In this document: positions 1-64,000 of the stretch, in pieces
Numbering within the stretch: the first letter of the stretch is position 1
Layout of the letters: each line of letters starts with the position of its first letter
Made by a program: the position numbers and the translations under genes
NCBI GenBank assembly: GCA_964187785.1
Contig: OZ076409.1
Coordinates: 43,402,001 to 43,466,000, forward strand
DNA: 64,000 bases
Reading direction: 5' to 3'
Origin: Amphiscolops sp. MND2022
Taxonomy: Eukaryota
The notes under the pieces: model-generated
What the model saw: the letters and a program-made list of their open reading frames with translations, nothing else
What the model was told of the DNA's origin: nothing
The model's database searches: none

Positions 1-3000
1 TACAGTCTGGAAAGTGAGGTGCCCATTCCAGGACGTCGATATTTTTGTCTTCCAGAAACTTTAGTGTTGATTGTGAGGTATGAGGTGATGCATTATCATG
101 AATACTTGTTAATGGAACGGTAAATAATTCTCATTGAGAATTCTCTGATAATACTGCGAGTCGACATTCTTTTCACAAAAATGTATTGTTGTTCCTCGAG
201 ATCCAATGCCTGCCCAAACCATAACTCCCGGGCTAAAAACTTTTTTTCCAAACCACTTTTTTTCTTCTTCCAATTGCCAGTACTTTCGACATCCATCAGG
301 TCCATCCAGTAAAAAACGTTTTTCGTCGTTGAATGTGATGTTTTGAAGACACATGATAGATTTTCTACTCTTTCGCCACGTAATTCAGGGCCCACAATTG
401 CCATTTGGACGCCCCAACAATGTTTTTTGAGATCAACTTCTTTGCTTCCGCATGGATCTCCTAATGTCTGGCAATCGCAGAACATTCCGCTGCAGAGCTT
501 GGTCACAGGAGAAAGTGATATCACTTCAAGACGGTCTGTGTTGAAGCAAATGTGCTCAAAGTCGGGATTCATGGGAAAATTGAATTCTGTCAAAAGATTG
601 GGTTGCACCTGGAAGCGAAGGGTATAGTCACGTGTTAGATCGTAGACTTCAGCAATTTCAACATGTTCAGAATCATGGACTAAACCTCCAATTTCAAAAG
701 ACTTTCAGACTAGGTTGATGAAAGAGATCCAATTCCGTTTCGAATATTTGGTCAAAAGAACATGAACGAGAAAGCGTGTAGGTTTTCGTAACAACACATC
801 AGAAGAGACTCTTTGCACAGGCTTGGACGTAATGTCAACAAAACTAGAGCAATCTTCTCCATTTTTGAACCGCATGATTACATTTTTGACTTTCAGCACT
901 GAAAGAGAAAAGTTATTTGAGAGATGCAATCCTCGTTGTTCGCAAAACTGCAGGCATTCGTCAATGTGAGAACGTCTCAGAAGTATTTGATTATGGACAC
1001 CGTCAATCCATTGGTCGGAGAAACTCGAAAAATGATTTCATTCTTGATTTTCATACGGGAAAAGAACATGAAATATAAGATCAATAAAAAGGAGCTCTGG
1101 AGGACGTACTCCAAAAAGAGATTTCATCCCGTACATAAATGCTGTTCACAAAATCTTGTATTAAGAGGTGTTGCTTCCCTGTGAAACCTCGTGTCGTAGC
1201 TGAAGAAAAAATAGAAATGGCGGGTTGCATTCCCGGAACTGGCACTGTTCGAGGAACGTTTGGCGAAAGCTGCTCTATTGAGTTGAAACATGAACAAAAT
1301 TACGAGGAGAGTACACATAGGGAAACTTCCAAACAAACCAGACACATTCAGTTAAGCAAATTGTCTGCGCCTGGACATGCTTTGATTTAAACTCTGTCTA
1401 AAACGTACGTGAAAACGTTTTTGGGCCAGAAAATCTGAATTACAGAGAAATTAGAGAAACGTATATCAACGGAAAGATGCAGTAAAGCAGTCCATATGAT
1501 AGTATTTTCACTGTTCTTGAATGATTTCCTTGCTTTTCTTGGTCAAATTCGATGTTCAGGGCTGTCTAAAACGTATGTGAAAAATTTGGAAAACTTAACA
1601 ATTTTCACGAAAATAAAAACAATAATGTACGAAACTAACTCAATAGGTTCGAGTTGGCCCTCCTCTATTCGCCACTACTTGAATGAGACGTTTTGGAAAG
1701 CTCCTGACTAATTTCTGAATCAGTTCTATCTCCAGATCTTCCCACACTCTTTTTATCGCATTTTGAAGTCTTCTATTGTTCGGTATTCTTTTCCTCCTTC
1801 ATAAATACGCCTTACAATCATCGCCCAAAGTTGTTCAATGGGGTTACAGTCTGGAAAGTGAGGTGCCCATTCCAGGACGTCGATATTTTTGTCTTCCAGA
1901 AACTTTAGTGTTGATTGTGAGGTATGAGGTGATGCATTATCATGAATACTTGTTAATGGAACGGTAAATAATTCTCATTGAGAATTCTCTGATAATACTG
2001 CGAGTCGACATTCTTTTCACAAAAATGTATTGTTGTTCCTCGAGATCCAATGCCTGCCCAAACCATAACTCCCGGGCTAAAAACTTTTTTTCCAAACCAC
2101 TTTTTTTCTTCTTCCAATTGCCAGTACTTTCGACATCCATCAGGTCCATCCAGTAAAAAACGTTTTTCGTCGTTGAATGTGATGTTTTGAAGACACATGA
2201 TAGATTGTCTACTCTTTCGCCACGTAATTCAGGGCCCACAATTGCCATTTGGACGCCCCAACAATGTTTTTTGAGATCAACTTCTTTGCATCCGCATGGA
2301 TCTCCTAATGTCTGGCAATCGCAGAACATTCCGCTGCAGAGCTTGGTCACAGGAGAAAGTGATATCACTTCAAGACGGTCTGTGTTGAAGCAAATGTGCT
2401 CAAAGTCGGGATTCATGGGAAAATTGAATTCTGTCAAAAGATTGGGTTGCACCTGGAAGCGAAGGGTATAGTCACGTGTTAGATCGTAGACTTCAGCAAT
2501 TTCAACATGTTCAGAATCATGGACTAAACCTCCAATTTCAAAAGACTTTCAGACTAGGTTGATGAAAGAGATCCAATTCCGTTTCGAATATTTGGTCAAA
2601 AGAACATGAACGAGAAAGCGTGTAGGTTTTCGTAACAACACATCAGAAGAGACTATTTGCACAGGCTTGGACGTAATGTCAACAAAACTAGAGCAATCTT
2701 CTCCATTTTTGAACCGCATGATTACATTTTTGACTTTCAGCACTGAAAGAGAAAAGTTATTTGAGAGATGCAATCCTCGTTGTTCGCAAAACTGCAGGCA
2801 TTCGTCAATGTGAGAACGTCTCAGAAGTATTTGATTATGGACACCGTCAATCCATTGGTCGGAGAAACTCGAAAAATGATTTCATTCTTGATTTTCATAC
2901 GGGAAAAGAACATGAAATATAAGATCAATAAAAAGGAGCTCTGGAGGACGTACTCCAAAAAGAGATTTCATCCCGTACATAAATGCTGTTCACAAAATCT

Positions 3001-4035
3001 TGTATTAAGAGGTGTTGCTTCCCTGTGAAACCTCGTGTCGTAGCTGAAGAAAAAATAGAAATGGCGGGTTGCATTCCCGGAACTGGCACTGTTCGAGGAA
3101 CGTTTGGCGAAAGCTGCTCTATTGAGTTGAAACATGAACAAAATTACGAGGAGAGTACACATAGGGAAACTTCCAAACAAACCAGACACATTCAGTTAAG
3201 CAAATTGTCTGCGCCTGGACATGCTTTGATTTAAACTCTGTCTAAAACGTACGTGAAAACACGTTTTTGGGCCAGAAAATCTGAATTACAGAGAAATTAG
3301 AGAAACGTATATCAACGGAAAGATACAGTAAAGCAGTCCATATGATAGTATTTTCACTGTTCTTGAATGATTTCCTTGCTTTTCTTGGTCAAATTCGATG
3401 TTCAGGGCTGTCTAAAACGTATGTGAAAAATTTGGAAAACTTAACAATTTTCACGAAAATAAAAACAATAATGTACGAAACTAACTCAATAGGTTCGAGT
3501 TGGTCCTCTTCTATTCGCCACTACTTGAATGAGACGTTTTGGAATGCTCCTGACTAATTTCTGAATCAGTTCTATCTCCAGATCTTCCCACACTCTTTTT
3601 ATCGCATTTTTCAAGTCTTCTATTGTTCGGTATTCTTTTCCTCCTTCATAAATACGCCTTACAATCATCGCCCAAAGTTGTTCAATGGGGTTACAGTCTG
3701 GAAAGTGAGGTGCCCATTCCAGGACGTCGATGTTTTTGTCTTCCAGAAACTTTAGTGTTGATTGTGAGGTATGAGGTGATGCATTATCATGAATACTTGT
3801 TAATGGAACGGTAAATAATTCTCATTGAGAATTCTCTGATAATACTGCGAGTCGACATTCTTTTCACAAAAATGTATTGTTGTTCCTCGAGATCCAATGC
3901 CTGCCCAAACCATAACTCCCGGGATAAAAACTTTTTTTCCAAACCACTTTTTTTCTTCTTCCAATTGCCAGTACTTTCGACATCCATCAGGTCCATCCAG
4001 TAAAAAACGTTTTTCGTCGGTGAATGTGATGTTTT
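1..4035. repeat. Tandem array of a ~1844-bp chimeric unit (3' part of the Tc1 element plus a Helitron-like coding fragment), at least 2.2 copies, running off the left edge
   Basis: Near-identical ORFs recur at 96/1940/3787, 924/2768 and 1496/3342 (offset 1844-1847). The unit junction 'tgaatgtgatgtttt|gaagacacatg' occurs at ~344 and ~2188. Confidence 0.95.
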
Positions 4036-4837
4036 CGATATTAATTTGTCCAGCTGTGATTTGTTCGAGAACATTTTTTGACCATTCCGCTTTTCTTTTT
4101 TGATTTGCATCTGTTTGTGATGGTTGTTTCTTTGGGGAAGTGTATTTATAGCCTTCGTTTTTCAGAAAATTCCTCAATGTCTTTTTCTGCAGCTACGTGT
4201 AGCTGTGTGACTATTTTTGTAGGAAAACATGGCTTTCTTCACTCATGTGTCGTACTAAATGTCTTTTCATTGATTCTGATAATTTTTTGGCGGGTCCACC
4301 TCCGTGTCTGTAATCACCATCTCTCTTTGAACAATTGTTAACGCAGTTATATGTCCTTTTCAATTGTTTCGATATTTCGGTCACGGTCTTTCCTGAATCT
4401 CTCATCCCAATCATTCGCCCTTTTTCGATGTCAGTTAGTAAGGTTCCTCTCTACGGCATTCTTGATAATCTTGATTAATCTTGATATTCTTGATTAATCT
4501 TGAATAAAATACTCTTGATTTTTTGATGATCCCGAAGATTTTGATTGAATAAAGTTCTCTGAAAATAAAAACTTGGTTGGATTTAGAGTAGTTGAGTCGG
4601 ATTTCACGTTGAACGTTTTTTTTTCACATACGTCATACGTTTTAGACATAATTTTCATGACCGGAAGTTGAAAACTCTGAAACCGGAAGTCACATCAAAG
4701 TTTCTTTGGTGAAAACAATTAGAACATATAGCTCGTCTAACATCGTTTAAAATCTACTTAGATCATTTTTTCTGGTTTTCAATCTAAGTGAAAATAAAAG
4801 ATTGTTTCGATTTTTCACATACGTTTTAGACAGAGTT
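3234..4837 (-). mobile_element. Tc1/mariner DNA transposon (Tc3-like, DD34E), IR/DR-type ends, TA TSD
   Basis: 26-bp TIRs AACTCTGTCTAAAACGTAYGTGAAAA at 3234 and ending at 4837, flanked by TA (3232-33, 4838-39). Inner repeats of the TIR motif at ~3408-3430 and ~4621-4648. Confidence 0.92.
3486..4459 (-). pseudogene. Tc1-family transposase, disrupted by stops and frameshifts
   Basis: Motifs FTDEKRFLLDGPDG, VMVWAGI and HDNASPH...WAPHFPDCNPIEQLW, with 34 residues between the second D and E. N-terminal HTH fragment at 4211-4414. Confidence 0.9.
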
Positions 4838-4874
4838 TATCTACACAGTTGTTCCTATTTAATCTAACACCGGT

Positions 4875-5115
4875 AATTTTGATGTTTTCCATTTCCGATA
4901 CATCTACACCGATTTCGTTATGAACTGAAGCGGATGATAATTTCACGAAGGCTCGTTCATCAACGCTTGCAGCTTACTTTGCAATGTATCCTGCGCATAA
5001 GATACATTGCAAAGTAAGCTGCAAACGTTGATGAACGAGCCTTCGTGAAGTGATCCTCCGCTTCAGCTGAACGAAATCCGTGTAGAGGTATCGGTAATGG
5101 ATAACATCAATTCCG
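4875..5115. repeat. Imperfect inverted repeat (foldback), ~115-bp arms, 10-nt loop at 4991-5000
   Basis: 4941-4990 is the reverse complement of 5001-5050 with 2 mismatches. Similarity continues outward with more mismatches and small indels. Confidence 0.9.
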
Positions 5116-7226
5116 TTATCTATCAACAAATTGTTAAAAAATATTGAAGGCGGCGAGTAGATTTCTGTCAAAAGATTGGGTTGCACCTGGAAGGGTACAT
5201 AATGAAGCGAATAGTATAGATCACTCATTTGAATGTTCATGCTCGAAGAAGGCATCAAAAAATTTGAGCATTTAAAGGGACAAATGCTCTCCTGAGTCTG
5301 CTGGATAGAGAAAGTCGCCACCTCTTAACTCAGGACAGACATCATAACCATTTTCAACACCAGAACGATCAGTTGCTAAACTCAATTTCTGCAGAAGCTT
5401 GAAAGCCTCAGCGGTATGCTTTGGTCTAACTTCTCGATACGAGCATGTATGGGATGTCGGATATGAAGGGACTCGACATATCGACTTGCCGTCGGCACTA
5501 ATTTTCTTGTGGCATCTGTTGTTGGCCCTCTCACAAGCATGTGTTTGGATTTTCATAGCTTTTTCGCAGTAGTGGTTCATTTCTTCCAGAGAATCGAGAA
5601 ACTTGTGCTGTGACAAAAACTGTTGAAAGTCATTTCGTATAGCTTTTTTGAGAGCAAACTACTCTTCTTTGAACAAAGAAGTCAGAATTGGCGTCGGCAG
5701 TCCAGATGACAGCGTGAATGTGTGGTAAATTACCAGCTGATGTTTGGAATTCAAACCTGTACCATAATTTTATAGCTGCAAAGGTTGTTCCGGAGAATTC
5801 TCGATATATTCCATGAGTGCTGTTGCCGCGCGCTGCCAAGCCCGTGTGAGAATAACCATTTCAGCTTCAACAGCGGCCAACCATTGTTCTTTAGATGAAT
5901 TTATATGGGTATGCCTCAGAGAATCATAAATAGGGGCTACACCGTGAGGGTAAGAAATTAGGTCGGTTGTTGAGAGGCAATCGTTACAGCTCAGTCATTA
6001 ACATTTCGTCTAGAATCCGCCTGATCAAAAGGCATGATTGAACTCCTCAGGGGTATTTGTTTTGATTGATGTGGTATCTCCTCCAAACCTCTGTGTAAAA
6101 TAAGCGATGTATGCTGAAATGACAAATAATAATTAAAAATCACATCGAACAACCACTGGATGTAATTTGGCTCAGTTGAAGACTGAGGTGTAGTGTCCTT
6201 CCATTGTGTTTTCAAATGATCGACTTCCCTAGCAAAACCTTAGCTTTTGTTCCTTTCCTGGGAAAATAACTGTTGCAAAGGGAACCAGGGAAACGTCCAT
6301 CTTCGAAGCTTTTGTAAAAGATAGTTGAAAAAAGCAAGGCTTCAAAATACAAAAGTGGGACACTGTTTCCAGTGGAGGTCGCGAAAATTTTTTGAAGTAA
6401 ACGAGAGCATCCATCCTTAGCAGATATGTTTGATCTGACACGCTGCAGCAAATGACAATCGGCATTTAAGAGCAGATGAACCGTAATTGTCTTACAAAAC
6501 CTGTTGCAATTGAAAACAGGGACAGTTGAGCAGTTAATAAGGTCAGGAATTTCCGAAGATGATTCTGGCTCGCCATTAACAGTGAAGTTCAGTAACTGAT
6601 CGTTGTTAACGTGCAACATGAGTTCATCTTGTGGGTGCGAATTATGTTGTGCGTCGTGTTCCACGGCGTCCTGAGACGTTTCCACAACTCGGGCAATTTC
6701 TTCAGCAGCACAGTTTTCTGAGTCACTCGGAATTTCGCAATGATCAGTTTCCTTTGCGTAATCATCATCATTCTGCCAATCTGAAACGATGGGTTGTGGC
6801 TGAACGTTTGCTTCGTGTTTGGGGCTTAGATCAACTATGGAACAGTTCTCAGACAGTACGTTTTTCAAATGTTGTGTACGGACACCAATGAATTAAGAGT
6901 TTTCGGGACATTTGATTTTGGCAACGTGATTGCAGTGCAGGTCTTCAAGGAACAGATGAGTCCACTTTCTCGCGGATTTTTAATCAAGAAAAACTTGTGT
7001 GTTGAACAACGGAAAGTTGTCTGTCCACCAAGGTAGTTCGAATAATCAAGCCGATGTTTCTGAAATTTATTTTCAGACAGAATATAAACACCCAAATTCC
7101 AACTGATCGCCATTTCATTGAAATCATCAACACTAGCTTTTCCTAGAAATGAAAAATTTCCTCTGTACGACCACCATCCTCTGTATTCATTGACATGACG
7201 AGTGAGCAGTTTCGGTTCGACACAAT

Positions 7227-7404
7227 TAGTCGAACTCGGATAAAAGAAATACGGATAAAAGAAACATTCGGATGTAAGAAACGTTTTCACTCCTCCGATT
7301 TTATGCAAGTCAACTTTCTTCGTTAATAGGACAACTGATAAAAGAAACTATGGATAAAACAAACCCTTTTCTCATTGCCCATTTCTTTTATCCGAGTTTG
7401 ACTG
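7227..7404. mobile_element. Small MITE with CAGTC-type TIRs (pogo/Tigger-like)
   Basis: Left end tagtcgaactcggataaaagaaat; right end atttcttttatccgagtttgactg followed by TA. Internal ggataaaa repeats. Confidence 0.65.
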
Positions 7405-7510
7405 TAGTTTTTTGCACATGACGAAGTCAATGTGCATTGCAGTCCAGCTAAGAAAGTTTTTTTTCCACAATAGCCAACTTCATACTAAGCACCTTTTAGA
7501 GAAAAGCCAA

Positions 7511-7582
7511 AACCCCAGAGAGATTCGAACCTGCAGCCTCCCGATTGCGCGGCATAAGTGTTAACCACTGGGCCATAAGGAC
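7511..7582 (-). pseudogene. Degenerate tRNA-derived sequence (tRNA pseudogene or SINE head)
   Basis: Minus strand shows A-box TGGCCCAGTGG and B-box GGTTCGAATC at tRNA-like spacing. The stems pair poorly. Confidence 0.5.
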
Positions 7583-8371
7583 GTTATTGAATAAAGTTGA
7601 ACTGTTGAATATATACGCATGCGATTAAAATAATATATATACGCATATTAAAATAATCGTTGTCTTCGTCATGTGTTGCGAAGCACCGCTTCGCCTCTGT
7701 GTTAAACAATTTAAAGCTTGTAGCGTCGACCACTGACAGTCAGATAATCGGGAGGGGCATTGGAATTGCGATCGTTTCGCGCATTGGTAGTGAATGCCAA
7801 CGACAGATTGAGATGTTTGACTACTTCCAATCCAAGAAAACAAATTCCGACTGCAGCATCGAATCGTTTCGTAATCGACGGAACATTTCTGAAGGAGACA
7901 ACTTGATCTCTCATGAACGTTATTTTCTACAGTATTGAGAAACGACTGAAGTGTAACTAAATGATACTGTACTCGGGAATCTCCAGAACTCCAGACAATG
8001 CATGAGACAGATTGTTTCCTTACACTGCTTGTTCAAATTCTAACACAAAACTGGTGAACACGCAAGAGCCGAAACAGCACACCAAATCGGAACACAAACT
8101 GTGCTTTTCATGTTCAAATCATGAGGGAAAGCGCCATGAGCGTCGGGAGGAAGAGCAAAAGTAGCGTTTTATGAATAATGATGCGTACAACGCTCGGTGT
8201 GAAACTTCAGAAGTATTGAGTCTTAATGGATAGTTGTTGATCTGGAAAGACTCTTCTTGATTAGGTTATCACTCGCAACAGGGAAGAGGTTAGAACGCCT
8301 TTTAGGAAATAGTTGAATCCAACGTAGCCAACGTAACGGTCATCACGAAAAGTCGTGCATCCCATTGGAAA

Positions 8372-8819
8372 GGGAAATGGACGATTGAGTCCCAAATGCA
8401 AAAAGCGACAATTGAGTCCCAAAACAAATTGAGTCCCAAAATAAATTAAATTTAGGGGGTCGACAATTGAGTCCCGCGACAATTGAGTCCCAAATAATTC
8501 AGAAATGAAATATTATTATAACGTAGTCAGATATGTTCACATACCCCTAGTGCCCTAAATGCAGGAGCGAAGCGAAGCGGAGCGACGTGCCATATGACCA
8601 TGCCTCAATGTTGCTACTTGGCGAAGGGAGCGAAGCGACCGAGCCATACAACAAATATGCAACCTTTTCAATTGTCGCTATTTACATTTTTGACTCAACT
8701 GTCGGCATTTGGTAAGTTCGTCAAAGTAATTTGTTTGGGACTCAATCGTCGCGGGACTCAATTGACGCTTTTTGCATTTGGGACTCAATTTGTATTGGGA
8801 CTCAATCGTTGCCTCACCC
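8372..8819. mobile_element. Non-autonomous DNA transposon (GG...CC ends, 8-9 bp TSD, Merlin/MULE-like) with ATTGAGTCCC subterminal repeats
   Basis: TSD ATTGGAAA at 8364-8371 and 8820-8827. Arrays of attgagtccc on the left and gggactcaat on the right. Excision rejoins the flanking minus-strand frame DVRFPM|GCTTFRDD. Confidence 0.85.
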
Positions 8820-9640
8820 ATTGGAAAACGTACATCGGGAGAGGCCGTATCATTTAGAACTTCAATTAATCTTTCCCCGAATTTATTTTCCTTGGCTTCA
8901 TTAACTTCCGAAATATCGAGTTCGATGTCACGAAAATGAGATACAGCGTTCAAATTAGGCGATAAGTGTTGCCACTGAGTTTTGAGGGTCTCCGGAATAA
9001 AATCCCACAAATTCACTTAGCATGAGTCACCAACTTCCAATTCACCACACTGCAATGACAGCAAAATGAGGGCCGAACGATTGACCAAATATTGGGATGA
9101 CTATTGCGACTGACATAAGCAAGACCGTAGTCACGCAACTGTACATCAACATAACGTAAACTCATGCCCCATTTTCTTTGAATAATTGAACCTTTTGATT
9201 CTTTGAATAATTTGAATAAATTCTTTGAATAAGGAAGTCAGTTCTTTGACTCCCATTGGTTGTTATGAAGTCCGAGGACACAAAGTCCTCAGAACCAGTG
9301 ACGTTGGGAAAAGCATTTGCAGAGTTCAAAGAATTCGATTCTTCAATAAAGAAACCTGCAGTGTCGAAAATTCCATTCTCATAAGGACAATCATGATTGA
9401 CATCAACGTTGGCTAAAGATTCAGTTAGGAAAACATCGTTACCTTCAAAGTCATCTGCAACACAGTTTCTGCATATTGTCTAAGTTATAGCATTCCTGTT
9501 CCCACAAAGCTCGCAAAATGTATTGCGATTTGTGCAACGTTCTGAGTGACGGGACAATTGACCACATCGTTGGCAGTTTTGTAGGCATTTTTCGGAGGCA
9601 TTTCTGAATGTGAAAATGAACTGGCAAATATATAGAAGTT

Positions 9641-9880
9641 AGTAGTAATAGCAGGGGGGGTTTAATGATGTTTTGGGCTCCCAACCGAAATTATTCTAAG
9701 TCAGAAACCTATCTCACTTTTAGGGCTCCCAACCGAAATTATTCTAAGACAGAAACCTATCTCACTTTTAGGGCTCCCGACCAAAATTATTCTAAGTCAG
9801 AAAGGTTAAAGTTCATTTTAACCATACCGAGCGAAATGTATGCCAATTGTCATGAATGTTTACTAATGCAAACTAATGAT
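9641..9880 (+). repeat. Polinton left TIR with internal 48-bp tandem repeats
   Basis: Reverse complement of 23711-23950 (4 mismatches seen). gggctccc unit starts at 9675, 9723 and 9771. Confidence 0.97.
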
Positions 9881-10185
9881 ATTAAACTATCGAGCAGACC
9901 GACTTATATGTATTTGAAACTTGAATTGAAAGAAATAGCTTCTTATTCATGCATTAATGCAGTGCAAAGAAATTCACTATAAAATTCTAACCTTTCGTCC
10001 TCTGACAGCAGCAGCAATGGGAATATAAATAAATTTCCGAAAATGAGACATTGATATATTTAGAAGATAATTCTGATTCCCGAAACTGAAAAAAAAACAG
10101 GGCCGGCAGTATCTAGATATCACAAACCTAGAAACTGTGCTTTCTACATGGAACTTTCCATTGGCATCTTCCAAAGGAATTTTCC

Positions 10186-11115
10186 ATGTTTACCGTTGAT
10201 GATACGTGTGATAAGAAAAATCGTCATTATAACTTGAAATCGTCTCCGGAACAGTTAACAAGCCTTACCACTAGGCGCGAAATGACTTCAGTGTTTCGCG
10301 AAATACCGAGTAATTATTGGCTGCTCTTGTTTTCAACGGAAGAATCCCAAATCTACAGTGATGTCTACGAGAAGGACAGCAACTCAAAATCATCAAGTCT
10401 TTCCAAATTGCTGGAAACACTCTCCAATTCTCACAAATGCCAATTCATTGGAAGAGTTCATACTAAAGAGGACTCCACTAATGGATCGCTGGACGAGTTT
10501 TGTGAAGCCATGCCTACAAATCATCATCATGTTCTCTTGTACCTCCCACAATCAACTAACGCAGAAACAATGTTGAAACAAACCATTTCACAAGTTTTGT
10601 CCAATGAACAATGGGCAAAGGTACGACTTCTCACAGTTTCGTATCCAGAAAACTTTCTGAAAACAGAGACGTCAACTTTTTGTCATAGATCTCTCATTGT
10701 AGAAGGGGAGAGAATGAAGAGTCTAATGACTCGGAAAACAACTGAAAGTTTGGGTTGTAGTTTCAACTGCGTTTGGGAACTTAACAGACACAATTCCTTG
10801 GGTGACTGTCCCGATAATGAAAATGCTTTATACATTTTCCAAAAGCTCGTGGAACTTGAAAAAAGTGATGCGCCTTTCAAGGATACTGTGATATCTTATA
10901 TTGAACTTTTACAACGAGGTATCGGACGACTTTTTCTATCAGAGCACAGTAGAATATTGGATATTGATCTGGGAGTCTCAAATGCTCAATGCATGTGCTT
11001 TGAATGTCTGAACCAACCTTTGCAACTCGACGAAGCTATCGACAACACATCATCAAGCTCTCAACTGTTTTCCCCTTATAATGAAGACACCATAATCGAT
11101 ACTTCATTTCTGTAA
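10186..11115 (+). CDS. Polinton ORF1, 309 aa, unknown function; possible HUH-fold (Rep-like) domain
   Basis: Intact ATG ORF inside the element. Motif pattern YWLLLFSTE ... GRVHTKED ... NHHHVLLYL and a C-terminal CxCxxC. Confidence 0.75.
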   Translation: MFTVDDTCDKKNRHYNLKSSPEQLTSLTTRREMTSVFREIPSNYWLLLFSTEESQIYSDVYEKDSNSKSSSLSKLLETLSNSHKCQFIGRVHTKEDSTNGSLDEFCEAMPTNHHHVLLYLPQSTNAETMLKQTISQVLSNEQWAKVRLLTVSYPENFLKTETSTFCHRSLIVEGERMKSLMTRKTTESLGCSFNCVWELNRHNSLGDCPDNENALYIFQKLVELEKSDAPFKDTVISYIELLQRGIGRLFLSEHSRILDIDLGVSNAQCMCFECLNQPLQLDEAIDNTSSSSQLFSPYNEDTIIDTSFL

Positions 11116-11210
11116 AATTTCAATTTGGAAACAGTTGGCTTGTTTTATAATTAATTTCAATTTGAAAACAGTTGGCTTGTTTTACAATTCAAACTTTCAG
11201 AGAAACTGTA

Positions 11211-11618
11211 ATGTTTTCTGCGAGACAAATTTGTGAAAATTTTGTGGCGGTTAACTACTGCTTTCCTAAAAACAGCACCACCAAAAACGCTTTCTTAGCA
11301 GTTTGTCGTTATATAGACGAGAATGTTGATTTGAGGGAAGTTAACCTTAAAGCACCTTTCGGAGGCAAGATAGGGCCAGGCGATAGTAAGTTGGATAATT
11401 ATCTAAAGTTTTCAAAAATTTTGAGGATGCATGCAATTTTCCATGATGCTTATGGGTACATACGCAGCTTCGAGGAAATTGGCCCAGGTTACGTCTACAC
11501 TCTCACAAAGGCTCAGTCTTTCCACAACAATATGCTACTAGGACATTTCTCAGGAATATCATATTGGTTATTCGTCAAATTGTTCCATCGAGAGCATTTC
11601 GATGCTTTTCCATTTTAA
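11211..11618 (+). CDS. Parvovirus-type phospholipase A2-like protein (PLA2X-like)
   Basis: GKIGPGDS resembles the YxGPG Ca-binding loop and is followed by HAIFHDAY (HD dyad). First ATG at 11211. Confidence 0.65.
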   Translation: MFSARQICENFVAVNYCFPKNSTTKNAFLAVCRYIDENVDLREVNLKAPFGGKIGPGDSKLDNYLKFSKILRMHAIFHDAYGYIRSFEEIGPGYVYTLTKAQSFHNNMLLGHFSGISYWLFVKLFHREHFDAFPF

Positions 11619-11703
11619 CAATCATTTGTACTTTGAATATTATTCCGTTCAGTTGCATCCTGAAGTGGAGATATATCAATTTGATTCAAAACTACGCTAG
11701 GTT

Positions 11704-12057
11704 ATGAGCGGCCCTGATTTGAGCCATACTAGTGGCTACTACAGTAACTGGTCGTTGAACAACCGAAGCGATCAAGAGGATCAAATCGATCACGGAAATT
11801 TATCGGTTCCGAACCTTGAAAGAATCATATTCGACCAAACAGACAACGAAAGACCACCCTACACTTTTTGTTGTTGTAATTCCCGAGTCGAAAGGTCGCT
11901 GGTGTTGGTCTTTTTACATTATTTCATACTTATTGCAGTTTTTACGTTCTGTATTCTTTTCCTAACTCTTTGTGAAAACGACAACAAAGTTTCCTCCGGG
12001 ATTCTAGCGATTCTATCAGCTTGCATAGGTCATATTTTACCTGGTCCAAAGTCATGA
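11704..12057 (+). CDS. Small two-TM membrane protein of the type found upstream of Polinton ATPases
   Basis: CCC motif, then two hydrophobic stretches ending ILSACIGHILPGP. The stop overlaps the ATPase start (ATGA). Confidence 0.75.
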   Translation: MSGPDLSHTSGYYSNWSLNNRSDQEDQIDHGNLSVPNLERIIFDQTDNERPPYTFCCCNSRVERSLVLVFLHYFILIAVFTFCILFLTLCENDNKVSSGILAILSACIGHILPGPKS

Positions 12058-12755
12058 ACAAGAGAATCAGTACAAATCCTCATTGTTTCATTTCTGTGGT
12101 GGGTCCAGCTGGTTCTGGCAAGACACGATTGATTGGAAGGATGATTTGCAACCAGGAAAAAATTTTTCGCCCTGTCTTTGACAAAATACTATACTTTTTT
12201 AAACATTACCAGGAACCGTATAGACAACTTGAAACAGAATGCCTTGCCAACAAAGTTGATCTGCAACTCATTCAAGGCTTGGAGTGGAATGCGGTCGAGC
12301 GAGGAGAAATCTTGAAGCAACGTACTCTCGTCGTTATAGACGACATGTATGACGAAGCTGCTAACAGCAAGGAGTTTTTGGACCTAGTGATCGCTGGCCG
12401 TCATCGCAACGTTCACCTGATGGTGTTACGGCACAATCTTTTCCAACAGTCCAAATACTCAAAGACGATTGATTTGAATGTGACTCAAATTGTTCTATTC
12501 AATAGTCCAAGAGATTCTGAACAAATTGGAATTTTGGGACGTCAACTGGGCGAGCGTTCTACTCTACTGAAGGTCTATAAAAGAGCGACTCAAGAAGCAT
12601 TTGGTCATTTACTGATAGATTTGGATGTGAGGAGCAGCAGGAACCTCAGATACTGCTCACATTGCTCTGGCGACGAACCATCCCATTTTTATTGCGCGAG
12701 AGACGAACTTTTCATCTCAATCAATGATGAATTTACAAAATTACTATACAGTTGA
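12054..12755 (+). CDS. FtsK/HerA (A32-like) genome-packaging ATPase
   Basis: Walker A GPAGSGKT, Walker B LVVIDD, GRHRN arginine motif and GHLLIDL. Confidence 0.95.
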   Translation: MNKRISTNPHCFISVVGPAGSGKTRLIGRMICNQEKIFRPVFDKILYFFKHYQEPYRQLETECLANKVDLQLIQGLEWNAVERGEILKQRTLVVIDDMYDEAANSKEFLDLVIAGRHRNVHLMVLRHNLFQQSKYSKTIDLNVTQIVLFNSPRDSEQIGILGRQLGERSTLLKVYKRATQEAFGHLLIDLDVRSSRNLRYCSHCSGDEPSHFYCARDELFISINDEFTKLLYS

Positions 12756-13068
12756 TTTATATCTAAAGTTTTCACCTACATTGAAAAAAATTTTCATTTT
12801 ACATTGTCCAGATAACATATTGAAGTTTTTCTGTGACTGTGTTTTCAACGTTGTAAAGGGGAAAGTCAAGCTAGACAAAAAGTTGCAAGAAAAAGCTGTT
12901 TTCCTGGCACGTGAGAAAGTGAATCTAGAGAAAATTTGTTCGAAACGCCGAGTTGCCTTGAAGCGAAAACGCCAAGTATTGGGCTCAGAGAGAGGTTTGC
13001 GTCTGTTGAAATTGATTTTGCCCTCGGTAGAAATTCATTTGAAAAGTTGCCATGGAATCGAACAGTAG
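12724..13068 (+). CDS. Small basic conserved Polinton protein with a C-terminal amphipathic helix
   Basis: CDCVFNVVKGKVKL...KRKRQVL...GLRLLKLILP pattern, typical of the ORF that follows Polinton ATPases. Confidence 0.7.
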   Translation: MMNLQNYYTVDLYLKFSPTLKKIFILHCPDNILKFFCDCVFNVVKGKVKLDKKLQEKAVFLAREKVNLEKICSKRRVALKRKRQVLGSERGLRLLKLILPSVEIHLKSCHGIEQ

Positions 13069-13750
13069 CCTGCGTGACCTAATCTTAATCACTCACGAAG
13101 AGTACATTTCTCTTAAAAGACAAGAGAAAACACCAGACGCACGTGAGAAGCAAAAACAGCATTTACTTTCAAAGTTTGCCGAAGCTACTCAAACTAATTT
13201 TGAACCCATTGAAGAAAACCAGTTCAAAACTATCGATACAGCCAAAGAATTACCTGAAGACTCATTAGTTGCCCAGTTGAACTTGAATTCACGATACCAT
13301 TCGGGAGACTCGAGCACTTCGAACACCGTAGAGACAAAACAATCGTACAAAAACCCATCTGATCAAGTTTTGTCAAATTTACTACAATCTGGCGTGACCG
13401 GTGGAAAAGTTGAAAGGTCGAGACAAATTTTAAAAAAGATTGAAGATTGCGAACGAACTACGATAGATGAAACAAATCAAACCATCAATTTAGATCAACA
13501 AGACACGGGAGTAAGTGTTGTAGAGTTTCTCTCAGCATTGCAAGTCAATACGAAACAATTGCCAAAGAAATTTCTCACCCTGGTTGAAGTTCTCAGAATT
13601 CCACAATTTCTGCTGGCAAACACCTACGCGAGACAGACAAGCAATCAAAATCAGCATCAAATTCGCTTAGCGAGCGGAGCGTCTCCCTACAAAAGGCTAA
13701 AACTCGACACAGAACAGGGTAGCAGCAGTCAGTGGTTGACAAATTTTTAG
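13052..13750 (+). CDS. Polinton hypothetical protein, 232 aa
   Basis: Intact ORF tightly packed between neighbours. N-terminal LILITHEEYISL and C-terminal W motif, as in Polinton pre-integrase ORFs. Confidence 0.75.
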   Translation: MESNSSLRDLILITHEEYISLKRQEKTPDAREKQKQHLLSKFAEATQTNFEPIEENQFKTIDTAKELPEDSLVAQLNLNSRYHSGDSSTSNTVETKQSYKNPSDQVLSNLLQSGVTGGKVERSRQILKKIEDCERTTIDETNQTINLDQQDTGVSVVEFLSALQVNTKQLPKKFLTLVEVLRIPQFLLANTYARQTSNQNQHQIRLASGASPYKRLKLDTEQGSSSQWLTNF

Positions 13751-13751
13751 A

Positions 13752-14909
13752 ATGAAACGGTGGTTTTGTGGATCTTGTAAAACGCCTCTGGGTAAAGGAT
13801 CCAAAATATCTCCCTCACTTTGGTGTCATGTCTGCGGTTGGGTGCATTTCAAATGCAGCGGTCTCGAGAACAGCAAGGAATGCAACGACAACTTTTTGTG
13901 CTCTAAGTGTGATCGAAGCAGAATTTTACTCAGTGACGAAACTGACCGTGATTATGCTACTTCCTTCACGAAAATTCACGAAAGTTATACAAATCCTAGG
14001 AGTAAAGCAGCATTTGGAAGCAGACGCAACTTGGTAACAACTTCCCAATGCTCTTCCAAAAATGTAGATCGATACCTCAATTCGAGCGAAACGTACACAA
14101 AATTCAAACTAACCAGGAAACGTTTCTTGCGATTGAAAGTTGTCAGTTATAGGTTGAATGAAATTTGGTCAGTTGATTTGGCCGATATGCAAAAACTCGC
14201 AGCTAACAACAGCGGAATTAGATACCTGTTTGTGGCAGTAGACGCCCTAAGCCGTTATCTCTGGGTGGAACCCCTCAAAGTTAAAACATCACAAGCTTGT
14301 AAAGAAGCTCTAAGGAGGATCATTGTCAAAAACGGAAAGCCTCCGGTGCCAAAAATTTGCAGTGCAACGCATCAGCCTGAGAAGATTTGGGTAGACAAGG
14401 GCCGCGAATTTTCTGGAGAGTTTGCCAGTTTTTGTCGGTCAAAAGATATTGTAATTTATTCCACCAAAAGCGAAACAAAGTCTGCACTAGCGGAAAGAAA
14501 TATTCGATCGCTCAAATCATTGATCTTCAAGTACATGCACGAGCATGACCGTAACACTTACATTGATGAAATTGATCAGTTTGTTTCCATCATTAACCGT
14601 CGCGTGAACCGCATGACAAAGTTGGCTCCCGCTTCAGTCTCCAAAAAAGACGTGCCCTACTTAGTATCGCTTTGTCACACCAATGTTCTGCGGCAACCAA
14701 AATTCAGAATTGGCGATCAAGTTCGAATTCGACGCAAAATTGATACATTTCATCGAGGCTATAAGATACAATTCACTGAAGAGTTATTCACTGTAACTTC
14801 GATTCCCACTTGCAACCCTCCCACTTACACTGTCAAGGATAGAAATAACGAAATTATACAGGGCAAGTTTTACGAACCCGAACTCGTGAAGTTTGTAGTA
14901 CCATCCTAG
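13752..14909 (+). CDS. Retroviral-like (rve) DDE integrase with an N-terminal PHD-like finger and no C-terminal chromodomain
   Basis: Catalytic motifs WSVDLADM, IWVDKGREF and LAERNIRSLK. C-terminal FRIGDQVR...GKFYEPEL. C4HC3 pattern at aa 6-53. Confidence 0.95.
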   Translation: MKRWFCGSCKTPLGKGSKISPSLWCHVCGWVHFKCSGLENSKECNDNFLCSKCDRSRILLSDETDRDYATSFTKIHESYTNPRSKAAFGSRRNLVTTSQCSSKNVDRYLNSSETYTKFKLTRKRFLRLKVVSYRLNEIWSVDLADMQKLAANNSGIRYLFVAVDALSRYLWVEPLKVKTSQACKEALRRIIVKNGKPPVPKICSATHQPEKIWVDKGREFSGEFASFCRSKDIVIYSTKSETKSALAERNIRSLKSLIFKYMHEHDRNTYIDEIDQFVSIINRRVNRMTKLAPASVSKKDVPYLVSLCHTNVLRQPKFRIGDQVRIRRKIDTFHRGYKIQFTEELFTVTSIPTCNPPTYTVKDRNNEIIQGKFYEPELVKFVVPS

Positions 14910-14928
14910 TCTGAAACCAATCGGAGAC

Positions 14929-15906
14929 ATGGCCAGAACAAGCAACCGAGGCGGTCAAGATTTTACGATGAACCTAGTATCGAACGCGTCCATGACTACT
15001 TTTCCCGGAAACTCTTTGTCAAACTTCACGACGCTGTTACCAACAACAATGTCCTTGCCTGGCGATTGGCAAGTGGCACTGGTTGAAATTGCTTGGCCGG
15101 CAATGGTCCAAAACGTTACTGTTGGAGAGTTTACAGTCTCAAAAAAAGTGCCGGCTTTGCCAGTTGAAAAATATCCTAGGCATCACAAACACGGTTTGAT
15201 CTCGATGACAGTCCCCTCTGCATTAACCCAAATACCAAATTACAGTGAACCTGTAACGCTTTGTATAAAGCCCGGTTGTTACCCATCGGTCGACGCAATA
15301 ATGAAAGCCATCATGAAAGCTGCTCTGGGCAAGAAAGATGGCCAATTGAACGCAACTCCTCGGACGAATGACTCTTTTATGTCTTGGAAAATTGATAGTG
15401 TAACTAGACGATTACATGTCAAGTCGAGCGCAATTGCTGAAAACGAAGCATTCAAAATTATGGCAGTCTCGGACGATTTGAAAAACATTTTGGGCACCGA
15501 TGTAATCATCGATTGTCAATCACAAATTCGTCACGAAACTGAAGCTTCTGACCAAATTGCTTCAGGAATTGCCAAAGTTGTGAAACAAGTCGGACGGTGG
15601 CCCATCGATCTGAATGCCGGTAGTCACACAATGTTTCTCTATTGTGATCTTGTACAAAACGAGACGCTGGGCGACACGCAGACGGCACTCCTGAGGTCCA
15701 TTCCCCTCAAGAGTATAACTTTGGCGCAAACTATGGGTGAAGTGAATCACAAGAGCTTCACAAACTTGCAGTGGAAGCGAATCGTCAAACCTCAATTTCA
15801 GTCAATCAGTCTAACCCTCGCCAATGAGATGGGTCAAAAAATGCCCTTTTTGAGCTGCGGACGCACCAACATTACTTTAGCATTCCGACCGGTGCCGCAA
15901 TATTAA
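14929..15906 (+). CDS. Minor capsid protein (penton-like)
   Basis: N-terminal FTMNLVSNASMTTFPGNSLSNFTTLLP...WQVALVEI; C-terminal MFLYCDLVQ..LGDTQTALLRSI...ITLAFR. Confidence 0.9.
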   Translation: MARTSNRGGQDFTMNLVSNASMTTFPGNSLSNFTTLLPTTMSLPGDWQVALVEIAWPAMVQNVTVGEFTVSKKVPALPVEKYPRHHKHGLISMTVPSALTQIPNYSEPVTLCIKPGCYPSVDAIMKAIMKAALGKKDGQLNATPRTNDSFMSWKIDSVTRRLHVKSSAIAENEAFKIMAVSDDLKNILGTDVIIDCQSQIRHETEASDQIASGIAKVVKQVGRWPIDLNAGSHTMFLYCDLVQNETLGDTQTALLRSIPLKSITLAQTMGEVNHKSFTNLQWKRIVKPQFQSISLTLANEMGQKMPFLSCGRTNITLAFRPVPQY

Positions 15907-15978
15907 TCGGCGTCATTTGTTCTCCAACTTGTGGGAGGTTCAGTTGGTGGTCAATTTCAAAATTGGCTTGCTTTCACA

Positions 15979-16488
15979 ATGGATGCTCACTATGATTCGC
16001 AAATTAAATCAGTCGTCGCTCACACCAATTACAGTGGACCTGCAAGACAGATGGGATCTGGAGGTGGGCTGGGAGCTTTTGCCGTCCGTATGGGACGTGT
16101 GGCCATTCCTCTAGTAAGGAAATACGTTTTGCCTGTAGCAAGACAAGTTGGCAAAAACTTGCTTGAGACTGCAATTCCCGAAATTGGAGATGTCCTGACA
16201 GGCAAAAAGAAGCCCAATCGGAAACTTTTGGCCAGTGTCGCGAAAAAGACTGCTGTAAAAACAATGAGTAAAAACTTGCCGGCGGGCGTCGCACTTCGCC
16301 CGGGCGGCGGCAGCGAGCGGAAACCGGGGGCGGCTCGACGGGTGACGAATGGCAGCGTCGGAGGCGGCGAACGGCCAGTGTCAGCATTGGTCAACAGGAA
16401 ACGAAACAGTTCGACCAGCATTTCGCGAAAAACAGCCGCCAAAAGAAGTCGGTCCAACATTTTGTCTGAAATTCAATATTCCAATTAA
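15979..16488 (+). CDS. Basic virion core/membrane-lytic protein (cupiennin-like N-terminal helix after a QxGxG protease site)
   Basis: YSGPARQMGSGGGLGAFAVRMGRVAIPLVRK...VGKNLL followed by an Arg/Lys-rich tail. Positioned between the penton and MCP genes. Confidence 0.75.
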   Translation: MDAHYDSQIKSVVAHTNYSGPARQMGSGGGLGAFAVRMGRVAIPLVRKYVLPVARQVGKNLLETAIPEIGDVLTGKKKPNRKLLASVAKKTAVKTMSKNLPAGVALRPGGGSERKPGAARRVTNGSVGGGERPVSALVNRKRNSSTSISRKTAAKRSRSNILSEIQYSN

Positions 16489-16500
16489 AAAATCGTCAAG

Positions 16501-17848
16501 CTGGCGTCCGTCAACAATGTATTTGTCGGCAGTGCAAGCGAGATTGCGAGGCCCGTGACACACAGTGCGTTGGACTTTTTCGAGAAACCAGGAGTTATGA
16601 TCAACTATGAAGGAGCCTACGATCAAGAAGTTTTTCCACACGTGGGTTGCCGTGGACCTCAATTGGACTTTTTTGTTGCTGCGGAAGCGAAAAACCTAAT
16701 CGACTTGAATCGCATCATTCTTTGCGTTGAAGTAGCAATTTATCTTGAAGATGGCAAGACAAAAGCCAAACCTGGTGATGTTGACGTTGTTTTCTCCAAC
16801 AACACTCTTCACACTCTCTTCTCACATGCGGAACTTTACCTAAATGAAAAATTGATTTCTCACAGCAATAATTGTTACTTGCATTCAGCATTTGTAGAGA
16901 CTGAACTTTCAACCGACACGGAAAGCAAAGACTCATGGGCCGAATGCCAAGGATATCATTATTTGGCCAAGTCGAGTGGAAAAGATCAACAGTTTAACAA
17001 GCTCGCTGCCAGCTTTGCAGAAAAAAAAGAGTGCAAAGTTCAGCTCTGCGGTGCTCTCCACCTTGACTTTTTGGACTGTGAGAAATTTTTGCTTCCAAAT
17101 GTAACTCTACATGTGCGTCTATATCGATCTCCGAACAACACTGTTCTCCATCTAAAAGGTACTGACGACGATGCCAAGAACCTTGACGGTAAAATACTTC
17201 CAGTTGTTGAAAAAGCCTCTCTCTTTGTTCGAAAAGTGGTCGTGACTGACAGTGTCAAATTGTCAATCGAGAGGGCATTATTGAAAAGTGAGGCAATATA
17301 TCCCTATATTGAAAGCTTGAACAAAAGTTTTATCATTCAAGCTGGACAAAATTGTTTCATAAAGGAGAATATTTTTGGGACAGAGCCCATTCGGCGTCTA
17401 ACTTTGTGTATGGTGAAAAATTCTCTTTTCCGGAGTACTCCACTCAATGAAACGCCATTCTCTTATCAAAAGTTCAACTTGCAGCGAGTAGAAATTCAGC
17501 GGGGAAATGGGGTTCCGCTCGCAGGAACTCCACTAGACACCACAAACAATGTGAGGTTATATTACAATACGATAACAGCACTCGGCTTTAAGGAAAAAAG
17601 TAACGGAATCAAACTTGAGGATTACGAGGACAATCATTTTTTCCTTGTCTTTGACCTGACTTCAACAGAGGAGGCTAGCAAAAACTACACTCTTTCCCGA
17701 ACTCACCGGTTCCAGCCTAACCTTAAAGTTGTACTTTGAAAAAGCTCTGGACGATGCAATCGAGTTATTTTTGATTGGGGAACGGTTCAGTCAAGTCATT
17801 ATAGATTCAGCAAGAAATATAAAGAAAAACAGACCATATGATGGATAA
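16501..17848 (+). CDS. Major capsid protein (double jelly-roll); CTG at the apparent start, +1 frameshift near 17685
   Basis: SALDFF, NNTLHTLFSHAELYLN, LHLDFLDCEKFLLPNV and FLVFDLT motifs. Removing one A from the A-run at ~17680 continues the frame TLFPELTGSSLTLKLYF...IDSARNI to TAA at 17846-17848. Confidence 0.9.
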
Positions 17849-18372
17849 CGCAACTCTAAAACACATGATCCTTCGCAACTCCACACTGAGCGTAGCCTTT
17901 GCGGGAATTTGGTCAGCAGACAACTTCAACTTGCAACCAGTCACAACTGAAACGACCACAAACTTTCTCGCAAGCGAACGATTGGTTTGGTTTCAAATTG
18001 TAAATACTTCCCCGCGAAACTCACATGGATCGCACTGGTTGCTTCTCGGCGCTACTATTGCGCAGGGACAAAAGAAAATGCAGGTGTTCGTCTGGGACTG
18101 TTTGGGTCAACCAGTGTCTGTCTACACAATGTTTTTCAATCGCCTGAATCAATTGTATGGAAAAACGGGATATCGACAAATTGCACTCAAACTTCAAAAT
18201 GCTAGTTCCAATATGTGTGGTCTCTATTGTCTCTTTTTGATTCACTATATAGCAAAAAAAACCCTACGAATTGTCTCAAATCGATGAAAAATTGAAATTA
18301 TGTAGTGAAATTGAAATAATCCGTTTCATAAATGATAAATACAATACATTATTCAGATATACTGTGTTTTGA
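17838..18372 (+). CDS. Adenain-like cysteine maturation protease; frameshift in the A-run at ~18253-18261
   Basis: Catalytic pattern GSHWL / VWDCLG / LQ...NMCGLYC. The alternate frame continues PYELSQIDEK...RYTVF to TGA at 18372. AATAAA at 18378. Confidence 0.9.
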
Positions 18373-18417
18373 ATACAAATAAACTTTCATAGCAACCGTC
18401 TTTTCATTTTCATAAGA

Positions 18418-21400
18418 CTAGGCCAGGCCATGCGTCGCGTCGTTTTCATCGCTACTGGAAGAATAGTCTACAATTTGTATTTTACGACGACTTTGACTGT
18501 TCAATTTTCTCGAGGGAAGTTGCTCATTCGTTTGAATACAATCATCACCACTCGACTCTTGGGCCTCGTAGTTGATAAACGGGCAGTTGAACTTGTCTTG
18601 GTTTTCATCAGCCTCAAGGTCTACAGACAAATTGTCCCAGTCAACAATATCCGAAAGCTCATCAACGTCGGGTATTGAAGTTTGTTGATAAAGACCAGGA
18701 TCGGGGGCAGCTGAAAGAAAACCAAGATCAGACTGGCATGCTAAAAGTGCAGGCTCTTGAATAAATGTAGCTTTGGAATCGATACTACTACTCACTGAAA
18801 CTCGCCGATTGCCATGCTCTTTTCAGGGGACTGCTGTGACTCGGTAAAGAAGCCGACGATTCATCTGATGAACCACTACTACTACTACTACTTTCGTGAC
18901 TGTCACTTGGGGAGGAAAAGCTAGTGTTGCTACTACTGCTGCTGCTGCTTGAGCTCCTCAAACTCTCACAGTCGGTAGATTCGTCATTTGTGGGTTCAAC
19001 GGAACCTACAAGAAAGTTTTGAAAGTTTTGCACTTGGGCAAATCTTTTAATGAAATTGAATAAACTAACCTCGGAGAGATGAAGGTATTTTATAATGACC
19101 ATAGGCGAGAGAATTGATTCCATCATCCATTATGTACCGCTTGTCGTCAAACGAGCTGAGAGCTATTTTGTCGACAGAGTTCACAACAATTTGATGATTG
19201 AAGGAACGAAGTTGAGTCATTCTTTTGGTGAAGTTCTTTTTCGATAGAAGGCATTGTTTGAAAAGATCGTGATGCAGAGTCTTTTTAACCGTTTTGGAGA
19301 CGCCTTTGGCGCTCTGCTTCTTACCTCCAACAAAATCTATACTATAAAGTTTGGACCTCAGACATACTACCTCGCGAAGGATTTTGCCCTGCAGTTCATC
19401 TGTCATTGTCAAGGGGACCTTTTTGTTTGTAGGATCATACAAAAAATGTTCACGTGGATAATCTGAAAGGTCCAGTAGGTGCTTGAAACATGCCATGTCT
19501 TGGTACAAGTCATTTGTCTCGATACAGTATAGGAGGGAATCAGTATCTTTGTATGCCAGTTTCAATCGGGCTGCAGTATACCGAGGAATCATCACTTCGT
19601 AGTGGAATTTGTAGAGAGAAAGTTTTGATAGATCTAGAATAGCAGCACCAACCGGAGTTGGTTTGTCCCACACCACACAAGCCATTTTGAAGGAAACACT
19701 CACAAGTTTTTCGTTGATGACCTGAAAAGACTTGAAAGATGCTTTCTCAACAAAAGATTCCGCCTGCTTTGCACTTGAAACAAACTTTAAGTTGCTGCGC
19801 TTCCGTAGATTCTCCATGGTCTTTCCAAAGCAAGCATTACTCATCAGTTTGAAAAAAGCCTTCTCGAAATCATTGTCTGCTTGTTTCCGCATTACTGTGT
19901 TTTTTTCTATGTAGACACCGAGCCACTTGCTCTGTTTGAATTCGCAAACACGATGCACTCTGTCTACAACGAGACCGTGCTTAACGTAGAATTTCAAATT
20001 TTCATAGTGACATACATAGTTTTTCTTATCGAAGAGAGTCTCTATCAGTTTGGCTGTTTTGCTCGGCTTAACACCGAAGCTTTCAGCATAGTCAGATAGC
20101 CAAGATTGTTGAATTATCTTTTTCTCGGGTGCCAGCGGGAGGCCATTGTGAGCATCGTGTAAATGCTTGGGATATAGAAAGTCAACTTCAACAAAGTAAC
20201 CCAGAGGTGAATCAGTTGGAGTATCAAGCAATTCCTGTAGAGTGATAGACGTGTTCCATTTGTAATCTCCGCTTGGCATCAATTGTTGCATTGTACCCGC
20301 GTAAAGGGATGTTACATCGAAAAAGGCACCAAAAGTAGTAGTTTCACTGGAAGCAAAACTCGGTAATAGAGGATTGTTAGCCGTAAAGTGACGAATTTCA
20401 CCAATTCCATTGACTCCCCCACGTATACCACGTTCGAAAAACAATAGTTTATCAATATCATCCAGCAAACCCAGCTTGGCTTCAGTTGAAATGAGCATAG
20501 CGTCCCAACTGAGGTTAGGGGCTGAAAAGAAGTGTGCCGGATCGAGTTTGTACACCTTGATGCAAACCCTTCTAAAGTTTTCAAAAATATCAGCAAGAAG
20601 CAAAACGTCGGTTTGTAAGTAAACATCATGATACTCGCCGAGTGTTTTACAAGAGAATGCGTTGTAGATAGAAACAGCTTCATCAAACTCTTCATTAGTG
20701 ATATCGATTGATCCCGTCAACGAGTTTTTCCAGTCGTTACCATATGGTGGCAAAGGTGCTTCAAACTTGCTGAAGCTATCCAAAAAACCGTAGGGAAAAT
20801 AACCCTTTTTAATGAGTTTTTTGAATAACCCCTCCGAAATGTTGGAGAAGTAGCCACGAAGGTGAACGAAATCCTTAGACTGCAACGTTTTTGCCAAAGC
20901 GTCAAGACTTTGAGGCATAAATTGTAAGCTGTCGAGAAATCTGAGCGAATGATATAGTGACACTATTCGATTACGTTTGTCCTTATAACTCCCAACGGGT
21001 ACGGCAATACTAACAGAAGTGTAGGTTTCATCAGTCTTGGATATTGCTGAAAGTTTTTCACCAGGTTTCAGCTGTAGATTTTTTAAAATGTGGTGCGAAT
21101 CATATCGAGAGAAATTGTGAAAGAAAATTGGGAGGAAGTTTGATGATCTTGCTCTGAGGTTGCATTTTGAATGTGCCACCCCAAAGATTTCACCAGTCAA
21201 ATGGCAATGATGAATGACCCGAGTTGACTTTTCAGCATTCTTGCCACAAATACAACAGATTTTTGAATCTCCAGATAAATAATTTTCCCGCTCCGATTTT
21301 GAAATTCGGAGCCAGCGGAAAGTTTGCTTCTCATGATAACACCACAGTGTCCATTCACGCAGAACAGAAAGTAATTTGTCGATACAATTCTGGCCGCGAT

Positions 21401-22910
21401 AGAAGGAGCTTTTCACAACACCATCAGCTGAAAAGAAATATTTGAAGCCCAAAAAAAAATTTTAAAAACGACAAAACTGAACCACTCACCTCTCATGTCA
21501 ATTAGAACAGCTCCGTAACTGGCAGGGTACTGTCGCTCAATTTCACGCGTTTTGGATCTTGCGTCGGAGCCCGATTCCGACTGGCACATTGATCGCCTCC
21601 AAATCAGCGTATACCGTAAAAGGACATCTTTGTGTTTTTTGCCAATTCACAAATTCAACAACTCGGCCTTGCCCGGGCATCACAATTTCCAGAGGGACAT
21701 AAGTTTCACAAAACTTCAAGTGCCTTTGCATGTTTTGTTTTGCTATCGGCTGGTAACAGTTGCGGCAAAAACGGCTCTTCGGGCCCGCTTCTCGTTTTTT
21801 GGGAGATCGTGATAAATGATGAATAATGTTTGAGAAATTTTTTATCAGACAATAGTGACTGCGCTTTCCATTGACAAGTCTTAAAAGATCCACTCGGCGT
21901 CTTGACTTCTTGTTCTTGCTGCTGTAAATGTTGATGAGTTTGTTGTCCTCAAGTTGGTAAACGTTGATCGAGCACTTATTTCTCATTTCAAATGAGCGAA
22001 TTCCCGAAAGCGGCATTGGCATTTGCTTGGGGTCGAAATTCAGTTTTTCAATGTTTTTCATATGACTCTTCAGTCTGAATGGAGAACCAACAAAAGAAAA
22101 TAACGCAGCTGCAATGCAATATAAAAAACAGAAGCTATCTTTTTTATTGACGATGTTCAATAAACTTTTTTTGAGATTTCGAAGGATTGGAGGAGTCTCA
22201 ATGTATGTGCCAGGAGGTGAGCTGGCAATCTGAGCTGTTTTAATTTCCAATCGGGAGAGTCTATCGACAACCCAGCCTGAACCGCCAGTGGCAAACATAT
22301 TCAGCTGAGACATTAGCTGATCGACATGACCCAAGAATTCATCCATGGTCATTTCAACTGACACCCTTGCCATATTCGAATTGAAGTAAGCTTCAGTTGT
22401 TTCATCTAGTAAAGGTTTCATGAGGCGAACGGCGATTGAGAAGCCAATCCTAACGCTTCTCGCAACTTGCAATTTTGAATTAATAAAGGCCAGTAATTCG
22501 TTTTTGAACGACACCAGGCAATTGAACGGGTCAATGAACCCCGAATCTTCCATTTTCATTCGATGGATTTGAAAGCGAGAATTGAACGCCTGAGTGGTAA
22601 ACTCTACAGTTGCTGACGCTGAGTGGGTAATTGGTAGAGGTTGGTGCAAATGGACTGTTTCCTCATGTTCGTTCAGAGTTGTCAGTGAACCAAAAATAGT
22701 TGGACAAGCAGGACATCGATGGCTTTCATTCATATTATGCTGAGAGCGTAAATGCCTCAGCAAATTTTTAGTTTGAGTGAATGCTACAGAGCAGTGGCCA
22801 CACTGAAAGACTTTGGTTGCGTTATTGCTATTGGGGTGTTTCGTTCTGAGATGATTAGTGAGGGCCCGTTGTGATACAAGAATTTTTCCACATTCACGGC
22901 ATGAATACAT
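18418..22910 (-). CDS. polB: Protein-primed family B DNA polymerase; predicted exons 22910-21490, 21427-19070, 19005-18796, 18710-18418, with one +1 frameshift near 21580
   Basis: Three N-terminal C2H2 fingers, ExoI YADLEA, CxxC..HCHLTG..AHxxCN Zn insert, ExoII HNFSRYD, motif A FDVTSLY, motif B KLMSNACFGK, motif C YKDTDS. GT-AG introns join the ORFs in frame. Confidence 0.9.
18711..18795 (-). other. Predicted intron 3 of polB (85 nt, phase 1)
   Basis: TTCA|GTGAGT...TTTTCTTTCAG|CTGCC; in frame with the acidic ORF ending at 18418. Confidence 0.7.
19006..19069 (-). other. Predicted intron 2 of polB (64 nt, phase 1); removes the TAG at 19065-19067
   Basis: CCGAG|GTTAGT...CTTTCTTGTAG|GTTCC; in frame with the Ser-rich ORF. 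Confidence 0.7.
21428..21489 (-). other. Predicted intron 1 of polB (62 nt, phase 1)
   Basis: AGAG|GTGAGT...TTTCTTTTCAG|CTGAT; splicing gives ...AVLIDMR-A-DGVVKSSFYRG. Confidence 0.8.
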
Positions 22911-23710
22911 TTTAGACGAATGCCGTGTTTAGAATATTTGTCATCATAGTCTCGTTCCAATCTTTCTATGCACATGAAATTTCGAAATTTGAATTACACA
23001 AAGACGCACATTTGATTTTGAACTAAAGCAATAGTTACCAGAGCCGCATATGCGGTAAAGGAGTCGGATTAGGTCTTTTTCCTTCTGACTCGCTCGAATA
23101 CCAGTCATACGAATTTGATAAAACTGCACACAAAGGATCATGATATGGTGTAGAATGACTCTACAAAATTTCGTTCGAATCGTATGGACAGTTTTTGAGA
23201 AAATCGAAAAATGGCTGTTTTTGGCTATGTTTCTCACATTCCAGTCATACAATTTTGACGCCATTGCGCAGACAGGGGCCCCTTTCGGTGTAGAATGATT
23301 GTGCAAAATTTCATGAAAATCATATGGACAGTTTTTGAGAAATTTGAAATTTTCATAAAAGGTCGGGAGAAAAAACGATCCGATTGCATAAGTAGTCGAA
23401 AATTTTTCCGACTCCTAAAAATTTTCATCTGGAATGAGACTATGATCGATGTTTTTTTCCATGGAATTTTACCCTGTTTTTCTAAGTTTCGGAATTCAGG
23501 AATAAAAGGGTTTTCGTTGTTCAATCAGAAATATCGTGTTTCCTTGAATTCTTAATCAATGTTATAATTCTATTCAATTTTGTTCTTTTGGCTACTTTCT
23601 ATGATAACTTTCGTGAATTGTCAGGAAATGGCAAAATTAGTTGATAAAATCAATAAAAGTTGAATCTCAGTTACCATTATTGAAATGTATTGAATTCAGA
23701 ATGCACCTTC

Positions 23711-23950
23711 ATCATTAGTTTGCATTAGTAAACATTCATGACAATTGGCATACATTCCGCTCAGTATGGTTATAATGAACTTTAACCTTTCTGACTTAGA
23801 ATAATTTCGGTCGGGAGCCCTAAAAGTGAGATAGGTTTCTGTCTTAGAATAATTTCGGTTGGGAGCCCTAAAAGTGAGATAGGTTTCTGACTTAGAATAA
23901 TTTCGGTTGGGAGCCCAAAACATCATTAAACCCCCCCTGCTATTACTACT
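23711..23950 (-). repeat. Polinton right TIR
   Basis: Reverse complement of 9641-9880, followed by TSD GAAGTT. Confidence 0.97.
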
Positions 23951-26900
23951 GAAGTTAATATGTGACTATCAGAAAAAGCGGAAATAATCTAGGAAACTAT
24001 CATTTGAAGCAAAATGTTTTTTGGCGAAACGAAAAACCATGAAAATCGAAACCAAACAGTAGACGTTTTTATTCAGCCTGGCACCTGGGCAATTTTTCGA
24101 AAAATTTTCCAAACCATCAAGTATTTAAACCAAAATTGTAGGACTAACAAAAAAGTTGATTGGAAATTTTTTTTTTATTTTATTCAAATGTACTAGGTCA
24201 AGTCAGACAAAACATCTTGAAACGTCAAACATTCTTATAATGCGCTTTTATGATAAGCAAAAGTTTCAACACTTTGGAATAAAACAGTCATCAAGGCCGA
24301 GGATAATCCTCAAACCGAACGCTTAACCAAAGTCTGTGCTTTAGATGAATGAAAATGTTGTAAAAGTTTAAAACAAAGTGTAATGGAATGATTTGAATTC
24401 GACTTTTTGCCAGCTCAACAGCAATTACATGAAGGTTGAATCCCCCGTGACAATTACCGATGAATGTTTTCTTTCTTCACGCATTTCACGCCATCTTCTT
24501 TTAGAAGGACGATTTTTGCCACCACACGGCAAGTAATACGAGGTATCGAAAACTGACGTCTTGCATGAGTTGAATTTCGCCTCGGTCGTGTGATGAAGAT
24601 AAACATGCTTAAACTTGTTTGACGAAAAAGACCTACGGACAATTCGTTTTATATTGAGATTCGTGAGGCCGTGTGATTTGTGGAAGGATCTCCAAAATAA
24701 CTGTCTCTGCGTCAGATCTTTGCAAATAGCATTAGGCAACAACACCATAACTCTTTGTCTCCTGTAGTTGTGACTTAACTGTGTCAAAAGTAGATAAAGA
24801 GTGTGAGTATGAGATCGTGCCAAAGTTTTACCATGGCATCATTATTGAAATGATTTTTCTTCAGAACAGATATAACTTTTTTCTTCGACTTTTCGCGGTT
24901 GAAAGATAAGCCGGTATCGCTATTATACACAGGGAATTGTATGAATCCATTGGAAGATCAATAATATATCGGCTCAGCGAAATATTAAACTTCATAGACA
25001 TTCTAATTAACTGAAAAAAACTGTGCAAGTCATGAGACTAGAATATTTTGGAAACCCTCAGATCTATATTGTTCGAGGTATCGAATTCAACAAGCAATAG
25101 AACAGCTGATTTGAAAAGTTGTTTTTCAACCCGTTATCATCCGAGGATGATCGCAGATCATAAGGGAAAAATAGAGAATCGGTAAACATGCAGATTGTAG
25201 GTAAATCAAATGAAATAACGTTTCCAGGTTCTTTAACGACTGACTTCAAACTTGGGAAATTGTGTCAAATGCATAAATTTTGAGCGGTGCGCACTAGAAA
25301 TATACATGTATAATAAATATCCCGATTATTATATTTTATGCATGTATCCAGTGGCCTAGAAGGTGTTTTTATTCAAATGTACTAGGTCAAGTCAGACAAA
25401 AAATCTTGAAACGTCAAACATTCCTTAGAATGCACATTTACGATAACCAAGAGTTCCAACACTTTGGAATAAAATAGTCATCAAGGCCGAGGAAAATCCT
25501 CAGACCGAACGCTAAACCAAAGTCTGTGCTTTAGGTGATTGAAAATGTTGTAAAAGTTTAAAACAAAATGTAATGGAATGATTTGAATTCGACTTTTTGC
25601 CAGCTCAACAGCAATTACATGGAAGGTTGAATCCCCCGTGACAATTACCGATGAATGTTTTCTTTCTTCACGCATTTCACGCCATCTTCTTTTAGAAGGA
25701 CGATTTTTGCCACCACACGGCAAGTAATACGAGGTATCCAAAACTGACGTCTTGCATGAGTTGAATTTCGCCTCGGTCGTTTGATGAAGATGAACATGCT
25801 TAAACTTGTTTGACGAAAAAGACCTACGGACAATTCGTTTTATATTGAGGTTCGTGAGGCCGTGTGATTTGTGGAAGGATTTCCGAAAGAACTCTCTCTG
25901 CGTCAGATCTTTGCAAATAGCATTAGGCAACAACACCATAACTCATTGCCTCCTGTTGTTGTGACATAATTGCTGACACAGAACTTGCAGTGCTCTCATG
26001 AACTGTGTCAAAAGTAGATAAAGAGTGTGAGTATGAGATCGTGCCAAAGTTTTACCATGGCATCATTGTTGAAATATTTTTCTTCAGAACAGATATAACA
26101 TTTTTCTTCGACTTTTCGCGGTTGAAACATAAGCCGGAATCGCTATTATACACAGGGAATTGTATGAATCCATTGGAAGATCAATAATATCGGCTCAGCG
26201 ATAAGGCAGCGAGAATATTAAACTTCACAGACATTCTAATTAACTGAAAAAAAGTGTGCAAGTCATGAGACTAGAATATTTTAGAAACCCTCAGATCTAT
26301 ATTGTTCGAGGTATCGAATTCAACAAGCAATAGAACAGTTGATTTGAAAAGTTTTTTTCAACCCGTTATCATCCGAGGGTGATCGCAGACCATAAGGTAA
26401 AAAATAGAGAATCGGTAAACATGCAGATTGCAGGTAAATCAAGTGAAATGACGTTTCCAGGTTCTTTAACGACATCAAACTTGGGAAATTGTGTCAAATG
26501 CATAAATTTTGAGCGGTACGTACTAGGAATATACATGTAGAATAAATATCCCGATTATTATATTTTATACATGTATCCAGTGGCCTAGAATGTGTTGTTT
26601 TCTTGTGTTGAATTTTCTGATAATCGAAAAACGAAAGGAGATGGCTTTTGCCTTTTTATTACTTCTGCGATAGCAGGAACAATATTAAAATCTCAACAGT
26701 TCAATTTTTTTAGTTCAATTTTTGTCGTGATATCGAGTGCCTACTGAAAATTTTAGACGAATTGTTCGGCAGAGAGTGGTAAGCGTGATAATCAAATTTT
26801 TTAAGCTGCCGACAACATTTCGTTTTTCGTGCGATGGAACGAGCGATTAGTGATTATGCATTTGTACGCCGAATTCATCGAGGTGAAGCGAGCCAATGTT

Positions 26901-29900
26901 CCTAATTTTGCTTTCGTACGCCGAGTTATTGAGATAAAGCGAACGAATGGTAATTATTCGTTCGTCGAGAATTTCGCTTGCATTCAATACTTCGTCTACG
27001 CTTAGTAGTTGTTTTCTTTAGTCCGAGAAGAATTAAAGGTGGTGTGAACTGGTAGAGTGATTAATTGTTCGCTATATAATTGATTAAGATATGCTTCTTT
27101 TATTAAACGTGAAAGCCTAAAAGCAGAAATCATACTGTGCCCGCAGGGGCCTTTTTCAAAAACACGAAAAGGTTTACCAGATTCCATTGGGTTCAGAGAA
27201 AAACAGTCCATGGAGCCCTCCAGGAGCGATGTGGTTCTGTGAACATGGCCCCAGGCGAAAGCTTCTGTGTTGTGCCTTCGAAGCTCTCTCCACTATATTT
27301 GTGGAGCTAGAATCCATCACTTATTCTTCACGAACTCTATATCCAAAAAATGCTGAATTTCGATGCATTCAGTTTTTTGTGAATTCCTAATGTTCCAGCA
27401 AAAAGCTTTGAAGTGGGGTCACCCGAGCTGCCGACAACCTCATCATTTTGAATGAGATCAATTGTGACACATGGTCGCTAAGTTTCAAAACAGAACCCGG
27501 GCATATGACACCACTTCGTCAACAGAACCCGGGCATATGACACCACTTCGTCCACATTATGCGTACCCCAGGGCATCATCATGTGAAGCAAAATATTGTC
27601 ACTCGATCTCCAAAAACCCACCTGAGGGACCAGCCGCGTTTGGTCTCAGAAGGACGTTGCTTCCTAGGCTGACAACTTCTGCACCTCCAAAGATTTTTTC
27701 AACAATCAGTCAGTCGCGTCTGCTGTACCCCATTCGTTCGTTGTGGCGCGCTGGGGCCCATTGGTCTCTAAACAAACTACAACTGTCTAGGAACAGTCGA
27801 GCGAAAGAAAACAATCAACGAGAATCAATTGATGTTACCTTGAGGGTTGAACAAACAAAGAAAATGTACCTGAACGCAAAACAAAAAAGTTGCACAGTGA
27901 CTGAAAATCCCATAGACTTCTAGATCGCAAAAAAGTGTCGGAATTTAAGAAGAGGTACCTCCCTAGTAAAACGCAATTCACTTCGGATATAACGTCAAAA
28001 GTTCGGATATTGTGTTTTTCTTAAAAAGTAGATAAAGAGTGTGAGTATGAGATCGTGCCAAAGTTTTACCATGGCATCATTGTTGAAATATTTTTCTTCA
28101 GAACAGATATAACATTTTTCTTCGACTTTTCGCGGTTGAAACATAAGCCGGAATCGCTATTATACACAGGGATTTGTATGAATCCATTGGAAGATCAATA
28201 ATATCGGCTCAGCGATAAAGCAGCGAGAAAATAAAACTTCACAGACATTCTAATTAACTGAAAAAAAGTGTGCAAGTCCTGAGACTAGAATATTTTAGAA
28301 ACCCTCAGATCTATATTGTTCGAGGTATCGAATTCAACAAGCAATAGAACAGTTGATTTGAAAAGTTTTTTTCAACCCGTATCATTCGAGGGTGATCGCA
28401 GACCATAAGGTAAAAAATAGAGAATCGGTAAACATGCAGATTGCAGGTAAATCAAGTGAAATGACGTTTCCAGGTTCTTTAACGACATCAAACTTGGGAA
28501 ATTGTGTCAAATGCATAAATTTTGAGCGGTACGTACTAGGAATATACATGTAGAATAAATATCCCGATTATTATATTTTATACATGTATCCAGTGGCCTA
28601 GAATGTGTTGTTTTCTTGTGTTGAATTTTCTGATAATCGAAAAACGAGAGGAGATGGCTTTTGCCTTTTTATTACTTCTGCGATAGCAGAAACAATATTA
28701 AAATCTCAACAGTTCAATTTTTTTAGTTCAATTTTTGTCGTGATATCGAGTGCCTACTGAAAATTTTAGACGAATTGTTCGGCAGAGAGTGGTAAGCGTG
28801 ATAATCAAATTTCTTAAGCTGCCGACAACATTTCGTTTTTCGTGCGATGGAACCTTCAAAGTCATCTGCAACACAGTTTCTGCATATTGTCTAAGTTATA
28901 GCATTCCTGTTCCCACAAAGCTCGCAAAATGTATTGCGATTTGTGCAACGTTCTGAGTGACGGGACAATTGACCACATCGTTGGCAGTTTTGTAGGCATT
29001 TTTCGGAGGCATTTCTGAATGTGAAAATGAACTGGCAAATATATAGAAGTTAATATGTGACTATCAGAAAAAGCGGAAATAATCTAGGAAACTATCATTT
29101 GAAGCAAAATGTTTTTTGGCGAAACGAAAAACCATGAAAATCGAAACCAAACAGTAGACGTTTTTATTCAGCCTGGCACCTGGGCAATTTTTCGAAAAAT
29201 TTTCCAAACCATCAAGTATTTAAACCAAAATTGTAGGACTAACAAAAAAGTTGATTGGAAAATTTTTTTTTATTTTATTCAAATGTACTAGGTCAAGTCA
29301 GACAAAACATCTTGAAACGTCAAACATTCTTATAATGCGCTTTTATGATACGCAAAAGTTTCAACACTTTGGAATAAAACAGTCATCAAGGCCGAGGATA
29401 ATCTTCAAACCGAACGCTTAACCAAAGTCTGTGCTTTAGATGAATGAAAATGTTGTAAAAGTTTAAAACAAAGTGTAATGGAATGATTTGAATTCGACTT
29501 TTTGCCAGCTCAACAGCAATTACATGAAGGTTGAATCCCCCGTGACAATTACCGATGAATGTTTTCTTTCTTCACGTATTTCACGCCATCTTCTTTTAGA
29601 AGGACGATTTTTGCCACCACACGGCAAGTAATACGAGGTATCCAAAACTGACGTCTTGCATGAGTTGAATTTCGCCTCGGTCGTGTGATGAAGATGAACA
29701 TGCTTAAACTTGTTTGACGAAAAAGACCTACGGACAATTCGTTTTATATTGAGGTTCGTGAGGCCGTGTGATTTGTGGAAGGATCTCCAAAATAACTGTC
29801 TCTGCGTCAGATCTTTGCAAATAGCATTAGGCAACAACACCATAACTCTTTGTCTCCTGTAGTTGTGACTTAACTGTGTCAAAAGTAGATAAAGAGTGTG

Positions 29901-32900
29901 AGTATGAGATCGTGCCAAAGTTTTACCATGGCATCATTATTGAAATGATTTTTCTTCAGAACAGATATAACTTTTTTCTTCGACTTTTCGCGGTTGAAAG
30001 ATAAGCCGGTATCGCTATTATACACAGGGAATTGTATGAATCCATTGGAAGATCAATAATATATCGGCTCAGCGAAATATTAAACTTCATAGACATTCTA
30101 ATTAACTGAAAAAAACTGTGCAAGTCATGAGACTAGAATATTTTGGAAACCCTCAGATCTATATTGTTCGAGGTATCGAATTCAACAAGCAATAGAACAG
30201 CTGATTTGAAAAGTTGTTTTTCAACCCGTTATCATCCGAGGATGATCGCAGATCATAAGGGAAAAATAGAGAATCGGTAAACATGCAGATTGTAGGTAAA
30301 TCAAATGAAATAACGTTTCCAGGTTCTTTAACGACTGACTTCAAACTTGGGAAATTGTGTCAAATGCATAAATTTTGAGCGGTGCGCACTAGAAATATAC
30401 ATGTATAATAAATATCCCGATTATTATATTTTATGCATGTATCCAGTGGCCTAGAAGGTGTTTTTATTCAAATGTACTAGGTCAAGTCAGACAAAAAATC
30501 TTGAAACGTCAAACATTCCTTAGAATGCGCATTTACGATAACCAAGAGTTCCAACACTTTGGAATAAAATAGTCATCAAGGCCGAGGAAAATCCTCAGAC
30601 CGAACGCTAAACCAAAGTCTGTGCTTTAGGTGATTGAAAATGTTGTAAAAGTTTAAAACAAAATGTAATGGAATGATTTGAATTCGACTTTTTGCCAGCT
30701 CAACAGCAATTACATGGAAGGTTGAATCCCCCGTGACAATTACCGATGAATGTTTTCTTTCTTCACGCATTTCACGCCATCTTCTTTTAGATGGACGATT
30801 TTTGCCACCACACGGTAAGTAATACGAGGTATCCAAAACTGACGTCTTGCATGAGTTGAATTTCGCCTCGGTCGTTTGATGAAGATGAACATGCTTAAAC
30901 TTGTTTGACGAAAAAGACCTACGGACAATTCGTTTTATATTGAGGTTCGTGAGGCCGTGTGATTTGTGGAAGGATTTCCGAAAGAACTCTCTCTGCGTCA
31001 GATCTTTGCAAATAGCATTAGGCAACAACACCATAACTCATTGCCTCCTGTTGTTGTGACATAATTGCTGACACAGAACTTGCAGTGCTCTCATAAACTG
31101 TGTCAAAAGTAGATAAAGAGTGTGAGTATGAGATCGTGCCAAAGTTTTACCATGGCATCATTGTTGAAATATTTTTCTTCAGAACAGATATAACATTTTT
31201 CTTCGACTTTTCGCGGTTGAAACATAAGCCGGAATCGCTATTATACACAGGGAATTGTATGAATCCATTGGAAGATCAATAATATCGGCTCAGCGATAAA
31301 GCAGCGAGAATATTAAACTTCACAGACATTCTAATTAACTGAAAAAAAGTGTGCAAGTCATGAGACTAGAATATTTTAGAAACCCTCAGATCTATATTGT
31401 TCGAGGTATCGAATTCAACAAGCAATAGAACAGCTGATTTGAAAAGTTTTTTTTAACCCGTTATCATCCGAGGGTGATCGCAGACCATAAGGTAAAAAAT
31501 AGAGAATCGGTAAACATGCAGATTGCAGGTAAATCAAGTGAAATGACGTTTCCAGGTTCTTTAACGACATCAAACTTGGGAAATTGTGTCAAATGCATAA
31601 ATTTTGAGCGGTACGTACTAGGAATATACATGTAGAATAAATATCCCGATTATTATATTTTATACATGTATCCAGTGGCCTAGAATGTGTTGTTTTCTTG
31701 TGTTGAATTTTCTGATAATCGAAAAACGAAAGGAGATGGCTTTTGCCTTTTTATTACTTCTGCGATAGCAGGAACAATATTAAAATCTCAACAGTTCAAT
31801 TTTTTTAGTTCAATTTTTGTCGTGATATCGAGTGCCTACTGAAAATTTTAGACGAATTGTTCGGCAGAGAGTGGTAAGCGTGATAATCAAATTTTTTAAG
31901 CTGCCGACAACATTTCGTTTTTCGTGCGATGGAACGAGCGATTAGTGATTATGCATTTGTACGCCGAATTCATCGAGGTGAAGCGAGCCAATGTTCCTAA
32001 TTTTGCTTTCGTACGCCGAGTTATTGAGATAAAGCGAACGAATGGTAATTATTCGTTCGTCGAGAATTTCGCTTGCATTCAATACTTCGTCTACGCTTAG
32101 TAGTTGTTTTCTTTAGTCCGAGAAGAATTAAAGGTGGTGTGAACTGGTAGAGTGATTAATTGTTCGCTATATAATTGATTAAGATATGCTTCTTTTATTA
32201 AACGTGAAAGCCTAAAAGCAGAAATCATACTGTGCCCGCAGGGGCCTTTTTCAAAAACACGAAAAGGTTTACCAGATTCCATTGGGTTCAGAGAAAAACA
32301 GTCCATGGAGCCCTCCAGGAGCGATGTGGTTCTGTGAACATGGCCCCAGGCGAAAGCTTCTGTGTTGTGCCTTCGAAGCTCTCTGCTAAGGGACTATATT
32401 TGTGGAGCTAGAATCCATCACTTATTCTTCACGAACTCTATATCCAAAAAATGCTGAATTTCGATGCATTCAGTTTTTTGTGAATTCCTAATGTTCCAGC
32501 AAAAAGCTTTGAAGTGGGGTCACCCGAGCTGCCGACAACCTCATCATTTTGAATGAGATCAATTGTGACACATGGTCGCTAAGTTTCAAAACAGAACCCG
32601 GGCATATGACACCACTTCGTCAACAGAACCCGGGCATATGACACCACTTCGTCCACATTATGCGTACCCCAGGGCATCATCATGTGAAGCAAAATATTGT
32701 CACTCGATCTCCAAAAACCCACCTGAGGGACCAGCCGCGTTTGGTCTCAGAAGGACGTTGCTTCCTAGGCTGACAACTTCTGCACCTCCAAAGATTTTTT
32801 CAACAATCAGTCAGTCGCGTCTGCTGTACCCCATTCGTTCGTTGTGGCGCGCTGGGGCCCATTGGTCTCTAAACAAACTACAACTGTCTAGGAACAGTCG

Positions 32901-35145
32901 AGCGAAAGAAAACAATCAACGAGAATCAATTGATGTTACCTTGAGGGTTGAACAAACAAAGAAAATGTACCTGAACGCAAAACAAAAAAGTTGCACAGTG
33001 ACTGAAAATCCCATAGACTTCTAGATCGCAAAAAAGTGTCGGAATTTAAGAAGAGGTACCTCCCTAGTAAAACGCAATTCACTTCGGATATAACGTCAAA
33101 AGTTCGGATATTGTGTTTTTCTTAAAAAGTAGATAAAGAGTGTGAGTATGAGATCGTGCCAAAGTTTTACCATGGCATCATTGTTGAAATATTTTTCTTC
33201 AGAACAGATATAACATTTTTCTTCGACTTTTCGCGGTTGAAACATAAGCCGGAATCGCTATTATACACAGGGATTTGTATGAATCCATTGGAAGATCAAT
33301 AATATCGGCTCAGCGATAAAGCAGCGAGAAAATAAAACTTCACAGACATTCTAATTAACTGAAAAAAAGTGTGCAAGTCCTGAGACTAGAATATTTTAGA
33401 AACCCTCAGATCTATATTGTTCGAGGTATCGAATTCAACAAGCAATAGAACAGTTGATTTGAAAAGTTTTTTTTCAACCCGTATCATTCGAGGGTGATCG
33501 CAGACCATAAGGTAAAAAATAGAGAATCGGTAAACATGCAGATTGCAGGTAAATCAAGTGAAATGACGTTTCCAGGTTCTTTAACGACATCAAACTTGGG
33601 AAATTGTGTCAAATGCATAAATTTTGAGCGGTACGCACTAGGAATATACATGAAGAATAAATATCCCGATTATTATATTTTATACATGTATCCAGTGGCC
33701 TAGAATGTTGTTTTCTTGTGTTGAATTTTCTGATAATCGAAAAACGAGAGGAGATGGCTTTTGCCTTTTTATTACTTCTGCGATAGCAGAAACAATATTA
33801 AAATCTCAACAGTTCAATTTTTTTAGTTCAATTTTCGTCGTGATATCGAGTGCCTACTGAAAATTTTAGACGAATTGTTCGGCAGAGAGTGGTAAGCGTG
33901 ATAATCATATTTCTTAAGCTGCCGACAACATTTCGTTTTTCGTGCGATGGAACGAGCGATTAGTGATTATGCATTTGTACGCCGAATTCATCGAGGTGAA
34001 ACGAGCCAATGTTCCTAATTTTGCTTTCGTACGCCGAGTTATTGAGATAAAGCGAACGAATGGTAATTATTCGTTCGTCGAGAATTTCGCTTGCATTCAA
34101 TACTTCGTCTACGCTTAGTAGTTGTTTTCTTTAGTCCGAGAAGAATTAAAGGTGGTGTGAACTGGTAGAGTGATTATTTGTTCGCTATGTAAATGATTAA
34201 GATATGCTTCTTTTATTAAACGTGAAAGCCTAAAAGCAGAAATCATACTGTGCCCGCAGGGGCCTTTTTCAAAAACACGAAAAGGTTTACCAGATTCCAT
34301 TGGGTTCAGAGAAAAACAGTCCTTGGAGCCCTCCAGGAGCGATGTGGTTCTGTGAATATGGCCCCAGGCGAAAGCTTCTGTGTTGTGCCTTCGAAGCTCT
34401 CTGCTAAGGGACTATATTTGTGGAGCTAGAATCCATCACTTATTCTTCACGAACTCTATATCCAAAAAAGGCTGAATTTCGATGCATTCAGTTTTTTGTG
34501 AATTCCTAATGTTCCAGCAAAAAGCTTTGAAGTGGGGTCACCCGAGCTGCCGACAACCTCATCATTTTGAATGATATCAATTGTGACACATGGTCGCTAA
34601 GTTTCAAAACAGAACCCGGGCGTATGACACCACTTCGTCAACAGAACCCGGGCATATGACACCACTTCGTCCACATTATGCGTACCCCAGGGCATCATCA
34701 TGTGAAGCAAAATATTGTCACTCGATCTCCAAAAACCCACCTGAGGGACCAGCCGCGTTTGGTCTCAGAAGGACGTTGCTTCCTAGGCTGACAACTTCTG
34801 CACCTCCAAAGATTTTTTCAACAATCAGTCAGTCGCGTCTGCTGTACCCCATTCGTTCGTTGTGGCGCGCTGGGGCCCATTGGTCTCTAAACAAACTACA
34901 ACCGTCTAGGAACAGTCGAGCAAAAGAAAACAATCAACGAGAATCAATTGATGTTACCTTGAGGGTTGAACAAACAAAGAAAATGTACCTGAACGCAAAA
35001 CAAAAAAGTTGCACAGTGACTGAAAATCCCATAGACTTCTAGATCGCAAAAAAGTGTCGGAATTTAAGAAGAGGTACCTCCCAAGTAAAACGCAATTCAC
35101 TTCGGATATAACGTCAAAAGTTCGGATATTGTGTTTTTCTTAAAA
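23951..35145. repeat. Nested tandem duplications: 5.1-kb unit x2, built from ~1.2-kb and ~2.0-kb subunits
   Basis: ORF offsets 24014->29109 (5095) and 27471->32572->34590 (5101, 2018). The marker aaaagtagataaagagtgtgag occurs at ~24786, 26011, 28024, 29881, 31106 and 33126. Confidence 0.95.
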
Positions 35146-35710
35146 AGGAAGATTCGATTCTCCCTTAAAAAACACAATTTACTTAGAATGTAACGTCAGA
35201 GTTTTTTATGTAGTGCAATATTTTGTTCATATCAGAAAAGGCAATTCAAATAGTTCAGTTCCCTCGGCCAAATGATTCATTTGAGGATTTTGTAAAACTT
35301 TGTTGAATTGTTTTGCTCAGTTCGTGTTGATTGAAAACAAAGCGCCGAATGAAAAGTGGCTAAAAGGTTTCTCGGCTATCCAAAATTTTGAAATTTGGGC
35401 GGAAATCTTTATCGTTCAGTTATATTACATTTCCGTTCTACTTGCAATGCTTGCTTTTTGATAATGTCCAACTCATACCCTCGAAATTAATGCGATGTAG
35501 AATTTTTCCGTGGCTATAGGCGTACTCACTTTTTTGTCTTGTATTTTTCGCATAAACAGCAATCGATATCAGTTTTGCGAAGACCAGGAATAGTTCGAGA
35601 ATTATCTCGGAGCCCTTTGACTGGTTCACCCGGTATTTCAAGTCCGATTGAGTTAAGTGTTACTCCTTTTTTGATAATGGTCCTAATTCTCCAATTTTGC
35701 GTGTTCTCCA

Positions 35711-35874
35711 GGAATCGGCGGGTGTGTCACATCCTGGGTATGTGGTCATCAGTCAGACGATGGGTGGCTCTGGACAAAAGCAGCCGGCACTGCAAGGAAG
35801 CAGACTGCTCATCAAGAATGAACCACGCGAAACGTGCGAAGGGGCCTTCACAGATCTGGTGCTGATTTCGAAAG
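35711..35874 (+). CDS. MVB12: Internal exon of an MVB12-like gene (ESCRT-I subunit, MABP domain)
   Basis: ttctccag|GAA...AAAG|gtaaat. The peptide PGYVVISQT...RLLIKNEPRETCEGAFTDLVLISK matches the MVB12B pattern GFIPIQET...RLCIKFIPRDSTEAAICDIRI (recalled from memory). Confidence 0.75.
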
Positions 35875-36500
35875 GTAAATGATTCGGACCCCATTGCTGT
35901 TGAAGCAGCACCACATTAATGCGATTAGTTTGCAACTGTAGTCGATAAAAGCAATGGATAATGCCACTTGATCAATAATATCAAGAGTTCTCGTTGTCAA
36001 AAACAGTACAGTATTTTTGAAGGTAAATGTTAATCAGATGCCATGTATCGGTTTTTGCTGATTGAATTTTGGTGTTTGCGGAGACTGGCGTATGCAATAA
36101 CTCCTATATTATGGATGCGGGACAAAACAGCCGATTTCTGAAACTGGACAAAATGGCCGATATTTAATATTAGAAAAATGAATAGGTAAGACATTATTAT
36201 CATTAACAACAAAAAGCATTGTTGAATACTTGAGACGGAAAAATCGAAGACAGTCTCCTGAGTTGGAACATCCGATAAAACAAAATACTCAATGTGGCAT
36301 TTTTTTCAACACATTGCTGTTGTAATTTCGTAATTAGTATTCTCTTTGTGCTGATTATCTTTGAATATTGTGTTCACTTTAATGATGAATTAATCGGCTG
36401 TTTGTCCTGCTCCTCTATTTTGTTTGACATCCTACCAAATAACTTCTTTAATTTGCCTCAATTATATTTGACTCGCCAACATTTCGCGACACTCTCCGAA

Positions 36501-36918
36501 CAATGCGGGACAAAACAGTCGATTTTAAAACGAGACAAAACAGCCAATTTTCGAAACGATACAAAACAGCCGATTTTCAAAACGGGACATAACAGCCGAT
36601 TTTCAAAGCGGAACAAAATGAGCGCTGTTACAGCCAATATGCATGGAACTTGATTTATTTGAAGATGTTCATATTTGTTGTAGGGCTCGGTCGCTTCGCT
36701 GTCTTCGCCAAGTAGCAACATTGAGGCATGCCCATATGGCACGTCGCTTCGCTTCGCTCCTGCATTTAGGGCACTAGGGGTATGTGAACATATCTGACTA
36801 CGTTATAATAATTATTTTATTGACTGCTAATCTTACGCATTTACAAAATCGGCGATTTTTATTTTTACCAATCGGCGATTTTGTACCTTTTTATAATCGG
36901 CTGTTTTGTCCCGCTCCC
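36501..36918. mobile_element. MITE with GACAAAACAGCCGATT subterminal repeats and the shared internal core (intronic)
   Basis: Left end gcgggacaaaacagtcgatt repeats; right end aatcggctgttttgtcccgc. Core 36670-36810 is the reverse complement of ~8515-8660. Confidence 0.75.
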
Positions 36919-37312
36919 CTCCGATAAAGACTACTTCTTGCTATCAAATAAGCTCAAATACGTAACCGGACCAAAAACAGGGTTTTCCTTTTGAGACTGT
37001 GGATTTTCACTCTTGTTGAAAACTTTGATATCACATGTGCTTTGTCAATCACTGACCATCTTGGATAAATCCAAACATCGTTGAACCGAAGTTTGTCTGT
37101 GAAATTAACTACTTATCGTATAGTAGATTCCTGAGATATATCAAGTAAATACTGAAACTTCAAAGTATACAAAACTATTTGCCATTGATTCAAGAAAAGT
37201 AAAGAAGTGAGTGGAATGCAAAGATTCAAGTTTCAGTTAAAGTTATAATCGCACCATTTGGGTTTGCTCAATTGTATTCCAGAGTAAAGTTGCTATAGTC
37301 AACTGTTTTTAG

Positions 37313-37818
37313 GAGGAAAACTTGATAAATCAGTCACTACCAACTACATTAAGATCGGAGAGCTGAACGGGATGTTCCTTTTTGGAAAATGGAAAAACCT
37401 GCCACCGCCGAGTCAGAACAACGCATGCAATGGGATATATCCCTCTGTCAATCCAAATCAATACGACTCTTCTAAGACGTTCAACAACAACAACGAAGAA
37501 ACCGCTGAAGGCTTCACAATGATCGGAAGCTCGCAGAACCCTGCAATGCACAATGGAAGTAACCACAACACAGCTGTGTTCAGGCCAAACAATCAATGGT
37601 CTGCGATGACTTTGGAAAGACAGAAAAGCGAGATTCTGACTACAGGAATTGACGGAATCTCCTTCCAGCTCCACCCGAAATACATGAATTGTTCCACTCC
37701 CGGCACAGGCAGCGACTCCGTTTTTGTCCTGCCTCAGTTCGAAATTAAAACTGCTCAGCAAATTGCAGCAGAATCACAGTATTCTGTTGATCTAGAAATG
37801 TCCTTAATTCATGCTTGA
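37313..37818 (+). CDS. MVB12: Terminal exon of the MVB12-like gene (end of MABP domain plus UMA domain)
   Basis: tttttag|GA is phase-compatible with the previous exon. NYIKIGELNGM resembles YTFIGELNSM. UMA-like GIDGISFQL...IKTAQQIAAESQYSVDLE. Confidence 0.8.
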
Positions 37819-38066
37819 TGCTTGATCTTCTATTTTTGAATAATTCTTGTTAGATTCCCAAAATATCCGCAACTTATTTATGCAAATTCAATATTAGATT
37901 TCATCAAGTTTTGTGGAGAAAGCAATGGCATGTTCAGCAAAATGGAAAGCTAACTGTTGGACAGAACTGCTTCGGAGATACGGTACCTACTATACCTTGA
38001 ATGACATTCGATCCGCATTTCCTAATGATAAGGAAGTGAATTTTCACTAATTCCAGAAGTAATGAG

Positions 38067-38382
38067 GGTACTCCTGACTAAGTGTGGTCCCTACAAAACT
38101 TATGCAGCCGGCCTGAAAACTCTTGACTAAGTGTGGTCCCTAGAAGGGTTAGCATATTTGTTGTATGGCTCGGTCGCTTCGCTCCCTTCGCCAAGTAACA
38201 ACATCGAGGCATTTAGGGCACTAGGGGTATGTGAACATAGCTGACATTATAATAATTCTCACTGAATATGCAGGGACCACACAATAATAATTCTCACTGA
38301 ATATGCAGAGACCACACTTATAAAATAGGGACCACACTTAGTAAGGAGAAATCGCTTGGGACCACACTTAGTCAGGAGTACC
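38067..38382. mobile_element. MITE with a 25-bp perfect TIR, 8-bp TSD and the shared internal core
   Basis: GGTACTCCTGACTAAGTGTGGTCCC...GGGACCACACTTAGTCAGGAGTACC; TSD GTAATGAG at 38059-38066 and 38383-38390. Confidence 0.9.
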
Positions 38383-40370
38383 GTAATGAGTTTTCTAAAG
38401 TTCATATCGGCAGCGAGCTTCATGAGCCTTGCAATCAATTATGGCCTGGGGAGCCTGAATGTTTGTATATTGCAAACAGTACCGAATGAAAAACTTGAAA
38501 GGTAGTTGAGAGTCTTTCGTGTTCTGTACTACACTAATGCGCATAAATTCACTATATTTTGCATAAATTGCACTTTTTACTGACCCGCAAGAAAAACTAT
38601 CCACTACAAGTGTGGACAAGCCTAAAATGGCTACAGAACAAAATAACAGAGGAACAAAAACATTGTTCAGACAAAGTCCCACCAATTGTGCAAAGTACAA
38701 ATGCAGTTGTACAAATATACAAAATAGAATGTAGTTCAGATAATGTACAATTGGGTGCACAAACTTCAATCTAATGTATTACGGCAACTGTTAAATTGTC
38801 GGAGGTATGTCGACAAAATAACTCTTGAAAACTTTAAACCTATTCTCGAAGATTTCTAGTTATCTAAGTTATAATTGAGGTTCAAACAGGCTAGGATCGG
38901 CATACGTCTGTGCCCCACTTGAAACTTGAAGAAAGCAGAGTCCCTTGAATAAGCTCTGATCTGATTTTAAAAGACTCTGGATGTGCCTAAAGCATCCAAA
39001 CAGAGACCCTCTGGATTCTAAAAAAACTTCCTAACTGAAAACCATAAGTCAAAAGGACGTTGAGATCAGAAAGATTTCGGAACAAACAGTGCCCTCAAAA
39101 TCTTGAAAGTGGCCATTTAGTCACAACTTAATATCAAATGAAATGAAAAATTTCTTTGGCTGCTTTGGAAGCTTTTTTATATCTTAGCCACAGAAAGGAA
39201 GCAATTTTTGGTCAGTTCTATCAAATTGATATGTAGTCGGAGAAAAATTTCTGCCCCGAAATGATTTAACAGACATAAAACTTAGTTTGAGATCATTAAA
39301 AATGTTGCTCAGAAGCTGATTCATTTATTGAATCCTGCAGAAACTCAGAACTAGTAATCCATCTGAAAAATTGTTTTTAAAAAAAGAAACATGCTCAGTG
39401 GCTTAGCACGGGGATTTCTCGAGCTCGTTCAGCGATGACATATTTATCAGTCGAAAATTATCGAATTTTCAAAAAGAACTTTGAATTTCGACACTTCATA
39501 CATTTTATCCTTTCCTTTTCCTGAAACAACTGCTCTTTCTTAAAATATGTTGGGTATCTGGTACTTTGTTTTTTTCAACCTTCTGAAGTACTATATTCTT
39601 ACTGCTATAAGCAATAAAACATATGCTAATTATACAAACGTTCCGTTTTTGAACTTTGCGGATAAAAATTTTCAAAAATTGCATACCAAGGTTGAAGTCG
39701 AAAAAATATATATTTATTTTCGGTCTTTTTGTGCACTTTTCGAACAGTGAATTTCAAACTTCTCAAAATTAGTGCTGTGTGGCTAATAGTTTTGTCATCG
39801 ACTTCTGGACATTCCTACCCCGAAAACGTTTTGAACCTGATCGAAACAGCAAGAAACTAGTCGAATAAATGTCGCTTTCGGAAACTTCAGAGTCATTTCG
39901 CGGTCACTTTGGGGACTTTTTCAAGCAAACTTACTGGTAGAAAATTTCTGTATAAAAACTACAATTCTACTTCGTTATTAATATTTCTGCGATAGCAGGA
40001 ATGCTATAGAAATATGACAGACGCAACTTTTTCCAGCCGACTCTGTTCGTGATCCGAGTACCTACTGACCAATTCAGATATCTCATTTTGTTCGGCATTG
40101 AGTGTAAGCGTAATATTTATATTACTCAAGCTGCCTACGATAATTCAATTTTGGTGCGATGAAGCGAGCGATTAGTGATTATGCATTCATACGCGAAGTC
40201 ATTGAGTTGAACCGGATGAGTGTTGATTATTTGTTCGTCGAGAGCTTCGCCGAAAATTCAAGTCCGAATGCGAAACATCGTATATGCTTAGTTGTTATAT
40301 TTTTTCAGTCCGAGAAGAACTGAAGCGCTGTTAACAGGTGCAGTGATTAAAGGTCCGCTTTATAATTATT

Positions 40371-40872
40371 AACGGGAACGGCCCAAGTCAGCACCATATC
40401 TAAAGCTCAAAAATAGCAAAAGGACTTCCAAGTGTCAAGTATTCTCTTCTACAGTACCCGCGTGAGAAAAAAATTGAAAAAAATCCGAATTTCTTTGATA
40501 AGTCTCATAGTGCCGAAAAATGTAAAAGAAGACCATTTGGGAGTTTTCGAAATCCATTCTTTTACAAAATAGAAAAAAATGAAGGGGGACCCTTTCCAGA
40601 CATTTAAAAATCTTGCGAAAAAAAGTATCACAAAGACGAAAAAACCTGCACAATTAATTTTTGGTCAAGGGCGGGACTCGAACCCACGTCCTTCTGTTCG
40701 GCAGACCTCAAAAAGCCGCATTCTCTATGCAAAGTGCCAGTAGAAGTAGTGTGGCACAGTTTAATGTTAGTGCGAGTCAGCTTATAAAGTTTATAAAATC
40801 TGTCAGTTCGTTGGTCTTAAAAAAGTCATTACTACAGTCTGCGTTTTTCTACGAAAAAGCACCGACTAAAAA
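40371..40872 (-). mobile_element. Helentron-like non-autonomous element (HINE-type)
   Basis: Minus strand 5' TTTTTAGTCGGTGC ... 3' GTGCTGACTTGGGCCGTTCCCGTT. Same family as 47998-48546. It interrupts a dispersed repeat homologous to 26660-27150. Confidence 0.55.
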
Positions 40873-41508
40873 GGAGTACAGTTAGTTATTCCAGATATGC
40901 TTCTATTTTTGAACAGAAATAATACTATGCCCGCAGGGTTCTCTTTTTGATTGAATGTGTATGAACTTTCATCTTTTTGAAACAAAATTGAAACCTCTAT
41001 GTTTGAACATTGCCGAATCTAGAAAAAATGGCGGTCAGCTATTAATTTTTCCCTTTTTCATATGGCAATTGTTCAAAGAAAGCTGGCATTGCCATTAGCA
41101 TCGACTGGGAAAAAGAAGCTTTGATTTTGAATAATTGAAAGCGATTATCCTATTTCATTTCTAACGTTAAATCATACTTCTGAAAAGTGATACTGACTGA
41201 CGCAGAGCTTTACTTTCACGAACGAGGAAAATAGTTCCATAAGAAGAAGCATTAGACACACCACAGTTTTTTCCTGTCGTTTTTCAATACCAAATTTTGC
41301 TCCCGTACAAAAAAGTTTTTCTTAAGTTGTTTCAAGTTCCTGGCTTCCAACCAGAGTTCTGTAATATACTCACGTATAGAATCATTCGAAGGTAGTTTGT
41401 TGATCGTTCGAAGGTCGTTGTTCGTATCTTGTTTTCACATTCATGAATTAATTGATGATCCAACGTGGCAAATAATCCAAAGATGTAAAGTTTTACGACT
41501 TTGGATAT

Positions 41509-44500
41509 TGTTTCTTCTAAGTCTGCCGGTTCGGTGAGTAAGAAAAGACGTTTTTAACATAACATCGGGGTTCGAAATATCTTTGTCAAAATACATACTA
41601 AGGCTGTATGAGATTCAGTCATCAACAAAAACGGATAGGCGTTTGAGCCTGCATCAGTTCAGTGAACACAAAACAGCAGCTTTAATATAACAAGAACACG
41701 AACTTAGGCACCGATTATGAAATTTTCATCACAGTGCGTACAATTAAATGTCAATGAAATTAGAAAGTTTAGAACAAAAAGTCAGCTGTTAGTCAAAATG
41801 AATTGTCAGCCATTTTTACAAGTCAAATAAATTCAGAGGACAAGAGGTTTGTGCTCATGTTTTATGGTTATTCAAAAAAGGAATTGGTTCGTCCGAACCG
41901 TCCTTTGGCGGGTTCGAAAACCCATCGGTAACGTAAAGGTTAACGTTCGTACCGTTAAAAATCGGTAGGTTAAATAGCTTAAACACGTTTTTCATTTTCT
42001 GTTGACGAACAATTGTCAACATTCTCCGCCCCGAAATATGTCGGCTCAAACAACGGCAGAAGTTTTATCAAGGGGTCTCGTATATGTTCGGGATTTCGAA
42101 GTCAAAGTTGCGGATCGCGCAATGCTGTCTGAACCATAACTTAGCGAGTCAATTAATGCAGTAGGGTGATGGCCTCTGGGATTGGACGCTTCAATTATCC
42201 AGACAAGAACACCTGGGTTCAGGGCTGTGCGGTTTTCCGTGGCCCATTTATTTCGGCGATTAAGTAAGGGAATACACTCTTTCAACTACCTTGCCCAGAT
42301 TGCATCGGAGTAGGCTTGTGCCCGTGCGTACCGTTTCCGATGGTTGAAGTCTATTGCGGAGGTACTAGTGGGAGGAAATCCGGGGTTCGGTCGACCGAGG
42401 AGAAAATGAATGGGCGTCAATGCATCTGTGTCATTTAGATCGAAGCTCACCGGGGTTAATGGTCGCCCCGGTTAATGGTCCAATGTCTGTTCGACCAAAC
42501 AGAAGACGACCATGAGGATTTTATCGGTGAGACGACGGTCGCCAAGGATGGAACAGAAGACCCGTTTTCAACTGCGGACTAAACGCTCCCACGATCCACT
42601 TTGGAGAGATGTAGCAGGAGGTTTGAAGTTGCTCCTAATTTTCTTGTGAACCAGGAGTTCGGGTGCTTCCCCATTGTTTTTGCTTGTGTTTTCGACTAGT
42701 TCAGTCTTCCTCCCGACGAATTACGTACCATTGTCTGACCAAATTACGGAAAACGTTCCGCGGCGCGCGGCAAATGTGAGTATTCCCAAGACACACGAAT
42801 TGGTGTCTAGAGAAGAGACGACTTTTGGGTGTACAGCTCGGGTTGTCAAGCACGTGAATAAAAAACCTCATCGCTTCTCGCTCGATCGCCGTACTGTCAC
42901 AAAAAGCGGGCCAAAATATTCCACACCGGTCATTGTGAAAGGTGGTTTTTGGAACGAAAGTCGCTCCTTCGGAAGGTCTGCCATCATACGCGATAACGTC
43001 TCGGCCTTTCTACGACGACACACCAGACAGGAATTTTCAGTCTTTGCTGGATATTCCTAAATTTAAGAACGGCATAGCGTTGTTGGACTTGAGCCCGCAT
43101 GAAGTCCACACCTGTGTGGTAATGCATTTCATGTAGGTGTTGGACAAGCCTGTGTCGATCGTCCAGAATGATTAGATGCTTGACATCGTAAGTGATTTCG
43201 CTCAGACGTTTGAGACGACCGGCTGCTAGCACTAATGAACGGTGAAAAGGCACGTATGTTTCGGGTGAAGGTGTTTTCCATCAAGGAGGTTTATCATTTC
43301 AAGGTAGAACGATTCACGTTGTGCCATGGACAATAACTTTGATTTAGCGAGAGACGGTTCAGAATAAACAACAATCTTTCTGTCGGGCGGTCGGAAGTGA
43401 CTGTTTCAGGAGGATGCGCAGTACATAAACCATATTGCGCTGTAGTTTCTTGAAGGAACTGAAGTTTTCCCATCGGATTATTTCCAGTGGACTTTCGGCT
43501 ATCTCGGAGGAGGGTAAGGCACTTTCCGCGTCAGTACTGTTTTGCAGATTGTTGAGAACAGCGTTGTCAGGTTGGAAGTGTCAATCACCTGACCGCAACA
43601 ATTCAGGACCCAAATACTAACGGCTAAACTTGAGGGCTTCTGCGGAGAGGCCTCTAGTCCCAGCGTCGGCGGGGCTAATATAAATCTCTGATCTAAGGTT
43701 GTCAGATCTAAAACTTCGCAAACTCTGTTCGCAATGAAGATGAGTTGCTTTGCAGTAGTTTGTAACCAATGCACCAATGCACAACCGTGATACTATCGGA
43801 CCAAAGAAAGGCGTTATGGGAGCTACACGGGCTTTTCCGATGACAAATGACAAAAACGGATTTCTTTTGGTAGCTACACACGGCCTTCCTCGGAAAAAAA
43901 GTGACAAAGCTGAAGACCTCCTAAGAACTGTCCCCAAGTACGAGCAATTCAATTTCGTCAACATCAACGGGGAAATAGCTACGGGGGGTTATCATTTCGC
44001 TTCGTCGGGGTAACTCGTTTGTCCATTTAGTAATTTCCTGGGCTGTGTCAGTTGAGAGTTGGTCATCCCAGAAGTATAGTGACTTCGATGGGGGAATTTT
44101 CCAAATCGGACTCGAAATTTTCCATCGGTAGGATGGCATGAATCGCATCCTGTCCCAAAAATAGTTCCACATCAGAGTAGCGGTATCTTTCGGCTTTTAA
44201 CGTTGCAAGGTGTGGGTAACTTGATTGGAGAGACGCATAACGGATGACGTCAGTGCCAACGTTGATTTTTTTCAGGTAGGGAGACAATTTATAGGTCTCT
44301 CGCGATCCGTCCAGACTCGACAAATTCAGCTCCACCATTCCAGGATTAACAACTTCTTGGCAGTTGATACAATTTTACTGTCAACCAACTCAAATGGGTC
44401 AACCTTCCAGTTTCATATCCCGGGCGAGCTTCCGTGTCATCTACGAATTACTACAGGACAAATCGCAGATAGCCCTTGCTGTTTGTGGACACGTGAAGCT

Positions 44501-47000
44501 GGATAGATTCACTTTGACTAGTTGCGGTAGTCCCTTAACATCGGACATGGACGCAAAAGTGACTGAATTCAGAGAAGCAAGGCTGTCATGAAGTTTTTGG
44601 TGGCATGATTCGCTGGAGTTGTTCAAGCTCTGGCTCTGTTTACCGGGTTTTGGTCGGCTCGGAAAAATGCGTTCGGTTCCATGTAAAAGAGTATTGTTGC
44701 TACTTCTCTCCTTCTTACGTGGATTCGGACATTTGCGGAAACTATGCTCATCGTTTAGAAAAGAAAAGCAAATTTTGTTTTCAGCAATAATTTTCGCTCT
44801 TTGCGTCAGTGTTTTTTCTTTGAAGAGTCTGCACAACGCCATTCTGGATGACGTTCTTTGCAAGCGATACATGTTTTGAACGTTTTGACAGGGACACTGG
44901 TCTCGATTGACTTTGAGTCTCTTGAAGACTCGATATTGGAAGAAAATGCCTTCGAGGTTTTTGATTCGGCTCCACTTTGAGCAGACTCATCACTGCTAAA
45001 CTTTTTCTGGGTTGCTTGCATCATGTCGTGGGCCTCTGACATTTCTTGGAGCCAAGTGTTAAAATCGAGAAGTGTTGGTCTGTACAAATTCCGTTTAACA
45101 GTGTGTTAAGACCACTCCTCTCTCATGTTAGGCGGCAACTTGCTAAATGCTTAATTCAAAAGTGACGCACTGCGGAGGTCGGATTCGTAAGAAAATGACT
45201 GAAACAAATTGACAAATTTACTGATTGTAGAAGCTTAGCTTAGGATACTTTCAGAACTATGCATCTTTACAGCGGGGTAGGTTGCGAGCTTGTCTAAATA
45301 AGCCCCCATAACAGTCTATGGCTGGCTGGAGTATTTCTCCAACGTGTTCAAGGCTCCAGTGTACAAAGCGCCGCAGTATGCGAAGTTCGCGTTGACAGCT
45401 CTCGCTTTCCCAGTTATTCAGGTTTTGAGACATGTTAACTTCACATCTTGGCTCAATTGAGTCGAATCTACAGCGGAACGAAACTTTCCATACCATTCAT
45501 GCCAAGTCAGTCGGTTTCCCGCATACGTATCCAATTTCCTTCCCGGGAATGATCTTTCCTGCTTATTGTGAGCAGTTCTGCTCTGTCCTTTATAGTCACT
45601 TGGGTATTTAACACTTGCTGGCTGGTTTGCATACTTTGCGGCTCTACGCATGGCTGGAAATGTACGTTTGCGTTCGCCTCCGCGCCAGCTTTTGATGAGC
45701 CAGGTAATATAGGAAACACAGTACCGCCCTGGGATGTATGTGGTTGCTACCGTAGGTGCTCGTAGGTGCTTCAATGTTCGAAAATACACCACAGCTCTCA
45801 AACGTTTTTGATAATGTGCAAGAACTTTCAAGTGTTCGGGGCTCGATAGCGGTCTGTTTCTGTCACTTGAGTGTTTGCTCAAAGAGTTATTCAGCACATC
45901 ATGCCACAAAATTAAGGTTTCTGCGCGTTTGAAGCATAATTCAACAGGAATTGAATGGTTTTCCTTTTTTTGACAGCGTTTGCGTTGATACTCATCCCAG
46001 ATACAGTGAAACTACGCTTCGTGATTCGTTTACTAGTGTTTTTCGGCGAACTTTTTATTGCATGATGAAGCGAGTTAGCTCCTAAGATGAACACCATCAA
46101 CTTTTATTCGAGCCAGCGAAATGTACGGCTTGGACTTTCAATTAAACTTGAGTACAAGTGTTCGCTACTAGAGATTAGTCCGTTGTCCTCTGAACAAACA
46201 CAATGATTATACACTTTAGCAACGTGGATTAGAAAAGGGACAAAGGATAAAGTTTTTGGAGTAGTGGAGTTTGATTTTCAAGCAAAATGTTTCAAAGTTT
46301 GTTTTGGTTTAGCAGCCCTCGTGTACTTAGCTGAACATGTGTTGTTGTAGCTGCGGATTCAACGGTGCACATGAAGAGCTCTGTTGATCTGACGCAAACT
46401 TTAGAAATAGCAGTGGGAAGTTGGGTCGTGTGATATTGACCGTTGAGGAGTCACTTCCATTTCGAAAATGTTGGGTGGGAAACAACCGGTTCGGGATGGT
46501 AGCTGTTACCGGATCGCGGCATCAAAATGTTTCCTTTAAGTCTGTCAGTTCGGTGAGTGAGAAACGATGTATTTATAATAACAATGGATTTTGAAGTACC
46601 TTGGTCAAAATACAATGCTAAGGCTGTATGAGATTCAGTCATCAACAAAAACGGATAAGCGTTTGATCCTGCAACGGTTCAGTGAACACAAAATGGCAGC
46701 TTTAATATAATAAATACATGAACTTTAGCACCGATTATGCAATGTTTATCAACAGTGCGTACAAGTTAATGTCAATGAAATTAATCACTTCAGAACAAAA
46801 AGTTAGATGTCAATCAAAATGACATTTGTGCTCATGTTTTATGGTTATTCAAAAAAAGGAATCGGTTCACCCGAACCGTTGCTCTGGCGGGTTCGAAAAA
46901 CTATCGGTAACGTGAAGGTCAACGTTCGTACCGTAAAACATTGGTATTTTATTTAGGTGAAACACGACTTTCATTTTTTGTTTACGAACAATTATCAACA
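41509..47000 (-). mobile_element. Degenerate BEL/Pao LTR retrotransposon with RT deleted
   Basis: LTRs TG...CA at 41509-42021 and 46528-47000. PPT GGGGCGGAGAA at 42022-42032, degenerate PBS next to 46527, TSD GATAT/GAAAT. Gag, Zn-knuckle, protease, RNase H (FVIGKARVAP) and integrase fragments. Confidence 0.9.
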
Positions 47001-47997
47001 GAAATGTTTTATCACTTTCCACTTGATTTATTCGGTAAAGGACTCATTTGAAAAAAAACTACCATATTATGTTTTCAATGCACGTATTTTACACTATATT
47101 GTTCCGTCTTTGAGAAAAATTATAACGAGAGACAATTGTAAATTACCATTTTCAACGGATATAAATATCATGTTGCCCGAAATGTTTGATTCAACTCCTT
47201 GTAACTGGTGCTTTTTGAAACATTTTGACCAGCAGAGATCCAACTAAACGAACCAGTTTTGTGCACAATGGTTGCATTATCTCTACCGGAGAACTAGAAA
47301 ACAATTCGGCCCATCTTATGTTAAAAGTCTCAATTTCGTTTCTCCGTGTGGCTTTCCACTTGATTTATTCACTATTTGTCTCAATTGCCAAAAATTGGTT
47401 TCTCGATCGTGTACGATGAAACATGGCACCTTTAGTGTGAAATTCAAGATACAAAAAGTCCGTCCCACCTCAATTTATCGATTCTGAACGCGATTCCCAA
47501 AAATTTTGCTGAATGGACCCTTATTGGATATTTTGCTGAAATTTATTCACTGAACCAAATTTTTGTTGTAGTATATAAAACTTCCAGTCATCTAGGCAAT
47601 GACCATGATGATCAAAACATCACTTCCTTCGTTCTGCTAGGTTTTCATAACCTTACTTTAACGAAATTTCACTTCGAACTATTTTTTTAGTAGGCGCATT
47701 TTGGTAGAAAATGTGCCCGACTATTACTGTGGGTGTATTGGTTTTTTAGACACGAAAGGTCCACTTTTTTGTTCATTTGTTCAACAACCTCAAACCTCAA
47801 CAACTTCAAACCTCAACAACTCCAACCTCAGAAGCGCGTCCAAAACGAAAAGAAAAAACAAAACAGACGTCCACAACCTCGAAAACACACTGAAGATCCC
47901 ACCTTTTTCTCAATTCAAGGCTCAATAAGTGTCTGCATTTATGTTTCCACTTTCATTCATATGCATTTATTTATCTGAGCCGTTTTAGTTATCTTCA

Positions 47998-48546
47998 TTT
48001 TTAGTCGGCGCATTTTAGTAGAAAATGTGCCCGACTCTTACAGTGGGTAGTTTTTTTTAGACACGAAAGTTCCACTTTTCTTTCTGTGTCTTTTCTTTTT
48101 GTTCTTTGTTCAGTCCATTTCTTCAACAACTTGGCGAACCTAAGAAGCGCGTCCAAAACGAAAAAGAAAACAAAACAAACAGTACCTCGACAACACACTA
48201 ACGATCTCCCCTAAGCCTCCCCCCTCACTTTTTTTCGGCACTATGCGACTTTTTTTTGAAGTTTTTTGGATTGCACCAGAGGGTCCCTCTTCATTTGTTT
48301 CGATATTTTGCAACACAATGGATGTCAAAAAGGGTACCCCCTTTTACATTTTTCGGCACTGTGACACTGTTCAAAAATCTCATTTAAAAAATTTTTTTGG
48401 CATATTTTTTCATGTCTCCAAAGGGTCCCCCCTTCAATTTTTTTAAATTTTTTGCAACCAGCTGGAGTTTCACAAAGCCCGAAGGGTCCCCCTTTTAAAT
48501 TTTGAGCCTTAGATATGGCGCCGTCTTTGGTCGTTCTCGGCTTGTT
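47998..48546 (+). mobile_element. Helentron-like non-autonomous element (HINE-type); partial second 5' end at ~47685
   Basis: Sub-terminal inverted repeats AGTCGGCGC (48003) and GCGCCGTCT (~48518), a short 3' hairpin and a CTTGTT end. Confidence 0.55.
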
Positions 48547-48989
48547 ACTTTCTTCCGTAGCTAAAAAACTACAAAGATACTGAATGCTCCCTTTCAAGCA
48601 CCCAAAACTGCATTGACTGACAATTGTATCCGTTCAGTGTTAAAACGAATAAAATTTTCTCCGGTTGATGCAGATGGTTTCAACACGCTGAAGGCTTTTT
48701 GTAAAGGAGATCAAAGAGATCTTGCTGACAGTGGACAACAAAATGACTAAACGTTTTACGGTCAAACTTCATGAATATTATAACTGACTGTAAGGTTTGA
48801 AATACAACAAAAAAGCACAGCACGCAAACAAATAAATTTTGACTGTAAAACAAAACGACATTTACCTTCTTTTGTGTAAAAAACTATAAATTATTTGATG
48901 ACTGAGAACCAACAAATGTCTGAAACATATACGATTTCTTCCTTGGAATTAATAGACGATCGCTGAGATTACATTTTGGTGACCTAAAA

Positions 48990-50410
48990 TTTAAACTAAG
49001 TGAATATGAAAATAAATCACCGGCATTAGTTTTAATACCAGACTCCCTGGCTCTCTGAAAACGATCCCCTAGAAACTTTTGTATCAGAGGCTATCATTAG
49101 TTATTGTCAAAACCACGTCAGTCCGGGATAAGAGGTCGCGTTGCTTTCCTTGCAAGATGTGATGTCAAGTACGAGATACTCGAATTCGAAACTAAGCTAG
49201 AATGTGCATGATAAATGAAAAAATTATGATCTCAACATAAAAAACTTCTGCGTTATTTATCGTCCAGACGCTCTCAATTTTGTAGTGTTCATGGAGTTAC
49301 TCGAACAATTATTGATTCATTTGAGAACTCTAAAACATGATTGCATATTGTTTGGAGATTTTAAGGTTGATACACTTACCGCTGATAATGAACAGCATCA
49401 ATACACTAACATGTTAGCTGCCTACGGCTTTGCGGCGGTACAAAACAACTCCCCAACTAGGGTCACTAGCACAACTGCCACATGTTTGAATCACATAATG
49501 AGCAGCTTCCCCATTGAAACTGAAACAATAAAAGTTACAATAAGTGATCACTTCGCACTTGAAGCATCAATTCCACTACTATCGTACAACAGAGAAGACA
49601 AAACGGCATGTAGTCCTGAAAAGTACAGAAGCTTGAAGAATCTTAAGGGGGAAAAGGCAATAAGTTTTTTTTGTATTAGTTTAAAATTTAAAGGCTCAGG
49701 ACATGAATAACAACTTGGATAACACTTTGGAAAGTTTGATTCAAAACATCATGGAATGCGTAAACAAGTTTCACCCGAGAAGTCACACGACCAAAAACCA
49801 CATTTTCATGGATAACTAACAAAATTAAGAACGAAATTAGAAAACGTGACAAAATATTTCAGAAATGGATTGATGATCTCTCTGATGACAATCGAATTAA
49901 GTATAAAGCTATACGAAATAAAATTACAAAAGAAATCAAAAACGCCAAAGGTGAACATAATTTTTGCAAATTGGGTACTAATCCAACATTAAAGAAAATC
50001 TACAGTTCACAGTCTCAATGATTACTTTACGCAAATTGGTACCTTACTATCAAGTAAGATAAACAACTCCTATGAAGATAAGATTCTCAGAAATTTAACA
50101 AGTATGGTACTTAAGAAAACCACCCGCAACGAAGTCTCCATGATTTTCAAATCATTGAATAATAAATACAGTACTGGTCCTCATGGAATTAGTTATGCAA
50201 TATTAAAGTCCTGCTCACCAATCATTGAAACTTATCTTTGTACATTTAATAACCTTGATGCATTCAAAAACGAAATTATCACAACAGCTAAAAATAGCTA
50301 AAGTTATAGCACTATACAAAAACGATAACAAACTGCTCTCTTTAAACTACTGGCCTATAGATTTGTTGAGCAGAATTTCAAAAATTTTGAAAAAGTCATA
50401 TTTATGCAAT
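48990..50410 (+). pseudogene. Degenerate non-LTR retrotransposon (LINE) ORF2: APE endonuclease and start of RT
   Basis: CILFGDF, PTRVTSTTATCLNHI, ISDHFA; STGPHGIS, KIAKVIALYK, NYWPIDLLSRISKILKK. Confidence 0.85.
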
Positions 50411-51999
50411 ATTGAGGCTTTTTCGAGCTGTGTTTTTTTTTAAAAAACAATCATACTCGCTACTTTCCTTTAGCTGTTTTCGAACTTTACATGAACGAAT
50501 CGCTGCTTGAACTGATCAACAAGATCAGAGGAAATTCACCGTTCAATTTTTTGAAATTTTTTTTTGTTCCCGCAAAAGTAAACACCAGAAGTAAAGAAGA
50601 AGTTCTGATACCATCTGTTTGCACCCGTACAAAACTCTGTCAAAGATCACTATAAATATCAATTTTACAACTCAATAAATGGTTAAAAGAAAACAGTTTG
50701 CTACCAGAGAGTATCGGAAAAATGAGTAAAGCTAGTTGCGCAGCGCTTATTGAAAAAAATGAATTGCAACTGTATTACCAATAACAGAGATTTACATAAT
50801 TTATTTTACTATGTCAAATTATTAAAGTACCTCCTGAGAATTTATTTTGTTGGTTCCCAGGGCCGGAGCATTGGAAGAGTTGAAAAACTCATTTCCGTTC
50901 ATGTTGATTGTAATATTACTTTTGTAATTTTAGATTTAACGAAATCAATTTAACGTTAACCTTTAATCTTAACTTTCTGACTGATTGGAAAATTGAAACG
51001 TAGTCGTCAGTTGGCCTAGAGAATGAGTGGGATATTGCAAGCAAGAAACTAGCTGGTCCAATATCGCAGTGTTATATTCGTAGAGATGGAGGACTGGTCG
51101 TTTAACATTTTTTAAATCGAGAAGAATATTATTTTAAAGATGTAGTTTAGGCTTTCTCCCAAAAAGTTCTCTCCGAAACGCATATAGAGGAAAATTAGAG
51201 AGAGAAAAGATGTTGAATTTAGATTTCTATAAAGAAACATGAAACAGACCTTTGTCTGTCGTTGATCGATACAAATACTTTTTTCTCGGTATCTTTCATT
51301 GATTTGAAGTTGATTTAAATACTGCCATTCACTCCTCACACTCCTCGTTGATATATTCTATTGATTTGAGTTCGAGATTCGAGTACGTCTGTTTACTTGG
51401 ACACTCAACCGAAGGTTCGAAGTGGTATAAATGAAGGAAACCATGACACTACAAACAAAAAAGTACAAGGAGAATTTGTAGACCAAACACGCGAAATCAC
51501 TGCGATGACACGATTAAAACAAAGTAGTACTCAATAAAAAAGGTGTTGCGTTGCGCACACAAAATCCCGAAAAAAATGAAGAGCGAAAAACGAAAGAAAA
51601 CTAAAAGAGCAACGTAGCCTGAAACGTGTATCGAAAGGCAAACCCAGAAAAGGAATTTAAAAAGCTTCTGTTTATTTGTTGATGTTTTGTCATGTGCATA
51701 AAGAATTATTTATCAATTGACTTTAGTGGGTGGTACACGGTTTCTCCGATATGACCTCTACCGAGTTTTGGTATACAACAATAGAAAACACCAGAAACTT
51801 AGTAAGCTCTGTTTTTTTAACCCTAGTCATAAAATACAACATGGCTCAGTCAATCATTTTTACTATTCTTTGAACAAGAACTTTTTGGAAACAAAGAAAC
51901 CAAACGACGGGAGGTTGCCGGCGAACCAACCGTACCGAAGTTTCAAGCAGCAGCATCGGCCGGAAAACCGGTATTCGCATCAAGTCAATAGTTGAACGA

Positions 52000-54100
52000 T
52001 TCCGAAATATTCAAAATGAGAAAATGAAATGAACATTTCACCATTGATAATAAGAGAAAATATGGTACAAACCAGATGGTCCGGAAAACGAGCAGAAGTA
52101 AAAAAGGTTATATTTGGAGTATAAGACAAGACGCACTATACTACATAACAAACGCCGATTACGAACCAGAACCAGATAGAATTGGTATTGAGGACTTGAA
52201 TCCCTTATTCGCGGAAAATCGTTTGCGAAACAATAAGTGTATTTTTTGGGCAAAACAGAGGGAAGACGAAACACAAAACATCTGGAAAGGACTAATTGAC
52301 ATTAAAAACCAGAGCAATTTTAACAAAATATGAGCGCAAGAACTACTAATATCGAGGTACCTGACCGCAAGGGCAGACAAAATGTTACGGGACTAATTGA
52401 TCCAGAAAAAGCGCTGAAGTTGAAAAAATCAATAGGCCGTTACGAACAAAAGACATACGAGAACGTAAGAAAGAAAATACAAAACCGGAATCAAGAATTC
52501 AGGCAAAAGAAGGACAGACAAACAAGGAAGAACCAAATCAAAGAATGACAAACTTCGATAAAAACTGAAAAACAGAACATTCAAAAACTGACTCAGACGA
52601 TTCTTCAACGCCCCTAACTGGAATCCACTACAAAAATGTCCTGTTCTAGAATCTACTTTCCTATTCGCAGTAAGTTCAGAAAGAAAGGATAGTCTGTAGA
52701 AGGTTGGTTTCAAAGAAACTTCAACAACCCAACGGTCAGAAACGTCACAGAAGAGGAAGAAAATATACTAATGGATTGTCCAGCATGTCGGTTGAAAGAA
52801 CGCATCACATTAAAAACCAAGATAAAATTAGGAAGATGAATTTTACACGACGAAAACAAAACCAAATTCAGCGGAATGTAGAACAAATTCATCATAGACA
52901 ACCGCTCACCGATAACAATAATGCCAACAGACGAGAAATTATTACAATCAACCACAATACAAAAGAACAAATCGATATAAAGACGGGAAGAACAAATTGA
53001 AATTCCGTTGCAACTTACTTGTAAATACTGAACATGAAAATAAGAAAGAAAAAAGGAAATCTCAAACACCGTACGAACCGAACTAACACCAATCCTGGGA
53101 CTGAACTGGATGAAAATCCAGCCTAACAAATGAAAGAAAACATCTGGTCGAAATCTACAAGTCAGCAAGAGAGAGTTTTTCAATAAATTTCCGGACTTTG
53201 TCTGAAAACAACGAAACGATGAACGTCATCGCATTAAAAACACAACTTTAAACCAGGATACTATCATTTGAAAAAACGCATGGCCAATTCCAGCACATTT
53301 GCGAAAAGATGTGGTGAGAGAATTAGAGAAAATAATGAAGGCGGGACATCTAGGAAACAAGCAACTAACATAGTGGATGAAGATTGTTCTGTATCTCCAA
53401 TAGTTACTGCCGTGAAAAGCGACAAAGCAGTGAAAAGAGCACTCGATTCAAGAAAACAAAACAAGCGCTGCATAGCAATGTGTGTTCATATGCCAAGCTT
53501 GGAGGAGATAATAATCTAAAATCGGTGGAGATCACCCGTGACCGGATTGTACAAATGATTATCTCGAATATTGATCTAGCTGACGCGTACGGACAATTAA
53601 AAATATACGGAGACAAGCCGACAATGTACGTTCGCCAAATCAACGGAAAATTCAGCAAACAATATAGATTCAGGAAAGATTCAATTTATTTGCCGAAATA
53701 CCCGTGTTTTCCAATAAAAAGGTTGACAGAACATTTAAGAGTTGCACGCTGTCGTGATTTGACGACATAAAGGAAGTAACAGGCTGAAACAAAGAAGAAC
53801 ACGAGAACACATTATTGTTCGCGCTACCTAAACTAAAAAAAGCCCGTTACCAGGCGCAATAAAAAGCAACATTCTTTATGAACTGAACAAGAATGCTGGA
53901 ACATGAATCAGATGAAACCGCAACAAAACCGAACAAAACTGTATTTGGCCCTTTGCTCGAAAGTTGAAGATAAAAAGGTTACTATGGGTCACCACTGGCA
54001 ACAACGAACGCCATCAGACTCTGCGGAAAACAAGATGGAATATCTTTGGAATATCTGGAAGATCAAACTGCAATACATACGGATTTTGATATCTAAATAA
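52000..54100 (+). pseudogene. Heavily decayed Ty3/Gypsy gag-pol related to the element at 56-64 kb
   Basis: DEDCSVSPIVTAVKSDKAVKRALDSRK and IDLADAYGQ mirror EEDCFVSPVVITVKNDKSVKIALDSRK and IDLDYAYGQ. Confidence 0.8.
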
Positions 54101-55797
54101 TACTAAGATAAATTGCTCGATCAAAAGACTTGAATTTCAAGCTGTGGTATTTGGATTAGAGAAATTCCTTTTTTGACCTTCACGGAAAGATTATTTATAT
54201 AACGAAACCGATATCCAAGTCCGTAGAGCCTGAGACATTTCAGACTGTGAGTATTCTAGACTGAATAGATACGGTAGCACACCATATAGTAGAAAGTTTG
54301 AGTTATTAAAAGATTTAACCAGTCTGAAGTCTGAATTTTTTTAGATGCACAGTAGAACCTATCAAAGGAAATTCGGAGTCAGAGATGGTGCATAATCCAA
54401 TGGATTTCTTCCCAGTAGACATGACGCCGTCGGGGAATTTCCTCATTCCAGTGAGAACCCCGGACGTGGAGTGGAGAATATCGTACGTTGATCGGATATA
54501 ACTTCTACCGATCGTCGGTCTAGAACAATGAACAAAACAGGATCTCATTGACAAACTTTCATGCGTAGTATCAATATTTTATGTTACGTATTTGTGGATA
54601 GGTTTTTGAATAACACGTTTGCCATTAACCTCGACAGTGCTTTTGTCCCCAAATGAGGACAGCGATTTTTTTCACAATCAATAAAATATTACGAAACGCA
54701 AAAAGCATATAGGAAAACGAAATTTTGTTTTTCTAATCAACAATCTATTGGACTACCTGGGGCGAGTTGTTATTTGTGTCAATATAGTTTGTTTTCCGAA
54801 CCACCGGCAAAAAGGTAACTAGAAAAAAGTGAAAATTTGCAAAAAAAAATACTTTTCAGAAAATTAATTTTTTCTAAATAACACAGCAACTGTTTGCTAA
54901 GTTACTGTCACACTCTAGTAACACAGTTGGCCACCATTGAAACCGCATATAGAAGTTTTTTTAATGAAGCTTCAGCGAAAAGTTCGAGTGGCATGAGTTC
55001 AGCTGTCGCTATTATGCGTGGAGAAATTAGGCTTTGAAAATTTTTTTCCTAGTTTTTGTCACTTTTTCAACTTCTCGGTGTACTGTCGAGGTTAAATGCC
55101 GCTGTTTTCAAAACTCTGTTTTTTAAATCCCAGTTTAGAATACAACAGTGGGCATGTGTCATTAAATATTTTCGGAATAACAATCAGAAATCGTGATCCA
55201 CTCGCAATCGCCAAAGATGCCTAACGACACCTCAAAGTAGTCCCTGTCAGAAAGATTTTAAAATTTCAAGAAAATCAAACTTATTTCAGAAAAAGCTTCA
55301 CCTGTTCAATTTTCACTATCATTTCAATTCTACGACATCGTCTGTAGACAGATCGTGACTAAAATTTTTGCCTTATTGTGAAGTCGTACCACAAGTTTTG
55401 TGAGCTAACTTGTACAAAGGCCGACGCTCCACATTTCAAAAATTATTAGCTTTTTTAAACGAATTTTAGGAAGATGTAGATGTGTTTACAATTGACTTTT
55501 TTTTAAAAAAAAACATTTGAAAACAGCTTTTTTCTACAACCAAAATCTGACTCAACGAACAATGAAAACGAAAGCTAATATTTTCTTTTTAAAAGCAATG
55601 AAAATGTGAACGCTGCTGCCGCTAAAACGCGTTGCAGATGATTGCCGTTTCGTGGCGTTGAATATGGTTAACATTAAATTTTTTCCAACAAACCTTAGTT
55701 GCTTTTAAGCCCACTCTCTACCACTTACAGTAACGAAAGTAGAGAAAATCTTAAGAAAAAGACAACCATGTAGTTTTTCACACTCGACTTCAGCTGC

Positions 55798-58121
55798 TTC
55801 ATCTCATCAACCTTACATATCTCCCGCAACTGCGCCCCACCAAATATATTCGCTGAGTTGCACGAACATTGTATGAACGAGCGAGCATGTAGTTAATTGA
55901 GTAAATATAAATCTTCGCTTTTTTCCTATTCTGTAATCATTCGAAAAAATTTTGGTTGCCTCGTTTTCACCATATACAATATTTCTTGCATGTACTTTAA
56001 TACTTTGTCGTTTCATCGACTCATCATTTTTACTCCAAACTTTTCATTTTGTCCGATTCGTAGCCGTGACAATTTTTTCAGACCGAGAGATTAAGTTTCC
56101 TGGATATGAAGTTTTGGTCTTTTCTGACAGGGTCCTTCCCTAATCTCAGTAGAGAAAACGGAAACTTAGATTTATATTTTTCGACAGAAAATAAAATTCA
56201 GGCAAAGTTATCATCAAAAAGTGTTGAAAAGATTTGAAGTGTTCTATTTCTGCTTTGTTGAGATATAAGAAAACAATGTCAGTACTGATTTCTATTTTCT
56301 AATGCCAAACTGTATCGTAAATTTACGTTAACAACAATGGTTCCTTACGAAACTAATCTAGTGTACATATGTATATAAATATGTATAAACAGAAAGAGGA
56401 ACAATTATAGTTTGTTGGTATATGTTCAATTTCAGTTTGATTGGCACTTCATTGAACCGAATAATTCGGACGCGGTATATCACCGTATAACATTCCCCCC
56501 CTTCTGGGCTTCTCTTTCACATCTTGGAAGTTCCCGGCATTGGGCTCATCTCTCTTTGGAAATCTGCTGGTTTCAGTAGTGCTGGTTCTGAACTACTTTG
56601 GTTATTTCCTGAAACAGATCATTTTTTATAACCAAAAGTTTTTTGTATATCGTACTCGCCCGTACAAATTCGGTTGACTACATTTTCGGCTTGACCTTCT
56701 AACAGGTGATTTTTCGGTTTCTAGAAATTTATTTTCATTCTCACCGGTAGGCATCTCACCGTCAGTATGTAGTCTCAATTCGTCTTCGGGATTTGTGTTG
56801 ATCGGCTTGTACCCGTTTCTTTCGGACGTATCCGGATTTTCCATCTCGAAGTCGCTTTCCTCGTCAATTTCACCCTCCTCGCTTTCTGATTCCGATTCGT
56901 ATTTATATGTCCGGTTTTGTATGATTTTCAATTTTCCATTCAGTATATCTATCGCGGAGTATTTCATTCCACTGAATGTATTTCCCGTCGACGCCTCGGA
57001 GACAGTGTCGATTCTTCGGTGTAATTTTGTCTCCGATTTGCGGTGCCCGTTCTTTTTTCTTTTCGGTCTGAAATACAATTAGTCCCGTAATGTGTTTTCG
57101 GTGAATTATTCTTCCACTCTCGGTGGTTACGGTATGTTCGGTTCCCCTTACCGCGGTTTGAATTTTCTTTTGAAATTTTCCTTCTAGTGATTTTCTATTG
57201 TAGTTTTTTTCTACAAACTTAAAGGGATATTCACTAACCGAATGTTTCTTTTTCGGTTGTTTGTCCACCGCCTTTTCCTCGGCTTTGGTTTTCGCCATGA
57301 CCAGGTAATTTGTTACATCCCCCTCTTCATCTCTCGATACATACATTGGGATTTTTGGCTTTCTTTCAGCTGAAACAGATAGTTCCGTCCAATCAGAGAG
57401 AAATGATTTACCGTCTTTAACCAGATTGGTTAATTCGGTTCGCGGCTTTCTACCGTGGTGTAGTTCGAATGGCGTTAATTTTAATCCGGTGTGTATTGTA
57501 AATCGCATTACTTTTAATGCTCTATTTACACATTCGGTCAGGCATAAATTGTCTTCTAAATTAGCCACTATTAAGTTCTTCATGGTTTGTATAGCGCGTT
57601 CTACTGCTCCCGTACCGGTATGTATTCTCGGTGTGCTGTATTCTATTTCAATGTTTTTCGATTCACAGAATTCAATGTAGTCTTTTGAAATAAATGCTCC
57701 GCCTTTATCCGATTTAATTTTTTCCGTTATTCCGTACAAGTTAAAGTTTTGTTTTAGGAAGTTAATTACTTCTTTTGTTTCGGATGTTTTGCAAATTTTT
57801 ACGGTCGGCCATTTACTAAATCTATCTATCGCAATTAGTAGCTGGTTCTCTCCGTTCAATTTTTTATTGTGTAATTTTCCGGTAAAATCGATTTGAATTT
57901 CTTGTCCCGGTTCGGTAAGTGTTTTTAATTTTCCGCTTTCGTTTTTCGGTAATTGATATTTTAAATTCTTACCAGATGATAAGCAGGCTACACAATTTTT
58001 GACTTTTTCTTCGATGTCTTTGGTGATGTTTGGCCACCAAAAGATTTTTGCTTCTGCTGACATTTTGGTGGTTCCCGCATGTCCAAAGTGTAAGGTATTC
58101 AATAGCTTCTTTCGGAGTTCA
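55798..58121 (-). repeat. ~2.3-kb tandem duplicate of the Gypsy 3' end (integrase, PPT, LTR)
   Basis: Near-identical to 58118-60435, with junction microhomology TTCA. PPT/LTR junctions at 56492 and 58811. Confidence 0.92.
56903..58102 (-). CDS. Gypsy integrase (open frame in the duplicated copy)
   Basis: HFGH..CVAC Zn motif; IQIDFTG, IKSDKGG and AVERAIQT (DDE). Confidence 0.85.
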   Translation of the reverse strand: MNTLHFGHAGTTKMSAEAKIFWWPNITKDIEEKVKNCVACLSSGKNLKYQLPKNESGKLKTLTEPGQEIQIDFTGKLHNKKLNGENQLLIAIDRFSKWPTVKICKTSETKEVINFLKQNFNLYGITEKIKSDKGGAFISKDYIEFCESKNIEIEYSTPRIHTGTGAVERAIQTMKNLIVANLEDNLCLTECVNRALKVMRFTIHTGLKLTPFELHHGRKPRTELTNLVKDGKSFLSDWTELSVSAERKPKIPMYVSRDEEGDVTNYLVMAKTKAEEKAVDKQPKKKHSVSEYPFKFVEKNYNRKSLEGKFQKKIQTAVRGTEHTVTTESGRIIHRKHITGLIVFQTEKKKERAPQIGDKITPKNRHCLRGVDGKYIQWNEILRDRYTEWKIENHTKPDI

Positions 58122-61100
58122 TCTCATCAACCTTACATATCTCCCGCAACTGCTCCCACCAAATATATTCGCTGAGTTGCACGAACATTGTATGAACGAG
58201 CGAGCATGTAGTTAATTGAGTAAATATAAATCTTTGCTTTTTTCCTATTCTGTAATCATTTGAAAAAGTTTTGGTTGCCTCGTTTTCACCATATACAATA
58301 TTTCTTGCATGTACTTTAATACTTTGTCGTTTCATCGACTCATCATTTTTACTCCAAACTTTTCATTTTGTCCGATTCGTAGCCGTGACAATTTTTTCAG
58401 ACCGAGAGATTAAGTTTCCTGGATATGAAGTTTTGGTCTTTTCTGACAGGGTCCTTCCCTAATCTCAGTAGAGAAAACGGAAACTTAGATTTATATTTTT
58501 CGACAGAAAATAAAATTCAGGCAAATTTATCATCAAAAAGTGTTGAAAAGATTTGAAGTGTTCTATTTCTGCTTTGTTGAGATATAAGAAAACAATGTCA
58601 GTACTGATTTCTATTTTCTAATGCCAAACTGTATTGTAAATTTACGTTAACAACAATGGTTCCTTACGAAACTAATCTAGTGTACATATGTATAAAAATA
58701 TGTATAAACAAAAAGAGGAATAATTATAGTTTTTTGGTATATGTTCATTTTCAGTTTGATTGGCACTTCATTGAACTGAATAATTCGGACGCGGTATATC
58801 ACCGTTTAACATTCCCCCCTTCTGGGCTTCTCTTTCAGATCTTGGAAGTTCCCGGCATTGGGCTCATCTCTCTTTGGAAATCTGCTGGTTTCGGTAGTGC
58901 TGGTTCTGAACTACTTTGGTTATTTCCTGAAACAGATCATTTTTTATAACCAAAAGTTTTTTGTATATCGTACTCCCCCGTACAAATTCGGTTGACTACA
59001 TTTTCGGCTTGACCTTCTAACAGGTGATTTTTCGGTTTCTAGAAATTTATTTTCATTCTCACCGGTAGGCATCTCACCGTCAGTATGTAGTCTCAATTCG
59101 TCTTCGGGATTTGTGTTGATCGGCTTGTACCCGTTTCTTTCGGACGTATCCGGATTTTCCATCTCGAAGTCGCTTTCCTTGTCAATTTCACCATCCTCGC
59201 TTTCTGATTCCGATTCGTATTTATGTGTCCGGTTTTGAATGATTTTTAATTTTCCATTCAGTATATCGCGGAGTATTTCATTCCACTGAATGTATTTCCC
59301 GTCGACGCCTCGGAGACAGTGTCGATTCTTCGGTGTAATTTTGTCTCCGATTTGCGGTGCCCGTTCTTTTTTCTTTTCGGTCTGAAATACAATTGGTCCC
59401 GAATTGTGTTTTCGGTGAATTATTCTTCCACTCTCGGTGGTTACGGTATGTTCGGTTCCGCTTACCGCGGTTTGAATTTTCTTTTGAAATTTTCCTTCTA
59501 GTGATTTTCTATTGTAGTTTTTTTTCTACAAACTTAAAGGGATATTCACTAACCGAATGTTTCTTTTTCGGTTGTTTGTCCACCGCCTTTTCCTCGGCTT
59601 TGGTTTTTGCCATGACCAGGTAATTTGTTACATCCCCCACTTCATCTCTCGATACATACATTGGGATTTTTGGCTTTCTTTCAGCTGAAACAGATAGTTC
59701 CGTCCAATCAGAGAGAAATGATTTACCGTCTTTAACCAGATTGGTTAATTCGGTTCGCGGCTTTCTACCGTGGTGTAGTTCGAATGGCGTTAATTTTAAT
59801 CCGGTGTGTATTGTAAATCGCATTACTTTTAATGCTCTATTTACACATTCGGTCAGGCATAAATTGTCTTCTAAATTAGCCACTATCAAGTTCTTCATGG
59901 TTTGTATAGCGCGTTCTACTGCTCCCGTACCGGTATGTATTCTCGGTGTGCTGTATTCTATTTCAATGTTTTTCGATTCACAGAATTCAATGTAGTCTTT
60001 TGAAATAAATGCTCCGCCTTTATCCGATTTAATTTTTCCGGTATTCCGTACAAGTTAAAGTTTTGTTTTAGGAAGTTAATTACTTCTTTTGTTTCGGATG
60101 TTTTGCAAATATTTACGGTCGGCCATTTACTAAATCTATCTACCGCAATTAGTAGCTGGTTCTCTTCGTTCAATTTTTTATTGTGTAATTTTCCGGTAAA
60201 ATCGATTTGAATTTCTTGTCCCGGTTCGGTAAGTGTTTTTAATTTTCCGCTTTCGTTTTTCGGTAATTGATATTTTAAATTCTTACCGGATGATAAGCAG
60301 GCTACACAATTTTTGACTTTTTCTTCGATGTCTTTGGTGATGTTTGGCCACCAAAAGATTTTTGCTTCTGCTGCCATTTTGGTGGTTCCCGCATGTCCAA
60401 AGTGTCAGGTATTCAATAGCTTCTTTCGGAGTTCAGTTGGTACAATTATTTTGTCGTTTATGAAAGTTAGTCCCCATCTTGTTGAGATGTTTTCGAATTG
60501 TTGTCGATAATGTCCGGGTGCCATGCTGCGGTCTTCTCTTGTTATTGCTAGTTTTACCCGGTTTAGTTCGGCGTCCGTTGCCGATTTTGCAATTAGGCTT
60601 TTCAGGTCCAGCATGAAATCCATTTCCGCTTTCTTAATTGTTTCTTCGGTGACTTTCTTTCCTTCGGTGACCACTCCGATTATTTGATTGATTTGCACGT
60701 AGTGCGCCTTTTTCCCTTCCGTGTTGTAGTTCTTTAGATCAACAATTGGTAGATTGTCCCCGCGTATGATTTGATTTTCTCCTTCACTCTCCGGGTCATT
60801 TGATTGTTCTTCCGGCAATTGTTCTTCCATCGGGATTTGTTCCTGTTCTTCTCTAATTGTTTGTAGGGGTTGGTATCCTCCTCCCAACCTGTTTGCCCGC
60901 TGTACCAATTGTCCGTCTATTTCGGCGATTTCTTCCCTACTCCTTTTGTTCGGTCGGGATGGGACAAAGATTGTTCGTTGGGCATTCTGGTCATATCTTC
61001 TTCTCATTGTGCCGGGTCTAGCGATCTCTAGCCTTCTCTCCACTAATCTTCGTGTTTCCGGACTCTTTTCTCTCCTTTGTATAATTTGCATGATTTCGGC

Positions 61101-64000
61101 AGTTGCGCCCCAATGAAAGTAAACGCGGTCCATTTCTTTTTCGATTGATGCAGTTGCTGGTTTCAAATGATTATGTAATGGTAAAGTTTCTTGGCGTTTG
61201 AATTCTATCGCGTCGCTATTTGGACTGGTTTCCGTTCGTTCGTTTGTTTTGTTTACGTGTCGGATTTTCTCGAATGTTCTATTCGTTTCTGATTGGTCGC
61301 TCAATTCACAGTCGTGTGTAATTTTTGCGTTCGATGCGTGCTGTAATTGGTTTGTGAAAACTCTTCCGTATTTCAAAGTCAATTCGGTTTGTTCCGTGAG
61401 AGTATTTATTACGTATTGTTCATCATATGTGTTTTCGGTCGTGGCGCCCTCTACCGGATTGCGGCTTAAATAGTCCGTGAATTTCAAGTTGCTTCCGGCT
61501 ATATGTTGTATTGAGATATCAAAATGTGCTAGCCGGTCTAACCATCTGATTAGTCTTGCGCTGTATTGTTTGTTACATCTATTTCGTTTAATTAGGGGTT
61601 CTAATGCTTGGTGATCGGTGTATAAAAACACCTTTTTCCCGTATAAGTAAAAACAGAATTTTTCTAATCCCCATACAACTGCTAATAATTCAAGTTCTCC
61701 GATCGAATAATTCTTTTCGCTGTCATTAAGGAATCTACTACCGAACGCTATCGGTTTCAATTCTCCATCTGCTTGTTTTTGCCATAATGTTATTCCGAGA
61801 CCGGTTTTGCTTGCGTCGGTTGATACAATGTTGTCTTTATCTTTTGCGTAGTGTGCTAATGCCGGTTCTTCGGTGAGCATTTTTTTGATCATTTCGAAAT
61901 CATTTTGCTGTTCCGTTTCCCATTTCCATTCTGTATATTTCTTCAGTAGTTTTCGTAATTTGTCGGTTTTTTCTGACAGTCTCGGTAGGAGTTTTGCCAG
62001 GTACTGTATTGCTCGAGAAACGATTTTAATTGCTTCGGATTTTCCGGGTGTTTCAAATCCAGTATGGCTTTGACTTTTTCTTTGTTTGGTTTTATTCCTT
62101 CTTCGTCTATTTCATGTCCGAGCCATTTCATTTTGTTTTGAAAGAATTCGGATTTCTCCTCACTTGCTCTATAACCGGCATCTTCCAATTTCTTCAGTAC
62201 ATCGAACAGTTTCTTTTCGTGATCTTTTCGGTCTCCCCGTGTTACTACTATAATATCGTCTAACCATGCGGGTGTACAATATTCCAGTGTTCGATCAATT
62301 TTTTCCTGGAAAATTGTGGGTATGTCGGCTAGTCCGTAGAATCCCTTTTTAAATCGGTAGTACCCGCTGAAATTTCCCCCGGTAATTGCAAATACACATT
62401 GTCTGCTTGTTCCTTCCGATAACATCATTTGACCGTAGGCATAATCGAGATCTATTTTTGACATCATTAGTTCTTTCGTTCGGTCTTTTGTTATTTCCAC
62501 CGAAATTTGGTTCAGCAGTTCCTCCATGTTCGGCATCTGAGGTCGGACTTTTATGCAACTGTCATTCAGTTTTCGTGAATCGAGTGCTATTTTTACCGAT
62601 TTATCGTTTTTCACAGTTATCACTACCGGTGACACAAAACAGTCTTCTTCTACTTGTTTTACTCTTTCCAAGTGTCCGGATTTCGTTATTTTTTCAATTT
62701 CTTTTCCAACTGCTTCTTGTAGATGAAGAGGGATCGGTCTTGCTTCTTGTTTTACCGGATAATGTCCCGGTTTCAATTGTATATTTATTTCAGCATCTTT
62801 TATGGTTGTGCTATTCTTGAACAAGTCCGGAAATTTCTCTACGATCTGTCTCTTTTCTGATTGGTTGTTATCGTCCAATCGGATGTTGCCGATTGTTAAT
62901 TTGAATTTCTTTAACCAGTCCATTCCAAGTAGTGGTGTTATGTCATTTCGTTCGGTAATTAATAGTTGCATCTTTTGTTTTTTGTTCTCATATTCGATGT
63001 CTACCGGTATCTTTCCCCGGAATTTTACTTCGTTCTTGTTTACATCTTGGTACCGGTGTCTCACTTTTTGAATTTCGGTATCTTTCACTATTGTTTTATC
63101 CGCCGGCATCATCGATATTGGTGATCCGGTGTCTATTATAAATTCTTTGTCCGTTCCGCTGATTTTCACTGTCGTTGTTAAATTTTTGTTTTTGTCCACG
63201 ATTCTGTTTATTCTTTCAATTCTGTAGATACTCGATTCTGATTCGTCGCTTTCTTCATCAATTGTTGAGGCTTCGTTCTCGGTTACATTCCGTATTTTGC
63301 GTTTGTGATAATCTTTTTGTCTGCATGCCCGGGCGAAGTGGCCCTTCTTTCCGCAATTATTGCATGTCTGATCTAATGCTGGGATCTTGTGTTATTGGTT
63401 CCAGTTCGGTGCATTGCAGAATCTGCATGGTCTGTTATTGTTGAATTTATTTCTCGGTCGTGTGTTAAATTTGTCCATTCTCTGTATCGGTTCTTCCTTA
63501 ATCTCTTTTTCGCGGTTTGATATCAGTGCTTCCGGTATTGTGTTTTTGTTGTTTTTCTTCTCGTATGTGTTTTGCTTGATCATTTCTATCGCTTTTTTCA
63601 TCTCGAGTTTTTTTCTTTCATCAATTTGTCTCGGAGTTTCTTGTCCGTAATTGCGGTCATGAATTTGGAAATGAGTAGTTCTTCGGCTGTTATGCTTTCG
63701 AAGTTGCATTCTTTTTCGATTTCTATCAGTCTTCGCCAGAAGTCTTCTGGTGTTTCGGATTCTGTTTGTTTAGTCCAGAAAAATTCTCCCCGGTTGTGAT
63801 ATGTATTTCTTTTCGGTAAGAAATACTCGTTGAATAGCCGGATTATTTCTTTGATTGCAATTTTGTCCGGTTCTGTCTTGTACTCTGCTCTTGTCATTTG
63901 GTATAGAGCTTCTGGGCCGATACCTCATATGAAATCGTCTTGTACTTGGTTTTCTTTTGTGGCCCAGTCTGCTTGCGTCATGTCTTCTCCTCGGATCAAT
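58118..64000 (-). mobile_element. Ty3/Gypsy LTR retrotransposon (gag-PR-RT-RH-IN) with several frameshifts; 5' end lies outside the window
   Basis: Gag CCHC (~63325-63365), protease IIDTGS, RT AWLDDII, RNase H STDASKTGLG, integrase at 59509-60377. PPT AAGGGGGAA is next to LTR TGTTA at 58811. Confidence 0.95.

Follow-up and report, generated by a model that had tools for sequence, protein, structure and literature searches.

A Polinton element of about 14.3 kb occupies positions 9641-23950 of the 64-kb stretch of DNA that was analysed (the window), as delimited by its ends, its terminal inverted repeats (TIRs), its target site duplication (TSD) and an empty site. The ends carry the (AGT)2 motif, as AGTAGT at 9641 and ACTACT at 23950. 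The left (9641-9880, + strand) and right (23711-23950, - strand) TIRs are 240 bp each, open with AGTAGT and close with ACTACT, respectively, and differ by 4 mismatches (98.3% identical). A 48-bp repeat is present in 2.8 copies inside the left TIR (9671-9803), and two direct repeats (2 x 117 bp, 74% identical; 23093-23349) lie upstream of PolB. The hexamer GAAGTT borders the element on the left (9635-9640, +) and on the right (23951-23956, +); it has 35 occurrences on the window's + strand, so that the odds of finding it by chance at a given position are about 1 in 1,800. Tc1-like, BEL-like and Gypsy-like DNA is found in the flanks, and several tandem duplications (98-99%) occur within the window.

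A duplicate of the flanks without the element lies at 28852-33953 (+) and copies 9441-9640 plus 23951-28853; its empty paralogous site, about 5 kb from the element, carries a single GAAGTT (29046-29051). The duplicate and the flanks of the element are 99.43% identical; in 4.9 kb they are separated by 19 substitutions and 4 indel events. The boundaries of the element are settled because the empty site carries one GAAGTT, and the insertion is very young because that site sits in a 99.4%-identical duplicate. The mismatch between TIRs (4/240, 1.7%) exceeds the substitutions in the flank duplicate (19/4903, 0.39%), an excess not predicted by a simple post-insertion clock. The empty site might instead come from the second haplotype, placed in tandem by an assembly error, in which case the insertion would be polymorphic and not younger than a true duplication; the 98-99% tandem duplications of the window fit this rather doubtful account, but the ends of the duplicate are sharp, just 200 bp of left flank are held in common, and the insertion is young under either reading. 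The intact termini, 240-bp TIRs and 6-bp TSD of a preliminary description of this DNA were borne out, with GAAGTT on both sides. The empty site, as a neighbour of the element, proves its limits and its young age unusually cleanly.

The first gene, ORF1 (10186-11115, +; 309 aa), has a family-conserved start at 10282. Two tandem 37-bp repeats (11116-11189) separate it from an ORF of 135 aa (11211-11618, +) with GPG...HDAY motifs recognised by eye, whose product we take to be parvovirus-type PLA2-like and which had no match in Pfam or PDB. Next are a putative membrane protein of 117 aa (11704-12057, +) with hydrophobic C-terminal stretches and no Pfam match above cut-off, an A32-like packaging ATPase (12054-12755, +; Pox_A32, E 3.9e-7 in Pfam), and a basic ORF of 114 aa (12724-13068, +) and an ORF of 232 aa (13052-13750, +), for neither of which a family was found in profile libraries. 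The rve integrase (13752-14909, +; rve, E 1.1e-9 in Pfam) ends 19 nt before the next ORF. Its N-terminus matched PHD fingers (PHD_2, E 0.014; PHF23 PHD, E 0.005), and no chromodomain was found in its last 99 aa by profile search at E ≤ 1. The PHD-like finger rather likely replaces the usual integrase chromodomain, and may be a different chromatin-targeting module.

The putative minor capsid protein (14929-15906, +), presumed from its position to be the penton, had no match in profile libraries (Pfam and others), and its exact sequence was found on 4 contigs. The putative core protein (15979-16488, +; basic, 169 aa) shares its reading frame with the downstream putative MCP gene (16489-17848, +), whose first ATG (16597) is preceded by conserved N-terminal codons and whose frame is broken at ~17685. 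The MCP had 173 homologues (46-99% identical), a weak Capsid_N match (E 0.014; 3 of 32 relatives) and no sequence match in PDB. The names of the capsid genes are presumptive, mostly from position and motifs. The adenain-like cysteine protease gene (17838-18372, +; Peptidase_C5, E 5.6e-5 in Pfam) has a frame break at ~18255, downstream of the His, Asp and Cys motifs seen by eye. The gene order described earlier agreed with the ORF map; the full virion gene set claimed with it stood for the ATPase, integrase, protease and PolB, which have Pfam support, but the penton, core, membrane and PLA2-like products were without a profile hit above cut-off. That map was also incomplete: it lacked ORF1, both ORFs of 12724-13750 and, within PolB, the three predicted introns and the two exons at the 3' end (19005-18418).

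PolB lies on the - strand and matched DNA_pol_B_2 (E 1.8e-21) and Endonuclease_7 (E 2e-5); from its motifs we take it to be of the Beta class. Among 2132 homologues found, the closest named one was from the acoel Convolutriloba macropyga (52%), followed by mussel, coral and spider sequences (39-40%). The first exon (21490-22910) encodes C2H2 zinc fingers and OTU-like Cys and His motifs, these by eye and without a Pfam OTU hit, and contains a frame break at ~21580. It is followed by an exon with Endonuclease VII-like and polymerase domains (19070-21427), a predicted Ser-rich exon (18796-19005) and a predicted last exon with an acidic tail and PDPG...PFI motifs (18418-18740). The three predicted GT-AG introns are all on the - strand and of phase 1, with compatible phase arithmetic: intron 1 of 62 nt (21428-21489; G/GTGAGT ... 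TTTCAG/C), intron 2 of 64 nt (19006-19069; G/GTTAGT ... TTGTAG/G), which contains the PolB ORF's apparent stop codon, and intron 3 of 55 nt (18741-18795; A/GTGAGT ... TTTTAG/C).

A relative 65% identical (L001) carries a stop-containing GT-AG insertion of 111 nt at the same codon and phase as intron 1, and in two others (P0109 and P0126) PolB is continuous and colinear across that site. The site-1 label of P0104, P0110 and P0134 is based on a few N-terminal residues, and the tree requires 2 changes for this label. A second DNA example exists for site 1 only, and not for introns 2 and 3. The tail encoded by the last exon is homologous to the C-terminal tails of related PolBs (P0121, E 4e-5; P0123, E 7e-5; L003, E 5e-5), and in P0121 and P0123 it belongs to PolB. 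Judged from sequence, intron 1 is very probably real and spliced, and introns 2 and 3 are probably so, with less assurance. The host spliceosome would remove all three from the PolB mRNA, which would eliminate the frame change and the premature stop and append the Ser/acidic tail; a PolB spliced in this way would therefore be transcribed in the nucleus by Pol II.

The element belongs to a recently mobile family, whose near-identical copies number in the dozens. Sibling protein clusters had 28 (ORF1), 34 (penton), 24 (PolB) and 39 (MCP) members, and near-identical sibling proteins were found on many long contigs; 7 contigs carry an MCP that is identical at 360/360 residues and has an intact C-terminus. 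The recent insertion from a possibly active lineage proposed earlier was upheld, as to a recently mobile family, by the empty site together with these siblings. The lesions reported near 17680, 18255 and 21580 are present in the sequence, and the element as assembled has frame breaks in the capsid gene, the protease and PolB at the positions given above. With 4 indel events separating the flank duplicates over 4.9 kb, three breaks correspond to the local background for about 11 kb of coding sequence. Inactivating lesions shared by all copies had been named as what would speak against the earlier reading; the capsid-gene break is absent from 12 of the 15 listed MCP siblings, which keep the C-terminus.

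As in the Polinton family, PolB would drive protein-primed replication from the AGTAGT ends, the rve integrase would insert the element with a 6-bp duplication, and the element DNA would be packaged into capsids. Gene content suggests virion formation by the lineage. That the family is an intracellular transposon only, or already dead, with capsid genes unused for virions, is a less probable but serious alternative: the element has 3 frame breaks, many sibling gene calls are truncated (3/15 for MCP; PolB pieces <780 aa, 10/15), and there was no match among viral_contigs. Against it, the MCP is conserved across its 173 homologues, and intact identical siblings exist.

About 115 representatives make up the ORF1 family, in which a His-Cys-His-x-His site is conserved. 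In the non-gap rows of a 41-row alignment, H92 was conserved in 37/37, C106 in 35/38, H113 in 36/36 and H115 in 33/37, and the middle residue of His-x-His was variable (H 14, Y 11, others). The C-terminal region contains CxCxxC, and no helicase (SF3) or oligomerisation domain was found. Gene calls of the family read through into the PLA2-like gene in 6 of 150 cases, including the distant P0328 (E 5e-38). Two AlphaFold models (pLDDT 54 and 74) had a Rep-like strand-helix order, with a predicted HUH/Rep origin-binding-like fold at residues ~40-185 and with H113 and H115 at the start of the third strand (E81-87, model 2 numbering). The best solved match was pMV158 RepB in 4/4 PDB searches (Z 7.0-7.4, rmsd 3.1-3.5, 105-110 residues aligned). 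Foldseek matched RepB at E 0.019 and gave no PDB hit at E ≤ 0.001. Large T (LT), E1 and AAV Rep domains scored close behind RepB; no Z was ≥8, and unrelated ferredoxin-fold proteins scored within 1 Z of RepB. Matches to viral models ranged from E 2e-4 to 8e-4, the best being parvovirus NS1 (E 2e-4) and densovirus NS2 (E 3e-4). The ESM features of the relative P0227 named Rep_OBD (0.89, below the lead threshold of 0.9 of the protein-language-model search), with 10/10 best matches in one family or clan; the ORF1 of the window itself had no usable match in that search. Sequence profiles gave no HUH support in Pfam, PHROGs, NCBIfam or PDB. On the predicted models and the language-model features, whose scores are middling, ORF1 likely has an HUH/Rep fold.

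The predicted topology is common to pMV158 RepB (PDB 3DKX, 4U87; PF01719), AAV Rep (1M55) and parvovirus NS1, and ORF1 shares with these HUH Reps a His-x-His on the central strand and a third His on the preceding strand. The metal ligands of RepB are His39, Asp42, His55 and His57, and its catalytic Tyr99 sits on the helix after the fourth strand (PMC5030251). The likely fourth ligand is Asp in RepB, whereas ORF1 has Cys there. Unlike HUH Reps, ORF1 has no conserved Tyr on the catalytic helix (no Tyr column for UxxYUxK on the helix that follows the fourth strand, 41-row alignment) and has its separate C-terminal CxCxxC region. Y153 (SYPEN), just before the fourth-strand helix, is present in 31/41 rows and missing in the nine most distant and one closer row. 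A DNA-binding role is likelier than nicking because no conserved catalytic tyrosine is evident, and ORF1 is, by a modest preference, a non-nicking DNA-binding protein. The origin-binding domains of LT and E1 are a Rep-derived fold that is used purely for DNA binding in dsDNA viruses and has lost the HUH histidines. Those of SV40/JC large T and papillomavirus E1 (4GDF, 4LMD, 1KSY, 1R9W) matched the fold at Z 6.3-7.1; they are fused to a helicase, whereas ORF1 is standalone and keeps the histidines. ORF1 would be a protein of HUH/Rep fold that lacks a helicase, has a His3-Cys metal site and serves as a DNA-binding accessory factor, much as SV40 LT and papillomavirus E1 use their origin-binding domains; the 48-bp repeats in the TIRs are a plausible target.

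ORF1 could also be an accessory or regulatory protein of the densovirus NS2 type, equivalent to the 'NS2-like' genes of two moth adintovirus maps and with no tie to origin recognition. This is unlikely, although compatible with DNA binding: the second search of viral folds placed densovirus NS2 models first and third (E 3e-4 and 5e-4), NS2-like genes are labelled in Spodoptera 1 and 2 (Fig. S2 of PMC8502044), and ORF1 adjoins the parvovirus-type PLA2-like gene, but the NS2 matches had TM ~0.2 and rmsd 18-24 A, against TM 0.28-0.36 for NS1/Rep matches. Still less probable is an active HUH nickase on single-stranded or hairpin TIR DNA, with Y153 or a Tyr in trans as nucleophile, used for instance in element release or in resolving replication intermediates. 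The His-x-His and upstream His are intact in nearly all rows, Y153 is frequent and the best structural match is an active Rep; however, Y153 is missing in ten rows with no Tyr column where RepB has Tyr99, Cys as likely fourth ligand suggests a structural zinc, and the element already has a pPolB and an integrase. It is correspondingly improbable that the lineage carries a working HUH-type nickase that acts on its own terminal repeats. A zinc-site protein with a generic ferredoxin-like fold, unrelated to HUH proteins, would accord with the Z scores below 8, with the closeness of designed ferredoxin folds and ribosomal S6-like proteins (within 1 Z of RepB) and with the lack of a sequence match to HUH. 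This reading is equally improbable, given that alignments of Rep-family chains span 100-122 residues and those of generic folds mostly 77-96, that His-x-His is found where the third strand begins, and that ESM features and the top structural match name the same family.

The element belongs to Maverick/Polinton, class Polintoviricetes: it has (AGT)2-ended TIRs, a 6-bp TSD, a pPolB, an rve integrase, an A32-like ATPase and an adenovirus-like protease. Maverick/Polinton ends carry an (AGT)2 or (AG)3 motif (PMC8097293). Its size is within the 12.7-24.6 kb of vertebrate Mavericks (Barreat and Katzourakis, 2021; PMC8097293), with which it shares TIRs, 6-bp TSD, pPolB, integrase, ATPase, protease and putative major and minor capsid genes; intact vertebrate Mavericks are described there as intronless, whereas this PolB has three predicted introns, and the available text of that paper mentions no parvovirus-like or Rep-like gene ('parvovir', 0 occurrences). 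The adintovirus-like label of the preliminary description fits in part: the animal-associated gene set and the PLA2-like gene are in common with adintoviruses (Starrett et al., 2021, PMC8502044; Buck et al., PMC11071296), although a PLA2-like gene is described as typical of Alpha adintovirus virion modules. The label did not hold for the integrase: the adintovirus definition includes a C-terminal integrase chromodomain, along with an OTU-like domain at the N-terminus of PolB, a BLASTP-recognisable hexon and animal association (PMC11071296), and a PHD-like finger is found here instead of the chromodomain. Mriyaviruses and 'Zora' PLV-like viruses combine a double-jelly-roll with an HUH gene, some with an rve integrase (bioRxiv 10.64898/2026.06.19.733378), but are Nucleocytoviricota-related and thought to be rolling-circle, whereas the element keeps a pPolB and linear protein-primed ends; HUH in Polintoviricetes is not reported in the available text of that preprint. 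Taken as a whole, this is probably a young, integrase-made Maverick/Polinton insertion with three lineage-specific additions, namely ORF1, the PolB introns and the PHD-like integrase finger.

Complete young Polintons are already known; ORF1 and the PolB introns are the most unusual features here, and both were missed earlier, as was the integrase finger. PolB introns, if inherited, would show that the nucleus of the host has long transcribed and spliced the genes of this lineage, and would caution that a PolB gene taken for dead because it looks 'frameshifted' may be misjudged. Polintovirus-parvovirus gene traffic has already been described in the PLA2 and bidnavirus cases, and a conserved Rep/HUH-fold gene in an element with pPolB and integrase would be a 'missing link' in that traffic. 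Nicking by ORF1, if true, would mean that protein-primed replication is joined by a step of single-strand excision or hairpin resolution, and that Polintoviricetes include a Rep-derived gene of common origin with parvovirus NS1/NS2. ORF1 is a candidate factor for the recognition or release of Polinton ends.

The Polinton/Maverick element spanned 14,310 bp (window positions 9641-23950), started with AGTAGT, finished with ACTACT and was directly flanked by GAAGTT at each side. Its terminal inverted repeats (TIRs; 9641-9880 and 23711-23950) were 240 bp long, were mismatched at 4 of 240 positions (1.7%) and contained 2.8 copies each of a 48-bp repeat. In a self-comparison of the window, positions 28852-33953 corresponded to both flanks fused without the element, with one GAAGTT kept (29046-29051), so that the boundaries of the element and its target-site duplication (TSD) were fixed. 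The intact termini, 240-bp TIRs and 6-bp TSD of the preliminary description were thus borne out, and so was its recent insertion, by an empty site in a near-identical duplicate of the flanks (19 substitutions, or 0.39%, and 4 indel events over 4.9 kb). Given this empty site, the insertion is very young or, should the empty copy be a haplotype joined in the wrong place, polymorphic. Divergence between TIRs was higher than between flank duplicates, at odds with a simple clock; the TIR ends may already have been unlike each other when the element inserted. Two 117-bp direct repeats, 74% identical, were located upstream of PolB (23093-23349), with no further copy within the window.

Other repeats were observed in the window. 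Positions 1-4200 contained 1.84-kb tandem duplications (99% identity) with a fragment labeled by eye as Tc1/mariner-like transposase, and positions 23951-35147 contained nested tandem duplications of 0.6, 0.8, 2 and 5 kb (92-99% identity). A degraded LTR retroelement, BEL/Pao-like by eye, occupied 41509-46826 with 299-bp direct repeats of 84% identity. On the minus strand, a Gypsy-like retroelement with several frame breaks occupied 55798-63769, its 3' part being tandemly duplicated (2.3 kb, 98%).

Copy number was read from protein clusters at 90% identity, whose members may derive from more than one assembly: there were 28 members for ORF1, the first gene of the element, 34 for the penton, 24 for a PolB piece and 39 for the putative major capsid protein (MCP). 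The copy check proposed in the preliminary description thus returned near-identical siblings in clusters of 24 to 39 members, and nearly all of those listed (15 per cluster) were on contigs of tens to hundreds of kb. One MCP sibling, identical at 360 of 360 residues, was found on 7 contigs. The insertion is intact-ended and of the integrase type, and belongs to an element that has recently multiplied. Some proteins had among their sources contigs of about one element length (13,978, 14,043 and 14,262 bp; proteins P0004/P0490, P0088/P0423 and P0008); these contigs may represent free genomes or repeats collapsed into one. A distant ORF1 relative (P0313) and an MCP relative (P0442) both had as source a contig of 8,341 bp, which may be a single contig. 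Viral contigs scanned with the MCP and with the ORF1, MCP and PolB alignments contained no relative, and a metagenome scan returned five loci of 1.2-5.6 kb with PolB alone and no whole related element.

All three lesions placed earlier at ~17680, ~18255 and ~21580 were present as frame breaks (~17685, ~18255 and ~21580), and three breaks per ~11 kb of coding DNA approximated the indel rate of the flank duplicates. Whether all copies share lesions was examined for the MCP break: among the cluster members listed, 12 of 15 lacked it and kept the MCP C-terminus, and therefore the break at ~17685 either is specific to this copy or arose in assembly.

The full virion gene set of the preliminary description was upheld in part. 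Pfam matches were obtained for an A32-like ATPase, an rve integrase, an adenain-like protease and PolB, the latter with an additional Endonuclease VII-like domain. Profile searches, including Pfam, PHROGs and NCBIfam, returned nothing above cut-off for the PLA2-like, membrane protein, penton and core genes, whose labels are putative and based on position and on motifs typical of the family. The putative MCP (16489-17848) had 173 homologues, a weak Capsid_N match in only 3 of 32 aligned relatives, and no match to PDB sequences. About 36 conserved MCP codons preceded the first ATG (16489-16597), in frame with the stop of the core-like ORF before it. Siblings 99% identical mostly began at the same internal Met, and an 88% relative began further up; translation could start at 16501, where a CTG has a favorable context, or involve read-through.

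ORF1 (10186-11115, plus strand; 309 aa) was absent from the preliminary description. Its homologues, none of them named, numbered 40 in the 50-98% identity range, and the wider family, reaching down to ~20%, had 115 representatives; one of these, P0312, had the look of a false match to a repeat protein, and no alignment included it. The ORF1 alignment comprised 41 of ~150 family sequences, fragments and frameshifted calls having been dropped. Gene calls continued into the PLA2-like gene in 6 of 150 cases, including a distant relative, which argues that the ORF1 and PLA2-like pair is old. Searches of Pfam, PHROGs, NCBIfam and PDB sequences by profile or sequence, and of plasmids by tblastn, were blank.

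Two AlphaFold models of the ORF1 family (mean pLDDT 54 and 74, the second mostly 76-92 within the domain) had a sheet of four to five strands with flanking helices. The best PDB match in all four structure searches was the origin-binding nuclease domain of pMV158 RepB (Z 7.0-7.4, rmsd 3.1-3.5 Å, 105-110 residues; Foldseek E 0.019), followed by polyomavirus LT, papillomavirus E1 and AAV Rep domains, with CRESS Rep domains lower down. Features of the relative P0227 led in ESM to Rep_OBD clusters (0.89), and the element's own ORF1 protein returned nothing in the ESM Atlas. The top viral models were parvovirus NS1, densovirus NS2 and Reps (E 2e-4 to 8e-4). The NS2 match would favor ORF1 being an NS2-type regulator, a reading compatible with DNA binding which we hold to be possible at a rather low probability. 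Densovirus and IHHNV NS2 models (BFVD) were matched with weak scores by the HUH-fold ORF1 query, a hint that NS2 may be Rep-fold too.

Conserved ORF1 residues, in non-gap rows of the 41, were H92 (37/37), C106 (35/38), H113 (36/36) and H115 (33/37). In pMV158 RepB, the metal ligands are His39, Asp42, His55 and His57, and the cutting residue is Tyr99 on the next helix, according to the portion of PMC5030251 available. The 41-row alignment had no Tyr column in the helix matching the RepB catalytic helix; Y153, just ahead of it, was shared by 31 of the 41 rows, the nine most distant ones lacking it. ORF1 was therefore classed as HUH-fold-like and not as an HUH endonuclease, and an active nickase, to which the RepB match would point, is improbable. 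An unrelated ferredoxin fold is equally improbable, RepB ranking first throughout; against the HUH-like reading stand generic ferredoxin folds scoring within 1 Z of RepB, the lack of any match at Z ≥ 8, and the blank profile and ESM Atlas searches with the element's own protein.

The PolB gene (minus strand, 22910-18418) was spread over five reading-frame stretches. The frame change at ~21580 was without splice signals, and the remaining three were short AT-rich GT-AG segments of 62, 64 and 55 nt (predicted introns 1 to 3; 21428-21489, 19006-19069 and 18741-18795), all phase 1 and frame-compatible. At the intron 1 site, the relatives P0109 and P0126 were uninterrupted and colinear, and L001, a 65%-identical DNA locus, was interrupted at that very codon, in matching phase, by an unrelated GT-AG insertion of 111 nt that contained three in-frame stops; the sibling gene call P0358 translated straight through the intron 1 sequence. 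The apparent PolB stop fell inside intron 2, and the segment past intron 3 matched the C-terminal PolB tail of P0121, P0123 and locus L003 (E 4e-5 to 7e-5). The donor pattern GT[AGT]AGT occurred 12 times on the PolB strand of the element, so that the motif alone is weak and the case for introns consists of frame, homology and the match with L001. Most likely, PolB is split by three predicted host-type introns. Two minus-strand ORFs at 18421-19129 were read as PolB exons, in preference to genes of their own or to another, fourth lesion. A reading of P0109 as a spliced transcript was dropped because its end coincides with the intron 2 position.

The nearest named PolB was that of the acoel Convolutriloba macropyga (52%), followed by mussel, coral and spider proteins (39-40%). 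The PolB phylogeny called for earlier, built from 27 PolB pieces, placed the element within a 16-row clade that included the acoel protein (support 100/100). An animal, perhaps an acoel, is the probable host. The 50%-identical relatives L003 (approximately 2831-2938) and L004 had another 108-nt stop-containing GT-AG insertion at a different site, so that intron positions vary inside the PolB clade; both carried the acidic PolB tail in frame. In the parts of the sources available, introns are said to be absent from intact vertebrate Mavericks (PMC8097293) and from the core genes of a nematode Maverick (10.1101/2022.07.12.499685), and introners are known in dinoflagellate Polinton-like elements (PMC11957031). 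In literature judged mostly by titles, with subscription papers under-covered, no title on Polinton introns of the PolB kind was found, nor one on a change between PHD finger and chromodomain in a Polinton integrase.

The integrase N-terminus was a PHD-like finger (PHD_2 E 0.014; PHF23 E 0.005), and no chromodomain was found in the element's integrase. A chromodomain is typical of adintoviruses in the available text of Buck et al. (PMC11071296). The earlier label of adintovirus-like Polinton therefore stood for the Maverick/Polinton features tested apart from the capsid folds, for which a weak Capsid_N match was seen, but not for this stated adintovirus feature. The accessible parts of 10.64898/2026.06.19.733378 and PMC11296320 report HUH genes in Mriyaviruses and related groups, and contain no report of HUH in Polintoviricetes. 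In Supplementary Fig. S2 of Starrett et al., as available, the maps of two moth adintoviruses include genes labeled 'NS2-like'; these genes, known by label alone, may be of the same family as ORF1, and the Starrett protein set may already include that family as 'Adintoc' or 'NS2-like'. The available text of Geisler 2018 (PMC5803895) mentions neither NS2 nor HUH. Literature screened mostly by titles, its coverage excluding the 2006-2007 founding papers, had no title on a Polinton with HUH, NS2 or an inactivated origin-binding domain.

By analogy with its family, the element would replicate by protein priming from the AGT repeats, integrate with a 6-bp duplication, and assemble capsids through its ATPase, protease and jelly-roll proteins. 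Transcription would be by host Pol II, with the PolB message spliced three times, and the PHD-like finger of the integrase may target chromatin. ORF1 is predicted to be a Rep-derived, metal-stabilised, DNA-binding accessory protein; on the model of LT and E1, its plausible targets are the 48-bp repeats inside the TIRs. A complete young Polinton is ordinary; worth following are the predicted Rep-fold gene, the probably spliced polymerase and the PHD-type integrase.

What the first reader, a model, noticed from the sequence alone, without database searches (positions are those of the whole stretch)
18418..22910. Polinton PolB gene apparently split by three spliceosomal introns, adding a Ser-rich/acidic C-terminal tail
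Seen: four separate minus-strand ORFs are joined in frame by three short (62, 64, 85 nt) phase-1 introns with strong donors (GTGAGT, GTTAGT, GTGAGT) and pyrimidine-rich acceptors (TTTCAG, TTGTAG, TTTCAG). The internal exons (2358 and 210 nt) are exact multiples of 3. Introns 2 and 3 each remove a stop codon lying right at the donor. The spliced product is ~1426 aa after fixing one +1 frameshift near 21580. Knowledge: Polinton genes are usually annotated as intronless. Inference: this element uses host splicing, and intron-2 retention versus splicing could give short and long PolB isoforms, as adenoviruses do.
Basis: partly seen in the sequence, partly recalled or inferred. Interest (0 to 1): 0.88.

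Follow-up and report, generated by a model that had tools for sequence, protein, structure and literature searches.

The report
Spliced Polinton polymerase with conserved tail
The DNA polymerase gene of a recently mobile virus-like Polinton element is cut by three ordinary host-type introns that related elements inherited at the same places, two of them inside an old acidic tail of the enzyme, although such genes are usually described as intron-free.

Summary
The three introns (21489-21428, 19069-19006, 18795-18711; phase 1, GT-AG) lie where stated, in a 14.3-kb Polinton with a 6-bp target duplication and an empty sister site. No RNA run was listed, so splicing is inferred, but strongly. Intron 1 sits at one codon position in 22 of 41 loci, is cleanly absent in 16, and marks one clade. 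Splice sites for introns 2-3 picked by score alone give an open in-frame exon 3 in 34 of 40 loci from about ten families (shuffles: under 1%). The tail is not created by splicing: 17 public relatives encode polymerase end and the same tail motifs in one unbroken frame, and removing intron 3 restores an aromatic residue they all carry (36 of 40 loci; 0 of 40 unspliced). So introns were gained stepwise in an older gene. The short/long isoform switch is unsupported. The tail is disordered in a relative's model; an NLS and a histone-binding role are guesses. The frame break near 21580 is decay of this copy. This scan noted intron-split Polinton polymerases before in other genomes; I found none in print for animals.

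The parts
9641..23950 (.). Polinton/Maverick element, 14,310 bp, ends 5'-AG...CT-3'
9635..9640 (+). left copy of 6-bp target site duplication
23951..23956 (+). right copy of 6-bp target site duplication
28852..29105 (+). empty sister site in the next unit of a 5.1-kb tandem duplication: same flanks, one copy of the 6-mer
9641..9880 (+). left terminal inverted repeat
   Evidence: 251-nt arms, 96%
23711..23950 (-). right terminal inverted repeat
21490..22910 (-). pPolB exon 1: C2H2 fingers, presumed terminal-protein region, vOTU Cys/His motifs, Exo I; broken in this copy near 21580
   Evidence: domain order from 10.1101/2024.03.18.585575 (passages)
21428..21489 (-). intron 1, 62 nt, phase 1, between Exo I and the HNH insertion; youngest intron
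19070..21427 (-). pPolB exon 2: HNH (endonuclease VII) insertion, Exo II/III, Pol A/B/C
   Evidence: (PF03175 E 1.8e-21, PF02945 E 2e-05)
19006..19069 (-). intron 2, 64 nt, phase 1, just after the polymerase end motif
18796..19005 (-). exon 3: Ser-rich linker (33 Ser of 69 codons), ends on the aromatic residue of the first tail motif
18711..18795 (-). intron 3, 85 nt, phase 1, inside the aromatic-xx-PDPG motif
18418..18710 (-). exon 4: acidic tail with DPG, DWD, PFIxxEA motifs, basic cluster, stop
11976..12755 (+). A32-like packaging ATPase, unsplit
13740..14909 (+). rve integrase, unsplit
14899..15906 (+). probable minor capsid protein (by position and size only)
   Evidence: label is inference
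15907..16488 (+). basic, Gly-rich ORF, probable core protein
   Evidence: label recalled, untested
16489..17739 (+). double jelly-roll major capsid protein; broken in this copy near 17700
   Evidence: (feature scores 0.97-0.98, lead)
17823..18287 (+). adenain-like protease, ORF shorter than in sister copies

Best explanation
A young, integrating Polinton family whose protein-primed DNA polymerase gene carries three U2-type introns. The gene is transcribed in the host nucleus and spliced constitutively into one protein of about 1,430 residues (zinc fingers, terminal protein, vOTU, exonuclease with HNH, polymerase, disordered acidic tail). The element copies itself DNA to DNA, so introns are inherited. 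Shown: positions, conservation, frame and selection. Inferred: the tail predates the introns; introns 2 and 3 were fixed in the ancestor of the families sampled in this genome; intron 1 was gained once later. Guessed: the tail is a docking region of short motifs whose basic cluster brings the polymerase into the nucleus (about 50%) and whose aromatic-acidic motifs bind a host nuclear protein, perhaps histones H3-H4 (about 20%).
For: Intron 1: in 22 of 41 loci the extra 62-88 nt are exactly GT..AG at the same codon position, in 16 the spacing is that of the spliced form with no intron, 3 had no anchor; the intron-bearing rows are one clade, 100/99 (10 of 28 rows). Introns 2-3: 34 of 40 loci pass the score-only test, shuffles 0.1-0.7%; acceptor 8 nt before DPG in 38 of 40. 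Between nine families intron interiors are at shuffle level (0.51 vs 0.49; 0.49 vs 0.48) while the start of exon 4 is above it (0.60 vs 0.51). Exon 3 length is a multiple of 3 in 26 of 30 rows; shared changes in a sister subfamily are 8 synonymous to 3 non-synonymous in the spliced frame (p 2e-4) against 0:11 and 1:10 in the other frames. P0001 and 16 of 62 profile hits hold polymerase end and tail in one frame; one lies on a 437-kb contig. All 17 have W/F/Y four residues before DPG; splicing gives F/Y there in 36 of 40 loci, unspliced DNA in 0 of 40. All 17 have PFIxxEA-type motif and a basic cluster. Tail pLDDT under 50 in the model of P0078. Mobility: empty site with identical flanks; three sister copies 99.6-99.8% alike with different flanks.
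Against: No transcript evidence. 6 of 40 loci fail the score-only test and 4 of 40 lack the aromatic. In exon 4 the synonymous excess is not significant (5:7, p 0.07). Exon 3 DNA is at shuffle level between families (0.52 vs 0.50). Branch-point-like words are found in only some introns. The branch that puts P0001/P0002 outside the families of this genome is weak (82/78), so loss of introns in P0001, or a cDNA origin of its contigs, is open. The tail motif matches the Spt5 histone motif only at F and E, not at V (against PMC8886531).
Confidence: 0.92

Rival explanations
1. Regulated splicing: retention of intron 2 or 3 (or skipping of the symmetric exons) makes tail-less and tailed polymerases for different stages or tissues, like the P-element third intron (recalled).
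For: All three introns are phase 1, so exons 2 and 3 can be skipped in frame; many PolBs end right after the polymerase end motif, so a tail-less form is a plausible enzyme; most loci stop within 30 residues if intron 2 is kept; introns were seen only in the polymerase gene among the genes compared.
Against: Tail is constitutive in 17 relatives; retention products differ widely and intron 2 is stop-free in 2 loci; no conserved poly(A) hexamer in intron 2 (1 of 11); the stop follows from the donor consensus.
Confidence: 0.12
2. Exons 3-4 are a separate small gene or a spliced product with another 5' exon, and the polymerase ends at 19065.
For: 46 of 62 profile hits are short ORFs without polymerase; exon 4 lies in a 134-codon open frame.
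Against: 28 of 35 scored short hits have residues that fit a phase-1 acceptor at the same place, against 0 of 17 unsplit ones (one of the 28 is mis-anchored, and 12 hits are at least 80% like exon 4 of this genome's families); no conserved start codon; fused in 17 relatives; intron-2 donor is conserved in phase 1 in 39 of 40 loci.
Confidence: 0.04
3. The gaps are decay, assembly errors or frameshift sites, not introns.
For: This copy does carry true breaks near 21580 and 17700; T-runs vary in length.
Against: Same positions in families 58-77% identical in the polymerase; GT/AG vary less than interiors; exact collinearity with intronless families; a decayed non-coding copy of the tail in another repeat has stops and in some copies has lost the acceptor.
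Confidence: 0.02

Closest known systems
Vertebrate and nematode Mavericks/Polintons (PMC8097293, passages; bioRxiv 10.1101/2022.07.12.499685, passages)
   Same: TIRs, 6-bp target duplication, pPolB, integrase, ATPase, protease, capsid in two converging modules.
   Different: Those papers state that core genes are intronless (introns only in nematode cargo genes); here pPolB has three inherited introns and a motif-bearing tail.
Adintovirus/Polinton pPolB with vOTU and HNH insertion (PMC8502044; 10.1101/2023.08.22.554363; 10.1101/2024.03.18.585575; passages)
   Same: vOTU Cys/His, HNH insertion in the exonuclease region, PF03175 core.
   Different: No introns or C-terminal tail appeared in the passages found; Alpha/Beta or pPolB1/pPolB2 class was not tested against their references.
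Introners in dinoflagellate Polinton-like viruses (PMC12166617, abstract and passages)
   Same: Spliceosomal introns inside integrated Polinton-type elements.
   Different: There they are mobile introners, mostly gained after integration; here interiors are fully diverged, positions are shared across families and the introns travel with a spreading element.
Histone-binding acidic tails of Spt5, Mcm2 and Pol alpha (PMC8886531, PMC6166128; passages)
   Same: Acidic disordered tail with conserved aromatic residues on a nucleic-acid motor; F-x-x-x-E spacing as in Spt5 F180/E184.
   Different: Third invariant residue (V187) is not matched; no homology shown; resemblance only.

Membership tests
Polinton/Maverick | terminal inverted repeats with AG...CT ends | tested here: met
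   (end rule recalled)
Polinton/Maverick | 6-bp target site duplication | tested here: met
   feature stated in PMC8097293
Polinton/Maverick | protein-primed family B polymerase | tested here: met
   PF03175, motifs, model of relative P0078 matches phi29 polymerase best, E 7e-15
Polinton/Maverick | retroviral-type integrase | tested here: met
   PF00665 E 1.2e-09
Polinton/Maverick | packaging ATPase and adenain-like protease | tested here: met
   PF04665 E 4.3e-07, PF00770 E 5.5e-05
Polinton/Maverick | double jelly-roll major capsid protein | tested here: inconclusive
   Atlas hits 0.97-0.98 to clusters with PF21738 on 14-16% of members, recognition just under the mark; no Pfam or PDB sequence hit
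Polinton/Maverick | minor capsid protein | not tested
   assigned by position only
'Intact vertebrate Maverick' screen of PMC8097293 (a described trait, not the family definition) | all conserved ORFs intronless | tested here: not met
   pPolB split; the other core genes compared are unsplit. Hence filed as a variant.
U2-type spliceosomal intron | GT-AG ends, GTRAGT-like donor, T-rich YAG acceptor | tested here: met
U2-type spliceosomal intron | branch point | tested here: inconclusive
   YTRAY word near the acceptor in 5 of 11 intron-2 and 5 of 11 intron-3 sequences
U2-type spliceosomal intron | removed from the mRNA | not testable with these tools
   no RNA holder listed
Self-splicing group I/II intron | structured ribozyme core | tested here: not met
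   62-85 nt; no Rfam match in 9600-24000
Introner | near-identical copies in unrelated host genes | not tested
   interiors are at shuffle level between families, so any origin signal is erased
Spt5N-type H3-H4-binding motif | invariant F, E and V at 0, +4, +7 | tested here: not met
   F 51 and E 51 of 52, but E in 43 of 52 at +7

The most novel reading that the evidence does not exclude
A broad clade of Polinton polymerases carries an undescribed host-docking tail that acts like the histone-chaperone tails of Spt5, Mcm2 or Pol alpha, letting the viral polymerase handle nucleosomes, and this lineage placed introns in that tail so that host splicing switches between a nuclear, chromatin-competent enzyme and a tail-less one.
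Probability: 0.1. Interest if true: 0.88.

Novelty: new variant of a known kind. Interest (0 to 1): 0.62.

Why it matters
It gives sequence evidence that an actively spreading animal Polinton makes its replicase through the host nuclear spliceosome, which bears on where and how these elements are expressed and ties them to hosts that can splice these short introns. One genome holds a dated series (none, two, three introns at known codon positions), a rare clean case of intron gain in a virus-like element. Screens that demand intronless ORFs would score such elements as dead and cut off the tail. The tail itself is a conserved motif set with no Pfam family, shared by polymerases only about 40% alike, and is directly testable.

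Tried and rejected
RNA: no RNA holder listed, so no reads were laid. Viral contigs: no pattern match. Metagenome loci L101-L180 (80 kept of 119, 30-47% identity) gave no tblastn hit to the tail. Phage records: no match to exon 4. Pfam: nothing above cut-off for exons 3 and 4 or the tails of P0001 and P0208. Atlas: exon 4 hits all under 0.8, one to SPT6 acidic region, lead only. Complex of exon 4 with the host's H3-H4 tetramer: no answer, score 0.01, alignment not used; it says nothing either way. Motif word search in papers returned only unrelated text. PMC1450207 and PMC11426020 are not held; Repbase entries could not be searched and may already annotate exons in some Polintons. One search used the wrong frame for the exon-2 control; one search corrects it (7:1 in frame). 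A 323-column tree with short fragments places the unsplit tailed proteins on a separate deep branch but 11 of its 29 rows fill under half of the columns. Trees used only loci whose core lay in one alignment segment (17 of 40). Host intron size was not measured: one host gene (PGK) is intronless, RNA polymerase genes are split over kilobases. Rejected: a fourth intron or programmed shift near 21580 (27 of 30 rows lack the length change); nine further exon-4 hits proved to be a decayed fragment in another repeat.
Full report
Setting. The finding lies in a 14,310-bp element (9641-23950) with inverted ends of about 250 nt, AG...CT termini and a 6-bp target duplication. The next unit of a 5.1-kb tandem duplication holds the empty site, with flanks identical over 200 nt and one copy of the 6-mer. 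Three sister copies are 99.6-99.8% alike at the right end and have different flanks. Pfam gives an A32 ATPase, rve integrase, adenain protease and pPolB; the capsid gene is a feature-level match. The genome is 1.07 Gb and its PGK scores best to mammalian structures (629 bits against 559 for the next group), so the host is animal-like.

Observation. Among the 30 best rows of two own-genome searches, GT and AG are kept in 30 of 30 at introns 2 and 3 and in 29 and 30 of 30 at intron 1. Intron 1 is a multiple of three in 5 of 30 rows. The break near 21580 is not seen as a length change in 27 of 30 rows; 16 of 30 rows read exon 1 open and in phase 1. The window copy is also broken in the capsid gene near 17700.

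Test across families. A protein search listed 150 of 151 matches, with open frames clustering near 800 and near 1,277 codons. I fetched 40 of them, chosen to cover the identity classes. At junction 1, 22 of 41 loci (window included) have 62-88 extra bases that are exactly GT..AG at the same codon position; 16 have the spliced spacing with no intron; 3 lacked an anchor. On a maximum-likelihood tree of the polymerase core (17 unbroken loci, the window, 10 public proteins) the intron-1 rows form one clade, 100/99, nested among families without it: one gain. For introns 2 and 3 I picked donors and the intron-2 acceptor by score alone, with the intron-3 acceptor fixed 8 nt before DPG; 34 of 40 loci give phase 1, an exon 3 divisible by three and no stop. 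Ten family representatives all pass, against 0.1-0.7% of shuffles. Intron interiors and exon 3 are at shuffle-level DNA identity between families, the polymerase end and the start of exon 4 are not. Within the window's family, changes shared by a subfamily are mostly synonymous in the predicted frame of exon 3 (8:3, p 2e-4; other frames 0:11 and 1:10) and less clearly in exon 4 (5:7, p 0.07).

The tail. P0001 (59% identical, 1 of 75 long homologues with the tail motif) encodes the polymerase and an acidic tail matching exon 4 (E 5e-7 pairwise) in one frame. A profile of exon 4 from nine families finds 62 proteins; 16 carry the polymerase end motif upstream in the same frame, one on a 437-kb contig. 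Their polymerase parts are 33-51% identical to the window's (12 compared), as distant as tail-less PolBs, so the tail is old. All 17 unsplit proteins have W, F or Y four residues before DPG. In this genome that position is the last whole codon of exon 3, and it is F or Y in 36 of 40 loci, while unspliced DNA gives none in 40. Intron 3 therefore interrupts a conserved motif, and splicing is needed to rebuild it. The motifs are aromatic-xx-PDPG, D-W/F-D and C/N-PFIxxEAxE (52 of 62 hits), followed by a basic cluster in 17 of 17 unsplit proteins and, weaker, in 10 of 11 loci here. In the AlphaFold model of P0078 the core matches phi29 polymerase and the tail is below pLDDT 50.

How it works. Shown: gene anatomy, inheritance of intron positions, selection on the spliced frame, recent insertion. 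Inferred: nuclear Pol II transcription, constitutive splicing, DNA-to-DNA copying that keeps introns; gain of introns 2 and 3 before, and intron 1 after, the split of the families sampled. The order at the base is soft: the branch excluding P0001 and P0002 has 82/78 and their DNA was not seen. Guessed: the basic cluster is a nuclear import signal, useful if vOTU cuts off the N-terminal part as proposed in 10.1101/2024.03.18.585575 (passages); the aromatic-acidic motifs dock on a host protein. Histones are one candidate by likeness to Spt5, Mcm2 and Pol alpha tails (passages), with only two of three Spt5 residues matched.

Isoforms. A phase-1 GTTAG donor puts a stop in frame by itself. Unspliced products vary from 11 to 117 residues after the end motif, intron 2 is stop-free in two loci, and a poly(A)-like hexamer is in intron 2 in 1 of 11. 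Nothing favours a regulated switch, though a tail-less polymerase is plausible and all exons are symmetric.

What is known. PMC8097293 (passages) reports no introns in intact vertebrate Mavericks and cites Kapitonov and Jurka 2006 as agreeing; 10.1101/2022.07.12.499685 (passages) calls nematode core genes intronless and finds introns in cargo genes. PMC12166617 (abstract, passages) finds introners in dinoflagellate elements, mostly gained after integration; PMC12220804 (passages) finds group I introns in cryptophyte elements. Searches (listings) and passages showed no inherited spliceosomal intron in an animal Polinton polymerase and no account of the tail. Two key papers and Repbase were not available, and supplements of preprints could not be seen. 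Earlier notes of this scan describe intron-split Polinton polymerases in other genomes (seven notes, untested here); three describe spliced 5' leaders, which made me look at the gene starts: an ATG lies next to the first finger in most of the ten loci shown, and I saw no clear leader here. None was found for this genome or this tail.

Verdict. Real, a new variant of a known kind. Introns 0.92; regulated isoforms 0.12; interest 0.62.

Noticed in passing
L183 (G000:C11:32315000-32324999): An element whose polymerase is about 65% identical to the window's carries a capsid/integrase module about 75-95% identical to it, while other families are 35-85%: likely module exchange between families, as described generally in 10.64898/2026.10.13.758929 (passages).
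   Followed up: partly
L200-L204, L210-L213: A separate repeat family with arrays of about 84-bp units carries a decayed copy of exon 3, intron 3 and exon 4 from a sister Polinton family and, in 6 of 9 loci, a protease fragment, with no polymerase.
   Followed up: partly
P0002 cluster: Polymerase and Ser-rich linker in one frame, then ends that differ between members: fits intron 3 present and intron 2 absent; DNA not seen.
   Followed up: partly
clusters of P0130, P0150, P0164: Many members are same-length C-terminal polymerase ORFs on 5-18 kb contigs: may be last exons of genes split at other positions.
   Followed up: no
L183, L185, L186: The basic core-protein ORF changes frame near residue 100 of the window's ORF in three different families: decay, or a conserved shift.
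   Followed up: no
window:23098-23349: A roughly 110-nt unit duplicated at 75% identity between the TIR and the polymerase start, shared by sister copies; this stretch was not matched in a sister family.
   Followed up: partly
window:23951-35147: 5.1-kb tandem duplication at 99.4% identity; the Polinton sits in its first unit.
   Followed up: yes
window:1-4200: Three 1.84-kb tandem units with Tc1/mariner-like transposase pieces (label by eye).
   Followed up: no
window:56903-63769: LTR retrotransposon remains on the minus strand (zinc knuckle, protease, RT, RNase H, integrase) with a 2.3-kb internal duplication.
   Followed up: no
window:37288-37818: ORF matching MVB12 (PF10240, E 1.4e-10), probably a host exon.
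   Followed up: no
L187 (G000:C5): The only PGK match in the genome is one 418-codon open frame, i.e. intronless.
   Followed up: no
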